Origin: Chlorobiota bacterium
Lineage (GTDB): Bacteria; Bacteroidota; Ignavibacteria; Kapaibacteriales; NICIL-2
NCBI GenBank assembly: GCA_044228285.1
Contig: JBGAVD010000002.1
Coordinates: forward strand, 545,653 to 609,652
DNA length: 64,000 nt
Reading direction: 5' to 3'
Shown: positions 1 to 64,000 of the stretch, piece by piece
How the letters are laid out: each line of letters starts with the position of its first letter
How positions within the stretch are numbered: the first letter of the stretch is position 1
The notes under the pieces: generated by a model
The model's database searches: none
Seen by the model: the letters and a program-made list of their open reading frames with translations, nothing else
Told to the model about the DNA's origin: nothing
Program-made: the position numbers and the translations under genes

Positions 1-919
1 CGTCTCGTCTGTGCGAAATGTGAAGGATTATGGACTTGTTATCCAAATGACAGCCGCAATGTCTCAAGGCAACAGTGGTAGTCCACTTTTGAATCCATCT
101 GGGGAAGTGGTGGGTGTAGCATGTTTCCTCATGGATGGAGGCCAGAATCTCAATTTTGCTATTCCTATTGATGCTGTTCAGAAAATGAAGAGCGAAAGTC
201 CTTATGTGTTTGTACCAACACGTAAGAACTATTGCGGTACAGATATGCCAATCGTTGATGCGTTCAAAGTAGATACTATGTGGATTGCAAACGCACCAGC
301 GGGTCTTTCTCCGTCAGACCTCACTTTATGGAAGTTGAAACTCAGTGCGCAACGTCAGAACTGGGATACTTCGATGGTGATTGGCAGCTATAAGCGTGTG
401 ATCCGTGCAATCAAGCGTGTTAAAGAATCATTTAACGTGGAAACGGATACCATAAGCATGTCAACTGCCGACATGGCCATTCGTGAAGCCTTCGGACAAA
501 ATGACGGAGATGGACGCTTTGACTCGGAGCAAAAGATAATGCTTCATGGTATACGAGCGAGTCTCTATACTACGATGGCCTTGATGTATTCACAAGAACG
601 TGCTCTTCCTGTCGGCACTGTAAGTGATCTTATAAAAGATCGAGCACAAGTATGGCAAACGTTTAAGAAGGATCACCGTTACGTCATTGTTGCAACCTGT
701 GATACGTCACAGATTGCTGATCTCGACGCCGTAGCCATGTATAAAGATGATTCAGGCAACTGGAAGGCAGTGGCTTCCGATACTGATGAGAAAGGCGTGA
801 CAGTCTTGGGTTTCACAGCTCCAGAATCAACGGAGTATGCGATCATTTGGCGGGTAGCAAAGTATAAGAGTAACGCTACATCCGGCGTGTTTGGTTCTAT
901 TACTTTTGTTTTTAACTGA
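1..919 (+). CDS. Trypsin-like (S1/HtrA-type) serine peptidase, 3' portion. The gene starts upstream of the window.
   Basis: The frame is open from the window edge. A GNSGSPL motif, matching the catalytic-Ser GNSGGPL box of chymotrypsin/DegP-like proteases, lies near the N-terminus of the visible part. It is followed by ~250 aa of unrecognised C-terminal domain. The first in-frame start at 11 is GTG, so the gene is 5'-truncated. Confidence 0.6.
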   Translation, partial: VSSVRNVKDYGLVIQMTAAMSQGNSGSPLLNPSGEVVGVACFLMDGGQNLNFAIPIDAVQKMKSESPYVFVPTRKNYCGTDMPIVDAFKVDTMWIANAPAGLSPSDLTLWKLKLSAQRQNWDTSMVIGSYKRVIRAIKRVKESFNVETDTISMSTADMAIREAFGQNDGDGRFDSEQKIMLHGIRASLYTTMALMYSQERALPVGTVSDLIKDRAQVWQTFKKDHRYVIVATCDTSQIADLDAVAMYKDDSGNWKAVASDTDEKGVTVLGFTAPESTEYAIIWRVAKYKSNATSGVFGSITFVFN

Positions 920-985
920 GAGTCTCTTTAGGTTGGCAGAGACGATTGAGCACAACATCATTTTCTCAATTAATACACATCCATC

Positions 986-1519
986 ATGATAACAGTACTA
1001 ACTACTACTTCACATCACCTCGCAAGAAATATGGTGATGATTCTTGCACTTAGCCTTCTTGCACTTGGATTGAATTCCTGCGCGGGCTTGAACGGAAAAG
1101 ACTTGACGCCAGCTGTTGGACCGAAGGGTTTGTGCCAGTTAACAATCCATAACAACTACGATCAGGATGTCGCAGTGAAGCTCTATGACGTCAAGAATCC
1201 AACAGTATGTCTTCGCTATGTCTACATCAGCTCGAATAGCTCTGCTACGATCAAAGAGTTAGCACCAGGGAACTTGACGATGAAATACACTCGCGGCAGT
1301 GATTGGGATAATGCCGGTATGATGTTTCAACATGATCGCGTAAACTATGAGTCTGATGAAGTCCTTAAGCTCGAAGAGATAGAAACACAGACGAAAACAA
1401 GTGATGGCGTCAGAACTGAGCGCAAGTATAGCGTTTTGGAGTTCACATTTAATGCTCAGGGTAACAAAGGGAACACGACAGTATCTCCAATAGACGACAA
1501 AGAGTTCCAAACCAAGTAA
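986..1519 (+). CDS. Hypothetical lipoprotein
   Basis: ATG at 986. N-terminal hydrophobic segment LALSLLALGLNSC with a lipobox-like L-N-S-C. The rest is polar. No recognisable catalytic motif. Confidence 0.5.
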   Translation: MITVLTTTSHHLARNMVMILALSLLALGLNSCAGLNGKDLTPAVGPKGLCQLTIHNNYDQDVAVKLYDVKNPTVCLRYVYISSNSSATIKELAPGNLTMKYTRGSDWDNAGMMFQHDRVNYESDEVLKLEEIETQTKTSDGVRTERKYSVLEFTFNAQGNKGNTTVSPIDDKEFQTK

Positions 1520-2298
1520 GTGTAATTGAGCGAAACATTTCTTATCCCAGGTTTGGAAGTGGGTTTTGGATTCAAATGAATCTGACTCCGCATTGTGTAC
1601 CTAGCTATTGATCTCTTGACTGAAACCAAAGCGAGAAAAATGGAATTGCTCGTACGAGCATCTGTTTCTTCTTCTAATGATCAACTGATGCTCCACAATA
1701 TTTACATTCCTCTTCAAGCTCGTGAACATTAGACATGGTGGCGCTGAATTGCAAAAGCGCCACACTCTATACGATGAACGATTGTGAGTACATCAGTACA
1801 TCAGTGCATCAAACATGCGTTTACTTCGAGATCAGAAAGTCATCGCATGTCTTGAGTCCTGCACTCTATAGGTGAGTGTGCGTATACAATGGATTCTTCT
1901 ATGTATACGATGTAGCTACTGTAAACTGACGCGATAAGCTCTCCATGAAGTCTGGTATACTGCGTTTTTCCTCGCAGGTGAGAAGCATTCATGTAAAGTA
2001 CACCTCTGGTCCGAGTTGATCTATTGTTGTTGAAGAAGATCGCTTTTGTTGCGATAGAGGATAACCGTTGCGAAAAACTGTTTCGATGATGAATGATCAT
2101 TGACGAGGAGCGTAGCTGCCAAGTTGTCCGCCTGGAAAGCGTAGACAGTATTCCTAGCACAAAGCACAGCAAGTTCTAAGACCTCATAGGTCTACCTCAA
2201 AAGAGAATACACGTTCCTGCCTATATTGCTCCAATAAGCTCCAAAGTCAGTAAAGCCCAGTATCTATCATGAACAAACGAGTTCTATTCCATTAGCCT

Positions 2299-4410
2299 AT
2301 GCGTACACTCTATACTGTCGTCCTCTTTTTATTCCTTTGTTCATCCACCCTCCCTGCCCAATGGGTACGTGACATGAACAACTTCGAAGGTGGCATCATA
2401 GAGTGTTTGAGCTCAAGTGGTGATACAATAGTTGCAGGGACTCGAGGAGGTGGTGTGTATGTAAGCACAAACGGCGGACAGAACTGGGTGTCGAGAAGCG
2501 TTGGACTTGCTGTGCAAAACGTCATTAGTGTGTCCATTGGCGAGCAGGGCTTGTTTGCCTCTACCTACTATGACGGAGGCTTTTATCACTCTACAGACCT
2601 TGGTTTAACCTGGGAATCATGCTCTAATGGTATAGACGTTCAATGGTGGATATTTCAGATTGTACAGTGTAAAGGAAGATGCATTGCTGCCTCAGGGAAT
2701 GGATTGATTTGGATGTCTGAAGATGGCGGACAATCCTGGACGAAACGACTGTCGCTCGGTCAGGTAGTGGAATTCCGATCTGCAGCAATCCTCGATTCAA
2801 CAATCTATGTGGTTGTACCAAACTTTGGCTTGTACTCATCTGTAGATGCTGGATGGGACTGGAAGCTGCTTAGTAATGCCAGTGAAAGTGCTAAGAATGG
2901 TCGTGTTTGTGCCCTGTTTGGTAAGTCAATCTACATCGCGACGAATGCTGGGGAGCTGTTCTCAAGCTCCGACAATGGCAAGTCATGGACCCCTCGTTCA
3001 GATGCCTTTAGAGGTCAATCGGTGCTCTGTATGCACACTAGAGATACGATCTTATACCTCGGTACTCTGAATTCTGGGCTCTACGAATCTTCTGATTCTG
3101 GAATAACGTGGAAATCCTGCTCGGATGCACTCTCTACGACTGGCTTTCAGAGTATCACCTCAACACCGAAGAACATCATTGCGGGAGGTTTTAGTGGAAT
3201 CTCTCGCAGTGTAGTTGGTTCTGAGAAGTGGGCCGCATCCAATAAAGGTCTGATTCAGAACTTGGCGATGTGGGGCGCAGCCGCACAAGAAGACTACCTC
3301 TATGTTTGTTCCTCGGCTAACGGCGTGTTTCGTCGCACGAAAGGTGATAGTGTTTGGAATGCAATGAACTCGGGCATCTCGAATGTCGAAGCCTATGCCA
3401 TTGCCTGTGATTCGAACTACATCGCCGTAGGTACCGACAGTGGAGGCGTGTTCATTTCTACAAACCACGGAACTTCTTGGATTGATCGATCTCTAGGCCG
3501 CGAGAATGGTCTTATAGAAGCCGCAGGTGTGAAAGATTCTCTTATTATCATAGCACCAACACGCGGAGATGTTTTTGTGTGCTCTGGTATCAATGACACA
3601 TTGCGTAAAGTACCAGTGGGAGATGAGAGTCCATTCATCTATCACATCGCAACAGCTTCTGATCGAGCATATCTGGCTGCTGATAAGGCACTGTATGCTA
3701 TGGATTATGGAACTCAAGCAGTCACGGAGCTGAGCGGCGTTCTTAAACCAATCGAAGTATGTGTGTCTATCTCAGCATCCGATAAGCTTGTGTGCGCAGC
3801 AACGGCTATTGGTGTGTATGTTAGTTCCGACAATGGTGCACAGTGGGAGTACTTTGGCGTCACAGACGATCAGAATCAGATCACATGTGTTACGTGTTTG
3901 AATGAAACCATCCTTGTCGGTACAACGCAAGGAGACATCTTTGTGTCGACAGACAAAGGGTTGAACTGGACCAAAGAGGGAAGTCAGATATCAAGTCAGC
4001 CTGAGTTCCCAGCAACCTATAACGGCATAGCCGCAATCAGTGCTTTCGATGGTCAGCTCTTTGCTGTGAGTACGAGATCATCCGTCTTGCATCGTCCCTT
4101 GGACCAAATTGTTGATGTTGACGATTCCAAAGATGAGTTTGCTACCAATACAAAGTGTCTACTAAGCTGCTCACCAAATCCCTCATCTGACAAGTTGCAA
4201 TTGGCATATTCTCTTAGCAACTCCGAAGTGGTTAAACTTAAAGTTCACAGCATCCACGGTGAGCTAGTTGAACAAATTCTCCAAGAGCCTCAATCTTCAG
4301 GCTCGCACTTCGTGCTCGTCGATGTATCAAAACATCCGAGCGGAGTGTACCTTCTTACAATAGAGACCCCTACACGTCACGAGTCTCGCTGTGTCACTAT
4401 TTCTCGATAA
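2299..4410 (+). CDS. BNR/Asp-box repeat protein (Ycf48/sortilin-like) with T9SS C-terminal sorting domain
   Basis: Signal peptide MRTLYTVVLFLFLCSSTLPAQ. Nine S-x-D-x-G-x-T/S-W Asp-box motifs (STNGGQNW, STDLGLTW, SEDGGQSW, SVDAGWDW, SSDNGKSW, SSDSGITW, STNHGTSW, SSDNGAQW, STDKGLNW). The last ~85 aa resemble a type-A T9SS CTD. Confidence 0.8.
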   Translation: MRTLYTVVLFLFLCSSTLPAQWVRDMNNFEGGIIECLSSSGDTIVAGTRGGGVYVSTNGGQNWVSRSVGLAVQNVISVSIGEQGLFASTYYDGGFYHSTDLGLTWESCSNGIDVQWWIFQIVQCKGRCIAASGNGLIWMSEDGGQSWTKRLSLGQVVEFRSAAILDSTIYVVVPNFGLYSSVDAGWDWKLLSNASESAKNGRVCALFGKSIYIATNAGELFSSSDNGKSWTPRSDAFRGQSVLCMHTRDTILYLGTLNSGLYESSDSGITWKSCSDALSTTGFQSITSTPKNIIAGGFSGISRSVVGSEKWAASNKGLIQNLAMWGAAAQEDYLYVCSSANGVFRRTKGDSVWNAMNSGISNVEAYAIACDSNYIAVGTDSGGVFISTNHGTSWIDRSLGRENGLIEAAGVKDSLIIIAPTRGDVFVCSGINDTLRKVPVGDESPFIYHIATASDRAYLAADKALYAMDYGTQAVTELSGVLKPIEVCVSISASDKLVCAATAIGVYVSSDNGAQWEYFGVTDDQNQITCVTCLNETILVGTTQGDIFVSTDKGLNWTKEGSQISSQPEFPATYNGIAAISAFDGQLFAVSTRSSVLHRPLDQIVDVDDSKDEFATNTKCLLSCSPNPSSDKLQLAYSLSNSEVVKLKVHSIHGELVEQILQEPQSSGSHFVLVDVSKHPSGVYLLTIETPTRHESRCVTISR

Positions 4411-4687
4411 CGCTCTGATGCATCCCCTGATCTCAGGAGCGCAGAAAGCTGTTGTCAAGTACGATGTGCCTTAGAACAGCTAGTTGTGGTATCGACTATG
4501 GACACTTGAATCACTGTTGAAGTTCTGACAAAAGACCAATCAACGGCTTAACTGTAGAAGTAGGTTCGTGCCCACAAGCTATCTCTCGAATGACAGTGTG
4601 TAGAACCCAGGTCATGGGCTGTTTACCTGCCTCCAAGTTTCGTATCGAGTCGCTAAGAATTGAATCGAAGTATTGTTTGTCACATCG

Positions 4688-5356
4688 TTAGTTGTTAAGA
4701 ATAGCCTTTAGATACGAGCGATGCTGTTGTGCCATGTTGTAGACTTCAATGATATAGAAACCAGTGGTGTTGACATCTAGTGTCAAGCTCTGCACTGAGG
4801 TTTGGTATGTGGCGAGCACAGATCCATTGCTGCTTATCAAGCGAATGACTCTTTCGTCTGCCGTTGTCATGAGGAGCGTATTGCCTGCAAGAGCCAGACT
4901 GTTTGGGACTGATGCGTCTTCAGATTGTACGTCATTAGGCGCATCTTTCACCCACGTATAGAGTGTGTACACTTCTTTGCGCGCGAATGGACATTCATCT
5001 TTGACAAGACTGAAGCGTAGCGTGTCGGCAGAAATAGTGAATTCAAAAACACCGGTATCGGCATCACATTTAGCACCCTTGAGACCAAGAGTCCAGTAGA
5101 GATTGCCGTCTGTATGATAGATCGAGAAGGGGGCAAATGTTAGACCTTGGTTGGTGCTATACGAGATTGTGTCGCTCCCAAAGCTAAAGTACTTTTTGTC
5201 TATTCCAAAGGTATTGTCATATGCTATCCATCTGGTTCCAGACAGCGACTGTGCAGATGAAGTGACGATACTACAGCTGATAAGGCAGATGCAGAGTGCG
5301 AATAACTTGTTCAATGTGGTCTCCGAATGTAGGTGGTTATAAAAGGTGAATTTCAA
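4688..5356 (-). CDS. Small secreted protein with T9SS C-terminal sorting domain
   Basis: N-terminal hydrophobic signal LNKLFALCICLISCSIVTSSAQS. C-terminal ~70 aa are T9SS-CTD-like (...GFYIIEVYNMAQQHRSYLKAILNN). The TTG start abuts the stop of the upstream giant gene, suggesting translational coupling. Confidence 0.55.
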   Translation of the reverse strand: MKFTFYNHLHSETTLNKLFALCICLISCSIVTSSAQSLSGTRWIAYDNTFGIDKKYFSFGSDTISYSTNQGLTFAPFSIYHTDGNLYWTLGLKGAKCDADTGVFEFTISADTLRFSLVKDECPFARKEVYTLYTWVKDAPNDVQSEDASVPNSLALAGNTLLMTTADERVIRLISSNGSVLATYQTSVQSLTLDVNTTGFYIIEVYNMAQQHRSYLKAILNN

Positions 5357-8300
5357 TTAGGGTTGAATGATGCTCAAGTCTATGTTAACAGCCTGAGGGT
5401 TTACAGCAGACGCAGTTGCATTCACGAACTTGATCCGAACCGTATCAGTAGCTGATACTCGCACTGATGCGATACAAATGCCATCCTCCATATCCTCGCG
5501 AGGTGAAAGGTGTACTGTGCTTCCGACAACTGCGCCTGAAACTGTCAAATCTACATAAGCAGTTCCACCGCTTGCTGCGATTGTTGGACAATCGATGGTC
5601 TGATCCAGAAACTGCAACACTTGACGTCCCCAACTCATAGCACCCGACGTGCTGCTCGTTAACATTCTGTCTGAAGATGTTGGTGTGCTTGCAGGTAGCG
5701 AGAACTGAATATCGGTCGCGATACTATCTGGCGCTTTCAAGGAAACGTAATTCGTGCCATTCGGGAAGGCACCAGTTGTATTGTACTTTTCATAGAACCT
5801 CAAAGAACGAGGTGAGTTGTCGTTGGTTGTTAGCCACAAGTCTACATTATTAAACACTGCGGTTTGCGACTGGCTGATACTGATTGGTTTCACAGTAGAC
5901 GACGTGCTACCGTTAAATCCTATCGAGCCTGCGGCTGAGTTTTCAAGTGTCATGCGGGCTCCACCGAGAACGGTAGCATTATCAGCCGCTACAGAGTTTA
6001 GGTATCCGCCGACAACACAGGAATATGGGCCACTCGCAGTGTTGCTTTCGCCGCCGCAAACGACAGACGAGACACCCGAGGCCGTATCTTGTAAACCACC
6101 ACAGACAGTAGCCGAATATCCACTGGCAACATTCTGACGTCCACCGCCTAGCACACTGTAGCTGCCGCTTGCATTGTTCTGAGCACCCCCACCAACGCTT
6201 GAGTGGTTGCCATCGGAGCTGTTGTGCTCTCCACCTGTAACAACAGCGTAGTCGCCGCTCACAAGGTTTTGAGCACCGCCTGAAAGAACAGAATACAATC
6301 CACTGGCGACCTGCGAAGCAGAAGAACGAATCATCTGCCAATCAACAGCCATAGAGCCTCGTTTGTTTCCGCCGTCGATGGCGTTGTCTGGTACTTGAGC
6401 AAGTATTGCTCCGCTGCCGCTAGGGGACAGCGCAAGGTCAATGTCACCAGTCGTTGTAGGACGAAGTTGCACGACGTTCGTCGTGGCATTAGGAGCTGTG
6501 CTATGAAGACTTTCAGCTATGTGTTGCAAGCTGAATGTTGGTGTTGACCAATTCATCGCACCGCTTCCATTGGTTGTCAGTACTTGACCTGATGTACCAA
6601 CGGAGTCTGGAAGAGTGAAAACCAAATCAGCGGATAGGGAGTTGGGTGCTTTCAGTGCGACATAGTTTTTGCCATTAGGAAACGGACCAACATTCTCGTT
6701 TTGTTCATAGAAACGGAGTGTCCGAGTTTGACCATCATTGTTCGTCAACCAGAAGTCAACGTTGTTAAACACAGCAGTACGGGCTGTGGTAATGCTAATG
6801 GGTTTTGTGAGTGCATCATTGTCGCCATTAAATCCGATACTATGCATCGCAAGACTATCAAGCGTCAGATTGGAGCCACCTAAAACAGTAGACCACTCAG
6901 CAGCAGCGGAATTGTACGTTCCGCCGCACACCGTTGAGCCAGTAGAGAGGGCGAGATTGTGCGCACCACCCGCAATGACATTGTACGTGCCCATACTGGT
7001 ATTCGTGTCTCCACCACCGATTGTCGAAGCATACCCTTGAATCACATTCTGTATGCCTCCACCAATCGTTGAAGCTTTGCCCTCGATAAGGTTGTACGAG
7101 GCAATGTTGTTGTATAGGCCGCCACCGATAGTGGCACCGTCAGCACTCGAAAGAATGGAGTTAACAAAGCCACCGCCAACAGAAGAGTGTAGAGAGGCAG
7201 AGGTGTTAGCCCAGCCACCACTGATTGTAGCACTCTCGCCGCTAGCGACCTGAGAGGCAGAGGTTCTCCCACGTTGCAGATCCACAGCAAATGCACCGCG
7301 TTTGTTTCCACCGTTCGAGCTGTTGTCGGCACGTTGTGTACAAAGTGCTCCTGTTCCTTTCGGCGTTATTGCTATATCAATGTTTGTCTCTGTACCTGTA
7401 GCACTAATCTGATGGACTGGAATCGTCGTGTTTGGAGTACTCGTGTTTCTACTTTCTGAAAAGTATGATAGAGTATTGCTGTTCAAGCTGGTCCAACCGA
7501 GGTTGCCTGAACCATCAGTGCGTAGCACCTGGTTTGCAGTTCCATCGCTACTGGGTAGTGTCCAGACGAGGTCAGAGGGGATAACAGGTGGGGCTTTGAA
7601 GCCCACATAGTTGGCTCCATTTGGGAAGTTTCCTGTTGCGCTATCCTGCTCATAGAATCGAAGACTGCGGTTTAGACCATCATTGTTTGTGAGCCAAAAG
7701 TCTACATTGTTGAACACCGCTGTATGGTGAGAAGAAATTATCATCGACTTTGCGAGCTCGCCGGTACCATCGCCGTTGAAACCAAATGAGTGTTCAGCAG
7801 CAGAATCAAGTTCGAGATGGCCTCCACCTACAATCGTGGAATACATGCCTCTCACGCGGTTACCATTTCCTCCGCACACGGCTGAGAATTCTGCTGTTGC
7901 TGTGTTTAGCCGACCGCCACTCACTGTTGAAGCGAAGCCACTACTTACATTGTCGTAGCCGCCTCCAACAGTTGAGGCTTCATTGCTACTAATATTCTTA
8001 CCGCCACCAGAAACAGTAGAATTGTCTCCACTACTCTCATTCCAATAACCTCCACTCACTGTAGCGCCCAGTCCACTCGCTGTGTTACTCTGACCGCCGC
8101 TAATCGTTGATGAAAAACCACTTGATACCATTTCTGGGAACAATCTGTCCATTTGCCAATCAACAGCAAAACCTCCGCGCTTGTTTCCACCAGCATCTGT
8201 GTTGTCTGCCACTTGTGCGCATATCGCTCCGTCTTCTTTGGGTGTGAGCGCGAGATCTATTCGCGTCTCACTACCAACTGCCCGCAATTGATGCACAGGT

Positions 8301-11300
8301 ACTGCAGTGTTTGGTCCACTCGTATTTCTGCTCTCAGCCCAAAAGCTAAGACTACTACCACCTGCTACTTGCCATGAAACACTTGTTCCATTGGTCGTTA
8401 GTACTCGGCCTCCATTTCCACTTTGACTTGGAAGGAGATTACTAATAGCTCCATTTTGATTGGTTGCACCAGTTCCACCGCTTGAGATGCCGAGAGTTCC
8501 ACCGAGAGTAATCGTACCAGAGGAAGTTATCGGACCACCACTAGCTGTTAATCCAGTGTTTCCGCCTGATACGTTTACTGAGCTGACAGCACTTGAGCTG
8601 CTTACAGTGGTCCAGCCTAGATGTCCAGAACCATCTGTCTTTAGAACTTGATTTGCAGTACCATCACTGTTTGGAAGAGTCCATTCGACATCGTCGGTGA
8701 TGTTGTTCGGTGCTTTAAAGGCAACATAGTTTACATTGCCGTTTGGAAACAAGCCAGGTGAGTTGTATTTCTCATAAAAGCGAAGGGTTCGTGGGCTATT
8801 GTCATTGTTCGTCAGCCAGAAGTCGACATTATTCACAGCGAATGTTCGCGGAGTTGCGATAGAAAAGTCACATTGTTGCACTTGATGGCTACCATTATAG
8901 ACTACAGAATGATCAGCAGGGAATTGGATAATTGCGTTCGTTCCACCCAGAATGGTGGAGTTGCGAGAGAGAATTGAGTTTTGGAAACCACCAATAATGA
9001 CTGAATGCGATCCATAAATGGAATTTCCCGAACCTCCACTTACTACTGACATATCAGCATTTGGTCCTATAAAGTTGCTTGTTCCACCGCCAATCAAGCC
9101 TCCCAGACTTTCAACTCTATTCCCCGCTCCACCGCATATTGCAGAGTATTGGTTTAGAGCTTTGTTTCCAAAACCTCCGCAAACCGTTGAGAGGTCACCT
9201 CGCGCTGTATTTGAACGACCACCCAAAAGAGTAGAATAAATACCACTCGCAACCTCTGTAGGATCGTCACGCCAGCGTTGAAAATCCACTGCATACGACC
9301 CTCTCTTGTTTCCACCAACTTCAGTGTTGTCTGCGGTATGACTACTAAGGGCTCCATTACCCTTAGGTTTCAACACGAGGTCGATATTGGCAGCCGTTCC
9401 AAATGCCCGGAGGGCATGCGCAGGGACACTATCGTTTGGCGTTAGCGTGTCGCGTTTCTCCTCCAAGAATTGAAAACCGCTTGATCCAGGAATCCATGAA
9501 GTTCCATTCCACTTTATAACTTGACCAGCAGTCGCACCCATGCTGTGGATTTTGTCGGCCGTCACCGACGCTGCAGCTAGTTTAGATGAAGTGACAGCTG
9601 AATTCGCAATAGTCGGATTGGGATAGCTGCCATTGAGTTCACCACCTGCGGTGCCCGAAGGTGGGAGTGCAGAGGGGATGACTCCGGTGGCAAGTTTGGC
9701 ACTTGTAACTGACGCATCTTGAATGTTTAGTGTGCCGACAGCATTGTTGGCAAGTTTTGCGTTCGTGATGGTAGCCGTGCCAACCGTTGGATTAGGGTAG
9801 GTACCACTAAGGTCGCCACCAGCTGCACCGTTAGGCGGCAATGTGGTCGGTATTACACCTGTGGCAAGCTTAGCAATTGTTACAGACGCGTCTTGAATGT
9901 TTGTTGTACTCACTGCATTGCTTGCAAGTTTTGCGTTCGTAATTACCGCAGTGCCAACCGTTGGGTTAGGATAGGTACCACTTAGGTCTCCACCTGCTGC
10001 TCCGTTAGGTGGTAATGATGTAGGAATGATGCCACTCGCGAGTTTTGAACTCGTTACCGATGCGTCTTGAATATTCGCAGTGCCAATTGCGTTCGCGGCA
10101 ACTTTTGAGTTCGTGACAGCGTTGTTCGCCAAGAGAGGATTAGGATAGTTGCCACTTAAGTCGCCTCCAGCTGAGCCACTCGGTGGGAGAGAAGTTGGTA
10201 GAACACCAGAGGCAAGTTTCGCTGACGTGACAGAAGCATCCTGAAGATTACTTGTGCCAACGGCGTTCGTTGTCAGCTTTGCATTATTTACACTATTGTT
10301 AGCGACAATCGGATTCGGATAAGAGCCCGCAAGATCACCACCCGCCGCTCCGCTTGGGGGTAAGGTAGATGGAATCACACCAACAGCGAGCTTGGTAGCG
10401 TTTACAGATCCATTGGCTAGCTTCTGCGTGGTCACGCTTGAATCGACAATGTGAACGGTACCAACGGTGTTTGGAGCCAGCTTGCTGCTCGTGACACTTG
10501 CATTTGAAAGCGTTGGGTTTGGATAGCTGCCATTGAGATCGCCGCCTGCAGCGCCATTTGGCGGAAGTGCGTTTGGAAGAACGCCTGGTGCCAACTTCGC
10601 GAGTGTCACTGCTTCATCGGCGATCTTTCTTGTGCTAACACTGGCATCTTGCATGTTGTAGCTTGCCACTGCATTGATCGAGAGCTTCGCATTGCTTATG
10701 GCTTCATTTGCGATAGAAGGATTGGGATAGCTACCCACGAGATCACCGCCGGCACTACCAGCAGGAGGGAGTGAACTAGGTATCACTCCTGCAGCCAATT
10801 TTGAACTAGTAACCGATCCATCTTGGATGTTCGTGGTTTGTACTGCGTTCTGAGCAAGTTTCGAGTTCGTTACTGCACTCGCTGCAATCGTTGGATTTGG
10901 ATAGAGTCCACTCAAATCTCCTCCAGCTACTCCGCTCGGTGGTAACGTTGTTGGAAGAAGTCCAGGACTCAGTTTAGCGCTTGTAACGGCGGCATCTTGG
11001 ATGTTTGCCGTTCCGACCGCATTTGTAGCGAGTTTTGAGTTGGTAACAGCTGCAGCTGCTATACTGGGATTTGGATAGCTGCCGCTTAAATCTCCTGCTG
11101 CTGCACCATCAGGCGGAAGACGTGTGGGTAGCAGTCCAGGGGCAAGTTTCTCACGAGTGACTGAGCCGTCGGCAATCTTCCCACTGCTAACACTTGCATC
11201 TCTGAGATTAGTCGTCTCGACAGCGTTCTGCGATAGTGCGGTATTTGTAACTGATCCTGGTGCAAGGCTTGGATTTGGATACGAACCTGTCAAATGTCCA

Positions 11301-11815
11301 CCGGCTGACCCATTTGGTGGAAGGCTCGAAGGAATGACTCCGCTTGCTAGCTTTTCAGCGCTTATAGAATTGTCGGCGATGTTGATTGATTGAATTGCAT
11401 TAACCGCCACAGCGTTTGCAGAATCTGCAATACCAGCACGCTGTGAGTAGAGAGCGTAGGGCACAGCAGTCAATTGAGTCCGCGGCATCATTTCATCGTT
11501 GCTGGCTACTGAAACACCTAAAAAGTATGGACGGTTGAATGTGATGCTGTTTGGTATCGGAACCTGAGAACCTATGATGAGGCTAAAGATTCCTTTGATA
11601 ACGGAGGCGCGGTGCGCCTCCGTGTAGATAGGATCGGTAGAGCCCATAGTGGTGTATAAGCGCAGAGTAATGAGATACTCCCCATCTGGAAAGAGAGTAC
11701 CATCAGTTCTTACTAGCATTCCTTGATAGGAAATGTTACTCGGCACCTTCGCACTGAGTTGAATCGTGCTTGATAACAAGGCAATGAAAAGTACTATGCT
11801 GGAAGTCTTCAACAT
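5357..11815 (-). CDS. Giant (2152 aa) secreted repeat protein, adhesin or tail-fibre-like, with YadA-head/Hep_Hag-like 14-residue beta-roll repeats
   Basis: Signal peptide MLKTSSIVLFIALLSSTIQLSA. The N-domain starts ISYQGMLVRTDG...LRLYTT. It is followed by ten ~58-aa tandem repeats (KLAxGxxPxxLPPxGxAGGDLxGxYPNPxIAxxAVTNxKLAxNAVxTxNIQDAS). Then come four ~330-aa units, each ADNxxxGGNKRG + (ASGxYSxVxGGxxN)n + TAVFNNVDFWLTNNDxxxRxLRFYE...ANQVLxTDGSGxLGWT. No T9SS CTD at its own C-terminus. Confidence 0.85.
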   Translation of the reverse strand: MLKTSSIVLFIALLSSTIQLSAKVPSNISYQGMLVRTDGTLFPDGEYLITLRLYTTMGSTDPIYTEAHRASVIKGIFSLIIGSQVPIPNSITFNRPYFLGVSVASNDEMMPRTQLTAVPYALYSQRAGIADSANAVAVNAIQSINIADNSISAEKLASGVIPSSLPPNGSAGGHLTGSYPNPSLAPGSVTNTALSQNAVETTNLRDASVSSGKIADGSVTREKLAPGLLPTRLPPDGAAAGDLSGSYPNPSIAAAAVTNSKLATNAVGTANIQDAAVTSAKLSPGLLPTTLPPSGVAGGDLSGLYPNPTIAASAVTNSKLAQNAVQTTNIQDGSVTSSKLAAGVIPSSLPPAGSAGGDLVGSYPNPSIANEAISNAKLSINAVASYNMQDASVSTRKIADEAVTLAKLAPGVLPNALPPNGAAGGDLNGSYPNPTLSNASVTSSKLAPNTVGTVHIVDSSVTTQKLANGSVNATKLAVGVIPSTLPPSGAAGGDLAGSYPNPIVANNSVNNAKLTTNAVGTSNLQDASVTSAKLASGVLPTSLPPSGSAGGDLSGNYPNPLLANNAVTNSKVAANAIGTANIQDASVTSSKLASGIIPTSLPPNGAAGGDLSGTYPNPTVGTAVITNAKLASNAVSTTNIQDASVTIAKLATGVIPTTLPPNGAAGGDLSGTYPNPTVGTATITNAKLANNAVGTLNIQDASVTSAKLATGVIPSALPPSGTAGGELNGSYPNPTIANSAVTSSKLAAASVTADKIHSMGATAGQVIKWNGTSWIPGSSGFQFLEEKRDTLTPNDSVPAHALRAFGTAANIDLVLKPKGNGALSSHTADNTEVGGNKRGSYAVDFQRWRDDPTEVASGIYSTLLGGRSNTARGDLSTVCGGFGNKALNQYSAICGGAGNRVESLGGLIGGGTSNFIGPNADMSVVSGGSGNSIYGSHSVIIGGFQNSILSRNSTILGGTNAIIQFPADHSVVYNGSHQVQQCDFSIATPRTFAVNNVDFWLTNNDNSPRTLRFYEKYNSPGLFPNGNVNYVAFKAPNNITDDVEWTLPNSDGTANQVLKTDGSGHLGWTTVSSSSAVSSVNVSGGNTGLTASGGPITSSGTITLGGTLGISSGGTGATNQNGAISNLLPSQSGNGGRVLTTNGTSVSWQVAGGSSLSFWAESRNTSGPNTAVPVHQLRAVGSETRIDLALTPKEDGAICAQVADNTDAGGNKRGGFAVDWQMDRLFPEMVSSGFSSTISGGQSNTASGLGATVSGGYWNESSGDNSTVSGGGKNISSNEASTVGGGYDNVSSGFASTVSGGRLNTATAEFSAVCGGNGNRVRGMYSTIVGGGHLELDSAAEHSFGFNGDGTGELAKSMIISSHHTAVFNNVDFWLTNNDGLNRSLRFYEQDSATGNFPNGANYVGFKAPPVIPSDLVWTLPSSDGTANQVLRTDGSGNLGWTSLNSNTLSYFSESRNTSTPNTTIPVHQISATGTETNIDIAITPKGTGALCTQRADNSSNGGNKRGAFAVDLQRGRTSASQVASGESATISGGWANTSASLHSSVGGGFVNSILSSADGATIGGGLYNNIASYNLIEGKASTIGGGIQNVIQGYASTIGGGDTNTSMGTYNVIAGGAHNLALSTGSTVCGGTYNSAAAEWSTVLGGSNLTLDSLAMHSIGFNGDNDALTKPISITTARTAVFNNVDFWLTNNDGQTRTLRFYEQNENVGPFPNGKNYVALKAPNSLSADLVFTLPDSVGTSGQVLTTNGSGAMNWSTPTFSLQHIAESLHSTAPNATTNVVQLRPTTTGDIDLALSPSGSGAILAQVPDNAIDGGNKRGSMAVDWQMIRSSASQVASGLYSVLSGGAQNLVSGDYAVVTGGEHNSSDGNHSSVGGGAQNNASGSYSVLGGGRQNVASGYSATVCGGLQDTASGVSSVVCGGESNTASGPYSCVVGGYLNSVAADNATVLGGARMTLENSAAGSIGFNGSTSSTVKPISISQSQTAVFNNVDLWLTTNDNSPRSLRFYEKYNTTGAFPNGTNYVSLKAPDSIATDIQFSLPASTPTSSDRMLTSSTSGAMSWGRQVLQFLDQTIDCPTIAASGGTAYVDLTVSGAVVGSTVHLSPREDMEDGICIASVRVSATDTVRIKFVNATASAVNPQAVNIDLSIIQP
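5620..9580 (-). repeat. Coding repeat: four diverged ~1-kb (≈330-aa) units inside the giant gene
   Basis: Four blocks each contain GGNKRG, Gly/Ser-rich 14-residue repeats and the near-invariant AVFNNVDFWLTNND...LRFYE...FPNG.NYV..KAP motif. Boundaries are approximate. Confidence 0.65.
9600..11440 (-). repeat. Coding tandem repeat: ~10 copies of a ~174-nt (58-aa) unit inside the giant gene
   Basis: Ten successive G[STLN]YPNP motifs at ~58-aa spacing in the translation. Boundaries are approximate. Confidence 0.7.
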
Positions 11816-11849
11816 TGAATTTCTTGATTGAGTGGTTAAGCTAAAGGTG

Positions 11850-12419
11850 TTACGCTAGTGTTAGTGCCAGTTTTTTGTGAACGATGATAGCAAGGCTGTT
11901 ACTCTCAGCACCATCTTGGTAGTGCAGCAAGTAGATGCCATCGGGTATGCCTAGTTTTCGTATATCAATGGCTACTGTTTCAACCCATGGGCCGCTATAC
12001 ACCTCAGCGACGTGCTCACCCAAGAGAGTATGAAGCTGCAAACTCACCGTGTTGATGCTAGGCTTGTCTATGTGTATGGTTGCTTCAGAAAGGACAGGGT
12101 GAGGGCTTACACGTATGCTGGACCGTGTCGTGTCAGTGAAAAACGAGTTAGACGTAGAAACCCAGAAGCCTTGTTGTATGTGCGCCTTTGGATGTTCCAC
12201 AAGACCTACAATGGACTGTCCGACTGTGCCATAGCAGACGGTAGTCTTGTTTATGCTGGCCGAGCTTCCCGCGGACACGACCGCTTTCGTCAAGCTTTGC
12301 GAAAGCAGAGTGCTCGAATTGAAACTCGTGAGCAATCCAAAGAAGACGCAAGACGAGGAAATCCAACTTGCTCGTCCAAGAGTGTACATGCTGCCAGGGA
12401 AGAAGTCTTTAGCGTTCAT
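11850..12419 (-). CDS. Small secreted protein with T9SS C-terminal sorting domain
   Basis: The ORF is open to 12530, but the likely start is an internal ATG at 12419 or 12389, followed by signal peptide MYTLGRASWISSSCVFFGLLTSF. The C-terminus (...GIYLLHYQDGAESNSLAIIVHKK) is T9SS-CTD-like. Confidence 0.5.
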   Translation of the reverse strand: MNAKDFFPGSMYTLGRASWISSSCVFFGLLTSFNSSTLLSQSLTKAVVSAGSSASINKTTVCYGTVGQSIVGLVEHPKAHIQQGFWVSTSNSFFTDTTRSSIRVSPHPVLSEATIHIDKPSINTVSLQLHTLLGEHVAEVYSGPWVETVAIDIRKLGIPDGIYLLHYQDGAESNSLAIIVHKKLALTLA

Positions 12420-12739
12420 GCAGAATGCGTTTATATTGTGTAACAATCGAAATAGCGCAACCCTCTGCCGATTCACCTTCAGCAAAGTAGATCCAGGCAA
12501 CATCCTGATCTGGTTCGGGATAGTCTTCAATCAGAAGCAACTGTCGAAGTCTCGAGAACCATATTTGGAAAGTTGTTAGATACTCTGCTCGATCATCCAT
12601 AGTTGAGGTGTAGAAGTTGACAGTGGAAAATTAGCCGTCGAAGAGTCTGAGAATCGAGCAACAATGTCCTTCATTCTTAAATCTCTGAGTCGCATATATT
12701 GCGCTAAGTGCCATTCATTACATTGTATTAGAGCAGAGC

Positions 12740-14356
12740 ATGACTCCTTCACAAGATCTCCATCAATTGATTCACTCTCTCTCGAGTTCGGAGAAGCGGT
12801 ATGTAAAGCTATTTGTGGCAGGAACGAGTGGTGGAAGCGAGACTATCGCTCTGCGTGTCATAGATGCAATTGCAAAACAAGAAGTGTACAACGAAACGGC
12901 ACTTCTTCGGAAGTTTTCCAAGGAAAAGTTCGCTTCAAACTTTGCCGTCTATAAAAAGCATATCCTCTCTGTTATTCTGCGTGCTGCTGCCACATACCGC
13001 GATAACATCGATCAAAAAGAGTCACTCCGATTGCGGCTGCGAGAGATACTCTTTCTCTATGAGAAAAGTCTCTACAAACTGTGTCATAAGTTGAACCAGA
13101 AACTACAGGCTGATGCTGAATCATCAGAATGCTATACGCTGTTGATTGAAAGCCTTGATGTCGAGCGAAGACTCTTGACCTGCTCAGAGGCGAATGAGTT
13201 GTTTCCTGAACAGCATCATATTCTCATTCGGGAGCTTGAAGAGCGTATGACAACCGTTGTTGAACAATTGAATCGTGTCAATATGATGCAGATGGCATAT
13301 GAGCGGTTGCTTTTTGCAGTAAAGAACCCTGGTGTCGAGTTTCAGTCCATAGCTGGTATGAAAACCTGGGCAGAGACTGTCCTAAAACCGTCCTTGTTCT
13401 TCTCCAATCAAGAGTACACGTCCTTCTCGGAGCAACGACTGTTCCACGTAGTGCGAGCCTACTATCACTCTGCCTTTTGCGTGAACTCAACAAGTGATCC
13501 AGATCAACAACGTAACGAGTTCGTGCACTCAATCACGCATGTTCGCGCTCTCGTTGACTTGTATGGAAGAAACAATAATCGCAGTGTGTTTGTTGGCGAG
13601 TACTTTGAAGATGCGAGAATGATATCCGCTGTGCTAAGCCAGACTTTCCTTCATCATGATGCGCTTCAATTCATACAGGACTGGCGAAGCCAGGCCATGA
13701 ACATGAAAAGCTTTATCAGCAAGAACTGGGATGTGATTATTCTGAACACCTTCGTGCGTGAAGGGTACATTCTCATAGAACTCTTCGATGACAAACTCTC
13801 GATTGACTATCTAGAGAGAGTACGTACAATAATCGATGACAATTCGTCTGACCAAGCACATGAACTGATTCGATCCATAGAGTATGTATGCGCCTGGCTC
13901 CTCTATTCTCTCGGTCGTTATGACGAGTGCATTGGTGTGTGTGCGCGAATCCTGAATTCAACAACACTTGAGCTCCTACATGAGAATGTGCGGATCATTC
14001 AGCTTGCTGCTTTCTTTGAGAAGAAAGAGTATGAGATACTCAATTCAATAGCTCGTTCTTCGCTGCGACAAGTTCAACAGAACAAAGCTCTGCACGGCTA
14101 CAAGTCTTTTCTGCACTGCATGATTGGAATCTCATCTGCTGGATCGCAGAAGCAGATAGATAAGTGCATACGCACTTTTCAGAAGAAGGTGATCGAGTTC
14201 AACCAGAAAGAGTATGGTAGTGATTTCTCGGACTATCTGGAGACTGGTATCGAATTCCCGATCGTTTGGGCGGGAGCCCAGTTAGCCCGTAGACGCTACT
14301 CAGAAGAGCATCGGGAACGAATGTCTTTGCTTAAGAAAGCTCTACAAGTGGACTAA
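12740..14356 (+). CDS. Hypothetical cytoplasmic alpha-helical protein (538 aa)
   Basis: ATG start. Long uninterrupted ORF with no signal peptide or TM segment, helical/TPR-like composition and no recognisable catalytic motif. Flanked by long non-coding DNA. Confidence 0.55.
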   Translation: MTPSQDLHQLIHSLSSSEKRYVKLFVAGTSGGSETIALRVIDAIAKQEVYNETALLRKFSKEKFASNFAVYKKHILSVILRAAATYRDNIDQKESLRLRLREILFLYEKSLYKLCHKLNQKLQADAESSECYTLLIESLDVERRLLTCSEANELFPEQHHILIRELEERMTTVVEQLNRVNMMQMAYERLLFAVKNPGVEFQSIAGMKTWAETVLKPSLFFSNQEYTSFSEQRLFHVVRAYYHSAFCVNSTSDPDQQRNEFVHSITHVRALVDLYGRNNNRSVFVGEYFEDARMISAVLSQTFLHHDALQFIQDWRSQAMNMKSFISKNWDVIILNTFVREGYILIELFDDKLSIDYLERVRTIIDDNSSDQAHELIRSIEYVCAWLLYSLGRYDECIGVCARILNSTTLELLHENVRIIQLAAFFEKKEYEILNSIARSSLRQVQQNKALHGYKSFLHCMIGISSAGSQKQIDKCIRTFQKKVIEFNQKEYGSDFSDYLETGIEFPIVWAGAQLARRRYSEEHRERMSLLKKALQVD

Positions 14357-15552
14357 GTGCTTGCTTCTATCAAACTCCAGACATTGCGAGTGCCTCACTG
14401 AACTTCGAGATAGTACGAGTTATACGATGATTCTGTCGCTGTCTTAGTGTGGTGAATAAGCGAGAGTGGAGTAGTGTTTGAGATACACGAGTTAGGCCCA
14501 ACTTGATAGACACTGTCGCTCTGTTAACCCTCATCAGGAGCTCGAAACCGTTTAGCTCTGGCAGAATGTCAGCCTCAACCTTTTCAATGCTACACTCCAA
14601 CTCACCTTGGTTTGATCTACTAACATGCTGCCCAGCTACGTGAGCTCACGGATTACGCTCGGGCACTTAGCACACGATCTCCACGGTCACTATTGGACGG
14701 GACTAGGACTGAGTGATGACGAACGCAACAATCCAGTGAGTAGTCATATGGCTACCCGCATCGACACTGTGCAGCGTCCACACGACGTGTCACAATCGCA
14801 GGACAGACAATAGTAGAGTTCCGCGCAGATCGGGGACAACAGTCGTGATTGCAGACAGTACGATTCGTCAACATGGGGTAGAAACTCACACTATTGACAC
14901 AAGACATTTTACTTCTGACTATTAATACAAAAAAATACTATTAAACATCTTGGCAGCATGAATGCGAAAACATGTGCTCTGTGTCGACAGATAATTGTAA
15001 GTTGTTGCAGTTACAACTGCAATGTGGACATTGTACAGAGTACGGTTGGACTTTTGATGGGAATGCAAACGTCTTTCCTCGATGACTGAGAAGTGAGATT
15101 CGTGATTCGGTCAGTCGGAGCATGGGTGAGTTGTTGAATTGTTGTGCTGTTGTTTCGGTTGAACATACAGTAGAGCTTTTGAGTTGACATGTTTATGCAA
15201 CCAAGCCTAATAATCAACGCTCTGGAGAAACACCTGTGAATTGTAAGATGCCTGTAGTTACAGGCTGTTTAGTCTTCATTATAGAGATTCAATAATATTG
15301 ATTGAACGTTATAGGCGGCATTGAAATTGAGCGCCGCTTTTTGTTTGGGAGACTATTGTTAACAGAGGTTGGTTTGAAAAAGCGCACAACGTCCATACAA
15401 CCTGGACGAAGACGAGCCGTGCGTTGAGTCCACAAAGAATACGAGAAGACACTTTCGATTTCTTGGAAGACGCAGTTTTACAACGCGGACATTGTGCATA
15501 CCGTTTGATTTTTAAGCTCTGTTGAGGGCTTTACTCGAGGATACGCAAAACG

Positions 15553-15587
15553 TTAACCTTAACCTTAACCTTAACCTTAACCTTAAC
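15553..15587. repeat. Hexanucleotide microsatellite (TTAACC)5 plus TTAAC
   Basis: Perfect tandem copies read directly from the sequence, ~95 bp upstream of the ATG at 15681. Confidence 0.95.
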
Positions 15588-15664
15588 GCAAGCCTTTTAC
15601 TGAGTGTCATTTTTGCTTGTGACACTCTATCCAGCATCAACCGAGCAATGCATTGATTCATTAG

Positions 15665-15674
15665 TTTTTTTTTT
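15665..15674. repeat. Homopolymeric T10 tract immediately upstream of the start codon at 15681
   Basis: gtttttttttta read directly, 6 bp before the ATG. Confidence 0.9.
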
Positions 15675-15680
15675 ACCATT

Positions 15681-16178
15681 ATGGAGAATAGTATGAGTAC
15701 GTTCAGGACTACAGTAGTCGTATTGGCACTACTAGTAAATGTAGGCAGCATGTTTGCACAATCAAACCCGGCTCCAAACAAGCAGTTCGGCATTGGAGTT
15801 GGAACAAGAGGTGCAGAGTTTGTGTACGCTTTTAGTCCTTCCATTCAGTTTGGCAGCTACGTCGGTCTACGACTCGGCGATGGCGAGACCATGGTAAGCT
15901 TTACTCCAAATCTGCGCATTCTGTTTGAAGGAAATGTCAACATGTTCCTCCAACCAGGCTTGAGCTTTTCGTCGACAAGCATGACAAGAAATGGCATTAC
16001 ACAATCTAGCTCGTCAACATCGGTTCTATTAGATGGTGGGCTAGTGTATTACATCCGACCTTCTTTGGGCTTGATTGGATCGATTAAGGTTGTCGATTTA
16101 GGACTAGGACAAGATGGCGTAGCAAAGTTTGGTTTGTTTGGCGGTGACATCGGAATTGAGTGGTTCTTCGCTCCTTAG
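15681..16178 (+). CDS. Small secreted or outer-membrane protein (hypothetical)
   Basis: ATG start. Signal peptide TVVVLALLVNVGSMFAQ. Gly/Ser-rich with alternating hydrophobic beta-strand pattern. C-terminus ...IEWFFAP. Confidence 0.5.
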   Translation: MENSMSTFRTTVVVLALLVNVGSMFAQSNPAPNKQFGIGVGTRGAEFVYAFSPSIQFGSYVGLRLGDGETMVSFTPNLRILFEGNVNMFLQPGLSFSSTSMTRNGITQSSSSTSVLLDGGLVYYIRPSLGLIGSIKVVDLGLGQDGVAKFGLFGGDIGIEWFFAP

Positions 16179-16702
16179 AGTTACTGTACGAGTCCTGCTT
16201 GCATCCAAGATTCACGTGACTCAGCAATACGTGAAGCCCGTACTCTTTAGTTCATCAGAGTACATGCGCCCGCGCGCTACATGAAGCCACTTTGGCGACA
16301 GGGTAACTATGCCATTCACTTGTCCGCTACAGCAATTGAATTCGTAGTAGCGGCAACGTTCGTATGGCATTGTCTCCGCTCAGGAATGCATGTGTATCGG
16401 AGTATGTTGGCCACGCACCGAATTGCGAATGAGTAATGAAATTCATGCTTACACGGACATCATTTCATCTGAGCGTTCTCGGGTGTAGGTGTATTGTTAG
16501 TACGCTAGGTCCAAGTAGCAGGCTGGCAAGAAGACAGTGAAGTAGTTCTTGCAGGTTGTTCGCAAATCGATAACAGGTTGCATGCGCGTCGTGCACACTG
16601 TGCTTTGCGAGTGTTATATCGTTGCACAACGAGAACGGAGCGTGTAGACCACCACGGACGCCGTCATAAAAATCATAGAATATCAACGATAAGGAAACGA
16701 GA

Positions 16703-17314
16703 ATGAAAGCACTTTTGTGTCTGATAATACTCTCTGGTGCCGTCTCGGCACAGAGCTCTGAGAAATCCGTAACGTCCAAAGTCCTCAACGCAGTTCAGCA
16801 ACTGAACCCTTGGCAGAATCAGTTCTGTTTTACCATCGACGCCGCCTTTCCGGTTGGCTCAACAGCCAACCTGCTCAGTGGCGGTATGGGATTCAATGCC
16901 ACCTATTATTACCATGCCTTCTCACACAACGAATTTCTCTCATTCGGTATTGGATATTTTTCCATGCCCTATGTGTCGATAGTGGACTACCACTATACAA
17001 CCGTTCCTATCCAAGTTGGATACCGTTACAACTTCGAAGTGAGAAGTGTACAGCCCTACGTCGGCGCAGAGATTGGTGCTGCATATACGACTTCCGCGAT
17101 ATTGAGTGATACAGTTCGAAACTCCTCTGAGTACAAAACAGAAACTGGATTCCCATTTATAGCCACGGTGAAAACAGGAGTCCGCGTGCCACTTGATAAG
17201 AATGTGGATATGGATGCACATATCAAGTACAACTCCACCTTTTCAAGTCCTACAGCTATACAGTTTATGAACGTAGGTGTGGGCGTGTCCTTCCGCTTTG
17301 ATACCAAAGAATAA
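16703..17314 (+). CDS. Outer-membrane beta-barrel protein (OmpA-N / opacity-porin-like)
   Basis: AGGA-type RBS before the ATG. Signal peptide MKALLCLIILSGAVSAQS. Amphipathic beta-strand periodicity. C-terminal ...GVGVSFRF with a terminal aromatic typical of OMP barrels. Confidence 0.6.
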   Translation: MKALLCLIILSGAVSAQSSEKSVTSKVLNAVQQLNPWQNQFCFTIDAAFPVGSTANLLSGGMGFNATYYYHAFSHNEFLSFGIGYFSMPYVSIVDYHYTTVPIQVGYRYNFEVRSVQPYVGAEIGAAYTTSAILSDTVRNSSEYKTETGFPFIATVKTGVRVPLDKNVDMDAHIKYNSTFSSPTAIQFMNVGVGVSFRFDTKE

Positions 17315-17837
17315 ATCCGTCAGAAGCTAAGCTAATGTTGCGCACTCGATACACTCATTGCATGAGTAGTACAGAGCTGTTAGCGATCCACGCACTCTAA
17401 GTGTCGTGCAAGGGAACAGGGCATTTGTTGTACAAAGTGCCCCACAAAACAGCTTCTATTTGAAGAGAGACCATCTATAGTCTCACGATGAATCAGGGCA
17501 TCTTCACCGAACTGCGAAACGCTAAGCAATTGAAAGTGCCAGTGGATGTGTTCTACAAGCATGCTTTGCGTATGTTGATTGAAAAGCGCAGCAATTAGTA
17601 TAGCGTGATAGGCTATAGTGGGTGGAAATCAGCTTGAGATTCCGCGTACAGGCCATCTAACCCCCACCGAAGAAATGCCGAAACAAGTACTGCGCCGTAG
17701 CACGACTCTGTAGAGGACGTCTCCGAGTACTGAGTAGTCTCATGAACATTCGCTACGCAGAAAGATGCACAGTCCTCGGCTGCCTTGATCTTTGCATCAG
17801 CGCATTAATCCGCCGAATCGCTGTAGGTGTACAATAC

Positions 17838-20360
17838 TTAGCGATCAACGACCAGTTTTCCGCTCACAAGGTCCTCACCAAGTTGGAGCGTATATATGTA
17901 GGTGCCGTTTGCGACGTGGTTGTTTGCTGAAGCATCCCATCGTGCCAGGTAGTTCCCGCTGCTTACACGTGCATGGACAACCGTAGCCACACATTGTCCT
18001 TGAGAGTCGTAAACCTTCAATGTACACTCTGCACCTTCGCGATTCTGAGGGACGATAAAAGCAAAGAGAGCCGAGCTGCGGACTGGGTTAGGAGACACAA
18101 AGCTTTGAACTGTGCTGGTCACTGAGTTTTCAATGACATCCATGACAAGATTGGCTCCTGGGCTTTGCAGTTCACCAAGTGTATCAGTCATGTAGAGTCG
18201 TGTCAAACTCGGACGCATGGATGTAGAGTGGTACAGCTCTGACCATTCTTGGTCCGATAAGCGCTGGAAATTCTGAGTAACATACTCATAGTAACTATAA
18301 ACGGGTCCAAAGTATGCCGTTGAGCAGTCGTCAATATCTTTGGCTATTACTACTGCTAAGTTTGGTGCACCAGTTGCAACATGTAAGACCTTACCTACAA
18401 GGCTCCCACTTTCGTCGGAAGGTTGCGTGTGAACATCAGCAACACAGAATCCTGTTTCAAAACTCTTCAACACATGTGGATTCATGCCATATTGAAGCTG
18501 AGGGTAGTATCCTCTGTAGTAGACAATATCACAGTCAGATTCTTTCGATATCCAATTGGATATCAACTCTTCATCATCAGTGCTAAACGCAAGGTGCATG
18601 AGTTCCTTGTCTGCAAGCGACGCAAGTCTTTCACATATCTGTGCCATCGTTCTTAATGAGGAGTGCAGGCTGGGACTAAGGTCTTTAACATAACAAGAGT
18701 CTACTATGGGTTCCAGACGCGTGCAGATTGCAGACAAACGCCGATACAGAGACGGCATCGGTTCCACGTAGCCCTTAGGATAGAAGCAGGCTGATATTGT
18801 TGTGTAGGGTTGCTTTGCATACAGTAGATAGTCATGTCGCAATTCCGCCCACGCAGCAAGTTGGGTATTCAGATTCTTTTGCCACCATGCTGCTGTTTGC
18901 ATATGTAATGGAAGTGATGCACGTAGCCCTTCTGTAGGCGGATTCAAATGTCGCAGAACGTCCAATCGTGAAGTGTACACAGAGTTATACCAACCATCTT
19001 GCACATACGAATCGATCATATACCGTATTGCTGCAAGATTCGGAGCGTAAGAATAGCGATTCACATCGTCCGCTAAATATTGCAGTGCAGCATTGTTTCC
19101 CAATGCGAACATTGCATCAAGTGGTTTTGGCATCAAGCGTAACTTAACTTGATCCGCAACGAGCTGTCCAAAGACGTAAGAATCAATAACAAAGCGCTGC
19201 CCTAAGAAAAGAAAAGCAGGCGCTGGTTTGACGGTGTCTTTACCGTTTGATTCTAAGAGTTGACTCAATATGCGTTGTTCGGCACCTGCATCTCGTGCCT
19301 GTTTCTGAAAGAGCAAGAGGAGTGAGTCATTAGACATTGATGAAACACTCAGTTTATTACTCTCGATAATTGATAAAAGGTCTGCTTGTTTCAGATTGTC
19401 TTGCGGTCCAGCAAATGCTTGAATACACTTGTCAACGAGTGAATAGTGAGCTTCATACGCGCCCGATCGAAGCAAAAGTGTGCTCAAGTAAATCGACAAG
19501 GCGCATTGACGTCGTATGTCTGCATCAGAAACTTGGGATGCACTTATTGGTTTCTCGATGTAGATCTCCGTTCGCCCAAGCCACATCATTGCCTTGAAAT
19601 AGGATGGCAATCTGGATGGAGTAGGCTTGTCATAGTGACCACGAAGCTTGAACATACTCCAATCAACCAGCCTCCATGATTGTGAAAAAAGTTGAACAGA
19701 GCTCGGCTGTAATAACTCAATTGCCTGAAGCAAACCATCCATCTGGCTACTATTCTCTGTGTAACATGGACTGATGGTTGCAGTATCGTGCTCATTTAAG
19801 AGCTTCAGTGCCATGCATAGATACAGATCCGCATCTAAACTCGCTTGCAGACTAAGAGAGTCGGTAGGAGGTAGTTGCTTGTCGGACAAAAGGATAGAGT
19901 GCATTGCGCGCAGAGTAGTATCAAGATGATAGGACAGCGAATGCTGCTCGAGATCACTTAAGATGTTGTCAAAGCTTGTGTGCGTCGCATTGAGAATGGC
20001 ATCAGAAGAAATAAAAACAGGCAAATCCTTTCTGTAGATATCGTAAAACCAAGCGTTGAAGTCTGGTTTTTTCAATCGATCACTAACAACAAAACTATGC
20101 TTCTCGAGAAGTGCTTTCTCTCCACTCGTGAACTTATACTTCGTATCACCCATGTCAAAAAACTGGGCTGTGGAGAGATCAGCAGGAGCGCTCTTTAAAA
20201 AGCTGCCTGCGTCGAAACGCTGTTGCAAATCTTTGTAGTCGTAGTTCTTCGTCGTGTCAAGAAAACGCTTGTATGCGCTTACATCGAACTGTGAACGGAC
20301 GGTGACCGTTGATATGCAAAGCGCGCACATCAGAATGAGGGGAACACTTAAAGTCTTCAT
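17838..20360 (-). CDS. Large secreted protein (840 aa) with T9SS C-terminal sorting domain. The N-terminal domain is unassigned.
   Basis: Signal peptide MKTLSVPLILMCALCISTVTVRSQ. C-terminal ~85 aa (...PNPVRSSALFAFIV...YIYTLQLGEDLVSGKLVVDR) are a type-A T9SS CTD. Confidence 0.75.
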   Translation of the reverse strand: MKTLSVPLILMCALCISTVTVRSQFDVSAYKRFLDTTKNYDYKDLQQRFDAGSFLKSAPADLSTAQFFDMGDTKYKFTSGEKALLEKHSFVVSDRLKKPDFNAWFYDIYRKDLPVFISSDAILNATHTSFDNILSDLEQHSLSYHLDTTLRAMHSILLSDKQLPPTDSLSLQASLDADLYLCMALKLLNEHDTATISPCYTENSSQMDGLLQAIELLQPSSVQLFSQSWRLVDWSMFKLRGHYDKPTPSRLPSYFKAMMWLGRTEIYIEKPISASQVSDADIRRQCALSIYLSTLLLRSGAYEAHYSLVDKCIQAFAGPQDNLKQADLLSIIESNKLSVSSMSNDSLLLLFQKQARDAGAEQRILSQLLESNGKDTVKPAPAFLFLGQRFVIDSYVFGQLVADQVKLRLMPKPLDAMFALGNNAALQYLADDVNRYSYAPNLAAIRYMIDSYVQDGWYNSVYTSRLDVLRHLNPPTEGLRASLPLHMQTAAWWQKNLNTQLAAWAELRHDYLLYAKQPYTTISACFYPKGYVEPMPSLYRRLSAICTRLEPIVDSCYVKDLSPSLHSSLRTMAQICERLASLADKELMHLAFSTDDEELISNWISKESDCDIVYYRGYYPQLQYGMNPHVLKSFETGFCVADVHTQPSDESGSLVGKVLHVATGAPNLAVVIAKDIDDCSTAYFGPVYSYYEYVTQNFQRLSDQEWSELYHSTSMRPSLTRLYMTDTLGELQSPGANLVMDVIENSVTSTVQSFVSPNPVRSSALFAFIVPQNREGAECTLKVYDSQGQCVATVVHARVSSGNYLARWDASANNHVANGTYIYTLQLGEDLVSGKLVVDR

Positions 20361-21077
20361 GGGCTGACCTCTTAGAGTGCAAAAAGAGCAAAACGATTTG
20401 GTCGAGTGACCTGCGCTTAATATAGGGCAACAAAGGTTGATAAAGCATATCGGTTCTCACTATTTATCTCTCATTGCTTATGCTAAATTCTGGCTTGCGT
20501 CCTGCCAGTGGCTGAATTCGATGTTGCCCAAATCGAGTACGGGTCAGAATTGTGAGAACCAGCGTCATAGCCTTAATATGACGCAACTCCTGAATTGCGC
20601 GCCACACATTACCACCTTGTCGAGTCTATGCCGAGCTAGCGATTCGCTATGAGCTAACTACGCTTATGTAACACATTTCTGCTATCTCGAGTTCACCTAC
20701 AATTGAGAGCCAAAGTTTGCTACGATGCACTTGAGGCCAATTGATTGTGAAGGACAGTTACGATTTGAGAGGTTAAATTGCGTCTATGAGTTCGAGTAAA
20801 GTTAAGCTTAGTTAAGGCTGTCGTCAGTTCAGCAACAGTGAGTATGAACCGATGGTTTTGGCGCTACACCGAATCAATTCTAGCGAAGTGCAGAGTCTTT
20901 CAGAAGGCCTTGGGTATAGGATAGCATTCCAACATCTGAAGCGTTGAAGTGGCAATGTTAGGACTTTGTTGCAACCAGCTGAAGTGAATCGCAAAACTAC
21001 CAACAAGAGTTAGTTGCTTGATGCGCCTTTGCAGGCGCAAACTCGAGAAGTAAGGATATCAGCAAAGTAACGTTGAG

Positions 21078-22685
21078 ATGAACCATACAGACCCCACGCA
21101 ACAGAACAACAGTCAAGAGAATCAGACGATTGAAGAGTTTCCCTCAGAGTCAGAGACTCACGTAGGTATGCGTCAACATGATCCTTCTGAAGAAGACGTT
21201 GTGCATGCAACAGATGAACAAGTAAGCGAACACAGATTAAAGACTAAAGATCATTTCTTCACGATTTGCACAGAGTGCAAAGGAAGAGGCAGTTTGCGAG
21301 TGAAGCTTTCGAAGAGGCTGAGGCGCCGTTATCACAATGCAATGCGTTCCTTCGAACAAGGAATAGGCGATAGTCAAGCTCCTGAACGTCCAAAAGGTTC
21401 GCTGCATACTTGTCCATACTGCAAAGGCAGCGGATTAACGAGTGCTATGAGCACTCGCAAAGCCGACGAGATTCGCTTTCCGAAAGTTGCCATCATTGGT
21501 GCAGGCATTGGCGGTGTTGCCTTGGCGGTAGCCTGCTTGCATCGAGGGATACCATTTACATTGTATGAGCGCGATAGTGGTTTTAATGTGCGATCACAGG
21601 GCTATGGACTCACTTTACAGCAGGCGAGTAATGCCATCAAGGGACTAGGACTCTTCTCGCTCGATGAGGGCATCACCTCAACTCGCCACGTCGTACAAAA
21701 CACGGATGGTGAGCTCATTGTTGAGTGGGGAAGACGTGTGAGTGTTCCTAATGATGAGCAGAAGCTAGCAAAGCGATTTAACATTCACATACCACGACAA
21801 ACTCTGCGCCATGAGCTGTTGAAACAGTTGCCGGATCAAGAAGTGGTACAGTGGGGACACCAACTGGTGGATGTACAGACGACAACTGATGGAGATGCTG
21901 CTCTGCGTTTTGAGGTGAATGGTGTACTCAAAACCGAGAGAGCAGATTTGGTGGTCGGTGCTGACGGAATTCGAAGTGTCGTACGAAAACTCTTGATTGG
22001 CGATGAGGTCTGTGCACTTCGCTATGTTGGTTGTATCGTAATTCTAGGCATCTGTCCGTTGGATCAACTTCATGGCTTTGAGCATCAGCTACTCGATTCG
22101 AAAACGGTCTTTCAAACGGTCAATGGTTTTGATCGAATGTACATGATGCCATATACAGCAGATTCCGTGATGTGGCAATTCAGTGTTCCAATGTCTGAAG
22201 CCGAAGCCCAGCGTCTGAGCGCTGAAGGTCCGCAAGCACTCAAGGAAGAAACCTTGCGTCGAACACTATGGAGTGCGCCTGTTCCACAAGTAATTGAAGC
22301 TACAGATATCTCGCTGATTACTGGCTATCCAGTGTATGATCGACCAGTGTTAGCAGCAGAAGCTCTACAGGGCATGGGTTCCGTTACTCTGATCGGTGAT
22401 GCTGCACATCCTATGAGTCCTTTTAAGGGACAAGGTGCCAACCAGGCACTACTTGATGCGCTAGCCCTCTCACGTAGAATGTATAGCGTGTATAGTGAGC
22501 ACAAGCAGAAGGGAGAAGTCGATATACGTACCACAGTACTCAGCGAGTTTGAAAACGAGATGCTTCGTCGTACTGCTCCCAAAGTACATGACTCAGCAGA
22601 AGCAGCTCTGCTGCTTCATTCAGCTAGTGTTCTCCGAGAGGGTGACAGTCAGAAAAGACGCGGATTGCAACGTGTAGCTGGATAA
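21078..22685 (+). CDS. FAD-dependent (class A flavoprotein) monooxygenase with N-terminal DnaJ-type zinc-finger-like extension
   Basis: Rossmann GxGxxG (IIGAGIGGVALA), DG motif (VVGADGIRSVVRK) and GD motif (LIGDAAHPMSPFKGQGANQALLDA). The N-terminal ~130 aa carry two CxxCxGxG motifs (CTECKGRG, CPYCKGSG). Confidence 0.8.
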   Translation: MNHTDPTQQNNSQENQTIEEFPSESETHVGMRQHDPSEEDVVHATDEQVSEHRLKTKDHFFTICTECKGRGSLRVKLSKRLRRRYHNAMRSFEQGIGDSQAPERPKGSLHTCPYCKGSGLTSAMSTRKADEIRFPKVAIIGAGIGGVALAVACLHRGIPFTLYERDSGFNVRSQGYGLTLQQASNAIKGLGLFSLDEGITSTRHVVQNTDGELIVEWGRRVSVPNDEQKLAKRFNIHIPRQTLRHELLKQLPDQEVVQWGHQLVDVQTTTDGDAALRFEVNGVLKTERADLVVGADGIRSVVRKLLIGDEVCALRYVGCIVILGICPLDQLHGFEHQLLDSKTVFQTVNGFDRMYMMPYTADSVMWQFSVPMSEAEAQRLSAEGPQALKEETLRRTLWSAPVPQVIEATDISLITGYPVYDRPVLAAEALQGMGSVTLIGDAAHPMSPFKGQGANQALLDALALSRRMYSVYSEHKQKGEVDIRTTVLSEFENEMLRRTAPKVHDSAEAALLLHSASVLREGDSQKRRGLQRVAG

Positions 22686-23625
22686 GGGAATTGTTGTGGT
22701 AGCTACGCATTCACTACGAATTCACTTTCCTTGCGGTACCTGGTGCTTCTGTGAAATGCTGGTACCTCGCATGGCTCTCGGATCTTTGGGCTTTGGAGAA
22801 TAAATGAGTCACATCTCTTTCTCACTCTCAGCGATTCAAGATCAACAGTAGCGCAGAGGAAGAGAGAATCCGTCGACGTTTACATATAAAGTATTTTTGA
22901 GAAGCATGATGATCGATGAGGACTGGGTGTGATGTTCAATGATGTTTCAAAGCCAGCCCGCAAACGCCTCATGAATGGATTCAGGTGCAATATGAAGTGA
23001 CGCTCAGGCTTTCGAACCAACGTAATGATTGGAGCGAGCATATCGGAATTTATATACTGCAATCTGAAGCTTCTGAATGATCCGACACAGTCCCGGTGGA
23101 TGAGGTGCCACGCCGTACCGACATCTACCATTCGCAATGCATGTATCACTTTGTTTGCTGATGGAGAGGGCTTAGAAGATTCGTGATGAAGCACACAATA
23201 CAACAAACATCTCTGCTCTTCAAGCGTATCAGCAAGTCAGTGTGTTAATCCTGTGCTATTGTACACTGGTATACGAATCTCTGATATGTGTCAGGTACCG
23301 GAATTGACATCATGAGCGACACCATACATTTCAGATCTGCTTCTCAATGAGGCTTTGCGTATGACTACTTCAGTTCGCGACTAGAGTTCGAATTCTAGCT
23401 AAGGTAAAAATGCTCAGCAGAAGGGTTCAGTTCTCTGCATGACTGCCTCTGTTCCTGCTAAGAGCTAGTTGAGTGTACTGCGATGAAATGTTCTCGCTGT
23501 GTACATCTGACCGGCTGCGTTGGAACAAGAACGTCGTTTCAATAGACTATGACAATTACGAATATCTTAGAACCAAAGAGCTCTAGAGTTCTAGGCTCAA
23601 TTGGTTGTTCTCCGTCGCAACATGC

Positions 23626-25248
23626 CTACTCGATGAAAAAAGTGTTGAGAATTCCTTTACCTTTTAGCTCGATAGGACCGCGTGCCACTACCCGGAACGA
23701 TGCGTCCGATTTTGCTAACTCTTGTACAAACTCTTCAGAACAGTGAATCTTTCCTGCAATACCGTGGCTCTCTAATCGCGAGGCAAGGTTGACAGCATCT
23801 GAGTACATATCGTATACGAATCGTTCGCGCCCCACAACACCGGCAACCACCGCTCCGCAATGAAGACCAATACGAACTCCGAAATCTGAGTGATCAGGAA
23901 GATATGACTTTGCTTCCTCCGGGAGCTTGAGGGTTCGCAACATCTCTTGTGCAGCTTTGGCTAAGCGCTCTGCATGATCATCACATGGCGTTGGCGCACC
24001 GGCAACCGCCATATATCCGTCACCTATCGTCTTGATTTTCTCACAGCCATGTTCTTTCACGATTCGATCGAACACTGAAAAAATACTATCTAGTACACGA
24101 ACGATGAGCTGCGCAGGCATCGTCGCACTCATGGGTGTGAATCCCTTTATATCTGCAAAGAGGATAGAGACGCAAGGAAGATAATCGGCAATTTCGGCCG
24201 AATCTTCCATCATCCGATCAGCAATGACTGCAGGGAGAAGGCGATGAAGTAGCTCCCTCGTAGTTGAGCTTTGAGCTCGTTGAATTTCGAGTTCTTTCTC
24301 GCGTAAAGCTACTCTCCGTTCATATCCATGTTTCTGTGCCATCTGTTGAACCTCAACAGAGTTAGTCTGTTGGGTGAGCTCGTGGTATCGTTCAAAATAC
24401 TCGAGTGCAAGTTTCCATTGCTCCTGCTGTCGATGGAGCAGACTTAGTGACTGTGTGATATAGGTTTGGCTACTAAGAGATTGCATCTCAACACTTAACT
24501 CAAGCGCTTGTTCAAAATAGTGTTGTGCCGTCTGGGTGTTGTAGAGACGAAATGTATCAATCTGATAAACTTGACCTAGACTATGCAGAGCCATGATCAT
24601 GTTCCCCTTGTCGCCAATCTCCTCTGAAATCTGCAGTGCTTCCTCATACAGTCCAACACACTCTTCAAAACAGTCGCGAGAAGCCCAGACTGACGCAATG
24701 TTGGTCAGCACCAGCACTTCGCCATGCCGATCAGCAAGTTTGCGGTATTGATTCAATGATGAATCTAGATACTGAAGTGCAGCATCGTAGTCTTGTATAT
24801 GCACCCTGGAAGAAGCAAGATTGCAGAGGATGTTTGCTCTATATAACTCTAAGTTATGCTCAGTTGCTAAACCAAGAGCTTGATGTAAGTATTCATCTGC
24901 ACGGTTATAGTCGAGTATTTGGGTGTAAACATTGCCGAGGTTACATAAACAGGCAACTTGCAGGTCGGGCTGATGAAGAGTCTCTGCGCAATGCAATACC
25001 TGAGTATAAAGTGCAATTGCGTCTTTGTTTAGTCCACGAATTGCAGCAACATTAGCTTGCTGGTTCAGCACTCGAGCTTGAAGTACTAGGTATTCATCTT
25101 GTACTTTCGACTCATTGCTGGGCATAGCTATCTCGATTTCGTTCAGCGCTCGAGAACACAAGTCCATGGAATCATCGAGTTCTCCCCGTTGTTGTGCGCT
25201 TCGCGCTTCGCTGATCAACAGCTCTATTTTGTTTTTGACATCCATCAT
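23626..25248 (-). CDS. TPR-repeat protein fused to a class III adenylate cyclase catalytic domain
   Basis: N-terminal TPR-like helical repeats. C-terminal cyclase motifs FADIKGFT, KTIGDGYMAV, RIGLHCGAVVAG(VVG). The Lys in KTIGD suggests ATP specificity. Confidence 0.85.
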   Translation of the reverse strand: MMDVKNKIELLISEARSAQQRGELDDSMDLCSRALNEIEIAMPSNESKVQDEYLVLQARVLNQQANVAAIRGLNKDAIALYTQVLHCAETLHQPDLQVACLCNLGNVYTQILDYNRADEYLHQALGLATEHNLELYRANILCNLASSRVHIQDYDAALQYLDSSLNQYRKLADRHGEVLVLTNIASVWASRDCFEECVGLYEEALQISEEIGDKGNMIMALHSLGQVYQIDTFRLYNTQTAQHYFEQALELSVEMQSLSSQTYITQSLSLLHRQQEQWKLALEYFERYHELTQQTNSVEVQQMAQKHGYERRVALREKELEIQRAQSSTTRELLHRLLPAVIADRMMEDSAEIADYLPCVSILFADIKGFTPMSATMPAQLIVRVLDSIFSVFDRIVKEHGCEKIKTIGDGYMAVAGAPTPCDDHAERLAKAAQEMLRTLKLPEEAKSYLPDHSDFGVRIGLHCGAVVAGVVGRERFVYDMYSDAVNLASRLESHGIAGKIHCSEEFVQELAKSDASFRVVARGPIELKGKGILNTFFIE

Positions 25249-26222
25249 AGTCGCTTTGTATCATTACCTTCGTATCAGCCGTTCACTTGAATACGTCTTG
25301 CCCGACTTGTGTTCCAAAGATCTGTCGACAATCGAAATGATGGTTGAAAGAAAAATATCTGTCGAACACGATTCTATAACTATGGATACGTACTACATAC
25401 TGAGCTAGATATCTCTCGCTAGATGAGCTCCGTCTATCGCTTGCTGCGCCTACGGTGCTGTATCGATAGGAGATGGTGGAGCAAAGGTATGTATTTCGCT
25501 TCAAATGTCATCAAGGTCAGACCTCGGTCACCACTGTGCTCTACAGCGATCGCTCTTCAGTTCGAGTCCGCTCGTTTAGGGATTTATCGAACGAGTACTG
25601 CTTCAGAAACAGTGTTTTTGCAGTGCTGACAACTTGACCGGAGCTACGTAGTGCCTGTTAGGTAACACCTGTAGATTTCGTTGTTTGTATCTCGTCGATG
25701 ATTTCCATGTGAGCTTCACGGTTATGAGCGTCGAAAGTTCGGAATCAGAGTCATATGGGACGAGCTCACATGGATGTTCCTCCGTACCTGTATTCTTAGT
25801 GTTTGACCCATCTGGATTCGCGAGCTTTTGTTTAGAGATGAGATATGCTTCATTCTAGCCTTACGCTTCGGCTCTGTCTTTCGTTTCTGTGTGAATCGGT
25901 GAGTGCGGCTACGAGCAGCGTTGTTTCTTCATTAACAAGGACTTGCCAGGAATGCCACGTTCATGTCATAGTGAATTCTCAGATGGCTCTGTACTCCGTC
26001 GTGTATTAGAATAACTCTATGGCATTAAGAGCTACACTGTAGGCTTCTGGTTGCGGTGCATGGAAATTTGCTCGCATCGGAGTGAGGTAGAAGGAGGAGG
26101 CGTCATTCAACGAAAAGATCACTAAGAAAAGAAAGCCCTCAGCGCAAAGTTGTTGCAAAGCACTGAGAGCTTCGTTGACCGTATCGTTCATTGTCTGCTG
26201 AAAGCGAGACTACAACTCAGAC

Positions 26223-26906
26223 TCACAGTTTGATGCGTACACCAGCTACCACCGTGAAGGCACTGATCTTCATCACGGCTTCCTTGCTTCCAGGAGGATC
26301 ATCTGGATTGTCAACGTTGGTTAAGCCAATATTGTATCTCAATCCACCAATAACATCCATGGTAGGATTGATAGGGTAGATGGCTTCGGTCCCAAGAATG
26401 AAGCTGACTTCCAGCGAGTTAAATGTACTGTTAGGCAAAGATGTGTCAGAGCTGCTGGAAATGGAGCCGTACGTGTACGTACTGGAACTGTTGTTCCCAA
26501 CAAGTACTCCGATACCTGGACCACCGTACACACAGATTCCTACATTCGAGACAGCAGTAGCTCTGTAGCGAAACATAGGATTGATTTGAAGGTACGATAG
26601 GCGATAGGTTGAGCTACTACTGTATGATTGTCCGAAATTGGATCCCGACTCAGAGAAACCTCCACCTTTACTCATATACCAGAGCTCTCCAAGTATGGAC
26701 ATGTTTCCTTCAGCGTTGATGGCTGACTCTGCTCCAATGCCGAATGATAAGAATGTCGCAGTCGTTGTTGTTTCGCCTTGCAGGAGTGAGTCATGCGAGA
26801 AGTTTGAGAAATTCAGACAAAGCTGTGCTCTGCCAAACATGTCGCCTGCAACAACTGAGGACGAAACGACAACCAAGAGGATCAGTGTACTAACAGTATT
26901 CTTCAT
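26223..26906 (-). CDS. Outer-membrane beta-barrel protein (hypothetical)
   Basis: Signal peptide MKNTVSTLILLVVVSSSVVAG. Ser/Gly/Tyr-rich with alternating beta-strand pattern. C-terminal ...AGVRIKL. Confidence 0.55.
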   Translation of the reverse strand: MKNTVSTLILLVVVSSSVVAGDMFGRAQLCLNFSNFSHDSLLQGETTTTATFLSFGIGAESAINAEGNMSILGELWYMSKGGGFSESGSNFGQSYSSSSTYRLSYLQINPMFRYRATAVSNVGICVYGGPGIGVLVGNNSSSTYTYGSISSSSDTSLPNSTFNSLEVSFILGTEAIYPINPTMDVIGGLRYNIGLTNVDNPDDPPGSKEAVMKISAFTVVAGVRIKL

Positions 26907-27523
26907 ACGAACTCCTTATTATGAAAAATGTAAAAACTGCAAGCTGCTCGTGTTGTGATGTTGATAGAGTAGTTTTTGTTGGCAATACTGTATGATGAGC
27001 TTGGTCCAAGCCGTTGCTTTTCTTCGGTCTTGTTGCTTTCTTCATTCCCCTGTGTGTACTAACAGTTGTGTCGCAGAGACACATAAGTCCACTCTATTCA
27101 GAGCTTTAGGAAGATCTTAGAGTGCCTGCGAATATATAAGACATGTTGGTATCATTACAAGCTTTTTCTCGAAAAGTTGATGAAGTGCCGGGATAGTAGT
27201 AGAGGTCAACTCCTTTTTTTTGCTACGCGTCGCCAGCCGTCTTGCAACTTGGATGCTACGCGATCTATGGACAATCGTCAGTTCAGCAACAGTGACTCAA
27301 GAGGGAGGTGTTAGTTGTTGATCTATGTTGCGTTCCTACCTCATCCACATCGAGCTGCCTGGCGAATTGAGTCAAATTGCCGACCGACAATCTGTCTAGC
27401 TAGCCATACCACTGAGTTCCTTTTGAACTCACGGAGATCATACGGTGCAACAAGAGTACTAGAAAGGTTCGAAGATTTTCGTTGGTTCAAAGGTCGCGTA
27501 GGAACTGGATTGAACGAAGAAAT

Positions 27524-29404
27524 TTAGAATATCGTATATAGTATCAATAGTGCGAGAACTGTTCCCACAACGACGGCAGCAAAGCCGAAGAGGCGCAAGC
27601 CAATTTCTACTGGCAGTGGAGTAGGTTTGGTGACCACGTAGTCCTTTGTGTTGCCGGTTTCATTGTAGCGTTTCCATTGGTCCATTCGTTCATGTCGCAT
27701 TTCCTCCTCACTGATTTGACCATTGAAGATGACGAAATCCATAGGGAATTTCTCTACTCGTAGGTGCGTGTTAAAGAAGTGAATCGTAAAGATGAATCCT
27801 ACAGCGAGGAGTGCTTCGTCGGAGTGGATGATGGTTGCTACATTAAACACCCAACCAGGTAAAAAACCTCCAAAGAACTCAGGCATCCATAGTATGAGAC
27901 CACTTGAGCCGATAACGCCGACGCCCCAGAATACAGCCAGAAAGTCAAACTTCTCCCAATATGTCCAACGATCAAACGTTGGCTTTGGCCCTTTGAAAAA
28001 GAACCACTTAAACATTGCGATCATGTCGCGAAGATCGCGACGGTTTGGAAACAGGCTATCAGGTCCAAACAAACGCTGCAACATGGTCTCTTTCGGCGCA
28101 CGCTTCGTGATGAGGAAGCGTATACTCATGCCGAGTGTGACAAAGAAGTATCCGAAGGTGACAACGGCTGCCAGACGGTGGATGAGACCAGCCGAGGCAA
28201 CACCGCCGAGAAGGTCCATGAGTGCATGTCCCCATTGGGTCTCGTTGAACTTCAAGGGTAGACCAGTTATAGCAAGGGTTAAGAAACTTGTGATGACAAA
28301 AATGTGGAGGATGATGTGTATTGGACGGAAACGACGATACACTTTCTGCGCTGCATGCTGTTTTGTTACTTCGGTGGCTGCGCCACCGAAGAGGGCTGCA
28401 TTGGCAAGATGCTTCTTCTCAACAAAGCCTCGATACATCCATAGTAATGAGTGCAACCAGAAGAATAGAAACGTACCAGCCAGTAATCCATTCATGCTAA
28501 TGGTCACCCAAAAGAGCAGAGGATTGGCTTGTCGGTTCCCAGGTTCAGCATGCGGAAGGTATTTGGCAAAGCCGTTACCTGCATCCTTATGACACTGCCG
28601 ACAGGTCGTTGTGAGGTTGTTAGGATGTATCGATGAATGAGGATCATCCTTTGGGAGAATCTTGTGCGACTCATGGCAATCACTACAACCAGCAACTTGT
28701 TCAGGATGACCTAGGCGAACGTTCTTGCCGTGGTAGCTTTCGAAATACGAAATTGGTGCGATTGTGGTGACTTTGTTACGCGCCATTTTATCGGCATCAG
28801 CATGACACTTTAAACACGCTTGAGTATGAAACATGCGGCCTTGCTGGACGTTGTCTATGCGATCGATGGCGTGCAAACCATGGCAATCCACACAGCCCGG
28901 AGCATCCTTACTGCCTTCTTTTATAGCTTTGAAGTGACTCGATTCGAAGAAGGACGATTGCTTGTCATGACATTGAGTGCAGAGTTGGGCAGTGGCAATT
29001 TTGTCGTTCTTGATGGAGCGTAAGCCGTGTATCTCCGAGTGACACTTAGCGCAGGTAATTGGCAGACGTTTTGAGTTGTGTACGCTTTTCTCGTGATCGT
29101 TGACCACAGAAGAGTGGCAGCTCACACACTGTGTTGGCTTGAATGAAGCAACGCACTTCTTGTCTGTACCCTCCGCTGCAAATGGAGCCTTAGTGTGATC
29201 TTCGATATGGCATGCTGCGCATTGCAGTGACTTGTGTACTGAGCTGTTATATAAAGCAGAGTACTTATGATCACCATGGCATTTCTGACAATCTGAGTTT
29301 GACTGCGTATGTGTTTGAGTGTTCTGCGCACGCGTATTGGTACCGCTCATTACAAGTATCACCAGGCAGGCGGCTAGTTTCGAGAGTTTGGATAGTACTG
29401 ACAT
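27524..29404 (-). CDS. Nine-heme c-type cytochrome fused to a membrane dihaem cytochrome b (FdnI/HydC-like) domain. CbcL-like quinol oxidoreductase.
   Basis: Signal peptide MSVLSKLSKLAACLVILVMSG (internal ATG at 29404; the ORF is open to 29491). Nine CxxCH motifs (CQKCH, CAACH, CVSCH, CAKCH, CTQCH, CVDCH, CLKCH, CSDCH, CRQCH). The C-terminal ~330 aa have at least four hydrophobic helices with conserved His, resembling the b-type cytochrome of formate dehydrogenase or hydrogenase. Confidence 0.8.
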   Translation of the reverse strand: MSVLSKLSKLAACLVILVMSGTNTRAQNTQTHTQSNSDCQKCHGDHKYSALYNSSVHKSLQCAACHIEDHTKAPFAAEGTDKKCVASFKPTQCVSCHSSVVNDHEKSVHNSKRLPITCAKCHSEIHGLRSIKNDKIATAQLCTQCHDKQSSFFESSHFKAIKEGSKDAPGCVDCHGLHAIDRIDNVQQGRMFHTQACLKCHADADKMARNKVTTIAPISYFESYHGKNVRLGHPEQVAGCSDCHESHKILPKDDPHSSIHPNNLTTTCRQCHKDAGNGFAKYLPHAEPGNRQANPLLFWVTISMNGLLAGTFLFFWLHSLLWMYRGFVEKKHLANAALFGGAATEVTKQHAAQKVYRRFRPIHIILHIFVITSFLTLAITGLPLKFNETQWGHALMDLLGGVASAGLIHRLAAVVTFGYFFVTLGMSIRFLITKRAPKETMLQRLFGPDSLFPNRRDLRDMIAMFKWFFFKGPKPTFDRWTYWEKFDFLAVFWGVGVIGSSGLILWMPEFFGGFLPGWVFNVATIIHSDEALLAVGFIFTIHFFNTHLRVEKFPMDFVIFNGQISEEEMRHERMDQWKRYNETGNTKDYVVTKPTPLPVEIGLRLFGFAAVVVGTVLALLILYTIF

Positions 29405-29429
29405 TGTGCAAATCCAGAATGAATAATGT

Positions 29430-30626
29430 TTAGCCGCAGAGTCCGCCCGCGCGTTTCTTGGAAGCAATCTTAATTTTCTGTACGTATGCATCTTTCGGGA
29501 ACTGCTTTAAGATCTCCGATGGAGGTGCTGCAATGTTCACTTTGTGTCCAGCTACGGTTTTGCCGGCAAAGAGTGAATTCCAGTTCGTTAGGCCTTTCTC
29601 AAGGATGTAGAGGTTTGCAACACCTTGAACCTTTAGATACTCCCAAGCTTTAACTGCTACAGTTTCATTGTCTGAAACAAGGACAACTACGCCTTGCGCT
29701 GGAAGTTGTGCGTACGGTGATACTTTCTTCGCATCGAGAAGATCCTCGAGAGTTACGTTGAGTGCACCGTTCAGATGAAACTTCTCAAACTCATCCGCAC
29801 CACGCAGGTCTAGACACACAAGCTTGATACTTGCTTCATTGTAGGTCTTCACGTATTCGAGCGGATGTATAAACACAGCCTTTGAGCGGAGTAGTGGCGA
29901 GTAGGTGTTCTGCATGATTTCCCACTTGCGCACTGGGTCGGGTTGGCCTATGAGCCAGACGCATGCAGCTGCTAGAACGAGTGCGCCGGAACCCAGCTTA
30001 TAGGATCGTTTCGAGATTGTCCACGACATCGGTGTGTCAGTGCCACGATTTCGGAAATACTCTTCTGTTTTCTCCGCAGCGTAGAACATGACGAGTGCCA
30101 TGATCGTGACGCCGAACACGGTAGCACCAACTGACCATCCAAGCCATTCATTGAGGATGTAGCGATCGGTGAACGAGGAGTACCAAAAGTCTTCGAAGCT
30201 TGACAGAGACTCTCCGAAGATTCCTGCACCAATGACTGTTCCGATGAGAAAGGCGAGGCCGTCGATCTTGAAGCTTGCAGTTGCGACGACTGAAGTTCCA
30301 GGACAGTAGCCTCCGATGATGAAGCCAACTCCCATGATCAAGCCACCAATGATTCCTGGCCAGAGAAATGTCTGATTAACCGATAGTTGTGAGAAGTCTA
30401 AGTAGCCCAATCCCGCTGCGCCAAACGTAAGTAAACAAGCCACGATGATGCCCGTGAACATAGTTTTCAGAACCGTCATATCTTTTAGATAGAACTGCGC
30501 TGCGAGACGTCGGGAGTCTCCAAAGCCTGCAATCTCCAGGGCGAAGCCGAAGGCTGAGCCTATTAAAAAGAAGACAAAGTATCCGCCTGCTTTACCCAGA
30601 ATGCTAATGATGTCGATAGGTAACAT
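29430..30626 (-). CDS. YeeE/YedE (TsuA-type sulfur/thiosulfate transporter) half fused to a C-terminal rhodanese-like domain
   Basis: GYCPGT motif in a TM helix, a YeeE/YedE signature. After one further TM helix there is a ~100-aa rhodanese-fold-like region (...VVVLVSDNETVAVKAWEYLKVQGVANLYILEKGLTNW). The start is ATG 30626 (GGAG 11 nt upstream) or TTG 30641. Confidence 0.75.
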   Translation of the reverse strand: MLPIDIISILGKAGGYFVFFLIGSAFGFALEIAGFGDSRRLAAQFYLKDMTVLKTMFTGIIVACLLTFGAAGLGYLDFSQLSVNQTFLWPGIIGGLIMGVGFIIGGYCPGTSVVATASFKIDGLAFLIGTVIGAGIFGESLSSFEDFWYSSFTDRYILNEWLGWSVGATVFGVTIMALVMFYAAEKTEEYFRNRGTDTPMSWTISKRSYKLGSGALVLAAACVWLIGQPDPVRKWEIMQNTYSPLLRSKAVFIHPLEYVKTYNEASIKLVCLDLRGADEFEKFHLNGALNVTLEDLLDAKKVSPYAQLPAQGVVVLVSDNETVAVKAWEYLKVQGVANLYILEKGLTNWNSLFAGKTVAGHKVNIAAPPSEILKQFPKDAYVQKIKIASKKRAGGLCG

Positions 30627-30651
30627 TGTCGTCTGCTCCAAGTGTGATTAA

Positions 30652-31173
30652 TTAGTCAGCCCACAAACGGCGAACGAAGTACGCGACGGCATATCCGCCG
30701 GCAAAGACGCTGAACATGAATGCCCAGCTACCCAGAGATAGAACGGCACCTCCGGACAGTGCCTGACCTGATGTGCATCCTCTCGCTAAACGAGCACCAT
30801 AGCCCATAATGACACCTCCAACTAACGCTGCTATGATTCGTTGTGTATTGGTGATGCGTGCACCTTTAAAAATCTCTACCTTAAGTCGGCCATTGAAAAA
30901 GGCCGATGCCATACCTCCAGCAAAGGTTCCAAGCAACAAGAGCACGCTAGCATGATCGAGAGGATTGCGGTCGCCTGCTCCCATTGCCGCGAATGTTCCG
31001 ATGGCATCCACATGTGAAGACCAAACGATTTTCGTGAGCGCAACCTGAATACGACTAATAGCGCCAGAAGCGCCCAGACCACTATGGGTCAGCGCGAAGG
31101 CGCTGAAAAGCACCACTCCAAGAATGCTTCCAGCGAAGTACGGGTTCGTAACGGGTTTAGGAATCTTTTTCAT
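30652..31173 (-). CDS. YeeE/YedE family protein (other half of a split TsuA-like transporter)
   Basis: ATG start. 173 aa with 4–5 hydrophobic helices and a GCTSGQA motif, the second YeeE/YedE Cys motif. 10–25 bp from the neighbouring genes. Confidence 0.75.
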   Translation of the reverse strand: MKKIPKPVTNPYFAGSILGVVLFSAFALTHSGLGASGAISRIQVALTKIVWSSHVDAIGTFAAMGAGDRNPLDHASVLLLLGTFAGGMASAFFNGRLKVEIFKGARITNTQRIIAALVGGVIMGYGARLARGCTSGQALSGGAVLSLGSWAFMFSVFAGGYAVAYFVRRLWAD

Positions 31174-31193
31174 AATATTCTTAGCTCCTAGAA

Positions 31194-32621
31194 TTATTTC
31201 GAAGTCACTTGGACTGGATCACGACTATACCCGAGTTCTTTCCACTTGAAGCGACCATTGTCTGAATGACACTGTTGACAACTGAGTGCCTTGCTCTGCG
31301 TGGTAACCATGTGGGTAATAGGCCAGTACATTTTGGTTGGTGTAAAACCAAAATTGCCACTATATGTTAAGCCAGCGAGTGCTGAACCCTTCTTTAAGGC
31401 AGCAGCCCAGTCGAACTTAGTCCAGTAACCACCTTCTCCACTAGTGAGTGGTGGTACGAGTATGCCATTCACAAGATCAAATGGTTGTTCAGCGAAGTGA
31501 ACCTTGAAAGGCCAGATCTTAGCTTTAGCATTTGAGCGACTACCAATGGGTTTATTGATGTGGTGTACGGAATCGGCATCGAGCTTGTCGCCAAGTATGT
31601 AACGCTCCATCTTACCTGTGTACCAAGCATAAGTTGGTACTACGTCTTCCTCGTACTGAAACTCACCTTTAATCTTCAAGTACTCGTGCGGATTGTCTTT
31701 TCGCGTGGAGTCTCCCGCCTTCGACCAATCCCAAGCCATCTTGGTAGGGAGCTTGCGCGCGAACTCGGGGATATGACAGGTTTGACAAGCGATGCGCAAA
31801 GAATGCTGATTGAGGCGATGGTCTGCGTGTGGTTTCTCTGTGTGACAGTTCTCGCAACCAAATCGCGCAACCTTTGTTTCGTCGGAGTAGGTAGCATTCA
31901 CTTTTCCCGGGACAACGTGGCGCTCGGTCTTGTGACAATCCACACATTGGAAGTTGAGCTTACCCATATGATAATCCAGCTCCTGATTCGCATTCAACAA
32001 GGATTCATCCAAATCTCCGTGCTTAACACCCATACCACCTCCGCCACTGAAGTGACAGGTTCCACAGTTTTCGCGAGTTGGCCGATGAACGCTACCAGCC
32101 ACAAGTTTTAAATCCACATTCTTGTTTGGCATTCCACTACGACCTTTTGAATAGCTACCGGATCCGTCATGGCAAATCAAACAGTCGACGTTCTCCTTCT
32201 TGCTGAAATCAAAGTCTGCGTTGTCGAATCCATAGCCAGCATGGCAGGCGGAGCATGAGATCCAGTTACCAATCACACTTATGCAGAAGTTATTGACTTG
32301 GTTTTTCTTGCCTAATGGAATGGTCTTGCCATTGCGTACGGCATCACCACTAATCCAGGTCCAGTGTGCAGTTTTCATGACTTCGTCTGCTGCCTTCGGG
32401 TGACACTTCAGACAGCTCATGGTCACCTTCTGCGGAGAGTCAATGGAGTCACGATAGTAGGCACTATGATCTAAATGCGGAATCTCGCGTCCTTGCAGTG
32501 GATTCAATGCCACTGGCTTGATTGGTGTCTCAGTTCTCGCACCTCTATTGCAAGCGCTGCTCGTGAACAAGAGAACTACGGTACAACCAAACAATAGTAC
32601 GCGTGCAAGAACCGACATCAT
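31194..32621 (-). CDS. Octaheme c-type cytochrome (octaheme tetrathionate reductase/OTR-family-like)
   Basis: Eight CxxCH motifs (CLKCH, CSACH, CLICH, CGTCH, CVDCH, CENCH, CQTCH, CQQCH) in ~475 aa. Signal or lipoprotein-like peptide MMSVLARVLLFGCTVVLLFTSSAC. The start is 32621/32618, with the ORF open to 32675. Confidence 0.8.
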   Translation of the reverse strand: MMSVLARVLLFGCTVVLLFTSSACNRGARTETPIKPVALNPLQGREIPHLDHSAYYRDSIDSPQKVTMSCLKCHPKAADEVMKTAHWTWISGDAVRNGKTIPLGKKNQVNNFCISVIGNWISCSACHAGYGFDNADFDFSKKENVDCLICHDGSGSYSKGRSGMPNKNVDLKLVAGSVHRPTRENCGTCHFSGGGGMGVKHGDLDESLLNANQELDYHMGKLNFQCVDCHKTERHVVPGKVNATYSDETKVARFGCENCHTEKPHADHRLNQHSLRIACQTCHIPEFARKLPTKMAWDWSKAGDSTRKDNPHEYLKIKGEFQYEEDVVPTYAWYTGKMERYILGDKLDADSVHHINKPIGSRSNAKAKIWPFKVHFAEQPFDLVNGILVPPLTSGEGGYWTKFDWAAALKKGSALAGLTYSGNFGFTPTKMYWPITHMVTTQSKALSCQQCHSDNGRFKWKELGYSRDPVQVTSK

Positions 32622-33381
32622 TCGCTCTCGGTATGTTGGTCGGAACTCTTGTTGATTTATCATGCGTGTTCTCATAAGTCACCTTTGTTGGAAGGGGAGT
32701 GTCTTTGATTCATGCTGGTCTTCGAAAGAGGCATGTTATCGCCATGGAGATGGGTCATGACATTCTCACGAATGCCAGTTTTCAGATTCATAGCAGGGCG
32801 TTGCCCGCTTGTCTGCGATCCCGATGGGTAAATGCTCGTTAGACTTCGCAGTGTTGTTGAAAATACCTGTGCACTAAAAGCGGGGTGCGAATTCACTCGG
32901 CAAGGATCTGTTGCGGCGAATAATAGCTCGTGTTGATATCTTCTGAGCCTTCTTTTGCTGTTTAGGGAGAGTATGGGAAACGGAACCTTCATTTCATCTT
33001 TCCGGGCTCGAGTTTGTAAGCAGAACTATCGACCAGAAAACTAATTAAGATAATTTTGTCCTAAAATATGCAATAGGTCAGAAAAGAACGAAGAAAAGTT
33101 TTCAATAGCAAGTCTGCAGCATCGAACACCCGGGTAGCCGAGACGCCATTCTGCCGAACTTAGATTGTGAAGTCGAGCATACATTGCTGCTCTGTGTAAC
33201 GAAACATGGGGTCGCTGGCTTCTAAGTGCTTATAAAGATAGACACATAGTTGCCTTGAAAAGCTTGGTGCTGAACGTGAACAGGTCTCTTACTCATTTTA
33301 CGAGTGTGTAACTGAGATTGAATGGACTATGCGAATTCAACCTCTAGTTTTCATTATCAGATTGCACATCACAAAGTTCTT

Positions 33382-33432
33382 GCGTAACCATTCAGTTACG
33401 TGTTATATTGCTACGCGTAACCGATCGGTTAC
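33382..33432. promoter_or_regulatory. Two adjacent inverted repeats sharing GTAAC half-sites (CGTAAC-N6-GTTACG and GTAACC-GATC-GGTTAC). Candidate ArsR-family operator.
   Basis: Read directly. A perfect 16-bp palindrome GTAACCGATCGGTTAC sits at 33417–33432, 33 bp before the arsR-like ATG. A second IR at 33382–33399 has the same half-sites. They lie in the divergent region between the regulator and the cytochrome operon. Confidence 0.5.
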
Positions 33433-33464
33433 TGGAAAGTTCGAGATTAGAAGCTAGGGCATCA

Positions 33465-33830
33465 ATGCGACGTGACGTCTTTCAGGCAATAGCAGATCCA
33501 AACCGTAGGGCTATTCTTGCGGAGTTGGTGAAGCGGCCACTCAATGTTCAGGCAGTAGCGAAGCAGTTCTCGATAAGTCGTCCAGCTGTATCAAAACACA
33601 TGAAGATATTGGCTGAATGTGGCCTGGTGGTCTATACTCAGAAGGGACGTGAGCGATACTGCGAGGTACAGATACAGAAACTCAATGAGGTGTCTGAATG
33701 GGTGCAACAATACCGCGAATGGTGGTCTCAAAGTATGGACTCTTTGGATGCCTACTTACAGGAAGTGCAGAAGAAAGATGCAGTGGGCCCGAGCTCGAAC
33801 AGAGAAGCTGATGCCGTGAATGAGAGCTAG
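33465..33830 (+). CDS. ArsR/SmtB-family transcriptional regulator
   Basis: HTH region VFQAIADPNRRAILAELVKRPLNVQAVAKQFSISRPAVSKHMKILAECGLV is typical of ArsR-family wHTH. ATG at 33465. A TTG at 33408 would overlap the palindrome. Confidence 0.8.
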   Translation: MRRDVFQAIADPNRRAILAELVKRPLNVQAVAKQFSISRPAVSKHMKILAECGLVVYTQKGRERYCEVQIQKLNEVSEWVQQYREWWSQSMDSLDAYLQEVQKKDAVGPSSNREADAVNES

Positions 33831-33994
33831 GAAACAACATGCCTTTGGCAAACGCAGATATGCCATCATACTCGTAGCACGGCGAGAATGAGCATCTGCC
33901 AGTCCCTCGCAAAGAGCAGCTTTCGTGTTTGCTGAGCCTCGAGTAACTAATGAGAATCGCTAATCAAGACCTCTTAACATAAACACAATAAAGT

Positions 33995-34534
33995 ATGAGC
34001 AATAGCCAAACCACCGTAGAAATTCTGGCAGGTGATCTGATCATGAAGCGCCGTATTGCAGCGCGCCGCGAACTAGTCTATGCTGCGTGGACCCAAGCGC
34101 AACAGCTGGCGCGCTGGTTTGGTCCACACCACGTGGTTATATCTGAATGTTCTTTTGATGGATATGTAGGCGGACAAATACGTATTGTGATGCTGGCGTC
34201 TGACGGCAGTCTTTACCCAATGAATGGAACGATCGTTGAGCTCAGCGAGAATGAACGACTGGTGATGAACTTTGATCTTAGAGATCATCCACCAGAGTGG
34301 CACAGCATGATGGCTGAACAGTATCGCGCAAACGGTGGAAACGGAGATATGACGCCGATCGTTCGCATCGAAGTGGATTTTATCGAAAGCTCCAAGCAAG
34401 GGGAGCACACGGATCTCATCATCCGACAGTGCTTCAACTCTGATCCTGAGAGTCAAACCTATCTCAAAATGGGCTCTGTTGATGGGTGGTCGCAAAGCTT
34501 TGAAAAACTCCAAGAGCTCTGTCAACAAAGCTAA
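33995..34534 (+). CDS. SRPBCC-superfamily protein (AHSA1/activator-of-Hsp90-ATPase-like domain)
   Basis: RELVYAAWTQAQQLARWFGP is typical of AHSA1-like SRPBCC proteins, which are commonly encoded next to ArsR regulators. Confidence 0.75.
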   Translation: MSNSQTTVEILAGDLIMKRRIAARRELVYAAWTQAQQLARWFGPHHVVISECSFDGYVGGQIRIVMLASDGSLYPMNGTIVELSENERLVMNFDLRDHPPEWHSMMAEQYRANGGNGDMTPIVRIEVDFIESSKQGEHTDLIIRQCFNSDPESQTYLKMGSVDGWSQSFEKLQELCQQS

Positions 34535-34687
34535 TGGACCATAGCAAACAGAAATGATGACTGTTCATATCGAGTTCGTTTCTTCTTGCGAGTACTTGTG
34601 CTCACTAATTCTGAAGCGACAAACCCAACAGTCAACGATACAATGATATTCTCAAGCAATAATGATTCACTATTAAAAATACACTTC

Positions 34688-35050
34688 ATGCTTCTCAATG
34701 ATCCTGAACTCGACAGACGTTCACTTATTAATCGCCGACAGCTCTCTGCTCCTAGAGAGTTAGTGTTTGACGCATTTACGAAATTGGAACACGTTGCTCA
34801 TTGGTATGGTCCTCGTGGCTTCACAACTACCACCGAGCATATGGATGTGCGCGTTGGAGGTGAATGGCTCTTTACCATGCACGGACCTGATGGAGTCGAC
34901 TACCCAAATCGCATTCGATACTCTAAAGTCGTACGCCCAGAGCTTCTTGAATACATCCACGACGACGCGCAAGAGCCTCCGAAACAGACTTTTCATGTTA
35001 TTGTGACCTTCGAAGTTGAAGACAGATCAAGTGGCAACCTATGCTGTTGA
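34688..35050 (+). CDS. SRPBCC-superfamily protein (AHSA1-like), possibly frameshifted at the 3' end
   Basis: RELVFDAFTKLEHVAHWYGPRGF. The ORF ends ...FEVEDRSSGNLCC. The +1 frame continues ...ATYAVEGGKQTMDKLVEYLTRIQGQKV to ~35117. The N-terminal extent is uncertain (the ORF is open to 34586). Confidence 0.65.
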   Translation: MLLNDPELDRRSLINRRQLSAPRELVFDAFTKLEHVAHWYGPRGFTTTTEHMDVRVGGEWLFTMHGPDGVDYPNRIRYSKVVRPELLEYIHDDAQEPPKQTFHVIVTFEVEDRSSGNLCC

Positions 35051-35178
35051 AGGTGGGAAGCAAACGATGGATAAATTGGTGGAATACTTGACAAGAATTC
35101 AAGGCCAGAAAGTGTAAAGAATGGTACTTCTGCTCTCTTCTCTTTTTGAGACGTGCATCTTGATGTGTTATGCGAGCT

Positions 35179-35820
35179 TTAGTGCGGTACATCGAGCGTG
35201 GATTGTGAGTTATCATCAAGGCGAGCGCGAAGCGCCGCCTTTACAATAAGCCACTCGCTGTCAATGATGCTGTAGTAGGCAGAGTTTCTCGATGTGCCAT
35301 TCTCGCGAAGCATATCGTTGCGGAGCACACCTTCAAAGCGAGCACCAATCTTCTCTATGGCTTTGCGAGATCGGGTATTAAGTTCATCCGTTTTCAGACA
35401 GACACGTAAGAGCTGTAGCTCTTCAAAGCAGTAGCTTAAGAGTAGAAGTTTGGCTTCGATGTTCAAAGCGCTACCCCAGACATCAGGGTGCATCCAAGTC
35501 CAGCCTATTTCAGCTTTGCGATGACTCGGCTGAATATCTAAAAGTCTTGTAGAACCAACGAGTGCTCCATCCGAATTGCGCTGAATCACGAGAGGAACTT
35601 GGCTGCCTCGGTCTCGCTCCCTAAAGGCATGGTCTATTTCTCGCAGAAGTATCTGAGGCTGAGAGCAATCATAGATGTAGTGCGCCCATATTCTCTTGTC
35701 TGCAGCAAGTGTCTGCAGTTCAGGGATGTGTTTTCGTTCCAAAGAACAGAGTCGCAACAAACTGCCTTGCAAAACAAGGGATGCTGGATCAGTGCGGTTG
35801 ATGGGCTGGTGTTCAGACAT
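35179..35820 (-). CDS. GNAT-family N-acetyltransferase (RimJ/RimL-like)
   Basis: The length and motifs (LRLCSLERKHIPELQTLAAD...; ...NTRSRKAIEKIGARFEGVLRND) resemble RimL-type acetyltransferases. Confidence 0.7.
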   Translation of the reverse strand: MSEHQPINRTDPASLVLQGSLLRLCSLERKHIPELQTLAADKRIWAHYIYDCSQPQILLREIDHAFRERDRGSQVPLVIQRNSDGALVGSTRLLDIQPSHRKAEIGWTWMHPDVWGSALNIEAKLLLLSYCFEELQLLRVCLKTDELNTRSRKAIEKIGARFEGVLRNDMLRENGTSRNSAYYSIIDSEWLIVKAALRARLDDNSQSTLDVPH

Positions 35821-36083
35821 GGATTAAATGAGACTGAATGGGCAAGACAAGTGCTCCAATCTAGCGCACACGATTTGTCTGCACAAGGAACACTTCAGCT
35901 TCGATACTGTTGCGCAATAGTGTTATTGATCCTCTTGTACAATGTAGCACAGTAGGCCGTGATCTTTGTGCGCATGGATCAGCTTGCGCTCTTTGTCGAA
36001 GCTCTCGCGGTATTGCAGTTGTATCTCTTCGTGTGTAAACCCGAAGAGTGCATATTTGCAGAGAACTCTCAAAGGGAATTACT

Positions 36084-37925
36084 ATGAAGCAACAAGCTGG
36101 TTTCTTGTGGGTGATGATTGTCTTATGCATTTCGGGACTCGAAGCGCAGCCACGCTTTCAACTTGGAATAAACTTCGATGCCCAGAATACTGGTGCTTTC
36201 GTTAATGTGGCATTGCATTCACATCGTTACTCGAAGGCTGCAGGATATGATAGTCTTGGTTATCCAACCAGTGACTTTGAATATTTACTCATGGATGCAC
36301 GACCTGTCGCAGAATGGAGCTCGAGTATTGATGATCCTGAGCAGTACCGTGTGAACTTCTCTGGTCGATATGCTTGTCGCTTCCGCGGACAAGCTAACGT
36401 TAGTGCTCCCTGGGTAGCGTCAACTATTGAGAATCTTAGTTATGACGCAACCACGAACACGACCATCTTTGAGCTTGTCATTGGTGGATATCCAAATGCT
36501 AGTCACGGCTTAGTCAATTTGGTGTTTACAAACACGCGACGTACCGCTGCAGATACTCTTCGCAGTGGCATCACGGATCTTGTGGTGAATAGACCGGGTT
36601 ATGCCCTGAACACGAACAAAGTGTTTACCGACGAGTTCTTGGCTTTGTGCACGAGTGCGGACTTTGCCTGTTATCGTTACTATGGTGTTCAGAATGTTTG
36701 GGATGGAGAGCCTGTGTATCCAAAGAAAACACGTTGGGCTGATCGCAAGCCTGTGAATTATTCTGCGCAGATGCCAGTGCCAGAGTTGGGACAATCCGAG
36801 GCGTGGAGCTGGGATCACATCATTCAACTGGCTAATATTCTCAAGAAGGATATGTGGATCTGTGTGCTAATGTCGGCCGATTCAGACTACGTCATCCAAC
36901 TAGCCACCATGCTCAAGAATCAACTTAACCCGAGCATCAACATCTATGTTGAAAATAGCAATGAAGTATGGAGTCCGACATTTATGGCCTATGGCGCGTA
37001 CAATGCAGCCGACGCAAAGGCACGAGGAATTGGTTTTGATCAGAACTACGCTCGCCGCACCATTGAGTTAAGCCAACTCTTCGCTTCGGTTTTTGGTGCT
37101 GACCAGATCAATAAGCGTATACGGGTAGTCTTGGGAACTCAACAAGGCTACAGTGGCCGTAGCGATGCGCATATACAGTACATCCGCGCACAGTATGGAG
37201 AGCCCAAGAATTATATCTATGCACTCAGCCCTAGTCTTTACTTCGGATCGAAAAATGCAAATGCGACGCAAGCTGTCGAGATCGCCAAGGGAATGAAAGA
37301 TGATATTGATGATATGATCAATAATAGCTCAAGTCCATTTTACCGAGACAACCACTTCAGAAGAGCGCGCAACCTTGAACTGCTTGGCGGATGTGCATCG
37401 TATGAAGGAGGACCAGGTGTTCCAAGTTCACTCTCGGCTAATCTTGGAAATCAGATACTTGCACATCGAACGAGCGAAGTAGCAGATGCGATACGCTACA
37501 ACTACTTGGAAGGGTGGCGCAATCTTGGCGGAGGCTTAGCGTGTTTCTTTACTCTCGTATCATCCTACAATCGCTACGGATGCTGGGGAGCTACAGATGA
37601 TTACAAGTATCCTGATCGCAATTCTAAAATGCAAGCTCTTCGTGATCTCATTGCAACGACTACGGTGGACGTTGTTGATACAAACTCTAGCCCATCGCAG
37701 TTTGGTCTCAAGATCTTTGTCAACGCTGTCCAGACCTCGTTGGAGTTTGGTCTGGAGAATCCGATGTCGCCATGCTCCATAGAAATCTATTCCGTACTAG
37801 GGGAGTGCGTGCACCGCGGGAACGATTGCAGAATTGATATCTCAATGTTTCCCAATGGTTGGTATGCCGTCAAACTCCGTGATTCAACTGAGACTCAGCT
37901 CGGCACTTTTCGCATTTGCCGCTAA
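36084..37925 (+). CDS. Secreted protein with T9SS C-terminal sorting domain. The N-domain may be a (beta/alpha)8 glycoside-hydrolase fold (weak).
   Basis: AGGG-type RBS. Signal peptide MKQQAGFLWVMIVLCISGLEAQ. An internal ENSNEVWSP motif is reminiscent of the NEP catalytic-acid box of clan GH-A. C-terminal ~75 aa are CTD-like. Confidence 0.6.
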   Translation: MKQQAGFLWVMIVLCISGLEAQPRFQLGINFDAQNTGAFVNVALHSHRYSKAAGYDSLGYPTSDFEYLLMDARPVAEWSSSIDDPEQYRVNFSGRYACRFRGQANVSAPWVASTIENLSYDATTNTTIFELVIGGYPNASHGLVNLVFTNTRRTAADTLRSGITDLVVNRPGYALNTNKVFTDEFLALCTSADFACYRYYGVQNVWDGEPVYPKKTRWADRKPVNYSAQMPVPELGQSEAWSWDHIIQLANILKKDMWICVLMSADSDYVIQLATMLKNQLNPSINIYVENSNEVWSPTFMAYGAYNAADAKARGIGFDQNYARRTIELSQLFASVFGADQINKRIRVVLGTQQGYSGRSDAHIQYIRAQYGEPKNYIYALSPSLYFGSKNANATQAVEIAKGMKDDIDDMINNSSSPFYRDNHFRRARNLELLGGCASYEGGPGVPSSLSANLGNQILAHRTSEVADAIRYNYLEGWRNLGGGLACFFTLVSSYNRYGCWGATDDYKYPDRNSKMQALRDLIATTTVDVVDTNSSPSQFGLKIFVNAVQTSLEFGLENPMSPCSIEIYSVLGECVHRGNDCRIDISMFPNGWYAVKLRDSTETQLGTFRICR

Positions 37926-38160
37926 CAGAGTTGTTATGTTCATGCTCGTTGCTTCGCAACGAGCTGTTCTAGATAGGATCCAAGTACAGATTCCGACCTA
38001 GTGTGCTGAACTTCAATCTCTAGTAGCAGAACGCGCTTGATGTTTCGGGCGACAGCGTATACATACAGATGCAGGCTTTAGGACGCTGCGCACAGACAAG
38101 CAATTCACTTTCACACGGTATAGACGCAGGTCATCTTATTGTAAAGATCTCGTCCTTTTC

Positions 38161-39645
38161 TTAGTGCAGAACCTGCACTCGTCGACAGAACTTTGTGACA
38201 CCTTGATACTTCAGAACAACGAGATAGCTCCCAGAAGCAAGCTGCGAGCAATCTACTTGTGCTGTTAGAGTCTGACTTTCGAATTCTAGATGTAAGGCAG
38301 TAGTTCCTTCAAGACTGAGAAGCTCGACCGAATTGAATGGGTTTTCAGAGAGCAGCAGCAGCTGAGAAGAACTAGGATTTGGATAGATCTGCAGACCTGC
38401 AGACTCTTCGAGAGCTACTGGCGCAGCAGGACTGTACTCAACAGCGCCTATAGATCGCGGTGAAGCATAGACTTTACCATAGAAGTCTTGCAGTTCTTCT
38501 TGCAAATCCGTGCTACCAGCTTTAATCGCTGGAGAGCCTTCTTTCAATCGGAACGAGATCGTATCTTCAAGCAGTGGGTTGCGGTTCTGCAGACCATTCA
38601 GTTCAGTGGCTGGTAGATTCGGACCTGACCATCGCGAGTCATCTGGATTGTACCAGATATTGTTCGCAAAGCGAAAAGACGAGGGATCAGTATTTGGTCC
38701 TACGTTTACAGCAACGGTACCTGTAGTGCCGTATACGACAATGTTGTTCCGAAAGGAATTGTTAGCGCAGGGGACAAAGCCAGCTGATGTGTTCTCTTGA
38801 AGAATGCGAAAAGCCCAACGAGAAGGTCTGTGAATGGTGTTGTTCTCAACTCTACACTCGATGGCACCTACAAAAGCGATTGGGGTTACTGCACCAACAA
38901 AGATGTTCGCAAAGACCCGAATGTTCTTTGCCTCATACTTTGCATCAAGTGGTCTGAAGAAGGCTAAACCGGTTGAGCCTCCTACGTTGATAGCGCGTTC
39001 ACCACAGTTATAAAAACGATTTGCGTGAATGAGAATGTCGGAGGATGCACCCTTTGCTTGCACCGCATTGGATCCAGCACGTTCGAACAGATTGTTGTGG
39101 AAGAGTCCGCGGTGACATCCTACCATGTCAACCAGAGATCCACCATTTGCTCCGTTCTGAAAAACGCATTCCCTCACTTCAAAGTCGTCGACTCCTGAGA
39201 GTTTGAGTTCGTCATTGTTTCCAGTAGCCGACATACTACGCCACGTACAACGAACAATATGGATGTGGTGTGTTGGGGTTTCAAGAGTTCCTGCATCATC
39301 AATGTTTACACCATTTCCCGTCTGTTGCTCAAAACTCAAACCCTCAATACGGACGTAGGATGCCTCGCTCATTTGAAAAGCCTGTGATCCACCTCGAAAC
39401 ACAGCGGAACCTTGCTGCTCCGCCATAATTGTAATCCACTGACTCTGGCTACCGTGTAGATTATTGATTGCATTATCTCCGCTATGTACACCTGAGTGCA
39501 CCAGTATCGTATCGCCAGCACGTGCCTGTTGAGCTGCTAGTTGCAGTCGTGGATAGGTCTGCCCGGTCCCTACATGGAGCACTGCGGCTTGGGTCGTTAT
39601 ACTGGCAAAAAGCATGGCTATGCTGAGCAGGGAACACTTTATCAT
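38161..39645 (-). CDS. Right-handed parallel beta-helix (pectate-lyase-fold) protein with T9SS C-terminal sorting domain
   Basis: Signal peptide MIKCSLLSIAMLFASITTQA. Repeated beta-helix rungs (NN..xG, IHAN, VENN, FRNN, FANN). C-terminal LQIYPNPSSSQLLLL...GSYLVVLKYQGVTKFCRRVQV is a T9SS CTD. The ORF is open to 39714. Confidence 0.7.
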   Translation of the reverse strand: MIKCSLLSIAMLFASITTQAAVLHVGTGQTYPRLQLAAQQARAGDTILVHSGVHSGDNAINNLHGSQSQWITIMAEQQGSAVFRGGSQAFQMSEASYVRIEGLSFEQQTGNGVNIDDAGTLETPTHHIHIVRCTWRSMSATGNNDELKLSGVDDFEVRECVFQNGANGGSLVDMVGCHRGLFHNNLFERAGSNAVQAKGASSDILIHANRFYNCGERAINVGGSTGLAFFRPLDAKYEAKNIRVFANIFVGAVTPIAFVGAIECRVENNTIHRPSRWAFRILQENTSAGFVPCANNSFRNNIVVYGTTGTVAVNVGPNTDPSSFRFANNIWYNPDDSRWSGPNLPATELNGLQNRNPLLEDTISFRLKEGSPAIKAGSTDLQEELQDFYGKVYASPRSIGAVEYSPAAPVALEESAGLQIYPNPSSSQLLLLSENPFNSVELLSLEGTTALHLEFESQTLTAQVDCSQLASGSYLVVLKYQGVTKFCRRVQVLH

Positions 39646-39963
39646 GGCTTTTCCAAAGTTGAGGGTTTTGCAAATCTCGTTGCTGTTCTGAACACGATCC
39701 GGCATCAAATCCAAGGAGCTTCAGAACCGGCCCCTTAAAATTAGGTGAGCGTTGTTTAACTGTCATAAAAAATATCATCTTAGAGCAAAAGAGCGTCCAG
39801 TAGTGGCAGCTGTGGGCAATGATGCGCTTTGGCACCAGTCGAGCAGCTCGCGGAGCGAGACTGCGAGCATGACAAAAAGCCTCCTATCACTCAAGTAGGC
39901 TCAGAATAAAGCGATAATCCAAGGGTATAGGTTGTCGGTGTATAAATGTCAGAAATGGTAGCT

Positions 39964-40377
39964 ATGAAATATCTCGTTAGCGTGGCAGTGACTCTGCTGG
40001 CTTTGTGCGTGGGAGCGCAGGGACAGGTAGTGGTTATCGTAAACAAATCGGTGGCAGTGAGTTCGGTCGACAAGAACCAGGTGGCGAATGTGTATCTGCT
40101 TGACACCAAGGAACTCGGAGGAGTGAAGCTTGTCGTATTCGATCTGAAAGAGTCTACCCCAACGAAGATAAAGTTCTACGCCGCAATTGGCCAGAGTCCA
40201 GCAGCTTTACGCAAAGAATGGCTGAAAGCTAAGCTTACAGGAGGTGGTACGCCTCCAACTGCGGTACTGCTGGAGGAGGATGTGGTAGCAAAAGTTGCTG
40301 CCACGCCAGGTGCGATTGCTTATGTCAGCGCAGAGAAAGTGAATTCCTCTGTGAAAGTGATTATGAGAATCAATTGA
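39964..40377 (+). CDS. Small periplasmic PstS-like (PBP-fold) domain protein
   Basis: Signal peptide MKYLVSVAVTLLALCVGAQG. The GAIAYVS motif and overall pattern resemble the C-lobe of phosphate-binding PstS proteins. Only ~135 aa. Confidence 0.5.
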   Translation: MKYLVSVAVTLLALCVGAQGQVVVIVNKSVAVSSVDKNQVANVYLLDTKELGGVKLVVFDLKESTPTKIKFYAAIGQSPAALRKEWLKAKLTGGGTPPTAVLLEEDVVAKVAATPGAIAYVSAEKVNSSVKVIMRIN

Positions 40378-40452
40378 TTATAAGTGCTGCACTAGGTTCT
40401 GCGAGGCATAGAAAATAAAAACCTGAGTAATCATGTCAAGAAAGACAACCCT

Positions 40453-41709
40453 TTGAAAGAGCAAATGAAAACGATGTCCATGCACAAAACGAAGTTGGCA
40501 GTAGCGAGTTTCGTGACGACAGTGCTGCTCATGTGTGGCAGTCCAAGTCTATGTTACGCGAGCGACAATGATTTAAGTGTCTTTGGTTTCTTTCAAGGAA
40601 ACATGTGGAAGTATGATTCCGATCCAAGTCCGGTAACCCCAAGTACCGTAACCTTACGTACTGCTAGTTTTGGGATTGGACAAGCGAATGTCTTTCTCAG
40701 CAAGAGCACCGATTATGGTCTATCAGGCTTTGTCAACTTAGAGTTTGTCAATAACTACTCCTCCGACAAAGGTTGGGGTTCGTTCAATCTGCAGGAAGCC
40801 TTTATCCGTTATGAGCAGAGTGAAAAGCTGGTGTTGAAAGGCGGCCTCTTCGTACCAACTTTCAACAATCTCTATGAAGTGTACAATCGAACACCGCTCT
40901 TGCCATATCTCTTTCGTCCAATGTTGTACGAAACACAGCAAGGTCAAGTCACACGAATCTTCGATATCCTACCATCTCGTGCCTTCGCTCAAGTGTCTGG
41001 CTTTCAAGCCTTCGATGAGTGGAAGATCGACTATGCAGCGCATTTCGGCAATGCATCTGGGTTCATTGAGAGTCCTGGCAATGTGCTGCAACCGGACTAC
41101 GTGGGCTACGGACAAAATGCAACAGAGTTTATGAGCTTCGGTGGGCGAGTGGGATTGCGTTATAAGACGCTCAAGCTAGGAGCCTCAGCAGTTGTTGATA
41201 AGCACAATAAGCGAGAGTTTGCAATCGACTTGGAGTCAACTCAGCTGGCTCATTTCGGAGACCTCAATCGCATTCGCCTCGGAGCCGACCTCTCACTCTC
41301 TCTTGCGGGATTTACCTTGACGGCTGAGTACTTTCAGGCGAAGACAGCGTTGAGTTCTAATCAACTTGACTCCCTTGCATTATGGGCTGCCATACCAAAC
41401 TCGCAAGTTGGGACCAACTTCGACGCCACATCATACTTCGCGACCCTACTGTATGACATTGATGACGAGTGGTTTGTCTATACCATGTATGATCACTTTG
41501 CAGATAACGGCCGACCATACTATGTAGGTATTGACGGCTATACAGGAGTATCAGCAGGAGGAGGTTACCGAGCATCGGAATCACTCGTACTCAAAGCTCA
41601 GTTCCGTAACGATAAAGGTACCTTCCTCTCAAATGACAACAACGGATTGCCTATCAAATCAACGACTTCAGACAAGTACTACCTTGCTGGATTCAGTTAC
41701 TCTTTCTAA
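40453..41709 (+). CDS. Outer-membrane porin (possibly an anion/phosphate-selective OprO/P-like beta-barrel)
   Basis: Signal peptide. ~400 aa with beta-strand periodicity. C-terminal ...YYLAGFSYSF with a terminal Phe. Sits directly downstream of the PstS-like gene. Confidence 0.6.
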   Translation: MKEQMKTMSMHKTKLAVASFVTTVLLMCGSPSLCYASDNDLSVFGFFQGNMWKYDSDPSPVTPSTVTLRTASFGIGQANVFLSKSTDYGLSGFVNLEFVNNYSSDKGWGSFNLQEAFIRYEQSEKLVLKGGLFVPTFNNLYEVYNRTPLLPYLFRPMLYETQQGQVTRIFDILPSRAFAQVSGFQAFDEWKIDYAAHFGNASGFIESPGNVLQPDYVGYGQNATEFMSFGGRVGLRYKTLKLGASAVVDKHNKREFAIDLESTQLAHFGDLNRIRLGADLSLSLAGFTLTAEYFQAKTALSSNQLDSLALWAAIPNSQVGTNFDATSYFATLLYDIDDEWFVYTMYDHFADNGRPYYVGIDGYTGVSAGGGYRASESLVLKAQFRNDKGTFLSNDNNGLPIKSTTSDKYYLAGFSYSF

Positions 41710-41838
41710 CGAACTGGAAGTTGTGTACTCAACGTTTGTACGCTCACATCCGATAATCAAAGACAAGGTGTTCCTTACAGAAATATCATTGTAGCGATTC
41801 CAAACCCAGCTCATATGCACTTCACCTTTAGCTAACGG

Positions 41839-43848
41839 ATGCTCCAAAGTCAAACCATAGCACAGGATCTCAGCTTCGATGCCATTGATGCCATCAATGA
41901 CAAAGCTATGATGCTATTAAATGTTGACATCCGCCAGACAATCGAGCTTGCGGAAATGGCTTTGCAACAGAGTGAGCGTCCAAGTTTAGCAGAACCCTAC
42001 ATAGAGGGCAAAGCCCGTGCGCTTTTAGCCCTTGGCGCTGCATACTACCGTAGAAATGAGCATGAGCTAGCAATAGAGTATAGCCAACAGGGAATTGAAA
42101 TCTGCGACTTCATCCAAGATCTTCGCTCTCTTAGTTTCGGTCTCAACACAATCGGTGCGACCTCCATTACCTTAGGTAACTACGATCAGGCACTTAATAC
42201 ACACCTGCGGAGTTTGAAGATTCGTCAGAGCATCGCTGATGAACATGGATGTGCAACATCCTTGATGAATGTAGGCAATGTGTACTATCTGCTTGGCGAG
42301 TTTGCTCTCGCACTGGATTACTATTTGCAGAGTCTAGACCTCCGACAGAAAATCCACGACGAGACAGGTATTGGAACTTCGCTCACAAACATTGCCAATG
42401 TATATGGAAGCATGGGGGATTATGACTCAGCACTTGAATACTTGCTGAAGAGTGCAGAGATCAAAGAGCAGACAGATAACAAGCAAGGTCTTGGTCAGAC
42501 ACTTGTCGACATTGCCAATGAGTACTTACGCAGAGGTATGGCTACCATTGCCATAGAATATGCGCGACGTAGCTACGAGCTATCTGTGAGCATTGGAAAC
42601 AAAGCAGCACAAGCCGCTGCACTACACGCTGTTGCAGCCATTGAAGAGTCAAGCGCACAGAATGAACACGCACTCAATACCTATCGACGCAGTTACGAGT
42701 TGCGTCGGAGTATTGCATATCACAAAGGTGAAGTTGAGTCGCTCATCGCGATGGGACGTTTGATGTGTCGTGTCGGTGATGCAGAAGAGTCGGATGGAGT
42801 CCTTCGAGACGCCCTGGCTCTCGCAGAAGAGATCAAATCACGACCATTGCTCTTCGAGGCTTGTGGAGCACTCGCAACAAGCTGTGAGATGCGTGGTCAA
42901 AGCAAGGATGCACTGCGATACTATAAGCGATTCCATCAGATCAAAGAAGAGCTTTTCAATGAAGAGTCAGCGCGGAAGACTCGGAATTTGGAGACACTCC
43001 ACAAGGTTGAGCAAGCCAGACAAGAAGCAGAGATTTATCGCTTGCGATCGGTGGAGTTGGGCGCTGCAAATCAGGAAATTCTTCGGCAGCAGAATGTTCT
43101 TAGTCATCAAGCGGAAGAGCTCCATCAACAGAACAACGAGCTGCAAGCGCTCGTTCACGAGAAGAATGAGCTCCTGGCTATTGTTGCGCATGACTTAAAA
43201 AACCCGCTGAGCGGTATAGTAATCAGCACATCAAATCTACAACGCAATCATCATCGGATGTCGGCAGATGAGACTGCCACGCAGCTGGGAATCATAGAGC
43301 GCACCGCAAAGCGCATGAAGCAGATTGTCTTGAACCTGCTCGATCTCCATGCGATTGAATCGAACAAGGTTACCATCAGTATCGAGAATCTCAATCTCTG
43401 CGACTACGTGCAACAAGTTATAGAGAGATATCATCCGCGAGCTGAAGAAAAGCACATTGCATTACGTCTGGTCGTCGAGCATATCAGCATGACTGTTCGG
43501 GCCGATGCGAATGCTCTGTTGCAAATTCTTGAGAACATCATTTCAAACGCAGTCAAGTTTTCCGCTGCTCACAGCGAAGTACTCGTACATTGCTATGACC
43601 GGAATGGCACGGTGGTGTGCGAAGTTCACGACTCAGGTCCTGGTATTCGTCCCGATGAGCAGCACAAGCTCTTTGAGAAGTTCTCCAAAATCTCTAATCA
43701 GCCCACAGCAGGCGAAGAGTCCACTGGACTTGGATTGTCCATCGTCTTGCGCCTTTGTCAGGCTATGCACCTGAAGATAGAGCACCGTAACCTCAAACCT
43801 CGCGGTTCCTGCTTTACACTGCTCTTTCCAATCAGGTCCTCACATTGA
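41839..43848 (+). CDS. TPR-repeat sensor histidine kinase (soluble, no receiver domain)
   Basis: N-terminal TPR repeats, a coiled coil, an H-box AHDLKNPLSGI (HisKA), and HATPase_c boxes (N box ...ENIISNAVKFS; G boxes DSGPGI, GLGLSIV). Confidence 0.85.
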   Translation: MLQSQTIAQDLSFDAIDAINDKAMMLLNVDIRQTIELAEMALQQSERPSLAEPYIEGKARALLALGAAYYRRNEHELAIEYSQQGIEICDFIQDLRSLSFGLNTIGATSITLGNYDQALNTHLRSLKIRQSIADEHGCATSLMNVGNVYYLLGEFALALDYYLQSLDLRQKIHDETGIGTSLTNIANVYGSMGDYDSALEYLLKSAEIKEQTDNKQGLGQTLVDIANEYLRRGMATIAIEYARRSYELSVSIGNKAAQAAALHAVAAIEESSAQNEHALNTYRRSYELRRSIAYHKGEVESLIAMGRLMCRVGDAEESDGVLRDALALAEEIKSRPLLFEACGALATSCEMRGQSKDALRYYKRFHQIKEELFNEESARKTRNLETLHKVEQARQEAEIYRLRSVELGAANQEILRQQNVLSHQAEELHQQNNELQALVHEKNELLAIVAHDLKNPLSGIVISTSNLQRNHHRMSADETATQLGIIERTAKRMKQIVLNLLDLHAIESNKVTISIENLNLCDYVQQVIERYHPRAEEKHIALRLVVEHISMTVRADANALLQILENIISNAVKFSAAHSEVLVHCYDRNGTVVCEVHDSGPGIRPDEQHKLFEKFSKISNQPTAGEESTGLGLSIVLRLCQAMHLKIEHRNLKPRGSCFTLLFPIRSSH

Positions 43849-43967
43849 GACTCGCAGAAGTCTCATCTTCATCCGTGCGCTTCGCGCCCGCTTATCCCTT
43901 CAGATCTGCAATTGCTGCCGATGTCGTGCTCTGCAACAGACTCAAGAAGTCAATCACAGTTATTCTG

Positions 43968-44708
43968 TTAATGATGGAACCTGCCAACTTTAAACCACTG
44001 ATAGAAGATAGATGTTGAGATCACACCTGCTTCATCTGCGCTCAGAGTGAACTCATCGCCAGAGTTTACAACCACAATTTGCTTCGTGCTACCAAGGCTG
44101 TCCATTGGTGTGTACTGATAGACAGAGGCTGTATGAGGGATTTCAAGCTCATCATAGCTGAAGGGGTTGCCAAAGATCCATAGAATGTCATAGGGATTCT
44201 TTGGAAGGTTCGCGAGACCACCAGTTATACTGTTGTTGGAGCAACGAAACTCAATGAGCTTTTTCAGCTGCTTGAACTCAGGTGGAATTGTGCCGCTCAA
44301 TCGGTTGTCGCGAACACTGAGAGCTTTGAGATTCTGCATAGATCCAAGTTCTTTTGGTATGGCACCTGTTATGGCGTTGCCATGAACTTGAAGCGTCTTG
44401 AGATTCGTGAGCTTACCCAGTTCAGGTGACAGAATATCTATGAGGCTCTTATTGTCTGCTATTTGAACTACCTCCAAACTGCTTAGATCACCGATCTCAT
44501 CTGGAATAGATCCACTTACATCTGTTGACCAGATGTGGAGATTAACGAGTTTTTTCAGTTTCCCGATTTCCTTGGGCATTGTGTCAGATAACGCATTGCC
44601 GCCAAGAGCAAGATGCACGAGATTGAAACAATTGAATAATGACTTTGGAATTGGCACGAAGGCTAACGAAAGAACAATGAGCAAGAATAGATGTTGACGA
44701 AGGTACAA
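43968..44708 (-). CDS. Leucine-rich-repeat protein with plant-specific-type 24-residue LRRs
   Basis: N-terminal hydrophobic segment. Repeats fit LxxLxxLxLxxNxLSGxIPxxxGxLxxL (e.g. LKALSVRDNRLSGTIPPEFKQLKKL). No T9SS CTD. Confidence 0.7.
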   Translation of the reverse strand: MYLRQHLFLLIVLSLAFVPIPKSLFNCFNLVHLALGGNALSDTMPKEIGKLKKLVNLHIWSTDVSGSIPDEIGDLSSLEVVQIADNKSLIDILSPELGKLTNLKTLQVHGNAITGAIPKELGSMQNLKALSVRDNRLSGTIPPEFKQLKKLIEFRCSNNSITGGLANLPKNPYDILWIFGNPFSYDELEIPHTASVYQYTPMDSLGSTKQIVVVNSGDEFTLSADEAGVISTSIFYQWFKVGRFHH

Positions 44709-45360
44709 TGAGACAGATAGGGTTCGCTCGACACAATATCACCAAGTCTACTCGCTCTTTCGTAATGGTCTGCCAACTCTATAGAGTCTGCTAAGAATCA
44801 TTGAAAGTGTTTAAGGCTTGAGTTATTGGAAGATCCAACAGCTTTGGATGCTGCCATGCTCTTATGACTGAACTCAGTACATCTTCAGAGCAGATTCGAG
44901 AAGCCGCCGATCTGAGCCGTAGGCTCAGGAGCTTGATAAAGAGTCGTCACTTGAACTCATGCACATCTTCTCAACCTAGGCTATTGAATTGAAAAGAAGC
45001 TATAACGAGCGGGACTATGCTTGTACCCTCTAAACCTTCAAAAAGCAAAGTACAGACCGTGTCGAGGGCTTGATCGTAGCATATACCATATTCGAACGAA
45101 AGTAGAGTAGTGTCGTCCAATACACGAGATATCATCAGCTCCGCGGCTCACCACCGATAGTTGGAGCTGATGACGATCTCGGAAACAGAGCTCAGTGGCT
45201 CACCACCGCTGGCTAGTTTGTGTCACGAAGTGCAGGGTTCCAACTGCAGACTCATTGCTGATGACATCAGCGCGTGACATACACACCAGTGCAATCAACA
45301 TTGACAACTGGTTTGGCTTTGTAGTGCGGGTTCAAACTAACTGACGCGATTCAGAAAGCG

Positions 45361-45410
45361 ACTACTCAAAAAACACTCAAATACTCAAAAAGCACTCAAA
45401 AAATACTCAC
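45361..45410. repeat. Phased A-tract/ACTCA array (5 copies at 11, 8, 11, 11-bp spacing)
   Basis: ACTACTCAAAAAACACTCAAATACTCAAAAAGCACTCAAAAAATACTCAC read directly. It lies in an 1.1-kb ORF-free region ~440 bp upstream of the OMP gene start. Confidence 0.6.
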
Positions 45411-45847
45411 GTGCCTGCCGGGTACAGTAGATGATCATAAGAGCAGATTTTGAGCATTAGATCGTGCTCTTTACAAGCTAGGATCAAGCTTTGGTAAGAG
45501 TGTGAGCTGTAATTCTCTTAGCTCCTTGCACTCAGCTAACAGTTGAAGAAGCTCTGACGTCTCTCTTGTTACTGTGGCAACAGTTGGAGGAAGACTGGTT
45601 TACCATCACAGCTAATGACACTCGCTGTCAAATTAGTTTTTCAAAGTCCGACTCTCAGGTTCCAGCCCTGAGGAGCTTGAGACACAACAAGACTGTCCCG
45701 AGGCAGATGCAAGGTTCAACTCAGAGTCAAGTGGACAGCAACGATATCGCATCAATAATTGACGAGAGTTAACAGACGGGGTACTGAGAATTAACTCTTC
45801 GAGCATAGGGTCCAAGAGTAGATTTGCACACAACCTCTCGAAACGGC

Positions 45848-48301
45848 ATGAAGTTCTCAATTCTCCTTATTCAGTTCTGTATCGTACTCCTCGTACTGTC
45901 TGGCTCACAGGCTTGCATCGTTCAAGCCCAAACCCAAAGCTCCCTTCGAGGAGTTGTGCTCGACGTACAGACACGAAAAGTGCTCCGGGGTGTTACGGTC
46001 ATGTTGCGAAATCTCAAAGACAGCAGTATTGTTCAAGGAGCCCGCACTAGCGCAAGTGGAGAGTATCGTTTGCTTCTGCCAAAAAATGGTCCAGATAAGG
46101 AGTTTGTACTACAAGCACAACGCATTGGATATGCGAAGTTGAGTCGGAGGATACACCTCGACTCAATGATACATCAGGTTGACACAATGGCATTGCACGA
46201 GTCTGCCAGCGTCACTGATGATATTGAAGTGTCTGCCTGGCGGAACTATGAGCAGATTGCTGTGGACAAGCGCAGTTACACGGTTGTGGACAATCCAAAC
46301 ATCACGGCTGTTAATGTGAGCGATATCCTCGACCAGATTCCCTCCGTTCAAGTTGACGAAAGCGGAAAAGTGTTGTTACGAGGGGACTCGAAGGTTCAGA
46401 TCATGGTTGATGGGCGACCATTGACGATGGATGCCGAGCAGACTGGAAAATTCCTTCAGCAGCTGTCCGCTAACAGCGTCGAGAAGATTGAAGTGATTAC
46501 AAATCCAGGGGCTCGTTACGACACGCGCTTTCAAGGAGGGATCATAAATTTAGTAAGTAGGAAGAGTTTAGGTGACAATCTCGGAGCACTGCTCGACGCA
46601 AGTGCGAGTACAATAGAACGTCGAAGTTTGTCTGCACAACTTATGTACTCAGATTCCACATTCACGAGTTCCTTGGGGCTCGGTTGGAATAGATGGTATG
46701 AGGCGTCGCAGTCGAACCACTATCGTTCAACTCCAACAGATAGCGCTTCGCGCAGCATGTCGAAACAGGCAGGCAACACATATACGAGCAACTCGTTCTA
46801 TCTACGGCCGCAGCTAAGTGTACGTCTTAGTGCATCAGACCAGTTGGTGCTAAACTCAACGATTAATGGCTCGAAGGCCGAGGGTCCGTTGTCAGGCAGC
46901 GGGCAACGTATGGGATCGCAGAATGAGCTCTTGCAACGAACAGGCGATACGTTGCGTTCTGATAAAGCAAGCATGTGGCTTGACCTTGCAGCAGTCTATA
47001 CACACCAGTTTACAGAAAAGGCGAACCTCGCTACAACTCTCGGTTATACCGAATATGCACCTTCGCAATACGATACAAGTACCGTCCTCCTTCGGGAACT
47101 CAGTGGTGAAATCGCCACTGATTTGTCGCTAATACAACGTTTAGGAATTCGTGAGAAACATCCTCAGGCGAATCTTCAGATTGCCTACACCACAGAGCTC
47201 TCAAGTAGATTCGAGATTGAAGGTGGTGTACGAGGCTCCATGACCAAGAATCAGAATACTTACGATGTGCAGACCTTTGATTTCAGCTCGAAGAACTTTT
47301 TCTCAGATAGTTTGGCTTCTCGCAATTCAAACACCTTTATGGACATGGCGACAGCCTATGCAAGTTCGAAGGTGAAGATTGATTCGCAGTGGTCCACGCA
47401 ACTTGGACTCTCATGCCTGTACGGACTCGTGGGTTCGACCGATATCACGAATCGTGTGGAGCGTTCCTACACTTATCTCTTTCCAAATGTGTCGATCTCA
47501 TATGATCTTAGCGCCGACTTTCATATTAATGCCGCATACAACAATCAAGTTGAATTTCCTGATGTTGATGATCTCAACCCACGAGTGTATAGAGTCAGTT
47601 CGACCTACACGATAGCAGGCAACCCGAATCTTAAACCGCAGGTCACACATTTCTATCAACTCGATCTCAATACCAATGGTGGCCCCTGGACTCTATTCTG
47701 TAGTCCCTTCTATCGCCGCAGCACCCAAATGATGCGTACCAGTGGACGTCTTGAAGGTGCGGTTGTTACTAACGTCATCGAGAACTTTGCAGCAGAATCC
47801 ACAACAGGCATGGATGTTCAGGTGGCGTTTCGTCAGCGAAAAGGACTCTCATCACGACTGAACCTTAGCATGTTTTCGTATCACAATGAAGGCAGCAGTC
47901 TCGCCGGCGATGTTGCAACTCAAGCCACATCCGCAACCGCAAACTGCAATGTCAGCTATCAGTTTGCCTCACCATTCTTAGTAGCGACGACATTTCGATA
48001 CAGTGCACCCACGAAGACCGCAAACGGCGATGTTCAGGCTTTCTATACATCATCTCTGTCCCTCACTGCAAAGTTCCTTGCGGAGGCACTAACCGTCAGA
48101 TTCCTTGTTGCAGACATATTCAATACTGAACGCAGGGGGCGCACTGTACTTGGAGAAGGGTATAGCTTGACTTCTGTTTCGAAACCTCAGTCGAGATATC
48201 TGATGCTCACTCTTAGTTATACTCTCGGACGCGAAGGTGTCTCACGACAAGAAAACCCGTCTCAGTCTGGACCTGGTTCAGGTGCAAGTCCTGGTGGCTA
48301 G
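45848..48301 (+). CDS. TonB-dependent-receptor-like outer-membrane protein (CarboxypepD_reg-like N-domain + plug + beta-barrel)
   Basis: Signal peptide MKFSILLIQFCIVLLVLSGSQA. The N-domain LRGVVLDVQTRKVLRGVTVMLRN...ASGEYRL is carboxypeptidase-regulatory-like. A plug-like segment reads ...VSDILDQIPSVQVDESGKVLLRGDSKVQIMVDGRPL. Long barrel region follows. Confidence 0.7.
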   Translation: MKFSILLIQFCIVLLVLSGSQACIVQAQTQSSLRGVVLDVQTRKVLRGVTVMLRNLKDSSIVQGARTSASGEYRLLLPKNGPDKEFVLQAQRIGYAKLSRRIHLDSMIHQVDTMALHESASVTDDIEVSAWRNYEQIAVDKRSYTVVDNPNITAVNVSDILDQIPSVQVDESGKVLLRGDSKVQIMVDGRPLTMDAEQTGKFLQQLSANSVEKIEVITNPGARYDTRFQGGIINLVSRKSLGDNLGALLDASASTIERRSLSAQLMYSDSTFTSSLGLGWNRWYEASQSNHYRSTPTDSASRSMSKQAGNTYTSNSFYLRPQLSVRLSASDQLVLNSTINGSKAEGPLSGSGQRMGSQNELLQRTGDTLRSDKASMWLDLAAVYTHQFTEKANLATTLGYTEYAPSQYDTSTVLLRELSGEIATDLSLIQRLGIREKHPQANLQIAYTTELSSRFEIEGGVRGSMTKNQNTYDVQTFDFSSKNFFSDSLASRNSNTFMDMATAYASSKVKIDSQWSTQLGLSCLYGLVGSTDITNRVERSYTYLFPNVSISYDLSADFHINAAYNNQVEFPDVDDLNPRVYRVSSTYTIAGNPNLKPQVTHFYQLDLNTNGGPWTLFCSPFYRRSTQMMRTSGRLEGAVVTNVIENFAAESTTGMDVQVAFRQRKGLSSRLNLSMFSYHNEGSSLAGDVATQATSATANCNVSYQFASPFLVATTFRYSAPTKTANGDVQAFYTSSLSLTAKFLAEALTVRFLVADIFNTERRGRTVLGEGYSLTSVSKPQSRYLMLTLSYTLGREGVSRQENPSQSGPGSGASPGG

Positions 48302-49248
48302 AAGATCTGCTTTGCATTAGCGCTCGTTGAATTTTTCTGTGCGACGACATTCTTCAAAACCCCCTTCAGCATCGTATGCGAGGAAAGTTCAAAGCATGGG
48401 CACTTCTTATCTGTTTGAGAAACCTATTGTAGTGTGGCGCGTCCTCAATGTCCATATGTCGGCGTAGCTGTGAGGTCAATCAGCGTATTTCGTTCTCCAA
48501 CGACCACAGCCCAACAACGAATGAGGCTGTACACTGAAAGCAGATTCCGACCTCAAGCGTAGTCTCAATAAACGACAAAGGCCACGAATCTCTTCGAGCG
48601 TAGGATGACGCAACCATATCGAGTGTTCAACGTTAAGCGTCTCTACACTGACTTCCAGTAGAGCTTTCCATATTCACCGCTATCGAGTGTCTTCATTGTC
48701 AGCAACCTAAGTACACCCTAGCTTCGCGAGGAAGTTAGTTAGGCGTGATTGCATTCTTTTGTAAGCCCGTCAAGTCCAGAGTACCAACAGCACGAAGGCT
48801 AGACTTTTGGAGCAAAGATGATGGGGAGTCGAGGTCTGTGTCGTGCAGGGTGAAAGTACTAGCCAGTAGCTGCGTTGCCTAACATGATAGGTCTATTGGC
48901 AAACAAGCTCTGGTCATTCCTTCGAAACTTGCTCCATGTATTGGCATACGTTGATGGAGAGTACTTCGGAGATGTACCAATGCGTCAATAGACATCATCT
49001 GAATTTGTACTGAGTTCTATCGGGGTTGCTGCAAGTCCTTCCATAAACCACAACTTCAATTAGCAATTCCTCTGTACTCCTTGCGCTTTAAGCGGGGTAC
49101 ATTGAAACTTAACACTGAGAGTTTTACTATTCTACCTCCCAGACTTGGCCGTATCTACTCCTCGACTTTCAGTCAAGAATACTTTCTAACCCATTGTAGA
49201 AAGGGCAGAGAGCAGAGCTTAGGTGTTTAAAAGTAATCCAGAGGCAAG

Positions 49249-49318
49249 AAAAAAAGAAGAGCCCATCGACGAAGTCGATCGGCTCTTCTAAAAAGGCTGC
49301 TGAGTTAAATTCAGCAGT
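49249..49318 (-). terminator. Rho-independent terminator (two tandem hairpins, the second followed by U7 on the minus strand) downstream of the Omp28-like gene
   Basis: Hairpin 1: CTGCTGA-gttaaat-TCAGCAG at 49298–49318. Hairpin 2: GAAGAGCC-CATCGACGAAGTCGATC-GGCTCTTC at 49256–49288, followed on the minus strand by TTTTTTT (49249–49255). Confidence 0.7.
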
Positions 49319-49325
49319 ACATTTC

Positions 49326-51773
49326 TTACTTGATAACCACAACAGGAACAAAAGTGCTAGCTGCACCTGAGCTCATTACCAAGCGGTATGAACCAGCTGC
49401 AACAGAGCTTGCATTGAATACTGTAGAGTAGGTACCAGGAGCCATCATGCCATTTGCAAGACGAGCAACGGTGTTACCAAGAGCGTCTACAACTTGAATA
49501 GTTACGAACTGTGTGGAGTTACCAGCAACAGTGTAGCTAATCTTTGAAACATCACTTACAGGGTTTGGAGCTGCGCTGAGGCTAAGTGAACCATCGCTGC
49601 TTGTACCTGGTTCAACGGAAGCAACAACTTCAGCTGTACCATTCACTGCAAATGTGATTTCTCCATCAGATGCTGACTTTGCATTCGAGATAACAGTGCA
49701 ATAGGTAGCAAGATCGTCTGGATATGTTGTTGTTGGTGAGAAGGTCAAGGTCAACATACGCTTTTCGCCAGCTGGGATAACGAGAGGGAACTTCTCCTTC
49801 ATTGTCCACTTGAATACAGCAGCATAGGTTGTGTCAATGTCAATACCGGTGATCGTAAGATCAGCTGTACCTGAGCTCTTGAGCTCAACATCAACGGACT
49901 TCGAGGTGCCGATGCCAACTTTACCAAAATCAACGCTTGAGGAGATACCTGTACCTGTGATTTTGAGGTCAGGATTCTTCACAACAGTGATTTCTGCGGT
50001 CAACCAATCCATCATCTTACCATAGAATGCATTGCGAGCGGTTGCGTTGCCAATTGCCTCAGCGTTGAAGCCAAGAATGATTGCGCGGGAAGCATCTGTT
50101 TGAATACGCACACCTGCAGAAGAACCTTCATCATCACCATAATTCAAGAAGGTAGCGATGTTTGGAATGCTGCTTTCGAAGGTTACATCTTCTGAGAAGG
50201 TGTTGTACATCGAGGTTGATGTGTTCAAGTTCAGAGCAAGATTGTCACCGATCACATCACCCTTAACGCCGTTTACAACATATGCAATTGGTGCACCTGT
50301 TGAACTGTTTACGTGGATGGTTGGATCAGGGCTATTGGTATTCAAGCCAAGGTTCATGAAGAAGTTGTTCCAGCCTTGTGGAGCACTTGGAACCTTCATA
50401 GCATTGTAGATACCTGCATCTGCAAAGAACAGGAGGCGCTTGCCACCGTTGAAGAGTTCATTAACCAAGCCAGCAAGTTCGTCGTTAACGAATTGACCGC
50501 GGTTAGCGAAGTCGATAGGGCAGATGATTGTTGAGAATGGGGTGTTACCAAGTGCATTGAACACAGCTTGTGCAGCAGGAACATAAGCAACTTCATTCTT
50601 GTACTTTGTCAAGCCATTGATGGTCTTGTATGCATCAGCAACTCCGTTAGCTGAATAGCCAGAGAGTACACAGTATTTTGTGTTATCAGCAACATAACCG
50701 AAGGTGTATGAGGTTTCGATGTTCAAACCAGCGGTAGTTGGAACTGCCTTTACTGTTGCAAATACAGATCCGCCGTTGTTGCCAGCATTGAAGCTCACAT
50801 CAACGGTCGCTGTGCCCTTTGCAGGTACGCTAACGGTATTTGACGAAAGTGTTGGAGCTGACCAATCTGCTGGAACTGCAGGAGTTGCAGCGAAATCAAC
50901 GTTAACGGTCAAAGTCGATGAAGAAGGATTTGTAAGTGTAATGGTCTTCTTCACTGTCTTTGCACGTGCCGTCATCATGAACTGAGCTTCTGTTGAGCTA
51001 ATGTTCACCTTGTTTGAAACGCTTTCGAAATCGGTACCAGCTTGAAGAACTTCCTTGGTGGTCATGTTCTGAATGAACGCAATCACGTATGGAGTGTTCC
51101 AAAGCGTGGTATTTGTACCCATTGTGTAGGTGTAGTTAACGGTCTTTTCTTCACCGGCAGCGATGGAGAATGTTGCGCCATTGATGTTTGGCAAAGCCTT
51201 CAACAAGCAATGATCGAAATCGGTGTAACGGGTGTATTGGTTGCTCTTTACAGCTGAATAATCTTTCAAGTCTGCAAAGTAGTTAACGACCTGTGTGTGC
51301 AAGCTCACACCACTGATTGCCTTGGTGCCATCATTCTTGACCTTCACGGTCACCTTGATAGGTGATGTAGAGCGATCTTCTGTGATGGTGATAAGCAATG
51401 GTGATTGTTGAGCAAGAAATGGCGCAGCAACAGATTGAAGCGATGCAACAGATGCTACAGAAGCGGTCTTGCCACTAATGAACGCAGCAGGAATACCTTG
51501 TACACCGTACCAATCGTGACGGGATCTGTTCAGAGTGTTATCCAACAGATTATATGGATCACCAGGTGCTGGATAGTTCTGGTGGTACGTAACTGAAATG
51601 ACATTTGGCATCTTTGCAAATGCATCACAGTTTGGCTTGTACACTGCGCATGGCGGACATGTCATAGCAGTGAACTCTTCGAACAACACCTGACGTGGGT
51701 GCTGCGCGTAAGCAGTACTGATCGCTACTGCAGAAAACAGAGTAGCATAAAAGAGTGTACGAAATAGCTTCAT
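49326..51773 (-). CDS. Omp28-related (thioredoxin-like CPPC N-domain) secreted protein with T9SS C-terminal sorting domain
   Basis: Signal peptide MKLFRTLFYATLFSAVAISTAYAQ. N-domain VLFEEFTAMTCPPCA matches the start of Omp28-family proteins. C-terminal ...APNPVSDVSKISYTV...GSYRLVMSSGAASTFVPVVVIK is a T9SS CTD. Confidence 0.7.
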   Translation of the reverse strand: MKLFRTLFYATLFSAVAISTAYAQHPRQVLFEEFTAMTCPPCAVYKPNCDAFAKMPNVISVTYHQNYPAPGDPYNLLDNTLNRSRHDWYGVQGIPAAFISGKTASVASVASLQSVAAPFLAQQSPLLITITEDRSTSPIKVTVKVKNDGTKAISGVSLHTQVVNYFADLKDYSAVKSNQYTRYTDFDHCLLKALPNINGATFSIAAGEEKTVNYTYTMGTNTTLWNTPYVIAFIQNMTTKEVLQAGTDFESVSNKVNISSTEAQFMMTARAKTVKKTITLTNPSSSTLTVNVDFAATPAVPADWSAPTLSSNTVSVPAKGTATVDVSFNAGNNGGSVFATVKAVPTTAGLNIETSYTFGYVADNTKYCVLSGYSANGVADAYKTINGLTKYKNEVAYVPAAQAVFNALGNTPFSTIICPIDFANRGQFVNDELAGLVNELFNGGKRLLFFADAGIYNAMKVPSAPQGWNNFFMNLGLNTNSPDPTIHVNSSTGAPIAYVVNGVKGDVIGDNLALNLNTSTSMYNTFSEDVTFESSIPNIATFLNYGDDEGSSAGVRIQTDASRAIILGFNAEAIGNATARNAFYGKMMDWLTAEITVVKNPDLKITGTGISSSVDFGKVGIGTSKSVDVELKSSGTADLTITGIDIDTTYAAVFKWTMKEKFPLVIPAGEKRMLTLTFSPTTTYPDDLATYCTVISNAKSASDGEITFAVNGTAEVVASVEPGTSSDGSLSLSAAPNPVSDVSKISYTVAGNSTQFVTIQVVDALGNTVARLANGMMAPGTYSTVFNASSVAAGSYRLVMSSGAASTFVPVVVIK

Positions 51774-52390
51774 ACATTGACTCCTGTATAATAATGTGGA
51801 TAAACCTGAATTAGAGTTATAACTAGAATGATTTCAACAATGTTCGACAATGAATGACTTGCTTGTCTGGAATCCCTCTCACCCTACCACTTGGTACTTT
51901 GTGCCTAACATGTATCATGACATAGCCTTATGCTCGATAAGCACGCTCTATCTTGTCCGTAAATTGCGGGATTACTATGTAATAACAAAAGAAAATTTTC
52001 ATTTGTTTCCCACCATTAACAGAATCAGAGGCGTCTTTGAGCTTGATGTCAAAAAATTCATACAGTTGCCTCTTTTCTGCCCAAAAATGCAGTGTATTGT
52101 CTGATCTGCACTTTGGTATGAGTGCAGCGATCCGAGCTCATGACGCCCGTACTCTGGTGTCAACGGAACACTGAGGACTCTTCATTTGGCTAGACGAAGG
52201 TGGGTGAGAATGTTCGATGTGCAGATGACTGGAGTGGAGAAATTCTGAATGCAGACATTTCTTGGCACATAACTCTGCAATCCAACGCTTGGTTCCGAAC
52301 CTCTGCGTCAATGTTTGAACATTAAAAAAGTGTCCTAGAACCTGGCATGCTTCAGCTAATGCAGAAATACAGGAACGGGAATGAGGAAGG

Positions 52391-54949
52391 TCAGCGTTGT
52401 ATCATGAAAGCCTCTGATATTACTTTGTCATGGCTTTGAATGATGCAGTAGTATGTTCCATTGCAGAGCTGATCGATTGCCAAGCGACTCTGCAACTGCT
52501 GCTGAGCGTGACTGAGCTGCTGCTCTGAGCGCTGAACTTCACGACCGAACACGTCGACGATTGAAATTCGACAATAGCCGCTAAGCCCAACATTTGCAAG
52601 GATCTGAATGTGCTCACGGGCTGGATTTGGACTAATGTGTATTTGCTTCTGGTCGGCGTACTCTGCTGCCTCAATACCAACGCTACTTTCTGGGATCCAA
52701 GCTGCGATGAACGAACTCACCGATGTACCAGCTTTGCTAAAATCCCCACTGAAGAACACGGTGTCATTGAGAACGCAGATTCCTGTTACAACATTGTTCA
52801 GCCCACTGCCTAAGGCGTACCAACGTTTCTGTTTGAGGTTCCACACAGCTGCGTTGTTGGCAACTACGTCGCCAACTCCACTGAAACGTCCGCCAATATA
52901 GAGTTCATCGCCCTGCAAAGCCATTGCATACACTTCACCTCCAGTGAGACCGCCAGCAAGGTCAAACCACTCGTGTCCATCCCAATAAGCTATACCATTT
53001 ACCGGCTTGTTGCCACGTCGGCTCATGTAGCCTGCCGCAAATACTTCATCACCGCGAGTCACGAGAGCGTTTATCCCGTTGAATCCATCGCCAGCTGCGA
53101 AGGGGAAGCAGTCCCATTGAGCGTTGCTCCATTGCGACAAACCATTGCACGCATTTGATCCAATCGAATAATAAGAGCCTCCAACGAGGATGGTTTGGTT
53201 TGAACCCTCCGCTAAGGCTGTCACAGGATTGTAGAAGTTTGAAGAGTCAATTCCGTTGTTGAGTGCAGACCAACTGCTGCCATCCCAGAGTGCAATCGAG
53301 TTGCAGACAGTATTGCCCATACTAATGAAAGCCCCGCCAACATATAGCTGAGTCCCGCGCTTCAGGAAAGCACTGACATTAGCTCGATCCCAGGCTGAAG
53401 ATCCTGTTGCACTTCCGCCAAGGGCGTGAACGGTGGAACCGTCGAAGGCAATGAGACTATTTGCTTGCACACTACCGCAACCAGTGAAATCACCGCCGAT
53501 AAGGAATTCGTCGTTGTATTTAGCGACACTATAGATAGCTGGCGACTTCCAAGGGGGAGTTGTACGCTGATTGGTTCTGCCAAGAAATGCTCCGGGAATG
53601 CCACTGCCAATTTGCTGCCACTGCTGGTCGCGCCAGCGTGCAATGTTCGCCACCGGAATTTCACCGCTGTGTGTGAAGAGTCCAGCTGCAATGAGCTCTC
53701 CGTCGAGTACACTACACACACATGAGTTATCGAAACCCATTGAGGAGTTTGCGTGCAGACGAAACCAATCGTTAGATATGTTTGAAAAGCCGGCGATGTT
53801 GAGCGAGAAGTGTCCGCCAGCTTGTCGGAACCTGCCAGCAACAATGGTTGTATCCGTGCTCAACGCGATGCAACGCATCCACGGACTACGCTCATGATCA
53901 GAAACACCGCTAGCTAAACCATACCAACGGGATGTCGAGCGATCCCAGCGACCAATGCCAAAAACGATGGTGTTGTTGATCTGGGTCAACGAGTCGCCAA
54001 TCACATAGAGATCCTTCGACGATAGCGCGCAAGCTCGCAGCGCAGCATTCTTATTCTCAAGTTGGTCAATAGGTGCGGACCAATCCGTTCCGTTGTATAG
54101 CAACAGGTTAGGTGCGTACACTTGCTTGTTGTTGACAATCACTGAATCAAAAGCGCCGACGAGTGCGAGAAGGGAATCGGATGTAGCAAGATCGTAGATT
54201 AGGTTGGCTTTTCTGTGACCTAGGCGAAAACCTAGGAGGGACTCTGCATTTTGCCAACGCTGCCCATCCCAACATACGAAACTAGTAGCCGTAAGATCAC
54301 CCGCTACATCTTTGAAAGTGCCTGCTACAAATAGCTTGTCTTGATAGACACAAAGTGCAGAGATCTCGCCATTGAGACCATTCGCGATTCCGTTGCCGAG
54401 AGATTTCCATTCCTGCCCATCCCATCGTGCTATGTTTCGGCATGCGCGATTGCCCGCAACTGAGAAATCGCCGCTTGCATAGAGCTCGCCACGATATACA
54501 CAAAGCAGCGTAACATCACCGTTTGTACCGCCACCCATTGCATGCCACTTTTGATCGTTTTTGTCAAAGCGTGCGATGTGCTGACACGAATTCGCTCCTG
54601 ATCGAATGAACATTCCTGCGGCAACCACGTCACCGTTGAACATTGCCAAAGCACGAACGGACGAGTCTAAACCTCGACCCATTTCGCGCCATTGTTGGCT
54701 AGGAACATCATAGGCTACTACGTTATCTGTTGGCACCACAAATCGCCCACCTATGTAGTATGTACTCCCATCAATAAGAACAGCCGCAATCGGCAGTGAG
54801 TCTCGCGAGATTGAGGTATCAGCAGCTTGAATACCGGGCAAACCAAAACGTGTACTCCAGCGCCTATCGTCATAGATTCCAGCCTTGCTGCTATCACTAC
54901 ACATGATAGATACGAACGTGATGCAAAGGGAGAGGAAGGTCAGTCTCAT
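52391..54949 (-). CDS. Kelch-type beta-propeller repeat protein with T9SS C-terminal sorting domain (paralog B)
   Basis: Signal peptide MRLTFLSLCITFVSIMCSDSSKA (internal start). The ORF is open to an ATG at 55012, which overlaps the upstream stop as ATGA. At least 12 repeats follow LYVGGxF...GxxxANNIAxWDGxxWxxLGxG. C-terminal ...IHISPNPAREHIQI...GTYYCIIQSHDKVISEAFMIQR is CTD-like. Confidence 0.7.
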   Translation of the reverse strand: MRLTFLSLCITFVSIMCSDSSKAGIYDDRRWSTRFGLPGIQAADTSISRDSLPIAAVLIDGSTYYIGGRFVVPTDNVVAYDVPSQQWREMGRGLDSSVRALAMFNGDVVAAGMFIRSGANSCQHIARFDKNDQKWHAMGGGTNGDVTLLCVYRGELYASGDFSVAGNRACRNIARWDGQEWKSLGNGIANGLNGEISALCVYQDKLFVAGTFKDVAGDLTATSFVCWDGQRWQNAESLLGFRLGHRKANLIYDLATSDSLLALVGAFDSVIVNNKQVYAPNLLLYNGTDWSAPIDQLENKNAALRACALSSKDLYVIGDSLTQINNTIVFGIGRWDRSTSRWYGLASGVSDHERSPWMRCIALSTDTTIVAGRFRQAGGHFSLNIAGFSNISNDWFRLHANSSMGFDNSCVCSVLDGELIAAGLFTHSGEIPVANIARWRDQQWQQIGSGIPGAFLGRTNQRTTPPWKSPAIYSVAKYNDEFLIGGDFTGCGSVQANSLIAFDGSTVHALGGSATGSSAWDRANVSAFLKRGTQLYVGGAFISMGNTVCNSIALWDGSSWSALNNGIDSSNFYNPVTALAEGSNQTILVGGSYYSIGSNACNGLSQWSNAQWDCFPFAAGDGFNGINALVTRGDEVFAAGYMSRRGNKPVNGIAYWDGHEWFDLAGGLTGGEVYAMALQGDELYIGGRFSGVGDVVANNAAVWNLKQKRWYALGSGLNNVVTGICVLNDTVFFSGDFSKAGTSVSSFIAAWIPESSVGIEAAEYADQKQIHISPNPAREHIQILANVGLSGYCRISIVDVFGREVQRSEQQLSHAQQQLQSRLAIDQLCNGTYYCIIQSHDKVISEAFMIQR

Positions 54950-55008
54950 GGTTCTACGATCTCTGCAAGCTTGTGCAGGAGAGTGCTCATATTTCAATTC
55001 TGTGTTTC

Positions 55009-57621
55009 TCATTGCTTTACGAATCGACAGTGTATAATCTGTTGATCGCGGGTTCTAATCACGCAACTGTAGCATCCGGGAGGGTAGCTTTGCGTGTCAA
55101 TTCGTAGGTCAGCCTCTTGCAAAGGACTCTGGACGTTGTCGCGTGAATACAGAAGCTCTCCGAAACTGCTGAACACTTTGAGCTCGTCAATATGAGAAGT
55201 GCCTGCGGCATAGCGTAGGTGTACGCGCGCGCTGCATGGGTTTGGGGAGGCAAGAAGAGCTGTGTCTTCATAGACATTCTCGCTGACAGGTGAGGCTAGT
55301 TGATCTGACCACACGGCAATATTTGTACAAACAATATCACCAGCTCGTGTAAATACACCTGAACAAAAGACACTGTCATGAAAGACGAAAACTTGTTTCA
55401 CTTCACCGTTGATCCCGTCACCGAGATTCGTCCAACGCTTGGTCTTTGCATTCCACGCTGCAATGTTACTCGCCGCTACATCACCGATTGCGGAGAACGA
55501 TCCGGCTACGATGAGTCGATCATTGACCCAGGCCATTGAATTGATATAACCATCTCCAACTATCCCGCCGTCCAAATCCGTCCATTGACTTCCATCCCAT
55601 CGTGCGACACTATTGACCACTTTCGCGCCACGAGTATGGAAGCTGCCTGCAATGTAAACATCACTCTCATGGACCACTACACATGAAACGCTGCCGATAC
55701 TGTCTCGAGTGTCAACGCCGATTCCTTTCCAGCTCACGCCGTCCCATTGCGCAAGACCAGAGCACCGTATGGTGTCGGACACGTGCTTAAACGTGCCTGC
55801 TGCGAATACAGTGTTGTTCGGACCTTCTGCGATGTCATAGACAACTGGTTCATACTTGGAAGAATATGGCTTCATTCCACCAGCTAACGACAACCACTCG
55901 CCGTTAGACCACTTGCAGATACTGTTTACAGCTTTTGTTCCGGCGTTGATGAACGCTCCTCCAACATACAGGCTGTTGCCAATCACTTTCATGCACTTGA
56001 CCTGAGAATTGTAATTCGTTCCCACAGCTTGTGTGACTCCTCCATTGAAACTGGTACTAATCTGTCTGTCATACTGGAGAATGTTCTCAACTTTTGTAGA
56101 GTCGACGACTTCAAAGTTGCCTCCGATCAGCATCTTTGATTGAAATATAACCCCACAATTCAAGTAGCTTATAAGATAGATTTTTGGTCCAAGTAATTTG
56201 CCTTTGATGTTTGAGTAGAAACCCGGTCCACAAGCCAACCATCGTTCCTCCTTAGCCCCCGCCCACTTTGCCACACCGTTGGCCGCTACATCCCCTGCAC
56301 TCAAAAAAGTACCTGCAAGGAAAAGGGTATCAGCATCACTGAAGAAGAAACTTGAGGTGGCGCTCAGCAGGCGGTCTGAAGGTGTGCCGAAACTGGTGGA
56401 TTTGTTTAGATCGCGGAATCTTCTCGACTTTATGTCGTAGAGACTAAGGTTAGCGATTGGCTGACTTCCAACTGTAGTATAGCGTCCACTAATGAGGATG
56501 GTACTGTCGTCAGCGACAATACAACCATAGCCCGGACCTAAGCCATTGTTTGCAAAAAGACTATCAACGAGTATCCACTGTCTTGCAGCCAGGTCATAAT
56601 ACTCTAATTGGAAAGAGGTTGTCTGAAGGTTAGAAGTCCGCCCAATACGAGTGAAGCCTCGCGGCCACGTTCCGTTGCGAGAATTAATAAGTCGTGATCC
56701 AGGATAACTCTCGTCAACACCTTGCCAACGCGAGCCATTAAACACCAGCGAGCGCGGACGAGATATCTCCGACGAGTCATCTCGAACAATTTTAAAAGAA
56801 CCTTCTAGAATGAGCAGGTTAGAGACTACGCTTAGTCCAGACACCGACACATCCCAGGCGTCGGAAGTGCAAATCACCAATTTGTTCGGCAGAGATGACC
56901 AGTGTGTTCCGTCCCAGAATGCAGCACGGATCAAGGTTGTATCGAGACCTACTGCATTAAAGTTACCACCCACCACAAGTTTGTTGTCGTACACACAAAG
57001 ACACTTTACTTGAGCTCCAAGCCCACTCACTCCATTGTCTGCACCTTTACCAACGGCTCTCCACACAGAGCCATTCCATCGACATATGTTGCGAACTGCA
57101 ACCGTGTCAGCAGATGTCAATGTGCCCCCAACATAGAGCTCATCTTTATACCAGCACAAACAACTCACGACACCTTTTAACCCAGTCTTCAGAGCGTACC
57201 ACTTTCGTTCGCGTATGTTCCATCGGGCAATATTCTGGGCTTCAATAGAGCCTGCACGCGTAAAGTATCCGCCAACATACAGGTCTTCATCATGAAAGAG
57301 TAACGCAGTAACGTATCCACTAACTCCGCCATCAAGGGTATCCCAAGTTTGAGTGAATCTATTGTAGACTGAAACTGATCTTCCAGCGCCAGAGAAACTC
57401 CCTCCAATCGCTATTAGTTCACCATTCAATGCTGCAGTCGTGACGGGAACATCCGAGCTCGAGCCGATTATACCCTTAACTGTCGAGATTGGACTCAGAT
57501 TCGTCATACCCAACTCAGCACACCAACCCTTGTTGGAATCAGCCCTCAAGTTAGAGCTGAATATTGCGCATACGCAGAGCAAGCTGGAGCAGAGAAGAAA
57601 CTGACAGAATTTCTGGTTCAT
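55009..57621 (-). CDS. Kelch-type beta-propeller repeat protein with T9SS C-terminal sorting domain (paralog A)
   Basis: Signal peptide MNQKFCQFLLCSSLLCVCAIFSS. Repeats AQNIARWNIRERKWYALKTG, VRNICRWNGSVWRAVGKG, VNSICKWSNGEWLSLAGG, VNSVARWDGSQWTDLDGG and others. C-terminal ...LLASPNPCSARVHLRY...CVIRTRDQQIIHCRFVKQ is CTD-like. Confidence 0.75.
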   Translation of the reverse strand: MNQKFCQFLLCSSLLCVCAIFSSNLRADSNKGWCAELGMTNLSPISTVKGIIGSSSDVPVTTAALNGELIAIGGSFSGAGRSVSVYNRFTQTWDTLDGGVSGYVTALLFHDEDLYVGGYFTRAGSIEAQNIARWNIRERKWYALKTGLKGVVSCLCWYKDELYVGGTLTSADTVAVRNICRWNGSVWRAVGKGADNGVSGLGAQVKCLCVYDNKLVVGGNFNAVGLDTTLIRAAFWDGTHWSSLPNKLVICTSDAWDVSVSGLSVVSNLLILEGSFKIVRDDSSEISRPRSLVFNGSRWQGVDESYPGSRLINSRNGTWPRGFTRIGRTSNLQTTSFQLEYYDLAARQWILVDSLFANNGLGPGYGCIVADDSTILISGRYTTVGSQPIANLSLYDIKSRRFRDLNKSTSFGTPSDRLLSATSSFFFSDADTLFLAGTFLSAGDVAANGVAKWAGAKEERWLACGPGFYSNIKGKLLGPKIYLISYLNCGVIFQSKMLIGGNFEVVDSTKVENILQYDRQISTSFNGGVTQAVGTNYNSQVKCMKVIGNSLYVGGAFINAGTKAVNSICKWSNGEWLSLAGGMKPYSSKYEPVVYDIAEGPNNTVFAAGTFKHVSDTIRCSGLAQWDGVSWKGIGVDTRDSIGSVSCVVVHESDVYIAGSFHTRGAKVVNSVARWDGSQWTDLDGGIVGDGYINSMAWVNDRLIVAGSFSAIGDVAASNIAAWNAKTKRWTNLGDGINGEVKQVFVFHDSVFCSGVFTRAGDIVCTNIAVWSDQLASPVSENVYEDTALLASPNPCSARVHLRYAAGTSHIDELKVFSSFGELLYSRDNVQSPLQEADLRIDTQSYPPGCYSCVIRTRDQQIIHCRFVKQ

Positions 57622-57802
57622 AAGAGATTTTCAATCTAAAATGTTATCCATCGCAGATGATGCGGTGCTTTCGTATCAATGTAACAAATGACACTTCGAT
57701 ACTTGGAATATCACCACCGCCAGCAAGGTGACAGACACTATTTTGCGATATACTTTCGGTTCCAATGAAACATTGTGTTTTTGAACTTGATATACATGAT
57801 CT

Positions 57803-58234
57803 ATGAGAACAATTTCTCGACCAATTTCGGTTGTGCCCTTGCTAGTCCTCAGCATCCTTTGCTTTGCTTTTACCTCTGTAAGCGCGCAAAGAAATGATTC
57901 ACTTGTCGGGAAGTACCGGATTGTAGTTCACGCTGGACCAAAAAGTCCGCCAGCTCCAACAATGTTCTGTATTCTCCAGAAGAATGGCCAGTACCTTTGG
58001 GGAGCGGATACTAAGGGCAAGGCGCAGCATCCGCAAGTCAATAGTGGTTCCTGGGTGTTCACGAAGGATCGAGAGATCAAGCTCGTCCCAGGTCCAATGT
58101 CCCCAATGAAGGAAACGCGCTACTTTGCGGAAACTTCTCAAGGTGTGTTTGTGTTTAAAAGTGTAGAGAAAGAGGGACGCAAAACGGCTGTGAAGAACAA
58201 AGAACTCGTGTTACAACTTGAACGAGTGCCGTAG
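57803..58234 (+). CDS. Small secreted hypothetical protein
   Basis: ATG start. Signal peptide PISVVPLLVLSILCFAFTSVSAQ. 143 aa with no recognisable motif. Confidence 0.45.
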   Translation: MRTISRPISVVPLLVLSILCFAFTSVSAQRNDSLVGKYRIVVHAGPKSPPAPTMFCILQKNGQYLWGADTKGKAQHPQVNSGSWVFTKDREIKLVPGPMSPMKETRYFAETSQGVFVFKSVEKEGRKTAVKNKELVLQLERVP

Positions 58235-58317
58235 GCATTCGCTCAAACAAACTGCAACACGAAGTTGTCGTTCTTTATCGTCCCACACACCAAGTCTCCA
58301 ACGCTTCATCAAGGCTT

Positions 58318-59232
58318 ATGCAGCGTGTGTACATCATCAATTCACGTGGTCGCAAGCATCCATACGTGCAATCGCTCGTGGATCAATCTCTGCGTCTCAG
58401 CCAAGCATCTGATCACTTTCAATATACAAAAGGTCCTGAGCACGCTGTAGACCTTGCGCAAGAAGCTACTGAACTCGGTGCAGACGAGATTATTGCTGTC
58501 GGTGGTGACGGCACTCTGCACGAAGTCGTGAATGGTATTATGCAAGCGCAGAAGGGAAGCGTGAGAATCAATTCTCCGAAAGTTGGTCTGCTCCCTCTGG
58601 GCAGTGGAAATGATGTCGCTCGTTTTTACGGCTTATCCTTAACGCCTGCCGGACTTCGCCGGCGCTCTCCTCAGGTGCAGGTAGTGACGATAGACCTCCT
58701 CGAAATCAGCTATAGATCAACGGAGGGATCAGCGCGCACTCGTTATTGTGTCAACGTTGCGGATGTTGGCTTGGGTGGACTTGTAGCAAAGCTCGTCACA
58801 CAACGCTCACGAGCCCTGAACGCAGATCTCCGTTACGCTCTTTCTGTAGCTGAAGGAATGCTGCGCTATCGTAAACAAGTAGTTCGTGTGAGCTATGACA
58901 ATGATCATTGGGAAGGTAAGGCGATGAGCATTTGCATGGCTAACTTTCCCTACTTCGGTAGTGGAATGGGCATTGCTCCTCACGCACATCCGAACGATTC
59001 GAAAGCCGCTATAACAGTTATTGGAGATGTGAGCCTATGGGACTACCTCCGTCAACTTCCTGACCTGCGTGCCTGTCGTTTTCTCAAACTTGAGCAGATA
59101 GTCTACAAGGAAGCGCAGACCTGCGCGATCGACAGCGAGTACAGCATTCCTTTGGAGATAGATGGTGAATGTGTCGGTAGCACACCTCTTAGCATGAAAG
59201 TGATCCCCTCAGCCATTCAACTCATAGTGTAA
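58318..59232 (+). CDS. Diacylglycerol-kinase-family lipid kinase (YegS/DagK-like)
   Basis: DAGK catalytic signature EIIAVGGDGTLHEVVNGI. ~300 aa, typical for YegS-type lipid kinases. Confidence 0.8.
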   Translation: MQRVYIINSRGRKHPYVQSLVDQSLRLSQASDHFQYTKGPEHAVDLAQEATELGADEIIAVGGDGTLHEVVNGIMQAQKGSVRINSPKVGLLPLGSGNDVARFYGLSLTPAGLRRRSPQVQVVTIDLLEISYRSTEGSARTRYCVNVADVGLGGLVAKLVTQRSRALNADLRYALSVAEGMLRYRKQVVRVSYDNDHWEGKAMSICMANFPYFGSGMGIAPHAHPNDSKAAITVIGDVSLWDYLRQLPDLRACRFLKLEQIVYKEAQTCAIDSEYSIPLEIDGECVGSTPLSMKVIPSAIQLIV

Positions 59233-59337
59233 TCGAGGTCTAAGTTCGTTCTAAAGACCTGAACTTCTAGTCGCTTGTTCGCGTTTGACGATAGTTAAGA
59301 ACTCTACGCTAGCTGCCAGTACAAAAACACCACTACG

Positions 59338-59370
59338 ACAAACAAAAAGAGCGGGGCATAGCCCCGCTCT
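59338..59370 (-). terminator. Rho-independent terminator downstream of gcvP
   Basis: Perfect 10-bp GC-rich stem AGAGCGGGGC-ata-GCCCCGCTCT at 59348–59370. On the minus strand it is followed by CTTTTTGTTTGT. ~70 bp past the gcvP stop. Confidence 0.65.
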
Positions 59371-59435
59371 TGATAATCTGTCGCGCTACAACCAACCTTT
59401 AGCTGAACTTCAAGCAATAAGGTAGTAGCTCTATC

Positions 59436-62312
59436 TTACATATAGTCAGTCGTTGGAGGGCAAGCACAGATCAAAGTGCGGTCACCAACAGTGTTGTTGA
59501 CACGACCAACGGTTGCCCAGAACTTGTTGCGTTGAACGTAAGGAAGAGGGAATGCCGCCTTTGAACGTGAGTAAGAGTGCGACCATTCGTCAGCACAAAT
59601 CACTGCTTGGGTGTGAGGTGCATTCTTCAAAACGTTATCCAACTTGTCGGCAAGACCTTGCTCAACCTCAGCTATTTCTTGTCGAATGCTAATCAATGCA
59701 TCACAGAAGCGATCAAGCTCAGCCAGCGGCTCTGATTCAGTTGGCTCGATCATCAAGGTGCCTGGAACAGGGAACGATACTGTTGGAGCGTGGAAACCAT
59801 AGTCCATCAAACGCTTTGCAACATCTTCGGCCTCAATACCAGCCGCCTTGTACTTGCGCAGATCCACTATCATTTCGTGAGCACAGAAACCATTGGTACC
59901 AGTGTACAACATGTCATAGTGCTTCTCTAATCGCGACTTGATATAGTTCGCATTGAGAATTGCATATCGTGTTGCCTCGCGTAGACCTTCGCCACCCATC
60001 ATGCAGATGTATGCATGTGAGATAAGCAGAATACTTGCGCTGCCCCAAGGAGCAGCACTAACTGCGTGTGTAGACAATTCGGATCCGATAGGAACGACTG
60101 CGTGACCGGGGAGGAACGGTGCGAGTTCTTTTGTTACACCGATAGGTCCCATGCCAGGACCACCACCACCGTGAGGAATACAGAAGGTCTTGTGTAGGTT
60201 CAAGTGACAAACGTCTGCACCAATCATACGCGGACTTGTCAGACCAACTTGTGCGTTCATATTTGCGCCATCCATATACACAAGTGCTCCGTGTTTATGG
60301 ATCAAGGCACAGATGTCTTGAATGTGTTCCTCAAACACGCCGTGTGTTGAAGGATAGGTCACCATGAGACATGACAACTCGTTCGAGTACTGCTCAGCCT
60401 TGCGCTGCAAATCTTCCATATCAATGTATCCACGAGCATCGCTCGCAACAACAACAACCTTCATGCCTGCCATGACGGCTGATGCAGGGTTTGTGCCATG
60501 CGCAGAAGCTGGAATAAGTGCGACGTTGCGATGTCCCTGACCATGGTGTTCGTGATAGGCTGAAATGACCAGAAGACCAGCATACTCACCTTGAGCACCA
60601 GCGTTTGGTTGCAATGACATTGCGTCAAAACCTGTGATCTCACAGAGAGCCTTTTCAAGTTCTTCGAAGACTTGAGTATAACCTTGGGCTTGAGTGCGTG
60701 GGGCAAAGGGATGCAAGGAACCAAACTCAGACCAGGTAACAGGAATCATCTCGGTTGTTGCATTGAGCTTCATGGTGCATGAGCCCAGCGCAATCATAGA
60801 GTGCACCATAGAAAGATCCTTGTTTTCCAGGCTCTTGAGATAACGAAGCATATCGGTTTCGCTGTGGTAGCGATGGAACACTGGATGCTGCAGATACGCT
60901 GATTGCCGCTGTTGCGCTACTGGGATAGCCGATTGCAACTCTGGCACTAACTGCGCCGCGGAGCTGGCAGTTGCATTCAGTGTCGATGCCATGACCGATA
61001 ATACTTCGTTGACGCAATCATCGTCACAACTTTCGTCCATCGACAAGCCAACTTGTCCATCTGCATCATAGCGTAGATTGATTCCCTTTGCTTCAAACGC
61101 AGATCTCAACTGGTCCTGCGTGATTGAAGCTGGCAGGCTAAAGCTCAAGGTATCAAAGAAGTGCTTGTTCACACTGCAGCCGAGTTTGCTAAGACCAAGC
61201 GCTACTGTGGCAGTCATATTGTGAACGCGCTGTGCTATGGCGCGAAGACCTTCTGGGCCATGGTATACGGCGTACATAGCTGCCATATTGGCGAGCAATG
61301 CTTGCGCTGTACAAATATTCGATGTTGCTTTATCGCGTTTGATGTGCTGCTCACGAGTTTGCAATGCCATGCGCAAAGCTGGGTTGCCTTGAGCATCGAC
61401 TGAAACGCCAATGATTCTTCCGGGCATGCTTCGCTTGAAGGCATCTTTTGTAGCAAAGAATGCCGCATGTGGTCCACCATAGCCCATTGGTACACCAAAT
61501 CGCTGCGCGGAACCTACTGCGATGTCAGCCCCAAACTCGCCAGGGGGAGTGAGGAGACAGAGAGACAGCAAATCACAGACAACACAAACAGTGATACTAT
61601 GACTGTGCGCTGCTTCGCAGAAGGAGCGATAGTCTTGAATTGTACCCTTCGCATCTGGATACTGCACAATAGCACCAAAGAAACTATCATCGAAGCTGAA
61701 GCTACTGTGATCTCCAAGAACGATCTCAACGCCAATAGCTTTGCAGCGGGTTCGAAGCACGTCGAGAGTTTGAATAAACACGGTGCTCGAAACAAAAAGC
61801 TTGTTCTGGTGATCTTTTGCCAATGAGTGCATGAGGTGCATCGCCTCCGCAGCAGCGGTCGCCTCGTCTAACAAAGAGGCATTGGCAATCTCCATACCTG
61901 TTAAGTCCATGACCATCGTCTGGAAATTTAAGAGTGACTCCAATCGACCTTGAGCGATCTCAGCTTGATACGGTGTGTATTGAGTATACCAACCTGGATT
62001 CTCTAATACGTTCCGAAGAATAACAGTAGGGGTTAAAGTGCCATAGTAACCAGAACCAATGAGAGAGCGGGTTTTGGCATTGAGAGCGGCTTTTTCACGA
62101 AGTGTTTGTAAGTACTCTGTTTCACCTTGGCCTACTGGCAACTGCAATGGACGTGGACTGCGAATGTTCGAAGGAATTGTTTTTTCAATGAGCTCGTCGA
62201 TGGACCCAAGGCCAATCTGCGAGAGCATTTTTTGAGTGTCGTTGGCGTTTGGGCCAATGTGACGTTGCACAAAACGGTCATGTCGAGGAAAAGACGAAAG
62301 GTGCTCGCTCAT
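59436..62312 (-). CDS. gcvP: Glycine dehydrogenase (decarboxylating), single-chain P-protein of the glycine cleavage system
   Basis: 958 aa, with colinear similarity to GcvP throughout (N-terminus [10 protein letters not shown]...; PLP-Lys region ...[25 protein letters not shown]). Confidence 0.95.
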
Positions 62313-62673
62313 AGAGGTGATTCGTGTCAGGTAAATGAACAGATCTAGCTATTGTGTGAAGCTGGTTTGTGAACCAGAATACAAATTTACGAGGAAATGT
62401 AGCGTCAAGGAAGCGATGAGATCGAGGCTTCAAAGATAGATTTCCACAGTGCTAGGCTGTTGGCAGGGGTCTGCTCTGGGTCTCTATAAGCGACACTGCA
62501 AACTCAGAGACTGAGTAGCAAAGGAAGTTGGGAACAAACGCGGAGGCTTGAGAGCTGGATAGTTCCACTGCACTAGCTAAGCTTTAATAGGCAGTAGACT
62601 TAAGAATCTGCAAAGGCAGACAAATAGTTGACAAAGGCTGGCTATTGCTGGAGGTCTGGAAATGGCTGAAGCT

Positions 62674-62712
62674 GCGCCGCCCCAGGTTGGCTTGTCCAAC
62701 CTGGGGCGGCGC
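62674..62712. other. Perfect 17-bp GC-rich inverted repeat (GCGCCGCCCCAGGTTGG-cttgt-CCAACCTGGGGCGGCGC). A strong hairpin without a U-tract.
   Basis: Read directly. 40 bp downstream of the stop of the minus-strand T9SS gene and ~360 bp upstream of gcvP. Confidence 0.6.
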
Positions 62713-62751
62713 GAGAATCATCGACTCTTGGAGCCTAAGCGCTGAACTTGC

Positions 62752-64000
62752 TTAGCGAGTCACCTGTAGTCGTTTTGAGAATTGTAGACCACCGCTCGAG
62801 AGTACGCAGTGGTAGCTGCCGTTAGCGAGACTCGAAACGTCGAGTGTGGCTTCATAGATACCGCCATCGTGGTAGGTGTTGAAGACGGTAAGCACATCTC
62901 GGCCAAGTTCATCGTAAATTTTGAGGCAGATATCGCCCGGTGTTCCAACGCCATATTGAAATGCCACACTTTCCTTTACCACAGGATTCGGAACGACAGA
63001 GATGAGTTTGAAGTCGCTGAGACGGACCTGGATGCGTCGCAGAGAGGCGGCGCAGGTCACAATATTCACTTCTCCATTTGCCACTAGTCGTTCGGCGCAT
63101 GGAACGCTAAGACTTGGTAAGTCGAAACGCAACGTTGGCCGACTGAGTATGTCATTAGAGAGCATGGTGCGGAAGTACGGTGTGAACAGAATGCCCTCGG
63201 TGCCAACCAAGGATTTCAACGGAGTGGTTCCAATTGCGTGGAAAACTGCAACTCCGTTGGAGCTCGCCGCTTTATCGTAACTGAACTGCCAGGTGTTATC
63301 GCTCAGAGTACCAGGCACTATGACTTTTGCTGTATCATACACCATAAATCCTGGGGCATACTGAACTCTCACGTCAACTGCCCGAATGCGTAGTTCGGTC
63401 CAGTACTTAGAGATACCATGGACCGGGAATGCGAATGAAGAGTCGATGGTAACACTCGTTGAGTCAAGCTTGAAGAGTACGGGAAGCTGCGTTGTCGATG
63501 ACGATATAACGACAGAATCAATTCTACTCTTGTTCGCTGTCCACACCCTCAGTGTGATACTGAATGACCCGGGGTTGAGGGCTAAGATGCGAAGAGCAAA
63601 CTCCGGACTCAAAGCCGCTCCGGGCTGAAGTGTTGTCGGGAATCGTGAAGCATTCTCCGCCGCTAAGGCAACGAGATCAACATCTGCATTGTTTCTTCGT
63701 AAGACAGTTACACTGTCAACCTGGATCGCGATTTGTCCAAGGTTACGAATGCGTAAAAAGGTGTCGGTCGAGTCACAAGCAAGGAAAGGAGCAATGCTTC
63801 CAAGCTGAGTCACCGTAATGCTGTCACCGCAAGGCTGAACATCAACGGTCACTTTCGCGCTATCGATACATCCAGCTGCATTTGTGAGGATCACCGTGTA
63901 CGTTGTGGTTACACTCGGGCTTGCCGTTGGATTCTGAATGTCGCTGCGATCCAAACTTGATGCAGGACTCCAGCGGTAACTCAGTGCACTATTGGTGTGT
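62752..64000 (-). CDS. Secreted protein with T9SS C-terminal sorting domain, 3' portion. The gene continues past the window end.
   Basis: The frame is open through position 64000 (the apparent start at 63954 is TTG and the frame continues upstream). C-terminal ...KLISVVPNPVVKESVAFQY...GSYHCVLSSGGLQFSKRLQVTR is a T9SS CTD. Ser/Thr/Val-rich beta-rich body. Confidence 0.7.
   Translation of the reverse strand, partial: HTNSALSYRWSPASSLDRSDIQNPTASPSVTTTYTVILTNAAGCIDSAKVTVDVQPCGDSITVTQLGSIAPFLACDSTDTFLRIRNLGQIAIQVDSVTVLRRNNADVDLVALAAENASRFPTTLQPGAALSPEFALRILALNPGSFSITLRVWTANKSRIDSVVISSSTTQLPVLFKLDSTSVTIDSSFAFPVHGISKYWTELRIRAVDVRVQYAPGFMVYDTAKVIVPGTLSDNTWQFSYDKAASSNGVAVFHAIGTTPLKSLVGTEGILFTPYFRTMLSNDILSRPTLRFDLPSLSVPCAERLVANGEVNIVTCAASLRRIQVRLSDFKLISVVPNPVVKESVAFQYGVGTPGDICLKIYDELGRDVLTVFNTYHDGGIYEATLDVSSLANGSYHCVLSSGGLQFSKRLQVTR

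Follow-up and report, generated by a model that had tools for sequence, protein, structure and literature searches.

The 2152-aa protein described here is probably, judging from its sequence, a chromosomal, phage-fibre-derived trimeric surface adhesin that is exported via Sec and resembles the mosaic adhesive trimers (MAT). Its architecture is that described for the surface fibres with which Bdellovibrio grabs its prey, and is common to phage tail fibres. A phage-tail-fibre-derived surface protein was among the possibilities raised in the initial annotation, and it is the best reading: the body of the protein matches PHROG tail-fibre families and the tail fibre of cyanophage Cy-LDV1, its super-repeat module is encoded in at least 568 viral stretches of IMG/VR, and sequence homology links its beta-roll to the UspA1 head. 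On homology grounds, this reading can be made more specific, namely a MAT-like fibre.

The gene lies in a window of 64 kb, the whole stretch of DNA that was analysed, and the single open reading frame first annotated there is unbroken and has exact coordinates. The protein is rich in Ser, Gly, Ala, Thr and Asn, and beta-type repeats run along its whole length. Its features are as follows, in window positions.

5357..11815, minus strand: intact 2152-aa open reading frame with an ATG start.
11750..11815, minus strand: predicted signal peptide, aa 1-22 (MLKTSSIVLFIALLSSTIQLSA|KVP), read from the sequence by inspection.
11360..11749, minus strand: beta-sandwich domain at the N-terminus (aa 23-152), MAT_N-like and putatively the anchor near the cell (NCBIfam profile and AF2).
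9530..11359, minus strand: ten DUF5907 repeats of 58 or 68 aa, aa 153-762, a putative slender trimeric shaft (Pfam PF19264, PHROG).
9491..9529, minus strand: connector hairpin AGQVIKWNGTSWIPG, aa 763-775, with the QVL..G..W motif, before unit 1.
8609..9490, minus strand: super-repeat unit 1, aa 776-1069, with its beta-roll at aa 860-965 (nt 8921-9238).
8366..8608, minus strand: linker of 81 aa rich in Gly, Ser and Thr (aa 1070-1150), which includes SGGNTGLTASGGPITSSGTITLGGTLGISSGGTGAT and another QVL-type hairpin.
7490..8365, minus strand: super-repeat unit 2, aa 1151-1442, with its beta-roll at aa 1235-1338 (nt 7802-8113).
6545..7480, minus strand: super-repeat unit 3, aa 1446-1757, with its beta-roll at aa 1528-1654 (nt 6854-7234).
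5630..6532, minus strand: super-repeat unit 4, aa 1762-2062, with its beta-roll at aa 1841-1959 (nt 5939-6295).
5360..5629, minus strand: C-terminal 90-aa beta-rich domain, aa 2063-2152, a putative distal tip shared with relatives and unannotated.

The Sec signal proposed earlier is retained as a predicted signal peptide. Its n-region carries positive charge and is followed by a hydrophobic core and the end LSA|K, the most hydrophobic 11-mer of the entire protein falls within aa 4-18, and no lipobox cysteine is present. Homologues carry an equivalent segment with a conserved domain directly after it. In the AF2 model of the N-terminal domain of the present protein, six strands are formed and the pLDDT exceeds 90 across the first ~90 residues. 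The full-length protein matches the NCBIfam model NF053851 (Bdello_MAT_N) with E=1.3e-4 and the domain on its own with E=2.7e-6, both below the curated NCBI cut-off of 60 bits. The same model matches 37 of the 39 N-domains of the family (best E=1.3e-11), every one of them also under that cut-off. Distant homology of aa 23-152 to the MAT N domain of Bdellovibrio is thus likely, as indicated by one profile model. No Bdellovibrio protein is named among the best 120 matches of the N-domain profile search, and no significant fold match was found in the PDB; the MAT N domain is likewise reported to be without a PDB fold homologue (PMC10769870).

The shaft region contains ten LPP motifs (aa 165-717) and ten YPNP motifs (aa 179-731) spaced by 58 or 68 aa, against means of 0.41 and 0.016, respectively, in 2000 shuffles of the protein. 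The ten YPNP repeats of about 58 aa seen initially are therefore real, but their motif order is LPP...GGDL...YPNP rather than YPNP first, and the GGDL core is not invariant, with AAGDL, GGHL and GGEL as variants. Mean column identity in the repeat alignment is 74%. An additional level of nesting is provided within the 58-aa repeat by a ~10-aa sub-repeat, xVTxxKLAxx, and the 68-aa variants hold one more copy of it. The repeats are members of the DUF5907 family (E=3.9e-28 and 97.9 bits in 9 stretches, above the gathering cut-off of 27), and they match phrog_892 and phrog_28766, both 'tail fiber protein' families; no solved structure matching them was found. DUF5907 is a repeat of unknown function. 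Many of its relatives are 1200-1400-aa proteins of Chitinophagaceae and other Bacteroidota made mostly of such repeats, whereas in this fibre they are confined to the proximal third.

The four super-repeats are marked by GGNKRG at aa 834, 1209, 1502 and 1815 and by RFYE at aa 1012, 1386, 1701 and 2006, and both motifs occur ~0 times in the shuffled protein. Their number is as annotated, but the size of ~330 aa does not hold: the units are 292-312 aa long and are spaced by 293-375 aa, the upper value arising where an additional linker of 81 aa separates unit 1 from unit 2. Within the block that ends each unit, LRFYE is strictly conserved as claimed; the remainder is not, NNVDFWLTNND being changed to NNVDLWLTTND in unit 4 and QVL..G..W being diverged in units 3 and 4. 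The YadA-head-like character of the repeats is likewise upheld, with a period of 14-16 residues, most often 15, instead of a fixed 14, and with 7-8 turns per unit. The repeat (xSTVxGGxxNxAxGx) is homologous to the UspA1 head (PDB 3pr7), with E=5e-19 for the single sequence and E=1.7e-32 for the profile; the best match, which lies in unit 2, aligns aa 1235-1335 with residues 14-114 of 3pr7. AF2 places strand pairs every ~15 residues in the beta-roll of unit 4 (pLDDT 70-87). The monomer model of unit 4 with the tip has a pLDDT of 66, and a Foldseek search of the PDB with this low-confidence model returned nothing significant; in place of the structure search suggested initially, the evidence comes from sequence profiles. 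The Pfam models suggested earlier as a check, YadA_head (Hep_Hag) and Peptidase_S74, do not match the protein at E<=1.

By its homology, the super-repeat counts among phage tail-fibre modules: each of the four units aligns to the one module of Cy-LDV1 (E=2e-19 to 9e-30), with E=2e-26, 3e-29 and 9e-30 against g10 for units 1, 3 and 4, and 41% identity (E=4e-22, tblastn) for unit 2. The QVL..G..W motif likewise stands before the head module of the Cy-LDV1 tail fibre and of some IMG/VR proteins, and the 81-aa linker, for which Pfam has no match, is 71% identical to g10 over 41 aa (E=5e-11). At the DNA level, identity among the 58-aa repeats is 48-77%, and exact direct repeats reach 17 bp at most. 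The proposal that this DNA serves as a substrate for recombination is thus not supported. The same divergence also means that the repeats are not artefacts of assembly, since the copies differ too much to have been collapsed or expanded.

The 90-aa tip has no match in Pfam or among PDB sequences. It is common to five relatives (P0006, P0008, P0019, P0037 and P0042; E~1e-33), and it is a widespread domain: a profile search with it retrieved 8,888 clusters at E<=1e-3 (1,061 at E<=1e-10). Relatives with the same N domain have differing bodies and tips, the tips being a Peptidase_S74 chaperone, C1q/BclA_C, Phage_depo_C, an S74-like domain with Por_Secre_tail, or the 90-aa domain; a conserved N end is thus combined with variable C-terminal tips of S74 and non-S74 classes. 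The number of units among the relatives examined ranges from 2 to about 9. A second fibre, the paralogue P0011, is encoded on the same contig, and in related genomes paralogues stand in tandem. Related loci show no conserved synteny, nor any conserved neighbour gene suggesting a partner.

Among the closest known systems are the MAT fibres of Bdellovibrio bacteriovorus, for example Bd2133, Bd2439 and Bd3182 (Caulton et al. 2024, PMC10769870). Similar to these, the present family has a signal peptide and directly behind it a conserved beta-rich N domain of ~130 aa, with probable distant homology to theirs by profile, a long phage-like fibre with swappable tips, and several paralogues per genome. 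In contrast, the host here is Ignavibacteria/Kapaibacteria-like and the N-domain score stays under the NCBI family cut-off, the length of 2152 aa is about twice that usual for MAT proteins, and the DUF5907 repeats and four serial UspA1-like heads are absent from the description in the MAT paper, the main text of which contains 'YadA', 'head' and 'autotransporter' 0 times (PMC10769870). The trimeric state and the orientation on the cell, with the N end proximal, are inferred. S74 chaperones, C1q-like tips and the UspA1 head all form trimers, and it is from homology to such modules that a trimer would follow. The host lineage, a lineage of MAGs, is not known to be predatory, and therefore the Bdellovibrio function is not transferable.

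In an unlikely but not negligible alternative, the protein would be a non-canonical T9SS cargo, attached to the cell by its C-terminus, with the 90-aa domain as the signal for sorting or anchoring across the outer membrane. The gene stands in a chromosomal, non-phage setting, which is T9SS-rich as noted at the outset: its neighbours include T9SS cargo, cytochromes, GcvP and a TonB receptor, and Por_Secre_tail proteins are abundant. A recognisable T9SS tail closes the paralogue P0011 and the relatives P0002, P0003 and P0017; P0011 (25.6 bits) and P0002 (22.9 bits) match PF18962 at scores under its 27-bit cut-off. Moreover, in 105 of the 143 best matches no more than 3 aa separate the end of the 90-aa domain from the C-terminus. 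Many of these proteins start with a signal-peptide-like N-terminus, the one named example with a signal peptide being from Bacteroidota (Runella). However, the protein matches neither PF18962 nor an NCBIfam T9SS C-terminal-domain model, even at permissive thresholds, and the search of Pfam and NCBIfam found no recognised signal for outer-membrane export or anchoring. Proteins that lack signal peptides carry the domain too, in 3-4 tandem copies that are partly internal, and it is present in a GH28-like protein of Armatimonadota, which to our knowledge lack T9SS; relatives have fibre tips (C1q, S74, depolymerase) at the same position. This tip swapping is a signature of receptor-binding fibres and not of a matrix scaffold, and it speaks against a non-adhesive surface or matrix protein, such as a sheath, an S-layer-like structural fibre or an ice-binding beta-roll protein, a reading that is rather improbable. 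The ice-binding variant draws on a weak match to Pfam LbR_Ice_bind, which at 21.8 bits stays under the cut-off of 30, and on a match to PDB 3ult, but the ice-binding match is far weaker than that to UspA1 (profile E=6.4e-7 versus 1.7e-32).

Since each body module has phage tail-fibre relatives, the protein might instead be a structural fibre of a phage-derived particle such as a prophage, tailocin or contractile injection system. Virion fibres need no signal peptide, and none was seen on Cy-LDV1 g10, the phage protein inspected for it, whereas one is predicted here. A Pfam scan of the larger ORFs of the window found no phage or tail genes, and the gene lies not in a phage structural cluster but among cellular genes, which also make up the rest of the window. 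The phage fibre (Cy-LDV1 g10, BK059895.1, DAZ90884.1) shares the hairpin, the GGNKRG..AVD connector and the beta-roll, all at 36-41% identity, and the Gly-rich linker motif; however, phage fibres are proteins of about 350-950 aa, and in 73 of 84 phage proteins the module lacks the C-terminal NNVDFWL/LRFYE connector. The 80 viral loci fetched have one module per protein, not four, and none combines it with the MAT_N-like domain, DUF5907 or the 90-aa tip. Together, these results make a particle fibre very unlikely. A classical trimeric autotransporter adhesin of type Vc secretion could draw on the clear homology of the 14-16-residue repeat to UspA1/YadA-type heads (PDB 3pr7, 3ntn), from which a trimeric, left-handed parallel beta-roll would be expected for the head repeats. 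In contrast to that class, the heads stand four in series, each flanked by phage-type connectors, the family has its conserved, putative attachment end at the N-terminus, and the C-terminus is a soluble-looking beta domain instead of a YadA_anchor beta-barrel. Pfam head, stalk and anchor models are without a match at E<=1 in the whole protein, the anchor is not matched by the C-terminus even at E<=10, and the AF2 model of unit 4 with the tip has no helix of 4 or more residues and hence no coiled-coil stalk there. A trimeric autotransporter is ruled out by the missing membrane anchor that defines it, and this alternative is left with next to no probability.

As a MAT-like, phage-fibre-derived adhesin, each chain would be carried over the inner membrane by its signal peptide, and three chains would form one fibre. 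The ~130-aa N-terminal beta-sandwich would be the conserved attachment end kept beside the cell surface, followed by a thin shaft of ten DUF5907 repeats. Next, the four phage-type head modules may form thicker nodules with repeated binding surfaces, each module consisting of the QVL..W hairpin, the conserved GGNKRG..AVD.Q..R connector, 7-8 turns of a putative UspA1-like, left-handed beta-roll and the NNVDFWL/LRFYE connector. The 90-aa beta-rich domain would be the distal cap. The fibre would be a variant within a kind of system already known, and its putative role is multivalent adhesion, whether to other cells, to surface glycans or to particles.

The fibre gene (window 5357-11815, minus strand) is one intact open reading frame with an ATG start and encodes a protein of 2152 aa. 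Its product is read as a trimeric surface adhesin resembling the mosaic adhesive trimers (MATs), the surface fibres of Bdellovibrio, built from phage tail-fibre modules and carrying four UspA1-like heads in series, because its architecture and its multi-copy mosaic family match the MAT concept. The motifs YPNP and LPP each occur ten times (aa 179-731 and aa 165-717, respectively) at spacings of 58 or 68 aa, and there are four copies each of GGNKRG and RFYE, spaced 293-375 aa apart. Shuffling the protein 2000 times gave mean counts of 0.016 for YPNP, 0.41 for LPP, 0 for GGNKRG, and 0.0005 for RFYE, which shows that the periodicity is not due to chance. A scan for promoters and terminators gave a signal no better than chance. 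The repetitive regions are arranged as follows.

Repeat regions of the fibre protein
aa 153-762: ten repeats of 58 or 68 aa
aa 776-1069: unit 1
between units 1 and 2: 81-aa linker
aa 1151-1442: unit 2
aa 1446-1757: unit 3
aa 1762-2062: unit 4

The repeat-bearing protein described in the initial annotation is confirmed by the intact reading frame and the periodic motifs, with several details revised. All ten short repeats were found, but their length is 58 or 68 aa and the GGDL core, described as invariant, varies. A sub-repeat of ~10 aa is nested in the 58-aa repeat, and the 68-aa variants contain one additional copy of it. The four super-repeat units are present at ~300 aa rather than ~330 aa, and of the block said to be strictly conserved at their ends, LRFYE is identical in all four while the remainder varies. 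The short beta-roll repeat also exists, with a period of 14-16 residues, mostly 15, instead of 14, and makes 7-8 turns per unit.

At the DNA level, the ten 58-aa repeats are 48-77% identical, the best pair reaches 82% in Tandem Repeats Finder, and the longest exact direct repeat within the gene is 17 bp. Given the minimal homology that RecA-type recombination needs, the repeats are a poor substrate for length variation, contrary to what had been proposed for them. Repeats so diverged also make collapse or expansion by the assembler impossible, and an assembly artefact was rejected on this ground. The closest relatives found in whole-protein scans of genome and metagenome contigs are at most 42% identical.

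The ten repeats correspond to Pfam DUF5907 (97.9 bits) and match two PHROG tail-fibre families, phrog_892 (4.7e-38) and phrog_28766 (7.8e-35). The DUF5907 repeat profile gave nothing significant against the PDB, with no solved structure matched, and no mention of DUF5907 turned up in the literature searched.

The GG repeats of the units match the head of UspA1 from Moraxella catarrhalis (PDB 3pr7) at E=5e-19 as a single sequence, and a profile of 30 units reaches E=1.7e-32 against the same structure; the consensus xSTVxGGxxNxAxGx is common to both. Hep_Hag, suggested earlier as a check, is not borne out, as Pfam YadA_head fails to reach E≤1 in the fibre protein. The only Pfam beta-roll match is a sub-threshold one to the grass antifreeze beta-roll, and an ice-binding protein was rejected because this match is weak. 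The regions flanking the beta-roll are without any Pfam model and are, from sequence similarity, phage modules. Unit 2 is 41% identical to g10 of Cyanophage Cy-LDV1, a "putative tail fiber protein" (E=4e-22), each of the four units together with its preceding QVL..G..W hairpin aligns to the one module that g10 has (E=2e-19 to 9e-30), and the glycine-rich linker motif is 71% identical to g10 over 41 aa. The g10 gene (BK059895.1, locus L007 2603-5014), annotated as a tail fibre, lies between the genes for head-tail joining and the tail terminator, where a tail fibre is not usually encoded, and its product might be a fibre of the neck or head.

In IMG/VR, at least 568 viral stretches encode the head module. 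In the 80 viral loci fetched, each protein has one copy of the module, none of the module proteins carries the N domain, DUF5907, or the C-terminal tip, and the NNVDFWL/LRFYE connector after the beta-roll is absent from 73 of 84 viral proteins. The fibre protein has four complete units, several relatives have 2-5, and one Ignavibacteria protein that lacks DUF5907 has about nine. Since the viral proteins of the fetched loci are single-copy whereas cellular relatives have from two to about nine units, serial multiplication appears to be a trait of cellular proteins. An AF2 monomer model of unit 4 with the tip is weak (pLDDT 66), and its strand pairs recur regularly along the beta-roll, at intervals of ~15 residues. 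In this monomer model the invariant GGNKRG..AVD.Q..R segment has low confidence, which would fit packing at a trimer interface. With Foldseek, the model has no PDB match at E<0.3, a result that is uninformative either way for so weak a model.

The last 90 aa, here called the tip, recur at the C-terminus of five relatives (E~1e-33) and more distantly in ~17 others. A profile search of 1.84 billion representatives, with clusters at 50% identity, yielded 8,888 of these clusters at E≤1e-3, with 1,061 reaching E≤1e-10, and the domain ends at most 3 aa from the C-terminus in 105 of the 143 best matches. Sampled tip-bearing proteins are 150-3400 aa long, many have a signal-peptide-like N-terminus, and three pass the Pfam YadA_head threshold. 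It is also present as 3-4 tandem copies in proteins of ~300 aa that lack a signal peptide, as well as in a GH28-like beta-helix protein from Armatimonadota. It matched no Pfam model, and its profile gave nothing significant against PDB sequences. Such a distribution speaks more for a general fibre-capping module than for a sorting signal specific to the T9SS. The very large tip family (proteins P0244-P0386; window 5360-5629, minus strand) often caps secreted proteins with YadA_head repeats.

At the other end of the protein, aa 1-22 read as a Sec signal peptide, and aa 4-18 form the most hydrophobic window of the entire protein. The N domain that follows (aa 23-152) is conserved in most relatives longer than ~1,400 aa (E=1e-14 to 1e-26), with differing bodies, and more weakly in some shorter ones. 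The sole NCBIfam match of the whole protein is NF053851, Bdello_MAT_N (E=1.3e-4, profile positions 5-149 of 162). Of 39 non-redundant family N domains compared individually with this model, 37 matched, the best at E=1.3e-11; all are below the curated NCBI cut-off of 60 bits, and because of this strict membership of the Bdellovibrio MAT family is unproven. AF2 with the family alignment gives a confident six-stranded beta-sandwich for the N domain (pLDDT >90 over ~90 residues). In Foldseek this model finds only generic beta-sandwiches in the PDB, none significant (best E=0.03), and weak generic matches among BFVD viral models (best E=7.7e-4, TM 0.3); the domain profile gave nothing significant against the PDB. 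An N-domain profile search retrieved 713 proteins at E≤1e-5. Those that are named come mostly from Bacteroidota, behind the domain they have collagen repeats, DUF5907, or another type of body, and no Bdellovibrio protein is named among the best 120.

The relatives derive from Candidatus Kapaibacterium, Ignavibacteria, Chitinophagaceae, and other Bacteroidota MAGs. Tandem paralogues are frequent in these genomes, and no gene neighbours are conserved around the homologues. Proteins with the same N domain have differing tips.

Tips of relatives that share the N domain
P0054: Peptidase_S74
P0038: C1q/BclA_C
P0072: phage depolymerase C-terminal domain
P0002, P0003, P0017, and P0011 (a paralogue on the same contig): S74-like segment, then coiled coil, then T9SS tail

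The last four are the closest relatives of the fibre; their S74-like part is an intramolecular chaperone, and the combination of domains is unusual. Self-cleavage at the S74 site would detach these fibres from their own secretion tail.

The window is ordinary chromosome with T9SS-tail proteins, an OmpA-like barrel, multihaem cytochromes, a TonB receptor, a histidine kinase, and GcvP, and no phage genes were found among its larger ORFs scanned with Pfam. Other features of the window are listed below.

Other features of the window
4688-5356, minus strand: 222-aa ORF whose TTG start abuts the fibre-gene stop codon, its N-terminus is signal-peptide-like and its C-terminal part resembles a T9SS sorting tail; it matches no Pfam family, has no homologue adjoining related fibre genes, and may be co-transcribed with the fibre gene
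11850-12530, minus strand: small ORF just upstream of the fibre gene that matches Por_Secre_tail weakly (E=0.009, 16.7 bits); the TTG start listed for it probably lies too far upstream, and an internal ATG stands before a hydrophobic segment
12740-14356 and 36048-37925, both plus strand: ORFs of 538 and 625 aa with zero Pfam matches
15512-15844, minus strand: ORF with an LRLRLRLRLRL run in translation, which points to a short simple-sequence repeat near 15.5-15.6 kb
23626-25248, minus strand, and 41839-43848, plus strand: signalling proteins with TPR repeats, fused in one case to an adenylate/guanylate cyclase domain and in the other to a histidine kinase
27524-29491 and 31194-32675, both minus strand: two large genes for multihaem cytochromes, one of which has an MtrC/MtrF-like domain; the pair is suggestive of an extracellular electron-transfer cluster

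All 21 Bdellovibrio MATs possess a beta-rich domain, conserved and ~130 aa in length, straight after the signal peptide, which has no PDB homologue and is presumed adjacent to the cell surface, and their C-terminal tips are variable, with S74 and non-S74 classes (PMC10769870). The supplement text of that paper contains no mention of Bacteroidota, Ignavibacteria, or DUF5907. Like MATs, the present protein has a signal peptide, a conserved N domain, a phage-type fibre, and a swappable tip, and belongs to a multi-copy mosaic family, so that architecture and family match the MAT concept point for point. A trimeric autotransporter, for all the UspA1-like heads, was rejected, as there is neither an anchor barrel nor a stalk and the conserved end is N-terminal. 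Phage homology of shaft and units notwithstanding, the genomic context and the signal peptide led to the rejection of a prophage or virion fibre. The fibre is not a recognisable T9SS cargo. The module homologies and the architecture support the original interpretation, a surface adhesin derived from phage tail fibres, and sharpen it to a MAT-like one, for which we infer the trimer state, orientation, outer-membrane export, and ligand. Such a fibre may serve in aggregation or in attaching the cell to particles or prey.

A broader proposal, rather doubtful as a whole, is that MAT-type fibres are not a Bdellovibrio speciality but a widespread surface-fibre system of Bacteroidota and Ignavibacteriota with one common N-terminal attachment domain. 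A single-copy phage receptor-binding head module would have become a serial "beads-on-a-string" array (four here, up to ~9 in relatives), capped by a very common tip, with export not via the T9SS tail of the fibre's own paralogue. If this were true, the N domain would be the hallmark of an outer-membrane display route so far unrecognised. As a single hypothetical adhesin from a metagenome-derived genome, the protein carries moderate practical weight. If the MAT-like reading is right, two domains would be targets for annotation and structure determination, the attachment domain resembling MAT_N and the 90-aa tip, for which no Pfam model or solved structure was matched here. Moreover, a phage receptor-binding module homologous to the heads of pathogen adhesins would have been multiplied serially on a cellular fibre, and the recently described MAT architecture would be found not only in a predatory deltaproteobacterium but also in uncultured Ignavibacteria/Kapaibacteria-like and Bacteroidota lineages.

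Follow-up and report, generated by a model that had tools for sequence, protein, structure and literature searches.

The question raised by this locus is whether simple-sequence repeats (SSRs) lying ahead of a surface-protein gene work as an expression switch. Within the 64,000-nt stretch of DNA analysed here (hereafter, the window), a TTAACC hexamer tract and a run of ten T residues (T10) both lie upstream of a small OMP gene. SSR-mediated variation is classically found at OMP genes, and the original prediction took the two tracts for slippage substrates whose changes in repeat number would alter promoter spacing or leader length—making the region a possible phase-variable promoter. Upstream SSRs alone are no evidence of phase variation. 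Feature positions are collected in Table 1.

The identity of the downstream gene was established from its family and from structure prediction. A HMMER search of 1.84 billion representatives (E up to 1e-3) gathered an OMP family of 61 clusters, the closest sharing 74% identity and all others 28–43%. In the family alignment, the N-terminal signal peptide ends in AQ and the C-terminus has a conserved GVEWFF; the window protein ends in GIEWFFAP. Against PF13505 (OMP_b-brl) the window protein scored 17.3 bits, below the gathering cut-off of 28.7, and 17 of 26 family members matched this domain at E up to 0.01 (best E, 6.9e-08). AlphaFold2, run with a 26-sequence alignment (A4), returned a model with a pLDDT of 90.7, a helix at residues 3–15 corresponding to the signal peptide, and eight strands; with a 2-sequence alignment, the pLDDT was only 32. 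Foldseek searches of the PDB with the model retrieved OprF-N (4rlc, TMt 0.74), OmpA (1bxw and 1qjp), NspA (1p4t) and Ail (3qra), with E values of 2e-4 to 9e-4. The protein therefore combines a signal peptide, eight antiparallel strands and a C-terminal aromatic beta-signal with structural similarity to solved OMPs. From the predicted helix and strands, the Foldseek matches and the occurrence of PF13505 in relatives, we conclude that the gene is a real small 8-stranded OMP gene with a modelled OmpA-TM/OmpX/NspA-like fold, as the original prediction had it.

The start codon needs revision. ATG 15681, annotated as an alternative start (165 aa) and assumed in the original prediction, is less likely than ATG 15693, because the latter has a GGAG 6 nt upstream, the N-termini of the family fit a protein beginning MSTFRTT..., and the Logan gene call corresponds to the 161-aa product. 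The (LR)n reading frame on the opposite strand had been put down to translation of the repeat, and we reach the same view, since it runs antisense over the conserved OMP gene start and over non-conserved spacer.

Table 1. Features of the small OMP locus, with positions in the window.
Feature	Position	Strand	Basis
Spurious 110-aa ORF with (LR)n, repeat translation	15512..15844	-	antisense over conserved OMP coding start
Hexanucleotide microsatellite	15553..15587	+	sequence; TRF score 71; 0/100 shuffles
Inverted repeat GAGTGTCA-N10-TGACACTC, candidate operator or RNA hairpin	15602..15627		sequence; sits between both tracts
Candidate -7-like box CATTTTTG	15608..15615	+	5/6 of TAnnTTTG; -33-like TTA = last repeat unit, spacer 22; weak, speculative
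T10 homopolymer in leader	15665..15674	+	sequence; 30/100 shuffles; same length in Logan contig L003
SD-like GGAG, 6 nt 5' of ATG 15693	15683..15686	+	sequence; similar purine-rich motifs before homologues' starts and second OMP gene
Small 8-stranded beta-barrel OMP gene, 161 aa	15693..16178	+	family, alignment A4, PF13505 in relatives, AlphaFold2 model, Foldseek
Second OMP_b-brl gene, 203 aa	16703..17314	+	PF13505 E = 3e-10; same gene pair in contig L001

Exact-protein look-ups returned no record for the 165-aa product, for protein P0001 or for the 538-aa protein encoded upstream, and just one Logan contig for the 161-aa and 203-aa products. A word-indexed homologue search retrieved only the protein itself and the 74% relative, on whose contig (L001) the second OMP gene is syntenic with the small OMP gene. 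Profile searches with alignment A1 gave no match in genome contigs or metagenome contigs. With alignment A6, two loci were recovered, and the only genome matches of the family are in MAGs labelled 'uncultured Ignavibacteria bacterium' and 'Candidatus Kapaibacterium sp.'.

Several features were also noted elsewhere in the window. T9SS sorting tails occur on several of the encoded proteins; together with the two MAG matches they point to an Ignavibacteria/Kapaibacteria-like member of the FCB group. A multihaem cytochrome c cluster (Cytochrome_C7, MtrC/MtrF-like and Cytochrome_cB) at 27524–32675 suggests a capacity for extracellular electron transfer. A 174-nt tandem repeat of about two copies (9687–10072, 78–82% matches) lies within a 2152-aa ORF (5357–11815) and presumably encodes repeated protein domains. 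At 45362–45410, five degenerate ACTCAAAAA(A) units, spaced by 8 to 11 nt, precede a TonB-dependent receptor gene (Plug and OMP_b-brl_3) by some 440 nt—a second case in which an OMP gene has a repeat array ahead of it.

The hexamer tract consists of five TTAACC units followed by TTAAC, an uninterrupted 35 nt flanked by acg and gc. Tandem Repeats Finder delimits it at 15549–15587 (period 6, 6.5 copies, 96% matches), and the tract of 5.8 units originally described is confirmed. The two-unit probe TTAACCTTAACC, allowing at most one mismatch, had five overlapping matches in the window, every one inside the tract, against an expected 0.15; none of 100 dinucleotide-preserving shuffles reached five matches. 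The tract is clearly non-random, far beyond chance, and is the sole repeat with more than four short units across the 64 kb. It is also solitary: within 300 nt there is neither an inverted partner nor a degenerate direct one. Its 3' end lies 93 nt from ATG 15681, close to the roughly 95 bp first reported, and 105 nt from ATG 15693. As a perfect SSR the hexamer tract is long enough to slip; T10 is present as well, but its length is within chance.

The hexamer tract lies outside the OMP ORF. Between 14300 and 17900 we found no sigma-70 consensus site, as against 5.4 ± 1.9 in shuffles, which is consistent with a promoter of non-sigma-70 type. Scanning for a Bacteroidota-type -7 box likewise placed no promoter for the small OMP gene: TTG-N17-23-TAnnTTTG had no convincing match there, a weak negative since the scan fails also for most other genes of the window, and TAnnTTTG is not enriched across the window (28 occurrences against 34 expected). 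The best -7-like matches, CATTTTTG (15608) and TAGTTTTT (15662), each agree at 5/6 specified positions and lack a proper -33 element. Weak as these matches are, the hexamer tract lies upstream of every one of them and of the SD-like motif, so that gain or loss of units should leave the -33/-7 and SD–ATG spacings unaltered. This geometry, with the tract upstream of a putative core promoter, argues against the proposal that hexamer number alters promoter spacing. Gaining or losing a unit would instead act solely by shifting the upstream DNA, by 6 bp or about 0.57 helical turn per unit.

Other elements of this non-coding region were also inspected. The GAGTGTCA/TGACACTC inverted repeat forms a 9-bp stem in both the MFE and the centroid fold, and the predicted fold of the leader RNA as a whole is no better than that of shuffles (z = 0.02). 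Rfam searches of 14300–17900, at the gathering cut-off and at E up to 1, gave no match, and no tRNA genes were found. The preceding 1.3 kb (14357–15680), in which no ORF exceeds 76 aa and Rfam has no match, may represent either an unannotated RNA or the decayed remains of a gene. Within it, at about 15315–15350, a hairpin with a T run resembles a terminator (hairpin, 15315–15345).

Evidence on the length of the hexamer tract came from an independent assembly. Logan contig L003 (run SRR28480390) equals window positions 15558–19359 with no mismatch in 3802 nt and starts within the tract, reading CTTAACC(TTAACC)3TTAAC and then GC, so that 30 nt of the tract are carried. Logan unitigs and contigs are built with k=31, k-mers seen once are discarded, and the 31-mers within a contig file are all distinct (PMC12424806). 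No 30-mer or 31-mer occurs twice in the window. When the graph was simulated at k=31, a pure 5.8-unit allele produced no branch; reads with at least 6.8 units, alone or mixed with 5.8 units, produced a branch node that is exactly the first 30-mer of L003; and a mixture of 4.8 and 5.8 units gave a contig start different from that of L003. A start at the branch node suggests that the tract in the SRR28480390 reads exceeds that of the window by one unit or more, i.e., at least 36 nt compared with 35 nt, an outcome that a foreign TTAACC tract or stutter reads could mimic. This one indirect hint suggests that SRR28480390 carries a longer hexamer allele, and we infer that the tract is probably unstable in copy number. 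The break could also have come from stutter reads seen at least twice; a TTAACC tract of at least 36 nt from another organism in the metagenome would be a rare but not negligible cause, and a G15552C substitution would likewise extend the in-phase tract.

Comparing relatives that carry the same gene, as the original prediction had proposed, yielded no counterpart of either repeat. Above the 74% homologue (P0002; contigs L001 and L002), the 115 nt upstream of the ATG contain neither a T run nor TTAACC or any other SSR; both contigs end at that point, so that a tract at an equivalent distance (at least 105 nt) would be barely covered. Over these 115 nt, the window and the 74% homologue share 50% identity, against 47.2 ± 2.5% for shuffled sequence and 71% across the CDS. 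An upstream region near shuffle level beside a conserved CDS shows that the spacer is lineage-specific, and the repeats are therefore not a conserved feature of the OMP gene. L001 (3074 nt) and L002 (723 nt), from two ENA assemblies, have an identical first base, 115 nt 5' of the ATG, and end without a visible repeat; they may share source reads, or an assembly-breaking feature may lie just upstream.

No SSR was found upstream of the ~40% homologues on L004 and L005 (the Ignavibacteria MAG and the Kapaibacterium MAG). These two loci share a Bacteroidota-type promoter, TTG-N19-TA(A/T)GTTTG, followed by a leader of about 95 nt. Promoter and leader are 79–87% identical, against 76% for the CDS; a leader no less conserved than the coding sequence may have a cis-regulatory role. 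In this promoter and leader region (L004:3875–4000 and L005:3805–3931), the leader holds a hairpin, GGAACTACAGA..GAACTTCC, and nothing similar occurs in the window.

We also asked where else such tracts occur. At least 120 JGI metagenome contigs carry (TTAACC)n with n of at least 5; they are mostly prokaryote-like and hold 5 to 20 units. Among the matches listed, 38 tracts lie between two well-defined genes, 17 in ++ and 9 in -- orientation, 9 convergent and 3 divergent. Signal-peptide-like genes flank the listed tracts on the promoter side in 15 of 53 cases and on the terminator side in 13 of 59, so that, among the matches listed, (TTAACC)n tracts have no bias towards genes for secreted or surface proteins. 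In viral contigs, five-unit arrays of TTAACC numbered 2, compared with 13, 2 and 39 for the control hexamers TTCCAA, TACACT and TCAACC; the idea of TTAACC as a special motif was rejected, as control hexamers were equally or more frequent. Hexamer SSRs of such size are a normal background of environmental genomes, and our literature search found nothing relevant on TTAACC repeats in bacteria.

On balance, we lean towards reading the hexamer tract as an ordinary, probably copy-number-unstable intergenic microsatellite, made and kept by replication slippage. Slippage would create and maintain such a tract in a long, poorly conserved non-coding spacer, here 105 nt before the OMP start. Since the core-promoter and SD–ATG spacings would be unchanged, the effect of gaining or losing units would be neutral or at most graded, by altering how far away or in what phase upstream DNA lies, with no ON/OFF switch. 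Should the length variation be real, some effect on expression is possible, and the tract is at best a candidate expression rheostat.

The principal alternative is that slippage of (TTAACC)n changes how far, and at what helical phase, an upstream element stands from the OMP core promoter. The amount of a surface barrel protein, e.g., a phage receptor, would then vary heritably and reversibly. We hold this to be possible but doubtful. A perfect tract 105 nt upstream of an OMP gene and the indirect indication that SRR28480390 holds a longer allele both speak for it, as do the hmw tracts, which modulate expression from a position about 100 bp 5' of their genes (PMC2651432). Yet the sigma-70 and -7 box scans identified neither a promoter nor an activator site, the tract has only 5.8 units and is missing above all available homologues (115 nt being covered for the 74% one), and no other SSR of its kind occurs in the 64 kb. 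Moreover, (TTAACC)n elsewhere is unlinked to surface-protein genes among the matches listed, and the graph break may stem from stutter reads or from a TTAACC tract that another organism contributed to the metagenome. We consider it unlikely that the tract is a true contingency element of a free-living Ignavibacteria/Kapaibacteria-like bacterium, with within-population variation in unit number tuning the small barrel—plausibly a phage receptor—from 5' of the core promoter.

T10 had been placed correctly, 6 nt before ATG 15681; what is not supported is its standing as a slippage substrate, given a length within chance and identical in a second data set. With the preferred start, T10 has 18 nt between it and ATG 15693 and 8 nt between it and the SD-like GGAG. 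No homopolymer in the window is longer, the remaining runs of at least 7 being A7, T8 and A7. At least two T9 matches arise in 30/100 dinucleotide shuffles, however, and the run is therefore not beyond chance; its length is unchanged in L003. A functional T10 would be a U-rich translational enhancer 5' of the SD, or part of the -7-like box TAGTTTTT (15662–15669), with the number of T residues tuning expression. The length of the run relative to all others in the window, the nearby GGAG and the agreement of TAGTTTTT with TAnnTTTG at 5/6 specified positions are compatible with such a role. We nevertheless regard it as improbable, because runs of this length fall within chance, the independent assembly has the same number of T residues, the 74% homologue has no T run in its 115 nt upstream, no -33 element stands at the correct spacing from TAGTTTTT, and a TSS set by that box would make the leader very short. 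Most probably, T10 simply belongs to an AU-rich leader as an unremarkable U-rich segment immediately 5' of the SD, and is not a demonstrated slippage switch.

The metagenome survey also revealed paired arrays. An inverted degenerate partner, (AGGTTG/AGGCTG)n, accompanies the tract in 18 of the 120 listed contigs (among them loci L055, L079, L043, L009, L016, L066, L093 and L112) and always lies on the 5' side, 18 versus 0, often 30–45 nt past a stop codon. The hairpins formed by such hexamer repeats have predicted dG values of about -10 to -80 kcal/mol. Strand specificity through G.U pairs was considered and rejected, 9/18 hairpins being more stable on each strand. By analogy, the tract of the window could be the remnant arm of an (AGGTTG)n-loop-(TTAACC)n hairpin, i.e., a decayed 3'-end or terminator-like element of the upstream transcription unit and not part of a promoter. 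The consistent 5' position of the partner, its frequent location shortly after stop codons and the rarity of divergent (promoter-only) contexts among the matches listed all favour this idea. It is nonetheless very improbable here: the tract has neither an inverted nor a degenerate partner within 300 nt, the closest upstream gene ends 1.2 kb away, and a separate terminator-like hairpin already stands at 15315–15345.

An assembly artefact, in which the assembler made the repeat or set its length, has next to no likelihood: short-read assemblers do struggle with repeats and the Logan contig does break at the hexamer tract, but that independent contig carries 30 nt of the tract, an identical right flank and T10 with no mismatch over 3802 nt, and reads easily span 35 nt.

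Taken as an ordinary microsatellite, the tract is a routine repeat beside a gene, useful in practice mainly for marking strain or population heterogeneity. If real, an upstream-repeat rheostat of the hmw/nadA kind would be the first case found for this lineage; our literature search found no paper linking phase variation with Ignavibacteria or Kapabacteria. Contingency regulation by SSRs would then reach beyond host-adapted pathogens into an environmental FCB-group lineage, where phage rather than immunity would be the likely selective agent.

The two tracts can be compared with known systems. In the Helicobacter pylori sabA promoter T tract, a rheostat, and the Mycoplasma vlp poly-A promoter tract, length varies and transcription changes. 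T10 resembles these in being a homopolymeric T/A run near a surface-protein gene's promoter or leader, and differs from them in being invariant in two data sets, within chance and absent from the 74% homologue (115 nt). For the hexamer tract, one parallel is the TAAA tract of Neisseria meningitidis nadA, which lies 5' of the core promoter and whose unit number shifts the phasing of upstream sites, not the -35/-10 spacing. A position upstream of the core promoter would also be the only geometry possible for the tract of the window; the regulator sites of nadA, for NadR and IHF, are known, whereas any such site for the window tract would be hypothetical. Another comparison is with the non-coding hexanucleotide SSRs of Haemophilus influenzae, which have 2–3 units and were judged non-regulatory (PMC2651432, section 3.10). 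There, too, short tracts lie in non-coding DNA and evidence for switching is slight or absent, although the 5.8 perfect units of the window tract make it more slippage-prone. The (TGAAAGA/ATCTTTC)n heptamers of H. influenzae hmw1A/hmw2A number 13–38 units, vary among strains and have measured effects on expression (PMC2651432). The likeness consists in a tandem repeat about 70–106 bp upstream of a surface-protein gene, with a unit whose length is not divisible by 3 or that is non-coding, and in hmw1A/hmw2A the number of units modulates expression without shifting the reading frame (PMC2651432). The tract studied here differs in having 5.8 units, one indirect hint of variation, a putative promoter and an environmental FCB-group host. 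Its geometry is that of the nadA or hmw type, and not that of the hif or porA spacer type.

Follow-up and report, generated by a model that had tools for sequence, protein, structure and literature searches.

Few oxygenases have been studied as thoroughly as the group-A flavin monooxygenases, which are normally self-contained; they are reduced directly by NAD(P)H, with no need for an electron-transfer partner. Typical members of the FAD_binding_3 family (PF01494) are encoded within catabolic, biosynthetic or resistance clusters. Cysteine knuckles of the form CxxCxGxG are found in DnaJ, BSD2 and anti-TRAP (RtpA, PF15777; 3lcz), all of which are Zn proteins. In DnaJ and BSD2 these knuckles sit at beta-hairpin turns, and the DnaJ domain has four motifs and two zinc centres; anti-TRAP, a stand-alone, oligomerising protein of 53 aa, has two motifs and binds one Zn per chain. 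The PDB sequence alignment shows all four repeats of DnaJ 1exk, and PMC7865324 likewise defines the DnaJ-type domain by four motifs and two fingers.

Here we analyze a gene in a 64-kb stretch of DNA (64,000 nucleotides; hereafter the window) that encodes a Cys4 module and a flavin monooxygenase as one protein. We find that the gene product belongs to a distinct clade, widely spread and hitherto uncharacterised, of which the N-terminal domain of ~75 aa is the defining feature. Our searches of structures, curated families and the literature found no solved structure, family or paper with this Cys4-module plus FAD monooxygenase architecture, in agreement with an earlier note on the same DNA, which knew of no characterised hydroxylase carrying such a module at its N-terminus.

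Results

The earlier note had reported two CxxCxGxG motifs within an ORF, directly ahead of the Rossmann fold of a class-A flavin monooxygenase, and both parts of this description were borne out. The motifs CTECKGRG and CPYCKGSG are the sole C..C.G.G matches in the window, where 0.36 would be expected from composition (six-frame translation, 127,996 residues); both fall in one ORF, 48 aa apart, and the pair precedes the GxGxxG fingerprint by 29 aa. The monooxygenase domain that follows in the same ORF is recognized by the Pfam profile search with 77.4 bits (PF01494 FAD_binding_3, cut-off 22, E 1.6e-21, aa 136-479). The note had ended the leader and zinc module at 21480, which is just before Rossmann beta-1 (aa 136), so that its coordinates are accurate for these two parts. 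The features of the gene are as follows:

21078..22685, + strand: putative zinc-ribbon/FAD monooxygenase fusion, whole gene (535 aa, stop codon included; from the ORF list)
21078..21248, + strand: acidic leader, lineage-specific, predicted to be disordered (aa 1-57; net charge -9)
21249..21482, + strand: N-terminal Cys4 module, conserved (aa 58-135; invariant Cys and Gly, AF2 model, module profile)
21267..21290, + strand: knuckle 1, CTECKGRG (aa 64-71; sequence, invariant Cys and Gly)
21291..21362, + strand: basic segment and amphipathic helix (aa 72-95; model helix 79-94)
21411..21434, + strand: knuckle 2, CPYCKGSG (aa 112-119; sequence, invariant C112, C115, G117 and G119)
21483..22682, + strand: group-A flavoprotein monooxygenase catalytic domain (aa 136-535; PF01494, Foldseek, PDB sequence matches)
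21498..21515, + strand: GxGxxG dinucleotide-binding fingerprint, GAGIGG (aa 141-146; G141, G143, G145 and G146 invariant)
21957..21977, + strand: 'DG' fingerprint, GADGIRS (aa 294-300; G294, D296, G297 and S300 invariant)
22395..22460, + strand: 'GD' fingerprint, GDAAHPMSPFKGQGANQALLDA (aa 440-461; residues 440-445 and 447-462 invariant)

An exact look-up of the 535-aa protein in the contig index returned no record. Around the gene, scans for sigma-70 promoters and terminators, a search for the Bacteroidota -7 motif and an Rfam search were uninformative.

The catalytic domain is, by its profile matches and predicted structure, a group-A (class-A) flavin monooxygenase. Its GxGxxG, DG and GD fingerprints, the last of which starts with GDAAHP (aa 440-445), are all invariant in the 79 aligned homologues. 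Of the five AF2 models, a single one reached fair confidence (mean pLDDT 70, against 43-57 for the remaining four), and a Foldseek search with this model indicated a PHBH-type fold with one dinucleotide-binding domain, with matches to AbsH3 (6n04), 4hb9, Tet(X), TrlE, PhzS, NicC, HpxO and PqsL at E values of 1e-20 to 1e-23 and identities of 21-26%. The TM on target was 0.70-0.78 for AbsH3, Tet(X), PhzS and HpxO (E ~1e-23), with a query whose mean pLDDT was only 70. The window protein thus shares with enzymes of the Tet(X)/AbsH3/PhzS/HpxO/NicC type the fold, the three fingerprints, a lone Rossmann domain and the lack of a separate NAD(P)H domain, yet none of these enzymes has the N-terminal Cys4 module.

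None of the NCBIfam equivalog or subfamily cut-offs was reached by the protein, the best score being 112 bits for PRK07538 (cut-off 400). On the same scale we rejected identity with HpxO (103, cut-off 500), Tet(X) (62, cut-off 750), UbiH/Coq6 (Ubi-OHases, 52, cut-off 225), salicylate hydroxylase (salicylate monooxygenase, 65, cut-off 446) and 3-hydroxybenzoate 6-monooxygenase (PRK08163, 73, cut-off 459). Zeaxanthin epoxidase is also a group-A FAD monooxygenase and occurs in plastid-bearing eukaryotes, whereas the bacterial hosts of the present family include Chlamydiota. Identity with this enzyme was rejected as well, with no FHA or other extra domain in the Pfam search; the name is attached to one source record (the Seminavis robusta homologue P0236) and to no other listed homologue, and no link of the family to carotenoids was found.

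Within the Cys4 module, C64, C67, G69, G71, C112, C115, G117, G119 and P135 are invariant among the 79 aligned homologues, and W61, preceding knuckle 1, is a near-invariant Trp. The module is ordered as hairpin-knuckle 1, basic helix, Pro-rich loop, hairpin-knuckle 2 and linker. Structure prediction, called for in the earlier note, placed each CxxC at a hairpin turn, with knuckle 1 between strands 60-63 and 72-74, knuckle 2 between strands 109-111 and 120-123, and a helix at 79-94 (AF2; module pLDDT 81-88 in the full-length model and 82 when modelled alone). Modelled as part of the full-length protein, the linker (aa 126-135) reached a pLDDT of 85-86, up from 64 when the module was modelled alone, a gain that suggests packing on the catalytic domain. 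We infer that the four cysteines would bind one structural Zn(II), forming a zinc ribbon.

The segment that contains the helix is markedly basic. Its family consensus reads KKSRRLSKKVRLRYQIALDQFEKT, a diatom example reads SRKARLRHKRAK, and aa 64-95 of the window protein carry a net charge of +8, as compared with a median of +6 and a range of +2 to +11 in the 79 homologues. The module of the window protein as a whole carries a net charge of +9. Across the family, the net charge of the catalytic domain varies from -16 to +11.

The fusion itself is conserved, as the earlier note had asked to be verified: both strict motifs are present in 119/120 of the best homologues, and module and catalytic domain share one frame in 80/80 loci from unrelated assemblies (the best 80 of at least 585) and in the window gene, as well as in hundreds of database proteins, with the four cysteines kept at every one of these loci. 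Since both the fusion and the cysteines are conserved in homologues, the two outcomes that the note had named as speaking against its proposal, a separate upstream ORF and non-conserved cysteines, were not what we found. Homologues that share 57-61% identity with the window protein measure 477-510 aa and span its aa ~55-532 in a single frame. Relatives occur in at least 585 species-level genomes and also in diatoms; the aligned homologues and the 80 loci are from Flavobacteriia, Chlamydiota, Verrucomicrobiota and some Gammaproteobacteria, and identity is 57-61% among bacterial phyla and 41-49% to diatoms.

In bacterial homologues the geometry is nearly constant, with a motif spacing of 48 aa in 116/119 and a distance to GxGxxG of 29 aa in 117/119. 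The four cysteines and the basic helix persist in diatom and Opitutae homologues, even where Gly positions and spacings have drifted. Diatom sequences vary in their inter-knuckle spacing (35-65 aa) and in the length of the linker to the Rossmann fold (28-63 aa), and this variation of loop and linker argues against a strictly rigid arrangement. The named eukaryotic matches were all diatoms, and plant EMB2421-type and other named eukaryotic orthologues were therefore dropped; matches bearing other than diatom names were unnamed or were MMETSP/EukProt transcripts, and the eukaryotic names were uninformative.

Searching a module-only profile against 1.84 billion representative proteins yielded 114 matches, of which 45 had the Rossmann motif directly after the module and 56 were fragments ending before it. 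The other 13 were mostly visibly frameshifted copies of the family, the rest being proteins with DnaJ-type repeats and short sequences that remained unclassified. This search gave no convincing case of the module with another partner domain or standing alone: short stand-alone matches were rejected as contig-end fragments or frameshifted copies, and the one candidate for an alternative fusion, P0145, in which a ZnF-FAD half is joined to a ParB HTH domain, looks chimeric. The module thus occurs essentially only ahead of an FAD_binding_3 monooxygenase.

The label 'DnaJ/BSD2-type' that the earlier note had given to the module holds in part. Both knuckles conform to the CxxCxGxG consensus of the DnaJ cysteine-rich domain and sit at hairpin turns as in DnaJ and BSD2, and the leading matches point the same way, yet all of them are sub-threshold. 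In the domain search proposed by the note, PF00684 and anti-TRAP were the top Pfam matches for the module. PF00684 scored 22.9 bits with the N-terminal part and 18.3 bits with the whole protein, short of its cut-off of 32.7, and the anti-TRAP profiles likewise fell short of theirs (PF15777, 17.9 against 32 bits; NF058604 RtpA, 15.5 against 65). Foldseek ranked BSD2 (6ekb, E 0.16), DnaJA2 (7zhs, E 0.64) and DNAJA3 (2ctt, E 7.6) among its top matches, at non-significant values, and the top PDB sequence matches, DnaJ 1exk (E 0.014) and anti-TRAP 3lcz (E 0.095), were sub-threshold as well. Unlike DnaJ, with its four CXXCXGXG repeats, the protein has two, and so has the whole window, so that the module would hold at most one metal centre; it carries a basic helix-loop insert of ~40 aa between the knuckles that DnaJ lacks, and it is fused to an oxidoreductase, with no J domain or chaperone context. 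Anti-TRAP likewise has two motifs, yet these are spaced 13 aa apart in the alignment with 3lcz, in contrast to 48 aa here, and in a stand-alone protein rather than in a fusion to a monooxygenase. Going by these profile and model comparisons, the module is DnaJ-like at the motif level only.

The acidic leader described in the earlier note is present, at aa 1-57, where 13 D+E against 4 K+R give it its net charge of -9. It is however not supported as part of the module and is absent from every homologue; in the 120 best, the first Cys is usually preceded by 11-14 aa. The leader is predicted with pLDDT below 50. Its in-frame codon-usage score is 0.105. Coding sequence averages 0.215 (sd 0.098) on this scale and off-frame reading averages -0.405, and the DNA upstream of the ORF, where an in-frame stop lies at 21051-21053, scores -0.498; by this measure the leader of this Kapabacteria-like genome looks coding, and by comparison with the homologues it is unique to that genome. 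The shortest alternative start, a GTG at V42, still lies upstream of the module.

To survey the gene neighbourhood, we called and clustered ORFs at the 80 loci and in the window, and found no neighbours conserved across phyla. The commonest neighbour family occurred at 13/81 loci, all of them from Flavobacterium relatives, in which the neighbours were SusC/TonB-type and lipoprotein genes. The median intergenic gaps beside the gene are 245 and 170 bp, and, unlike typical PF01494 members, the window gene lies in no catabolic, biosynthetic or resistance cluster. A divergent RluA-type pseudouridine synthase gene adjoins the gene only in two related gammaproteobacterial MAGs, one of Cycloclasticus and one of Piscirickettsiaceae, effectively one lineage. 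An adjoining cyclase gene was matched only on a 3.6-kb Logan contig.

Discussion

The reading that we favour, and hold to be somewhat probable, is that the protein is a single-component monooxygenase using FAD and NAD(P)H, whose N-terminal module is a structural single-zinc ribbon presenting a basic docking surface. The zinc site would resemble one zinc centre of DnaJ in topology, with the helix in place of the second centre, and would stiffen the module such that the basic helix is presented to an anionic partner. Candidate partners would be nucleic acids (RNA or DNA), membrane surfaces of acidic character and acidic proteins that carry or deliver the substrate, and the flavin domain would then carry out hydroxylation or epoxidation of the substrate through a C4a-hydroperoxyflavin. 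It is the conservation of the basic helix that favours docking among the roles proposed for the module in the earlier note. RNA, membrane and protein partners cannot be told apart on the basis of the basic patch. In the Kapabacteria-like protein, we speculate, the disordered leader of net charge -9 may mask the +9 module intramolecularly.

A purely architectural module, serving as a cap or clamp of the FAD domain or as an oligomerisation element with no external partner, appears unlikely. The basic residues would then be incidental, or would contact the acidic surface of the protein itself or the cofactor phosphates. The fixed bacterial spacing to the Rossmann fold, the rise in linker confidence in the full-length model and the near-absence of the module from other domain contexts all fit such a role, as does the fact that anti-TRAP, a two-motif relative at the motif level, oligomerises. 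However, strong basic character is kept in both bacteria and diatoms, while the catalytic domain varies so widely in charge, unlike what would be expected of a fixed intramolecular salt-bridge partner, and the diatom linker is highly variable in length.

We regard as distinctly improbable that the four cysteines form a redox centre, whether as a rubredoxin-like Fe(Cys)4 site feeding the FAD or as a thiol/disulfide site, of the kind reported for some DnaJ-like zinc-finger proteins, that joins or gates catalysis. Four invariant cysteines in two CxxC knuckles, together with W61, loosely recall rubredoxin knuckles, Zn and Fe are indistinguishable from sequence alone, and a DnaJ-like zinc-finger chaperone with oxidizing activity, ZnJ6, is described in PMC7865324. 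No rubredoxin family, however, was found among Pfam matches up to E 10, and rubredoxin was rejected as a relative. Its knuckles have the register CxxCG, as opposed to the CxxCxG, and in full CxxCxGxG, of the module; the top motif and fold matches are to the Zn proteins DnaJ, BSD2 and anti-TRAP; and group-A monooxygenases take their electrons directly from NAD(P)H.

Still less probable is the alternative raised in the earlier note, in which the module senses metal or redox state and so switches the activity of the enzyme. Redox switching by Cys4 Zn sites has precedents in Hsp33 and RsrA-type sites, and the module stands directly ahead of the FAD-binding fold; but nothing in our data indicates regulation, regulatory neighbours are absent at the 80 loci and in the window, an invariant geometry such as that of the knuckles typifies structural sites, and the number of cysteines is constant, lacking the variation that would suggest tunable sites. 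Finally, there is a negligible chance that the fusion is an artefact of coincidental motifs, of a wrongly called start or of the merging of two neighbouring genes, for although the longest-ORF start was used and the 57-aa leader lacks a homologue, the single frame recurs at 80/80 loci and in hundreds of database proteins, two motifs fall within one ORF where 0.36 are expected per six-frame window, the cysteines are invariant, and even the V42 start lies upstream of the module.

Returning to the favoured reading of a basic docking ribbon on a self-contained monooxygenase, the combination of no operon context with high cross-phylum conservation suggests a common cellular substrate, as opposed to a catabolic or secondary-metabolite one, and the oxygenation reaction of the clade is probably of a housekeeping type. 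A more specific version, in which the ribbon targets a macromolecule (perhaps a base in RNA or DNA, or a side chain of a protein) and not a small metabolite, we consider a decidedly unlikely prospect: the Arg/Lys-rich helix, the lack of a metabolic cluster, the cross-phylum conservation and the adjoining pseudouridine synthase are compatible with it, and none of them is evidence for it.

The clade is large and strongly conserved, and in it the Cys4 module with its basic helix is obligatory. Its members now go under names such as 'UbiH-like', 'salicylate hydroxylase' and 'zeaxanthin epoxidase', which marks an annotation gap, and the module offers a concrete handle for the search for a substrate or partner. 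If the partner is a macromolecule, the family would represent a new class of flavin-dependent modification enzyme, and Bacteroidota, environmental Chlamydiota, Verrucomicrobiota and diatoms would share an unrecognised, conserved flavin-dependent macromolecule hydroxylase.

A cysteine module precedes the flavin monooxygenase

The gene under study encodes two CxxCxGxG motifs, here called knuckles, followed by a Rossmann motif, and these features lie at the following positions:

21078..22685, +, zinc-module/FAD monooxygenase ORF, 535 aa (ORF list)
21267-21290, +, knuckle 1, CTECKGRG, aa 64-71 (read from the DNA)
21411-21434, +, knuckle 2, CPYCKGSG, aa 112-119 (read from the DNA)
aa 141-146, +, Rossmann GxGxxG as GAGIGG (read from the DNA)

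In a six-frame translation of the 64-kb window (127,996 residues; 0.36 matches expected), C..C.G.G occurred twice, both times in this ORF and 48 aa apart. Pfam placed PF01494 FAD_binding_3 at aa 136-479 (77.4 bits, where the cut-off is 22), while DnaJ_CXXCXGXG reached 18.3 bits with the whole protein and 22.9 with the N-terminal piece, both below the cut-off of 32.7. The leader (aa 1-57) holds 13 D+E against 4 K+R (net -9), and the module (aa 58-135) has a net charge of +9. Together, the DNA reading, charge count and Pfam bear out the earlier note's description of an acidic leader and two knuckles ahead of a flavin monooxygenase.

The fusion is conserved across phyla

The 120 best database matches (477-510 aa, 57-61% identity) cover the query from about residue 55 on, and 119 of them carry the strict motif pair. 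Spacing between the motifs is 48 aa in 116/119 homologues, and the distance from the second motif to GxGxxG is 29 aa in 117/119. Residues C64, C67, G69, G71, C112, C115, G117 and G119 are invariant in a 79-sequence alignment, and so too are the catalytic fingerprints. With one genome scanned for each GTDB species, at least 585 loci encoding a relative came up; the best 80 come from Flavobacterium and other Bacteroidota, several Chlamydiota MAGs (Parachlamydiales, Waddliaceae, Rhabdochlamydiaceae), Oceaniferula (Verrucomicrobiota), and MAGs labelled Cycloclasticus, Piscirickettsiaceae and Marinomonas. At all 80 loci, and in the window gene, the four cysteines are in frame with the catalytic domain. 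Neither a separate upstream ORF nor unconserved cysteines, the two outcomes that the earlier note had set against its reading, was found; an artefactual fusion is effectively excluded, and the Cys4 fusion is a family trait rather than a single case.

The best non-self match to the window monooxygenase has 61% identity, and no close orthologue was found in the database searched. Flavobacterium sp. ZT3R18 carries family members at two separate loci (L051 and L062); some Flavobacterium genomes thus contain paralogues.

The module is essentially confined to this family

A module-only profile (80 residues, alignment A2) run against 1.84 billion representative proteins gave 114 matches. The Rossmann motif lies directly behind the module in 45, and a further 56 are fragments stopping short of its position; the other 13 are mostly visibly frameshifted family copies, the rest being DnaJ-type repeat proteins and unclassified short sequences. 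FAD_binding_3 followed directly in every long match tested. The module is thus essentially confined to the front of this monooxygenase. In one 468-aa representative, P0145, the FAD domain behind the zinc module breaks off after its first half and a ParB HTH (PF17762, E 2e-35) follows; this probably reflects chimeric assembly or an artefact of gene calling, not a genuine architecture.

Several module matches carry long N-terminal extensions, and a second search started from them recovered diatoms (Seminavis, Epithemia, Conticribra, Mayamaea, Cylindrotheca, Chaetoceros) as well as an Opitutaceae and Lentimonas clade. Diatom homologues retain the four cysteines and the basic helix between the knuckles (e.g. 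SRKARLRHKRAK), with drifting motif glycines, an inter-knuckle spacing of 35-65 aa and a linker of 28-63 aa. In the diatom-type proteins P0229, P0194, P0231 and P0212, 90-190 aa precede the module, and at least one of these four begins with a signal-peptide-like stretch ending SAS-F, which recalls diatom plastid-targeting presequences.

A rough NJ tree places diatoms next to Opitutae, and the window protein as deep sister to a Bacteroidia-centred clade in which Chlamydiota, Gammaproteobacteria and Oceaniferula are nested; this nesting suggests gene transfers.

Predicted structure of the module and catalytic domain

AlphaFold2 on the 79-sequence alignment gave a mean pLDDT of 70 and a pTM of 0.71, with one good model in five. 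Residues 1-57 are predicted to be disordered (pLDDT <50), and residues 60-135 are confident (pLDDT 81-88), in the order strand 60-63, knuckle 1, strand 72-74, helix 79-94, loop, strand 109-111, knuckle 2, strand 120-123. The predicted strands place each CxxC at a hairpin turn, which in the model is a zinc-ribbon arrangement. Modelled alone, the module adopts the same fold (pLDDT 82); its last ten residues, the linker, rise from pLDDT 64 in isolation to 85-86 at full length, a hint of packing against the catalytic domain.

Foldseek with the isolated module gave no significant match, ranking BSD2 6ekb (E 0.16) and DnaJA2 7zhs (E 0.64) at the top and DNAJA3 2ctt lower (E 7.6). Among PDB sequences, the module profile ranked E. 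coli DnaJ 1exk first (E 0.014, the match touching all four DnaJ repeats), then anti-TRAP 3lcz (E 0.095). The "DnaJ-type" label of the earlier note therefore fits the knuckles but not the domain as a whole, which has two knuckles rather than four and a conserved insert not present in DnaJ. Two knuckles allow at most one metal centre; the four cysteines would form a single metal site.

The catalytic domain is that of a genuine group-A flavoprotein monooxygenase. Foldseek with the full model matched AbsH3 (6n04), 4hb9, Tet(X) variants, TrlE, PhzS, NicC, HpxO and PqsL (E 1e-20 to 1e-23, identity 21-26%), none of which spans the Cys4 module. No NCBIfam equivalog or subfamily cut-off was reached, the best being PRK07538 (112 bits against 400). 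In the C-terminal tail (nt 22617-22682, aa 514-535) a motif is conserved that reads LHS..VL.EGD..RGR in bacterial and FLHTDIAIQEGNVTRGAA in diatom proteins, although aa 521-535 are modelled at a pLDDT of only 42-44; this tail may pack against the active site or against a partner.

A lineage-specific acidic leader

The first cysteine is preceded by 63 residues in the window protein versus typically 11-14 in homologues, which marks the leader as lineage-specific and outside the conserved module. Its in-frame codon-usage score is 0.105, compared with means of 0.215 (sd 0.098) for coding windows and -0.405 for off-frame windows, and with -0.498 for the DNA upstream. Since, in addition, the ORF opens just 24 nt 5' of the ATG, the leader is probably translated. 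Its charge of -9 mirrors the +9 of the module and would allow intramolecular masking, which is speculative.

The gene stands alone

On its upstream side the isolated monooxygenase gene is bordered by 718 bp of non-coding DNA, and on its downstream side by 940 bp. The features that surround it, together with those of the homologous loci and the wider window, include:

20361-21077 and 22686-23625, unusually long flanking non-coding spacers (ORF list)
17838-20360, -, DUF3160 protein, 840 aa, flanking on the opposite strand
23626-25248, -, TPR-repeat class III adenylate/guanylate cyclase, 540 aa, flanking on the opposite strand
L025:4997-5887 and L078:5000-5890, -, RluA-type pseudouridine synthase (PF00849), paired divergently with the gene
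59436..62312, -, full-length GcvP glycine dehydrogenase (TIGR00461, 1436 bits)

No Rfam family, excess of sigma-70-like promoters or intrinsic terminator was found in the two spacers. Across the 80 homologous loci, median intergenic gaps are 245 and 170 bp, and no neighbours are conserved beyond close Flavobacterium relatives. The divergent RluA-type synthase, the sole RNA-related neighbour seen, is common only to the Cycloclasticus and Piscirickettsiaceae MAGs, two related gammaproteobacterial genomes that are effectively one lineage.

Elsewhere in the window, GcvP is 73-74% identical to Candidatus Kapabacteria/Kapaibacterium proteins (nearest relative 82%), from which the window probably belongs to a Kapabacteria-like member of the Bacteroidota/FCB group. 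The flanking cyclase is identical to one on a 3.6-kb Logan contig (run SRR28480386). A multihaem c-type cytochrome cluster (27524-32675, -; Cytochrome_C7/c3, MtrC-like and Cytochrome_cB domains) encloses a sulphur-transport/rhodanese protein (29430-30641), and a very long ORF (2152 aa) lies at 5357-11815 (-). The large ORFs 36048-37925, 38161-39714, 45824-48301, 49326-51773 and 52391-55012 had no NCBIfam match at E <=1e-10.

A model for the module

These results establish that a group-A monooxygenase carries a conserved, essentially exclusive module made up of a Cys4 set and a basic helix. The basic helix segment has a median net charge of +6 over 79 homologues. We propose that one structural zinc ties the two hairpins together, that the module so braced would display the helix as a surface on which an anionic partner docks, and that the flavin domain would then hydroxylate or epoxidise a substrate. 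Strong cross-phylum conservation, combined with the absence of an operon setting, argues that the substrate is a common cellular one, as opposed to one from catabolism or secondary metabolism. Rival readings of the module are a purely architectural or oligomerisation element, a centre that is redox-active or of the Fe(Cys)4 type, and a switch that responds to redox state or to metal.

Database names of the homologues are generic or misleading. The architecture is absent from Pfam and NCBIfam models, from PDB entries and from the papers found in literature searches, in agreement with the earlier note, which knew of no characterised hydroxylase with this N-terminal module. Thousands of sequences are already public, a great deal is known about this catalytic kind, and the data at hand reveal no mechanistic surprise. 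The module architecture offers a concrete, testable handle on a putative conserved oxygenation reaction.

Follow-up and report, generated by a model that had tools for sequence, protein, structure and literature searches.

A cluster of four genes in a Chlorobiota bacterium may encode a self-contained, widely conserved module in which a quinol-linked periplasmic sulfur reductase is joined to a covalent trans-membrane sulfur relay; we give this reading about an even chance of being right. Within the window, i.e., the whole 64,000-nucleotide stretch of DNA that was analysed, the cluster consists of the same-direction minus-strand ORFs A, B, C and D with, respectively, 8, 0, 0 and 9 CxxCH motifs. 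The first-pass annotation had reported four co-directional genes with these counts, and all of them are where it placed them. The gaps, given there as 10-25 bp, measure 20 bp between A and B, 25 bp between C and D, and 25 bp between B and C, or 10 bp if C starts at a TTG.

Gene A, the OTR-family octaheme protein, occupies positions 31194-32675 (minus strand; 493 aa as the longest ORF) and likely starts at M19/M20 (32621/32618); B, the PmpA-like channel half, occupies positions 30652-31173 (minus strand; 173 aa). The longest ORF of C runs from the TTG over positions 29430-30641 (minus strand), and the ATG at 30626 is its most likely start, because the resulting 398-aa protein has the exact length of more than 100 homologues. 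Likewise, D (longest ORF 27524-29491, minus strand) is likely to start at the ATG at 29404, since a 626-aa product with a signal peptide fits the homologues, which have 611-639 aa.

Components of the module are found at about 66 of the 69 informative OTR loci (those with enough downstream flank), in at least 10 phyla; B and C are missing from only three of these loci (L031, L064 and L086). The order A-B-C-D recurs unchanged in Bacteroidota, Ignavibacteria/Chlorobiota, Opitutaceae, Bdellovibrio and Myxococcales. A rearranged order, in which a protein uniting seven hemes with a PF01292 cytochrome b comes after OTR and before B and then C, is seen in Chloroflexota, Planctomycetota, Gammaproteobacteria, Spirochaetes, Gemmatimonadales, Kiritimatiellae and others; at one locus (L047), OTR, multiheme domain and cytochrome b are fused into one 1099-aa protein. 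Gammaproteobacterial variants have MtrAB-like genes in place of the cytochrome b, so not all carriers draw on the same electron source. Dozens of genomes, spread over many phyla, carry the set beside an OTR homologue, and the four-gene grouping is therefore far beyond chance. The synteny check proposed initially thus found the set conserved across phyla, and the suspicion that the combination was undescribed agrees with our reading of the literature, in which we found no description of the module and no account linking otr with YeeE/YedE as one cluster.

Gene A encodes a periplasmic octaheme enzyme of the OTR family, with the Lys ligand of the active-site heme preserved. In profile searches it scores 535.5 bits with TIGR04315 (cutoff 375) and 192 bits with PF11783, and it matches PDB 1SP3 with 421 bits (E=4e-125). 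The N-terminus, counted from M19/M20, is a hydrophobic signal or anchor ending in FTSSAC. Gene A is about 47% identical to the Shewanella oneidensis OTR (SO_4144; PDB 1SP3), as befits a clear family member, and the two share 8 CxxCH motifs, the heme-2 ligand Lys56 and the neighbouring NNFC Cys. Lys56 is the ligand of heme II in OTR (PMC3769277); it is conserved in gene A as K123 (32307-32309), and C131 (32283-32285) in the motif NNFC is the sole conserved non-heme Cys. Neither GK(K/R)N nor NNFC varies across the gene A alignment (A1). By TIGR04315 and by 1SP3/Lys56, the protein belongs with OTR, as suspected from the start, and not with the nitrite/hydroxylamine clade. In the NJ tree, Shewanella-type OTRs form their own clade, apart from the clade of gene A, and Shewanella-type otr, unlike gene A, is not accompanied by genes for PmpAB, a rhodanese or a cytochrome b. 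In S. algae, otr comes after genes for a small cytochrome c and a DUF3373 protein, and in Malonomonas it is solitary.

In vitro, the Shewanella enzyme is able to reduce nitrite and hydroxylamine as well (Atkinson et al. 2007, as quoted in PMC4911364 and PMC11237559), and one may argue that the octaheme serves reduction or detoxification of these compounds beside membrane proteins of unrelated transport. This we consider extremely improbable: in at least 10 phyla the partners are sulfur-family proteins with reactive Cys or Sec, not nitrogen-cycle genes, and rhodaneses, thioredoxins and CoADR-rhodanese are among the local neighbours. In Opitutaceae (L003), rhodaneses, thioredoxins and a CoADR-rhodanese gene of persulfide-reductase type lie directly upstream.

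In gene D, as in CbcL, nine c-hemes are fused to a cytochrome b with six TM helices. Its N-terminal part (aa 1-295; 28520-29404, minus strand) begins with a signal peptide, behind which lies a periplasmic domain with nine c-type hemes, its CxxCH motifs starting at aa 39, 62, 93, 118, 142, 171, 197, 240 and 268; Pfam matches are to Cytochrome_C7, c3_2 and NrfB-like families, and the profile of its alignment (A3) matches MtrA (6r2q_A) and NrfB. The C-terminal part (aa 296-626; 27524-28519, minus strand) is a six-TM domain of the HydC/FdnI (PF01292) cytochrome b type, which we read as holding the quinol/quinone site; by hydropathy the chain crosses the membrane six times, its cytoplasmic loops are rich in K/R, and H318, H367, H409, H527, H542 and H547 are invariant. 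The PF01292 (Ni_hydr_CYTB) check had a divided outcome: 10 of 12 gene D orthologues match, with a best E of 3.6e-8, but gene D of the window does not at E<=0.05, and its FdnI matches are weak (E about 4e-4). The resemblance to CbcL (GSU0274), an inner-membrane quinol:cytochrome c oxidoreductase of Geobacter sulfurreducens, was correctly recognized at first sight and is a likeness of architecture, as in both proteins an N-terminal half with nine CX2CH motifs precedes a C-terminal half with six HydC/FdnI-type TM helices (PMC6295460). CbcL, however, works in extracellular electron transfer, with low-potential acceptors, whereas D is dedicated to an OTR operon.

Genes B and C are the two halves of a split YeeE of the PmpA/PmpB type, each with one essential channel Cys. 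The first-pass annotation took them for a split YeeE/YedE on account of the motifs GCTSG and GYCPGT, and both pass the gathering score of PF04143 (Sulf_transp): B with 77 bits over profile positions 176-309, and the membrane part of C (aa 1-227; 29946-30626, minus strand) with 60 bits over positions 12-199. The pmpA-pmpB pair is split in the same way, with the gene for the C-terminal half first. C133 of gene B (30775-30777), within the ARGCTSG motif present in all 72 loci having B, aligns with Cys293 of the Spirochaeta thermophila YeeE (8j4c/6leo), which faces the periplasm; C108 of gene C (30303-30305, motif GGYCPGTS), invariant in 116 of 116 homologues, is the equivalent of the essential YeeE Cys91, at the centre or cytoplasmic side. 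Thus the essential cysteines of YeeE/TsuA-YeeD/TsuB are kept; Cys22 has no conserved equivalent. The topology was derived from hydropathy, homology and split variants. For B, hydropathy and homology suggest some 4 TM helices, the N- and C-termini both lying inside. The membrane part of C, a PmpB-like half with two extra TM helices, has six hydrophobic segments; its loops 36-55 and 185-208 are K/R-rich and loops 75-86 and 143-165 are acidic, from which, by the positive-inside rule, an N-out, C-out topology is predicted. The AF2 model of this half is of moderate confidence only (pLDDT 54-83). YeeE itself has 9 TM helices and a cytoplasmic C-terminus (8j4c fusion; PMC11582611).

Unlike YeeE/TsuA, gene C carries, in addition to the two TM helices, a predicted periplasmic domain of rhodanese fold and, behind it, a Cys-arm tail, and B and C sit between multiheme cytochrome genes; the YeeD/TusA partner of that system is absent from the module, and no cytoplasmic sulfur acceptor genes are encoded beside it within the window. 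The TsuA equivalog models give B/C 29 (cutoff 400) and 23 (cutoff 645), far below threshold. Top NCBIfam matches are the selenium-associated YedE models NF033796 (E=1e-13) and TIGR04112, with scores likewise well under cutoff (51 vs 350; 18.5 vs 200). For PmpAB relatives and SoxT1A, import of sulfane sulfur has been proposed, in the case of SoxT1A from persulfidated SoxYZ (PMC11582611).

The rhodanese fusion of the early annotation holds in part. A PF00581 domain (38.9 bits) is present in C at aa 228-360 (29547-29945, minus strand), modelled by AF2 with pLDDT 85-92; Foldseek aligns it to single-domain rhodaneses, Wolinella Sud (1qxn) among them, with TM-scores of 0.6-0.77. The catalytic-position Cys, however, is missing from 66 of 66 orthologues: the active-site-loop position is S318 (29673-29675), with Ser or Ala family-wide, and the domain is predicted to be catalytically dead. 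It is also predicted to be periplasmic, not cytoplasmic, because the positive-inside charge pattern places the C-terminal domain outside. At two loci (L057, L079), rhodanese domain and arm together form a protein of their own that starts with a signal-anchor helix.

The tail of gene C (aa 361-398 plus stop; 29430-29546, minus strand) has a conserved pattern, FPKD..KIK...KKR.GGLCG-COOH, with an invariant penultimate C397 (29436-29438). The C-terminal end is GG[LV]C[SG] in 119 of 120 homologues and GGCG in distant relatives, and one of the final 3 residues is a Cys in 94 of 109 full-length cluster representatives. Across 116 homologues, no cysteines other than C108 and C397 are invariant. The last residues (390-398) have AF2 pLDDT below 50, i.e., form a disordered tail, and by analogy with the swinging arm of SoxY we infer a flexible sulfur-carrier arm.

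In independent genomes (L046, L054, L065 and L085), the C397 codon is replaced by an in-frame TGA, and the same is seen for C108 in L053 and L085. Homology runs on beyond the TGA, and a conserved hairpin with two compensatory pairs lies 16-17 nt 3' of it, with no Rfam family matching these candidate SECIS elements. The UGA and hairpin point to selenocysteine, hence to chemically active positions at C108 and C397. Sec forms of channel and arm, the selenium-associated NCBIfam matches and the implication of YedE-like proteins in selenium transport (PMC11582611) would fit handling of selenium (or tellurium), with the octaheme reducing selenite or a Se-S compound and channel and arm importing selenium. 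We find this very unlikely, given the low scores, the use of Cys by most carriers, the lack of selenium-utilisation genes near the module in the window, and a respiratory-scale quinol-linked octaheme disproportionate to a trace-element need.

A simpler proposal is that free thiosulfate, made by OTR from free tetrathionate, enters as an ion through the split YeeE in TsuA fashion and is processed by the fused rhodanese, acting as any ordinary sulfurtransferase would, while the terminal Cys is no carrier. The OTR assignment is solid, the YeeE family imports thiosulfate by experiment (PMC7449682) and the synteny agrees with product uptake; yet Ser/Ala at the catalytic position, the predicted periplasmic location and the low TsuA scores speak against it, and the invariant terminal Cys with its Sec replacements stays unexplained, so we hold it to be rather unlikely.

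In the favoured reading, that of a reductase joined to a covalent relay, D would oxidise menaquinol and pass electrons to A, which would reduce an S-S bonded sulfur compound. The best candidate is tetrathionate, free or as an S-thiosulfonate/persulfide adduct on the tail Cys; the tail of C, acting like the SoxY arm, would capture periplasmic sulfur species and present them to OTR and to the channel mouth, and sulfur might then travel from C397 via C133 of B and C108 of C to the cytoplasm. That otr can stand beside genes of another arm carrier, soxY/soxZ (PMC11237559), and that PmpAB relatives and SoxT1A are proposed importers of sulfane sulfur (PMC11582611) favour this reading. Tetrathionate reduction with thiosulfate uptake, the function suggested at first, may be that of the module. 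From its parts and their synteny, which are observed, we infer the substrate, the direction and the chemistry of the arm.

The tetrathionate/thiosulfate couple is said to have been placed by Kurth and colleagues in 2015 at about +198 mV. Menaquinone, the quinone of Bacteroidota and most anaerobic carriers, lies at about -74 mV, and reduction is therefore the favourable direction. By the same token, thiosulfate oxidation would be unable to reduce menaquinone, which counts against an oxidative scheme modelled on SoxXA-SoxY, with OTR coupling thiosulfate (or sulfide/polysulfide) onto the arm Cys, electrons passing via D to the quinone pool, and bound sulfur imported for cytoplasmic oxidation or assimilation. 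The arm motif is SoxY-like, otr adjoins a divergent soxY/soxZ pair in sulfur-oxidising lucinid symbionts (PMC11237559), YeeE-like SoxT1A is proposed to bring in sulfur for oxidation (PMC11582611), and some carriers are Gammaproteobacteria with MtrAB-like conduits. Many carriers are, however, anaerobes (Anaerolineae, Syntrophobacteraceae, Ignavibacteria), and the module is not accompanied by SoxB-like genes or by genes for cytoplasmic sulfur oxidation; we judge the oxidative scheme quite improbable.

Two known systems resemble the proposed relay. In the Sox system (SoxXA, SoxYZ, SoxT), a periplasmic c-heme enzyme likewise works with a Cys on a Gly-rich flexible C-terminus (PMC11237559), and SoxT, of the YeeE family, moves sulfur inward, as the B/C channel would (PMC11582611). 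The components, SoxXA versus OTR and the SoxY fold versus the rhodanese fold, are unrelated in sequence and fold; the Sox carrier is separate whereas here it is fused to the channel, and here electrons are tied to the quinone pool via a c/b cytochrome, probably reductively. Sud-Psr of Wolinella succinogenes similarly combines a periplasmic rhodanese-fold sulfur carrier with a quinol-linked periplasmic sulfur reductase, but Sud (1qxn) is soluble and has a canonical active-site-loop Cys, Psr is a molybdoenzyme, and no channel is attached. The module provides a testable idea of the cellular role of the long-puzzling OTR family.

The region 27524-32675 of the window carries four co-directional ORFs on the minus strand, A to D, with 8, 0, 0 and 9 CxxCH motifs, respectively. 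These counts, as well as the two cysteine motifs quoted in the first-pass annotation, were confirmed from the ORFs. The longest ORF of A (31194-32675, minus strand) encodes 493 aa, and B (30652-31173, minus strand) encodes 173 aa. C, on the same strand, ends at 29430, and its longest ORF begins with a TTG at 30641; if translation starts from the ATG at 30626, the protein has 398 aa, the exact length of more than 100 homologues. The longest ORF of D, from 29491, overlaps C; with the ATG at 29404 as start, D has 626 aa, in line with the 611-639 aa of its orthologues, and a signal peptide at its N-terminus. With the ATG starts for C and D, the intergenic gaps are 20, 25 and 25 bp, against the 10-25 bp originally given. 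A likelier start of A lies 18-19 codons inside the longest ORF (window 32616-32675), and its N-terminus reads MMSVLARVLLFGC...FTSSAC; the stretch ending at Cys42 might be a lipoprotein signal, and the Opitutaceae orthologue has a canonical L-T-A-C lipobox. A scan of 26800-33500 for sigma-70 promoters and intrinsic terminators, with models that leave aside Bacteroidota-type promoters, gave no more matches than shuffled controls, and has no bearing on co-transcription of A-D.

The window holds the four genes of the module alone, and the surroundings are unrelated: T9SS cargo proteins, a TonB-dependent receptor and a histidine kinase. Proteins at 2299-4410, 36048-37925 and 38161-39714 carry Por_Secre_tail, the domain for C-terminal sorting by T9SS, in keeping with a source in Bacteroidota or the FCB group. 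At 5357-11815 (minus strand), a 2152-aa ORF is matched in Pfam by the DUF5907 repeat only and resembles a large repeat or surface protein. The gene at 23626-25248 (minus strand), about 2.3 kb downstream of the module, joins TPR repeats to the catalytic domain of an adenylate/guanylate cyclase. A small outer-membrane beta-barrel of the OMP_b-brl_2 type (227 aa, 26223-26906, minus strand) lies 617 bp 3' of D on the same strand, and was not seen as a conserved module neighbour.

Protein A is a member of the octaheme tetrathionate reductase (OTR) family, as first annotated, with putative tetrathionate reductase activity. It scores 535.5 bits against TIGR04315, the model of the family (cutoff 375), and matches the structure of the Shewanella enzyme (1SP3) with 421 bits and E=4e-125. 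Its eight CxxCH motifs begin at residues 88, 141, 165, 204, 244, 274, 297 and 466. Outside any CxxCK motif, K123 of the GKKN sequence aligns with Lys56 of 1SP3, which is a ligand of heme 2 in OTR (PMC3769277). GK(K/R)N is invariant in the OTR alignment, and so is C131 in NNFC, the sole conserved non-heme cysteine. The case for a nitrite or hydroxylamine role comes from in-vitro promiscuity and nothing else, and such a role is barely credible here.

Both membrane proteins, B and C, carry the YeeE/YedE cysteine motifs and match the sulfur transporter family PF04143 (77.2 and 60.1 bits, respectively, with the gathering cutoff of 27), as the first reading had it. The two matches are complementary: B covers profile positions 176-309, and the membrane part of C covers positions 12-199. 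Each has one invariant cysteine. In B, it is C133 of ARGCTSG, aligned with Cys293 of Spirochaeta thermophila YeeE (8j4c/6leo); in C, it is C108 of GGYCPGTS, which falls in the match to the N-terminal half, at the position of Cys91. Cys91 and Cys293 are indispensable in the Spirochaeta thermophila protein (PMC7449682). TsuA/YeeE proper is, however, one chain of about 330-350 aa that has three conserved cysteines and spans the membrane nine times, whereas here the protein is split over two genes; no conserved cysteine was found at the Cys22 position in the homologue alignment of C, and with the TsuA equivalog models NF041049 and NF052577, whose cutoffs are 645 and 400, the scores were 23 and 29 bits. 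B and C are thus not assigned to TsuA. PmpA and PmpB are a two-gene arrangement in which the gene for the C-terminal half comes first, proposed to be a heterodimeric equivalent of YeeE (Li, Dahl and colleagues, PMC11582611). B and C are likewise adjacent and match the C- and then the N-terminal half of YeeE, and with TsuA scores so far under cutoff we assign them, by the published definition, to the PmpAB-type split YeeE; C differs from PmpA/PmpB in the addition of two TM helices and a C-terminal domain.

This C-terminal domain has the rhodanese fold that the first-pass annotation reported, with 38.9 bits against PF00581 (cutoff 22.2), AlphaFold2 pLDDT of 85-92, and Foldseek TM-scores of 0.6-0.77 against single-domain rhodaneses. 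The catalytic cysteine is lacking: its position is S318 in the window protein, and is Ser or Ala in 116/116 close and 66/66 diverse homologues (orthologues from genome loci). With no catalytic cysteine across the family, annotation of the domain as an active sulfurtransferase is not warranted. Exactly two cysteines are invariant in the family, Cys108 of the channel and the penultimate Cys397. The tail of the window protein reads ...KIK...KKR.GGLCG-COOH; the end GG[LV]C[SG] is present in 119/120 homologues, and GGCG-COOH in more distant relatives. In a search of 1.84 billion cluster representatives, 94 of the 109 full-length representatives had a cysteine among the last three residues. A search for homologues of the rhodanese-plus-tail part only gave just 8 fragments, all generically named. 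The last nine residues are disordered in the AlphaFold2 model. The swinging arm of SoxY is characterised by a cysteine on a flexible C-terminus rich in glycine (Sauvé et al. 2007, as cited in PMC11237559), and the tail of C shares this feature. C is nevertheless not a SoxY family member, as its domain is of the rhodanese fold and the window contains no SoxZ gene; the resemblance is functional only. The C-type family comprises 209 clusters at 50% identity (E<=1e-30), annotated at present merely as "YeeE/YedE family protein" or "rhodanese-related sulfurtransferase", and can now be defined by the inactive rhodanese domain and the C-terminal GGC(G/S) arm.

On which side of the membrane would the arm be? 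YeeE has nine TM helices (PMC11582611), and the structure 8j4c was solved with cytoplasmic YeeD fused to the C-terminus of YeeE; hence the N-terminal half of YeeE goes from outside to outside. C has six hydrophobic segments, with K/R-rich loops after helices 1 and 5 and acidic or neutral loops after helices 2 and 4, a pattern that would place the rhodanese domain and arm in the periplasm. Independent support comes from two gammaproteobacterial loci (L057 and L079), where the C gene is split and the rhodanese-arm protein starts with its own signal-anchor-like helix, MNAPFNLRVLGAGILLAAAGALALYGQPD..., corresponding to helix 6 of fused C. The arm is therefore predicted to share the periplasm with OTR and the heme domain of D. 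An active cytoplasmic rhodanese was rejected on the missing catalytic cysteine together with the predicted periplasmic placement.

In several relatives, the invariant cysteines of C appear to be replaced by selenocysteine. In four loci, TGA takes the place of the arm cysteine codon, and GGC and then a genuine stop codon come after it: L046:11065 and L085:12030 from Caldilineaceae, L054:11429 from Chloroflexi, and L065:11789 from Neomarinimicrobiota (positions within each locus). The channel cysteine, in the GGF-x-PGTS context, is TGA at L053:10949 and L085:11112, with homology on both sides. All six replacement codons are TGA and never TAA or TAG, and a GC-rich hairpin lies 16-17 nt 3' of each of them. 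The four C-terminal hairpins have a common 7-bp stem with two compensatory pairs, and one internal hairpin has a GGUC loop, as judged by RNAalifold and manual inspection only. A permissive Rfam scan of the five loci gave no match to a SECIS family, so the selenocysteine forms, including C-terminal ...GGG-U-G-stop, stay a prediction. YeeE/YedE (GUxSG) and TIGR04315 itself are both listed with selenoprotein forms in a recent review, together with the rhodanese motifs UxxS, UxxG, CxU and UxxxxU, none of which is the C-terminal GGUG (PMC13188914). That Cys and Sec alternate at precisely these two invariant positions is, as comparative evidence, a strong sign that both residues carry out covalent redox or chalcogen chemistry. 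Between ion conduction and covalent sulfur relay as the mode of action of the YeeE/PmpAB channels, predicted selenocysteine at the channel and arm positions argues for the latter. The same variants, with sub-threshold YedE matches, hint that the module might handle selenium; nothing else speaks for that role, which we hold to be highly unlikely.

In D, a signal peptide precedes nine CxxCH motifs, and these are followed by six hydrophobic segments whose cytoplasmic loops are strongly K/R-rich, in agreement with the positive-inside rule. Geobacter CbcL is described as having nine CX2CH motifs N-terminally and six HydC/FdnI-like TM helices C-terminally (PMC6295460), and by this published description D has the same architecture as CbcL (GSU0274). 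The CbcL-type c/b fusion that had been suggested stands as far as this nine-heme, six-TM layout goes. The cytochrome b assignment is firmer in the orthologues, 10/12 of which match PF01292 (HydC/FdnI cytochrome b; best E 3.6e-8), than in the window protein, which is not significant against PF01292 at E<=0.05 and has weak FdnI matches at E of about 4e-4. A PDB profile search with the D orthologues returned matches for the multiheme c domains only and none for the membrane domain. Six histidines of the membrane domain are invariant.

The four components recur together in other genomes. Three diverse homologues of C, from Bacteroidota, Opitutaceae and Bdellovibrio genomes, all belong to A-B-C-D operons. 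We scanned one genome per species with the OTR alignment, obtained 589 relatives, and searched the best 80 loci of the 589 by tblastn with B, C and D of the window. Among these 80, type 1 loci have the gene order of the window and are found in Bacteroidota, Ignavibacteria/Chlorobiota, Opitutaceae, Bdellovibrio and Myxococcales. The OTR locus closest to that of the window, with 74% identity, is from a Chlorobiota MAG (L007). In type 2 loci, OTR is followed by a seven-heme protein of 800-920 aa with a clear PF01292 domain (81-98 bits), then B and C; within the same 80, these come from Chloroflexota, Planctomycetota, Gammaproteobacteria, Spirochaetes/Leptospirales, Gemmatimonadales, Kiritimatiellae, Syntrophobacteraceae, Neomarinimicrobiota and others. 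The four functions are thus kept despite the differing gene order and lineage of the c/b cytochrome, and chance adjacency was rejected on this synteny. B and C are missing from three loci only, among those examined that had enough downstream sequence. In a Kiritimatiellae MAG (L047:5869-9168), a single 1099-aa ORF combines OTR, a further multiheme domain and PF01292 cytochrome b, which argues for direct interaction of OTR with the c/b cytochrome.

In contrast, the Shewanella-type OTR genes lack PmpAB, rhodanese or cytochrome b partners. In Shewanella algae (L087:4814-8401), otr follows a small cytochrome c gene and a DUF3373 gene, and a divergent molybdopterin/Fe-S/NrfD (Psr/Phs-like) operon is found nearby; in Malonomonas otr is solitary. 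In the neighbour-joining tree of OTR, which is indicative only, being midpoint-rooted and without support values, type 1 forms a tight clade with the window protein in it, the Shewanella type is a clade of its own, and type 2 is broad.

Several module loci have additional genes. In the gammaproteobacterial loci L057 (10425-11585) and L079 (10805-12868), the multiheme partner of OTR has no cytochrome b domain; an MtrA-like decaheme cytochrome follows the module in both, and L079 also has an MtrB/PioB porin. These variants suggest electron exchange across the outer membrane rather than with the quinone pool. About 28 type-2 loci within L031-L085 have a co-directional ArsR-family HTH gene about 400 bp directly upstream of otr (for example, L035:5620-5961 and L032:5616-5939). 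Its product has one conserved cysteine, in LHxxIC(Q/S)A..DP.R, and is a candidate sulfur-responsive regulator of the module. The ArsR gene of the window (33408-33830, plus strand) was rejected for this role: it is divergent, does not have the conserved cysteine, and is paired with an AHSA1/SRPBCC gene (33995-34534, plus strand), the two probably forming an ArsR-AHSA1 pair unrelated to the module. In four Ignavibacteria loci (L012, L015, L018 and L019), the genes upstream include those for a thioredoxin lipoprotein and an outer-membrane channel of the FadL/Toluene_X type, and a MarR-type regulator is encoded downstream (in L018, at 3592-4176, 4380-5909 and 11159-11602). Upstream of the Opitutaceae module (L003:73-5914) there are genes for two rhodaneses, two thioredoxins, a CoADR-rhodanese, ArsR and FadL. 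The neighbours in L003 and the Ignavibacteria fit sulfane-sulfur or persulfide cargo.

The evidence backs the identities of the components, their clustering in different phyla and, for the C-type proteins, the inactive rhodanese site, the invariant cysteine of the tail and the selenocysteine variants. Thiolates, and selenolates even more so, react readily with tetrathionate and polysulfide, so that Cys-S-S-SO3- or Cys-S-S(n)- adducts are to be expected on the arm. In the likeliest mechanism, D would oxidise menaquinol and pass the electrons to periplasmic OTR, which would break an S-S bond, tetrathionate being the obvious candidate, and would work on, or beside, the arm adduct. Sulfur may then move from the arm to Cys133 of B, which faces the periplasm, next to Cys108 of C, and from there to the cytoplasm. 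The chemistry would also make an oxidative, SoxXA-like direction attractive; redox potentials, however, favour reduction with menaquinol, oxidation is thermodynamically unfavourable with menaquinone, no downstream oxidation genes are linked to the module, and we regard that direction as quite improbable. The arm-to-channel relay mirrors the route from SoxYZ to SoxT1A proposed in sulfur oxidisers (PMC11582611). In lucinid symbionts, otr is co-located with a divergent soxY/soxZ pair (PMC11237559), which ties OTR to an arm carrier in a second, independent form.

We tentatively propose, as a possibility well short of an even chance, that in most bacteria enzymes of the OTR family act on a sulfur adduct of a tethered Cys/Sec arm, and not on free tetrathionate. 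The module would then be a quinol-driven, reductive counterpart of SoxXA-SoxY built into a PmpAB channel, with reduction coupled to a covalent Cys-to-Cys relay of sulfur inward, and the soluble Shewanella enzyme would be atypical and derived. In a simpler model along the lines of the first-pass annotation, free tetrathionate would be reduced to free thiosulfate, which would be imported as an ion, and the rhodanese would be an ordinary one; this would account for the synteny, but leaves the dead periplasmic rhodanese and the conserved Cys/Sec arm unexplained, and we find it rather unlikely.

Each part of the module belongs to a known family, and its logic resembles that of Sox and Sud-Psr. A full-text literature search, with subscription journals outside its coverage, returned no description of OTR combined with a c/b quinol dehydrogenase and PmpAB, none of an inactive periplasmic rhodanese with a SoxY-like Cys/Sec arm, and no report of a PmpAB-linked module as the common context of OTR, as opposed to the soluble Shewanella arrangement; the nearest published statement is that the otr of Thermosulfurimonas has a neighbouring cytochrome b gene (PMC4911364). 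A crystal structure of OTR dates from 2004, and metagenomic surveys score otr as a marker of tetrathionate respiration in many phyla (e.g. PMC9040765). Across most of the OTR diversity that we sampled, the enzyme is tied to a quinol dehydrogenase of its own and to a sulfur channel bearing a carrier arm, and this module gives OTR a concrete, testable physiological context.
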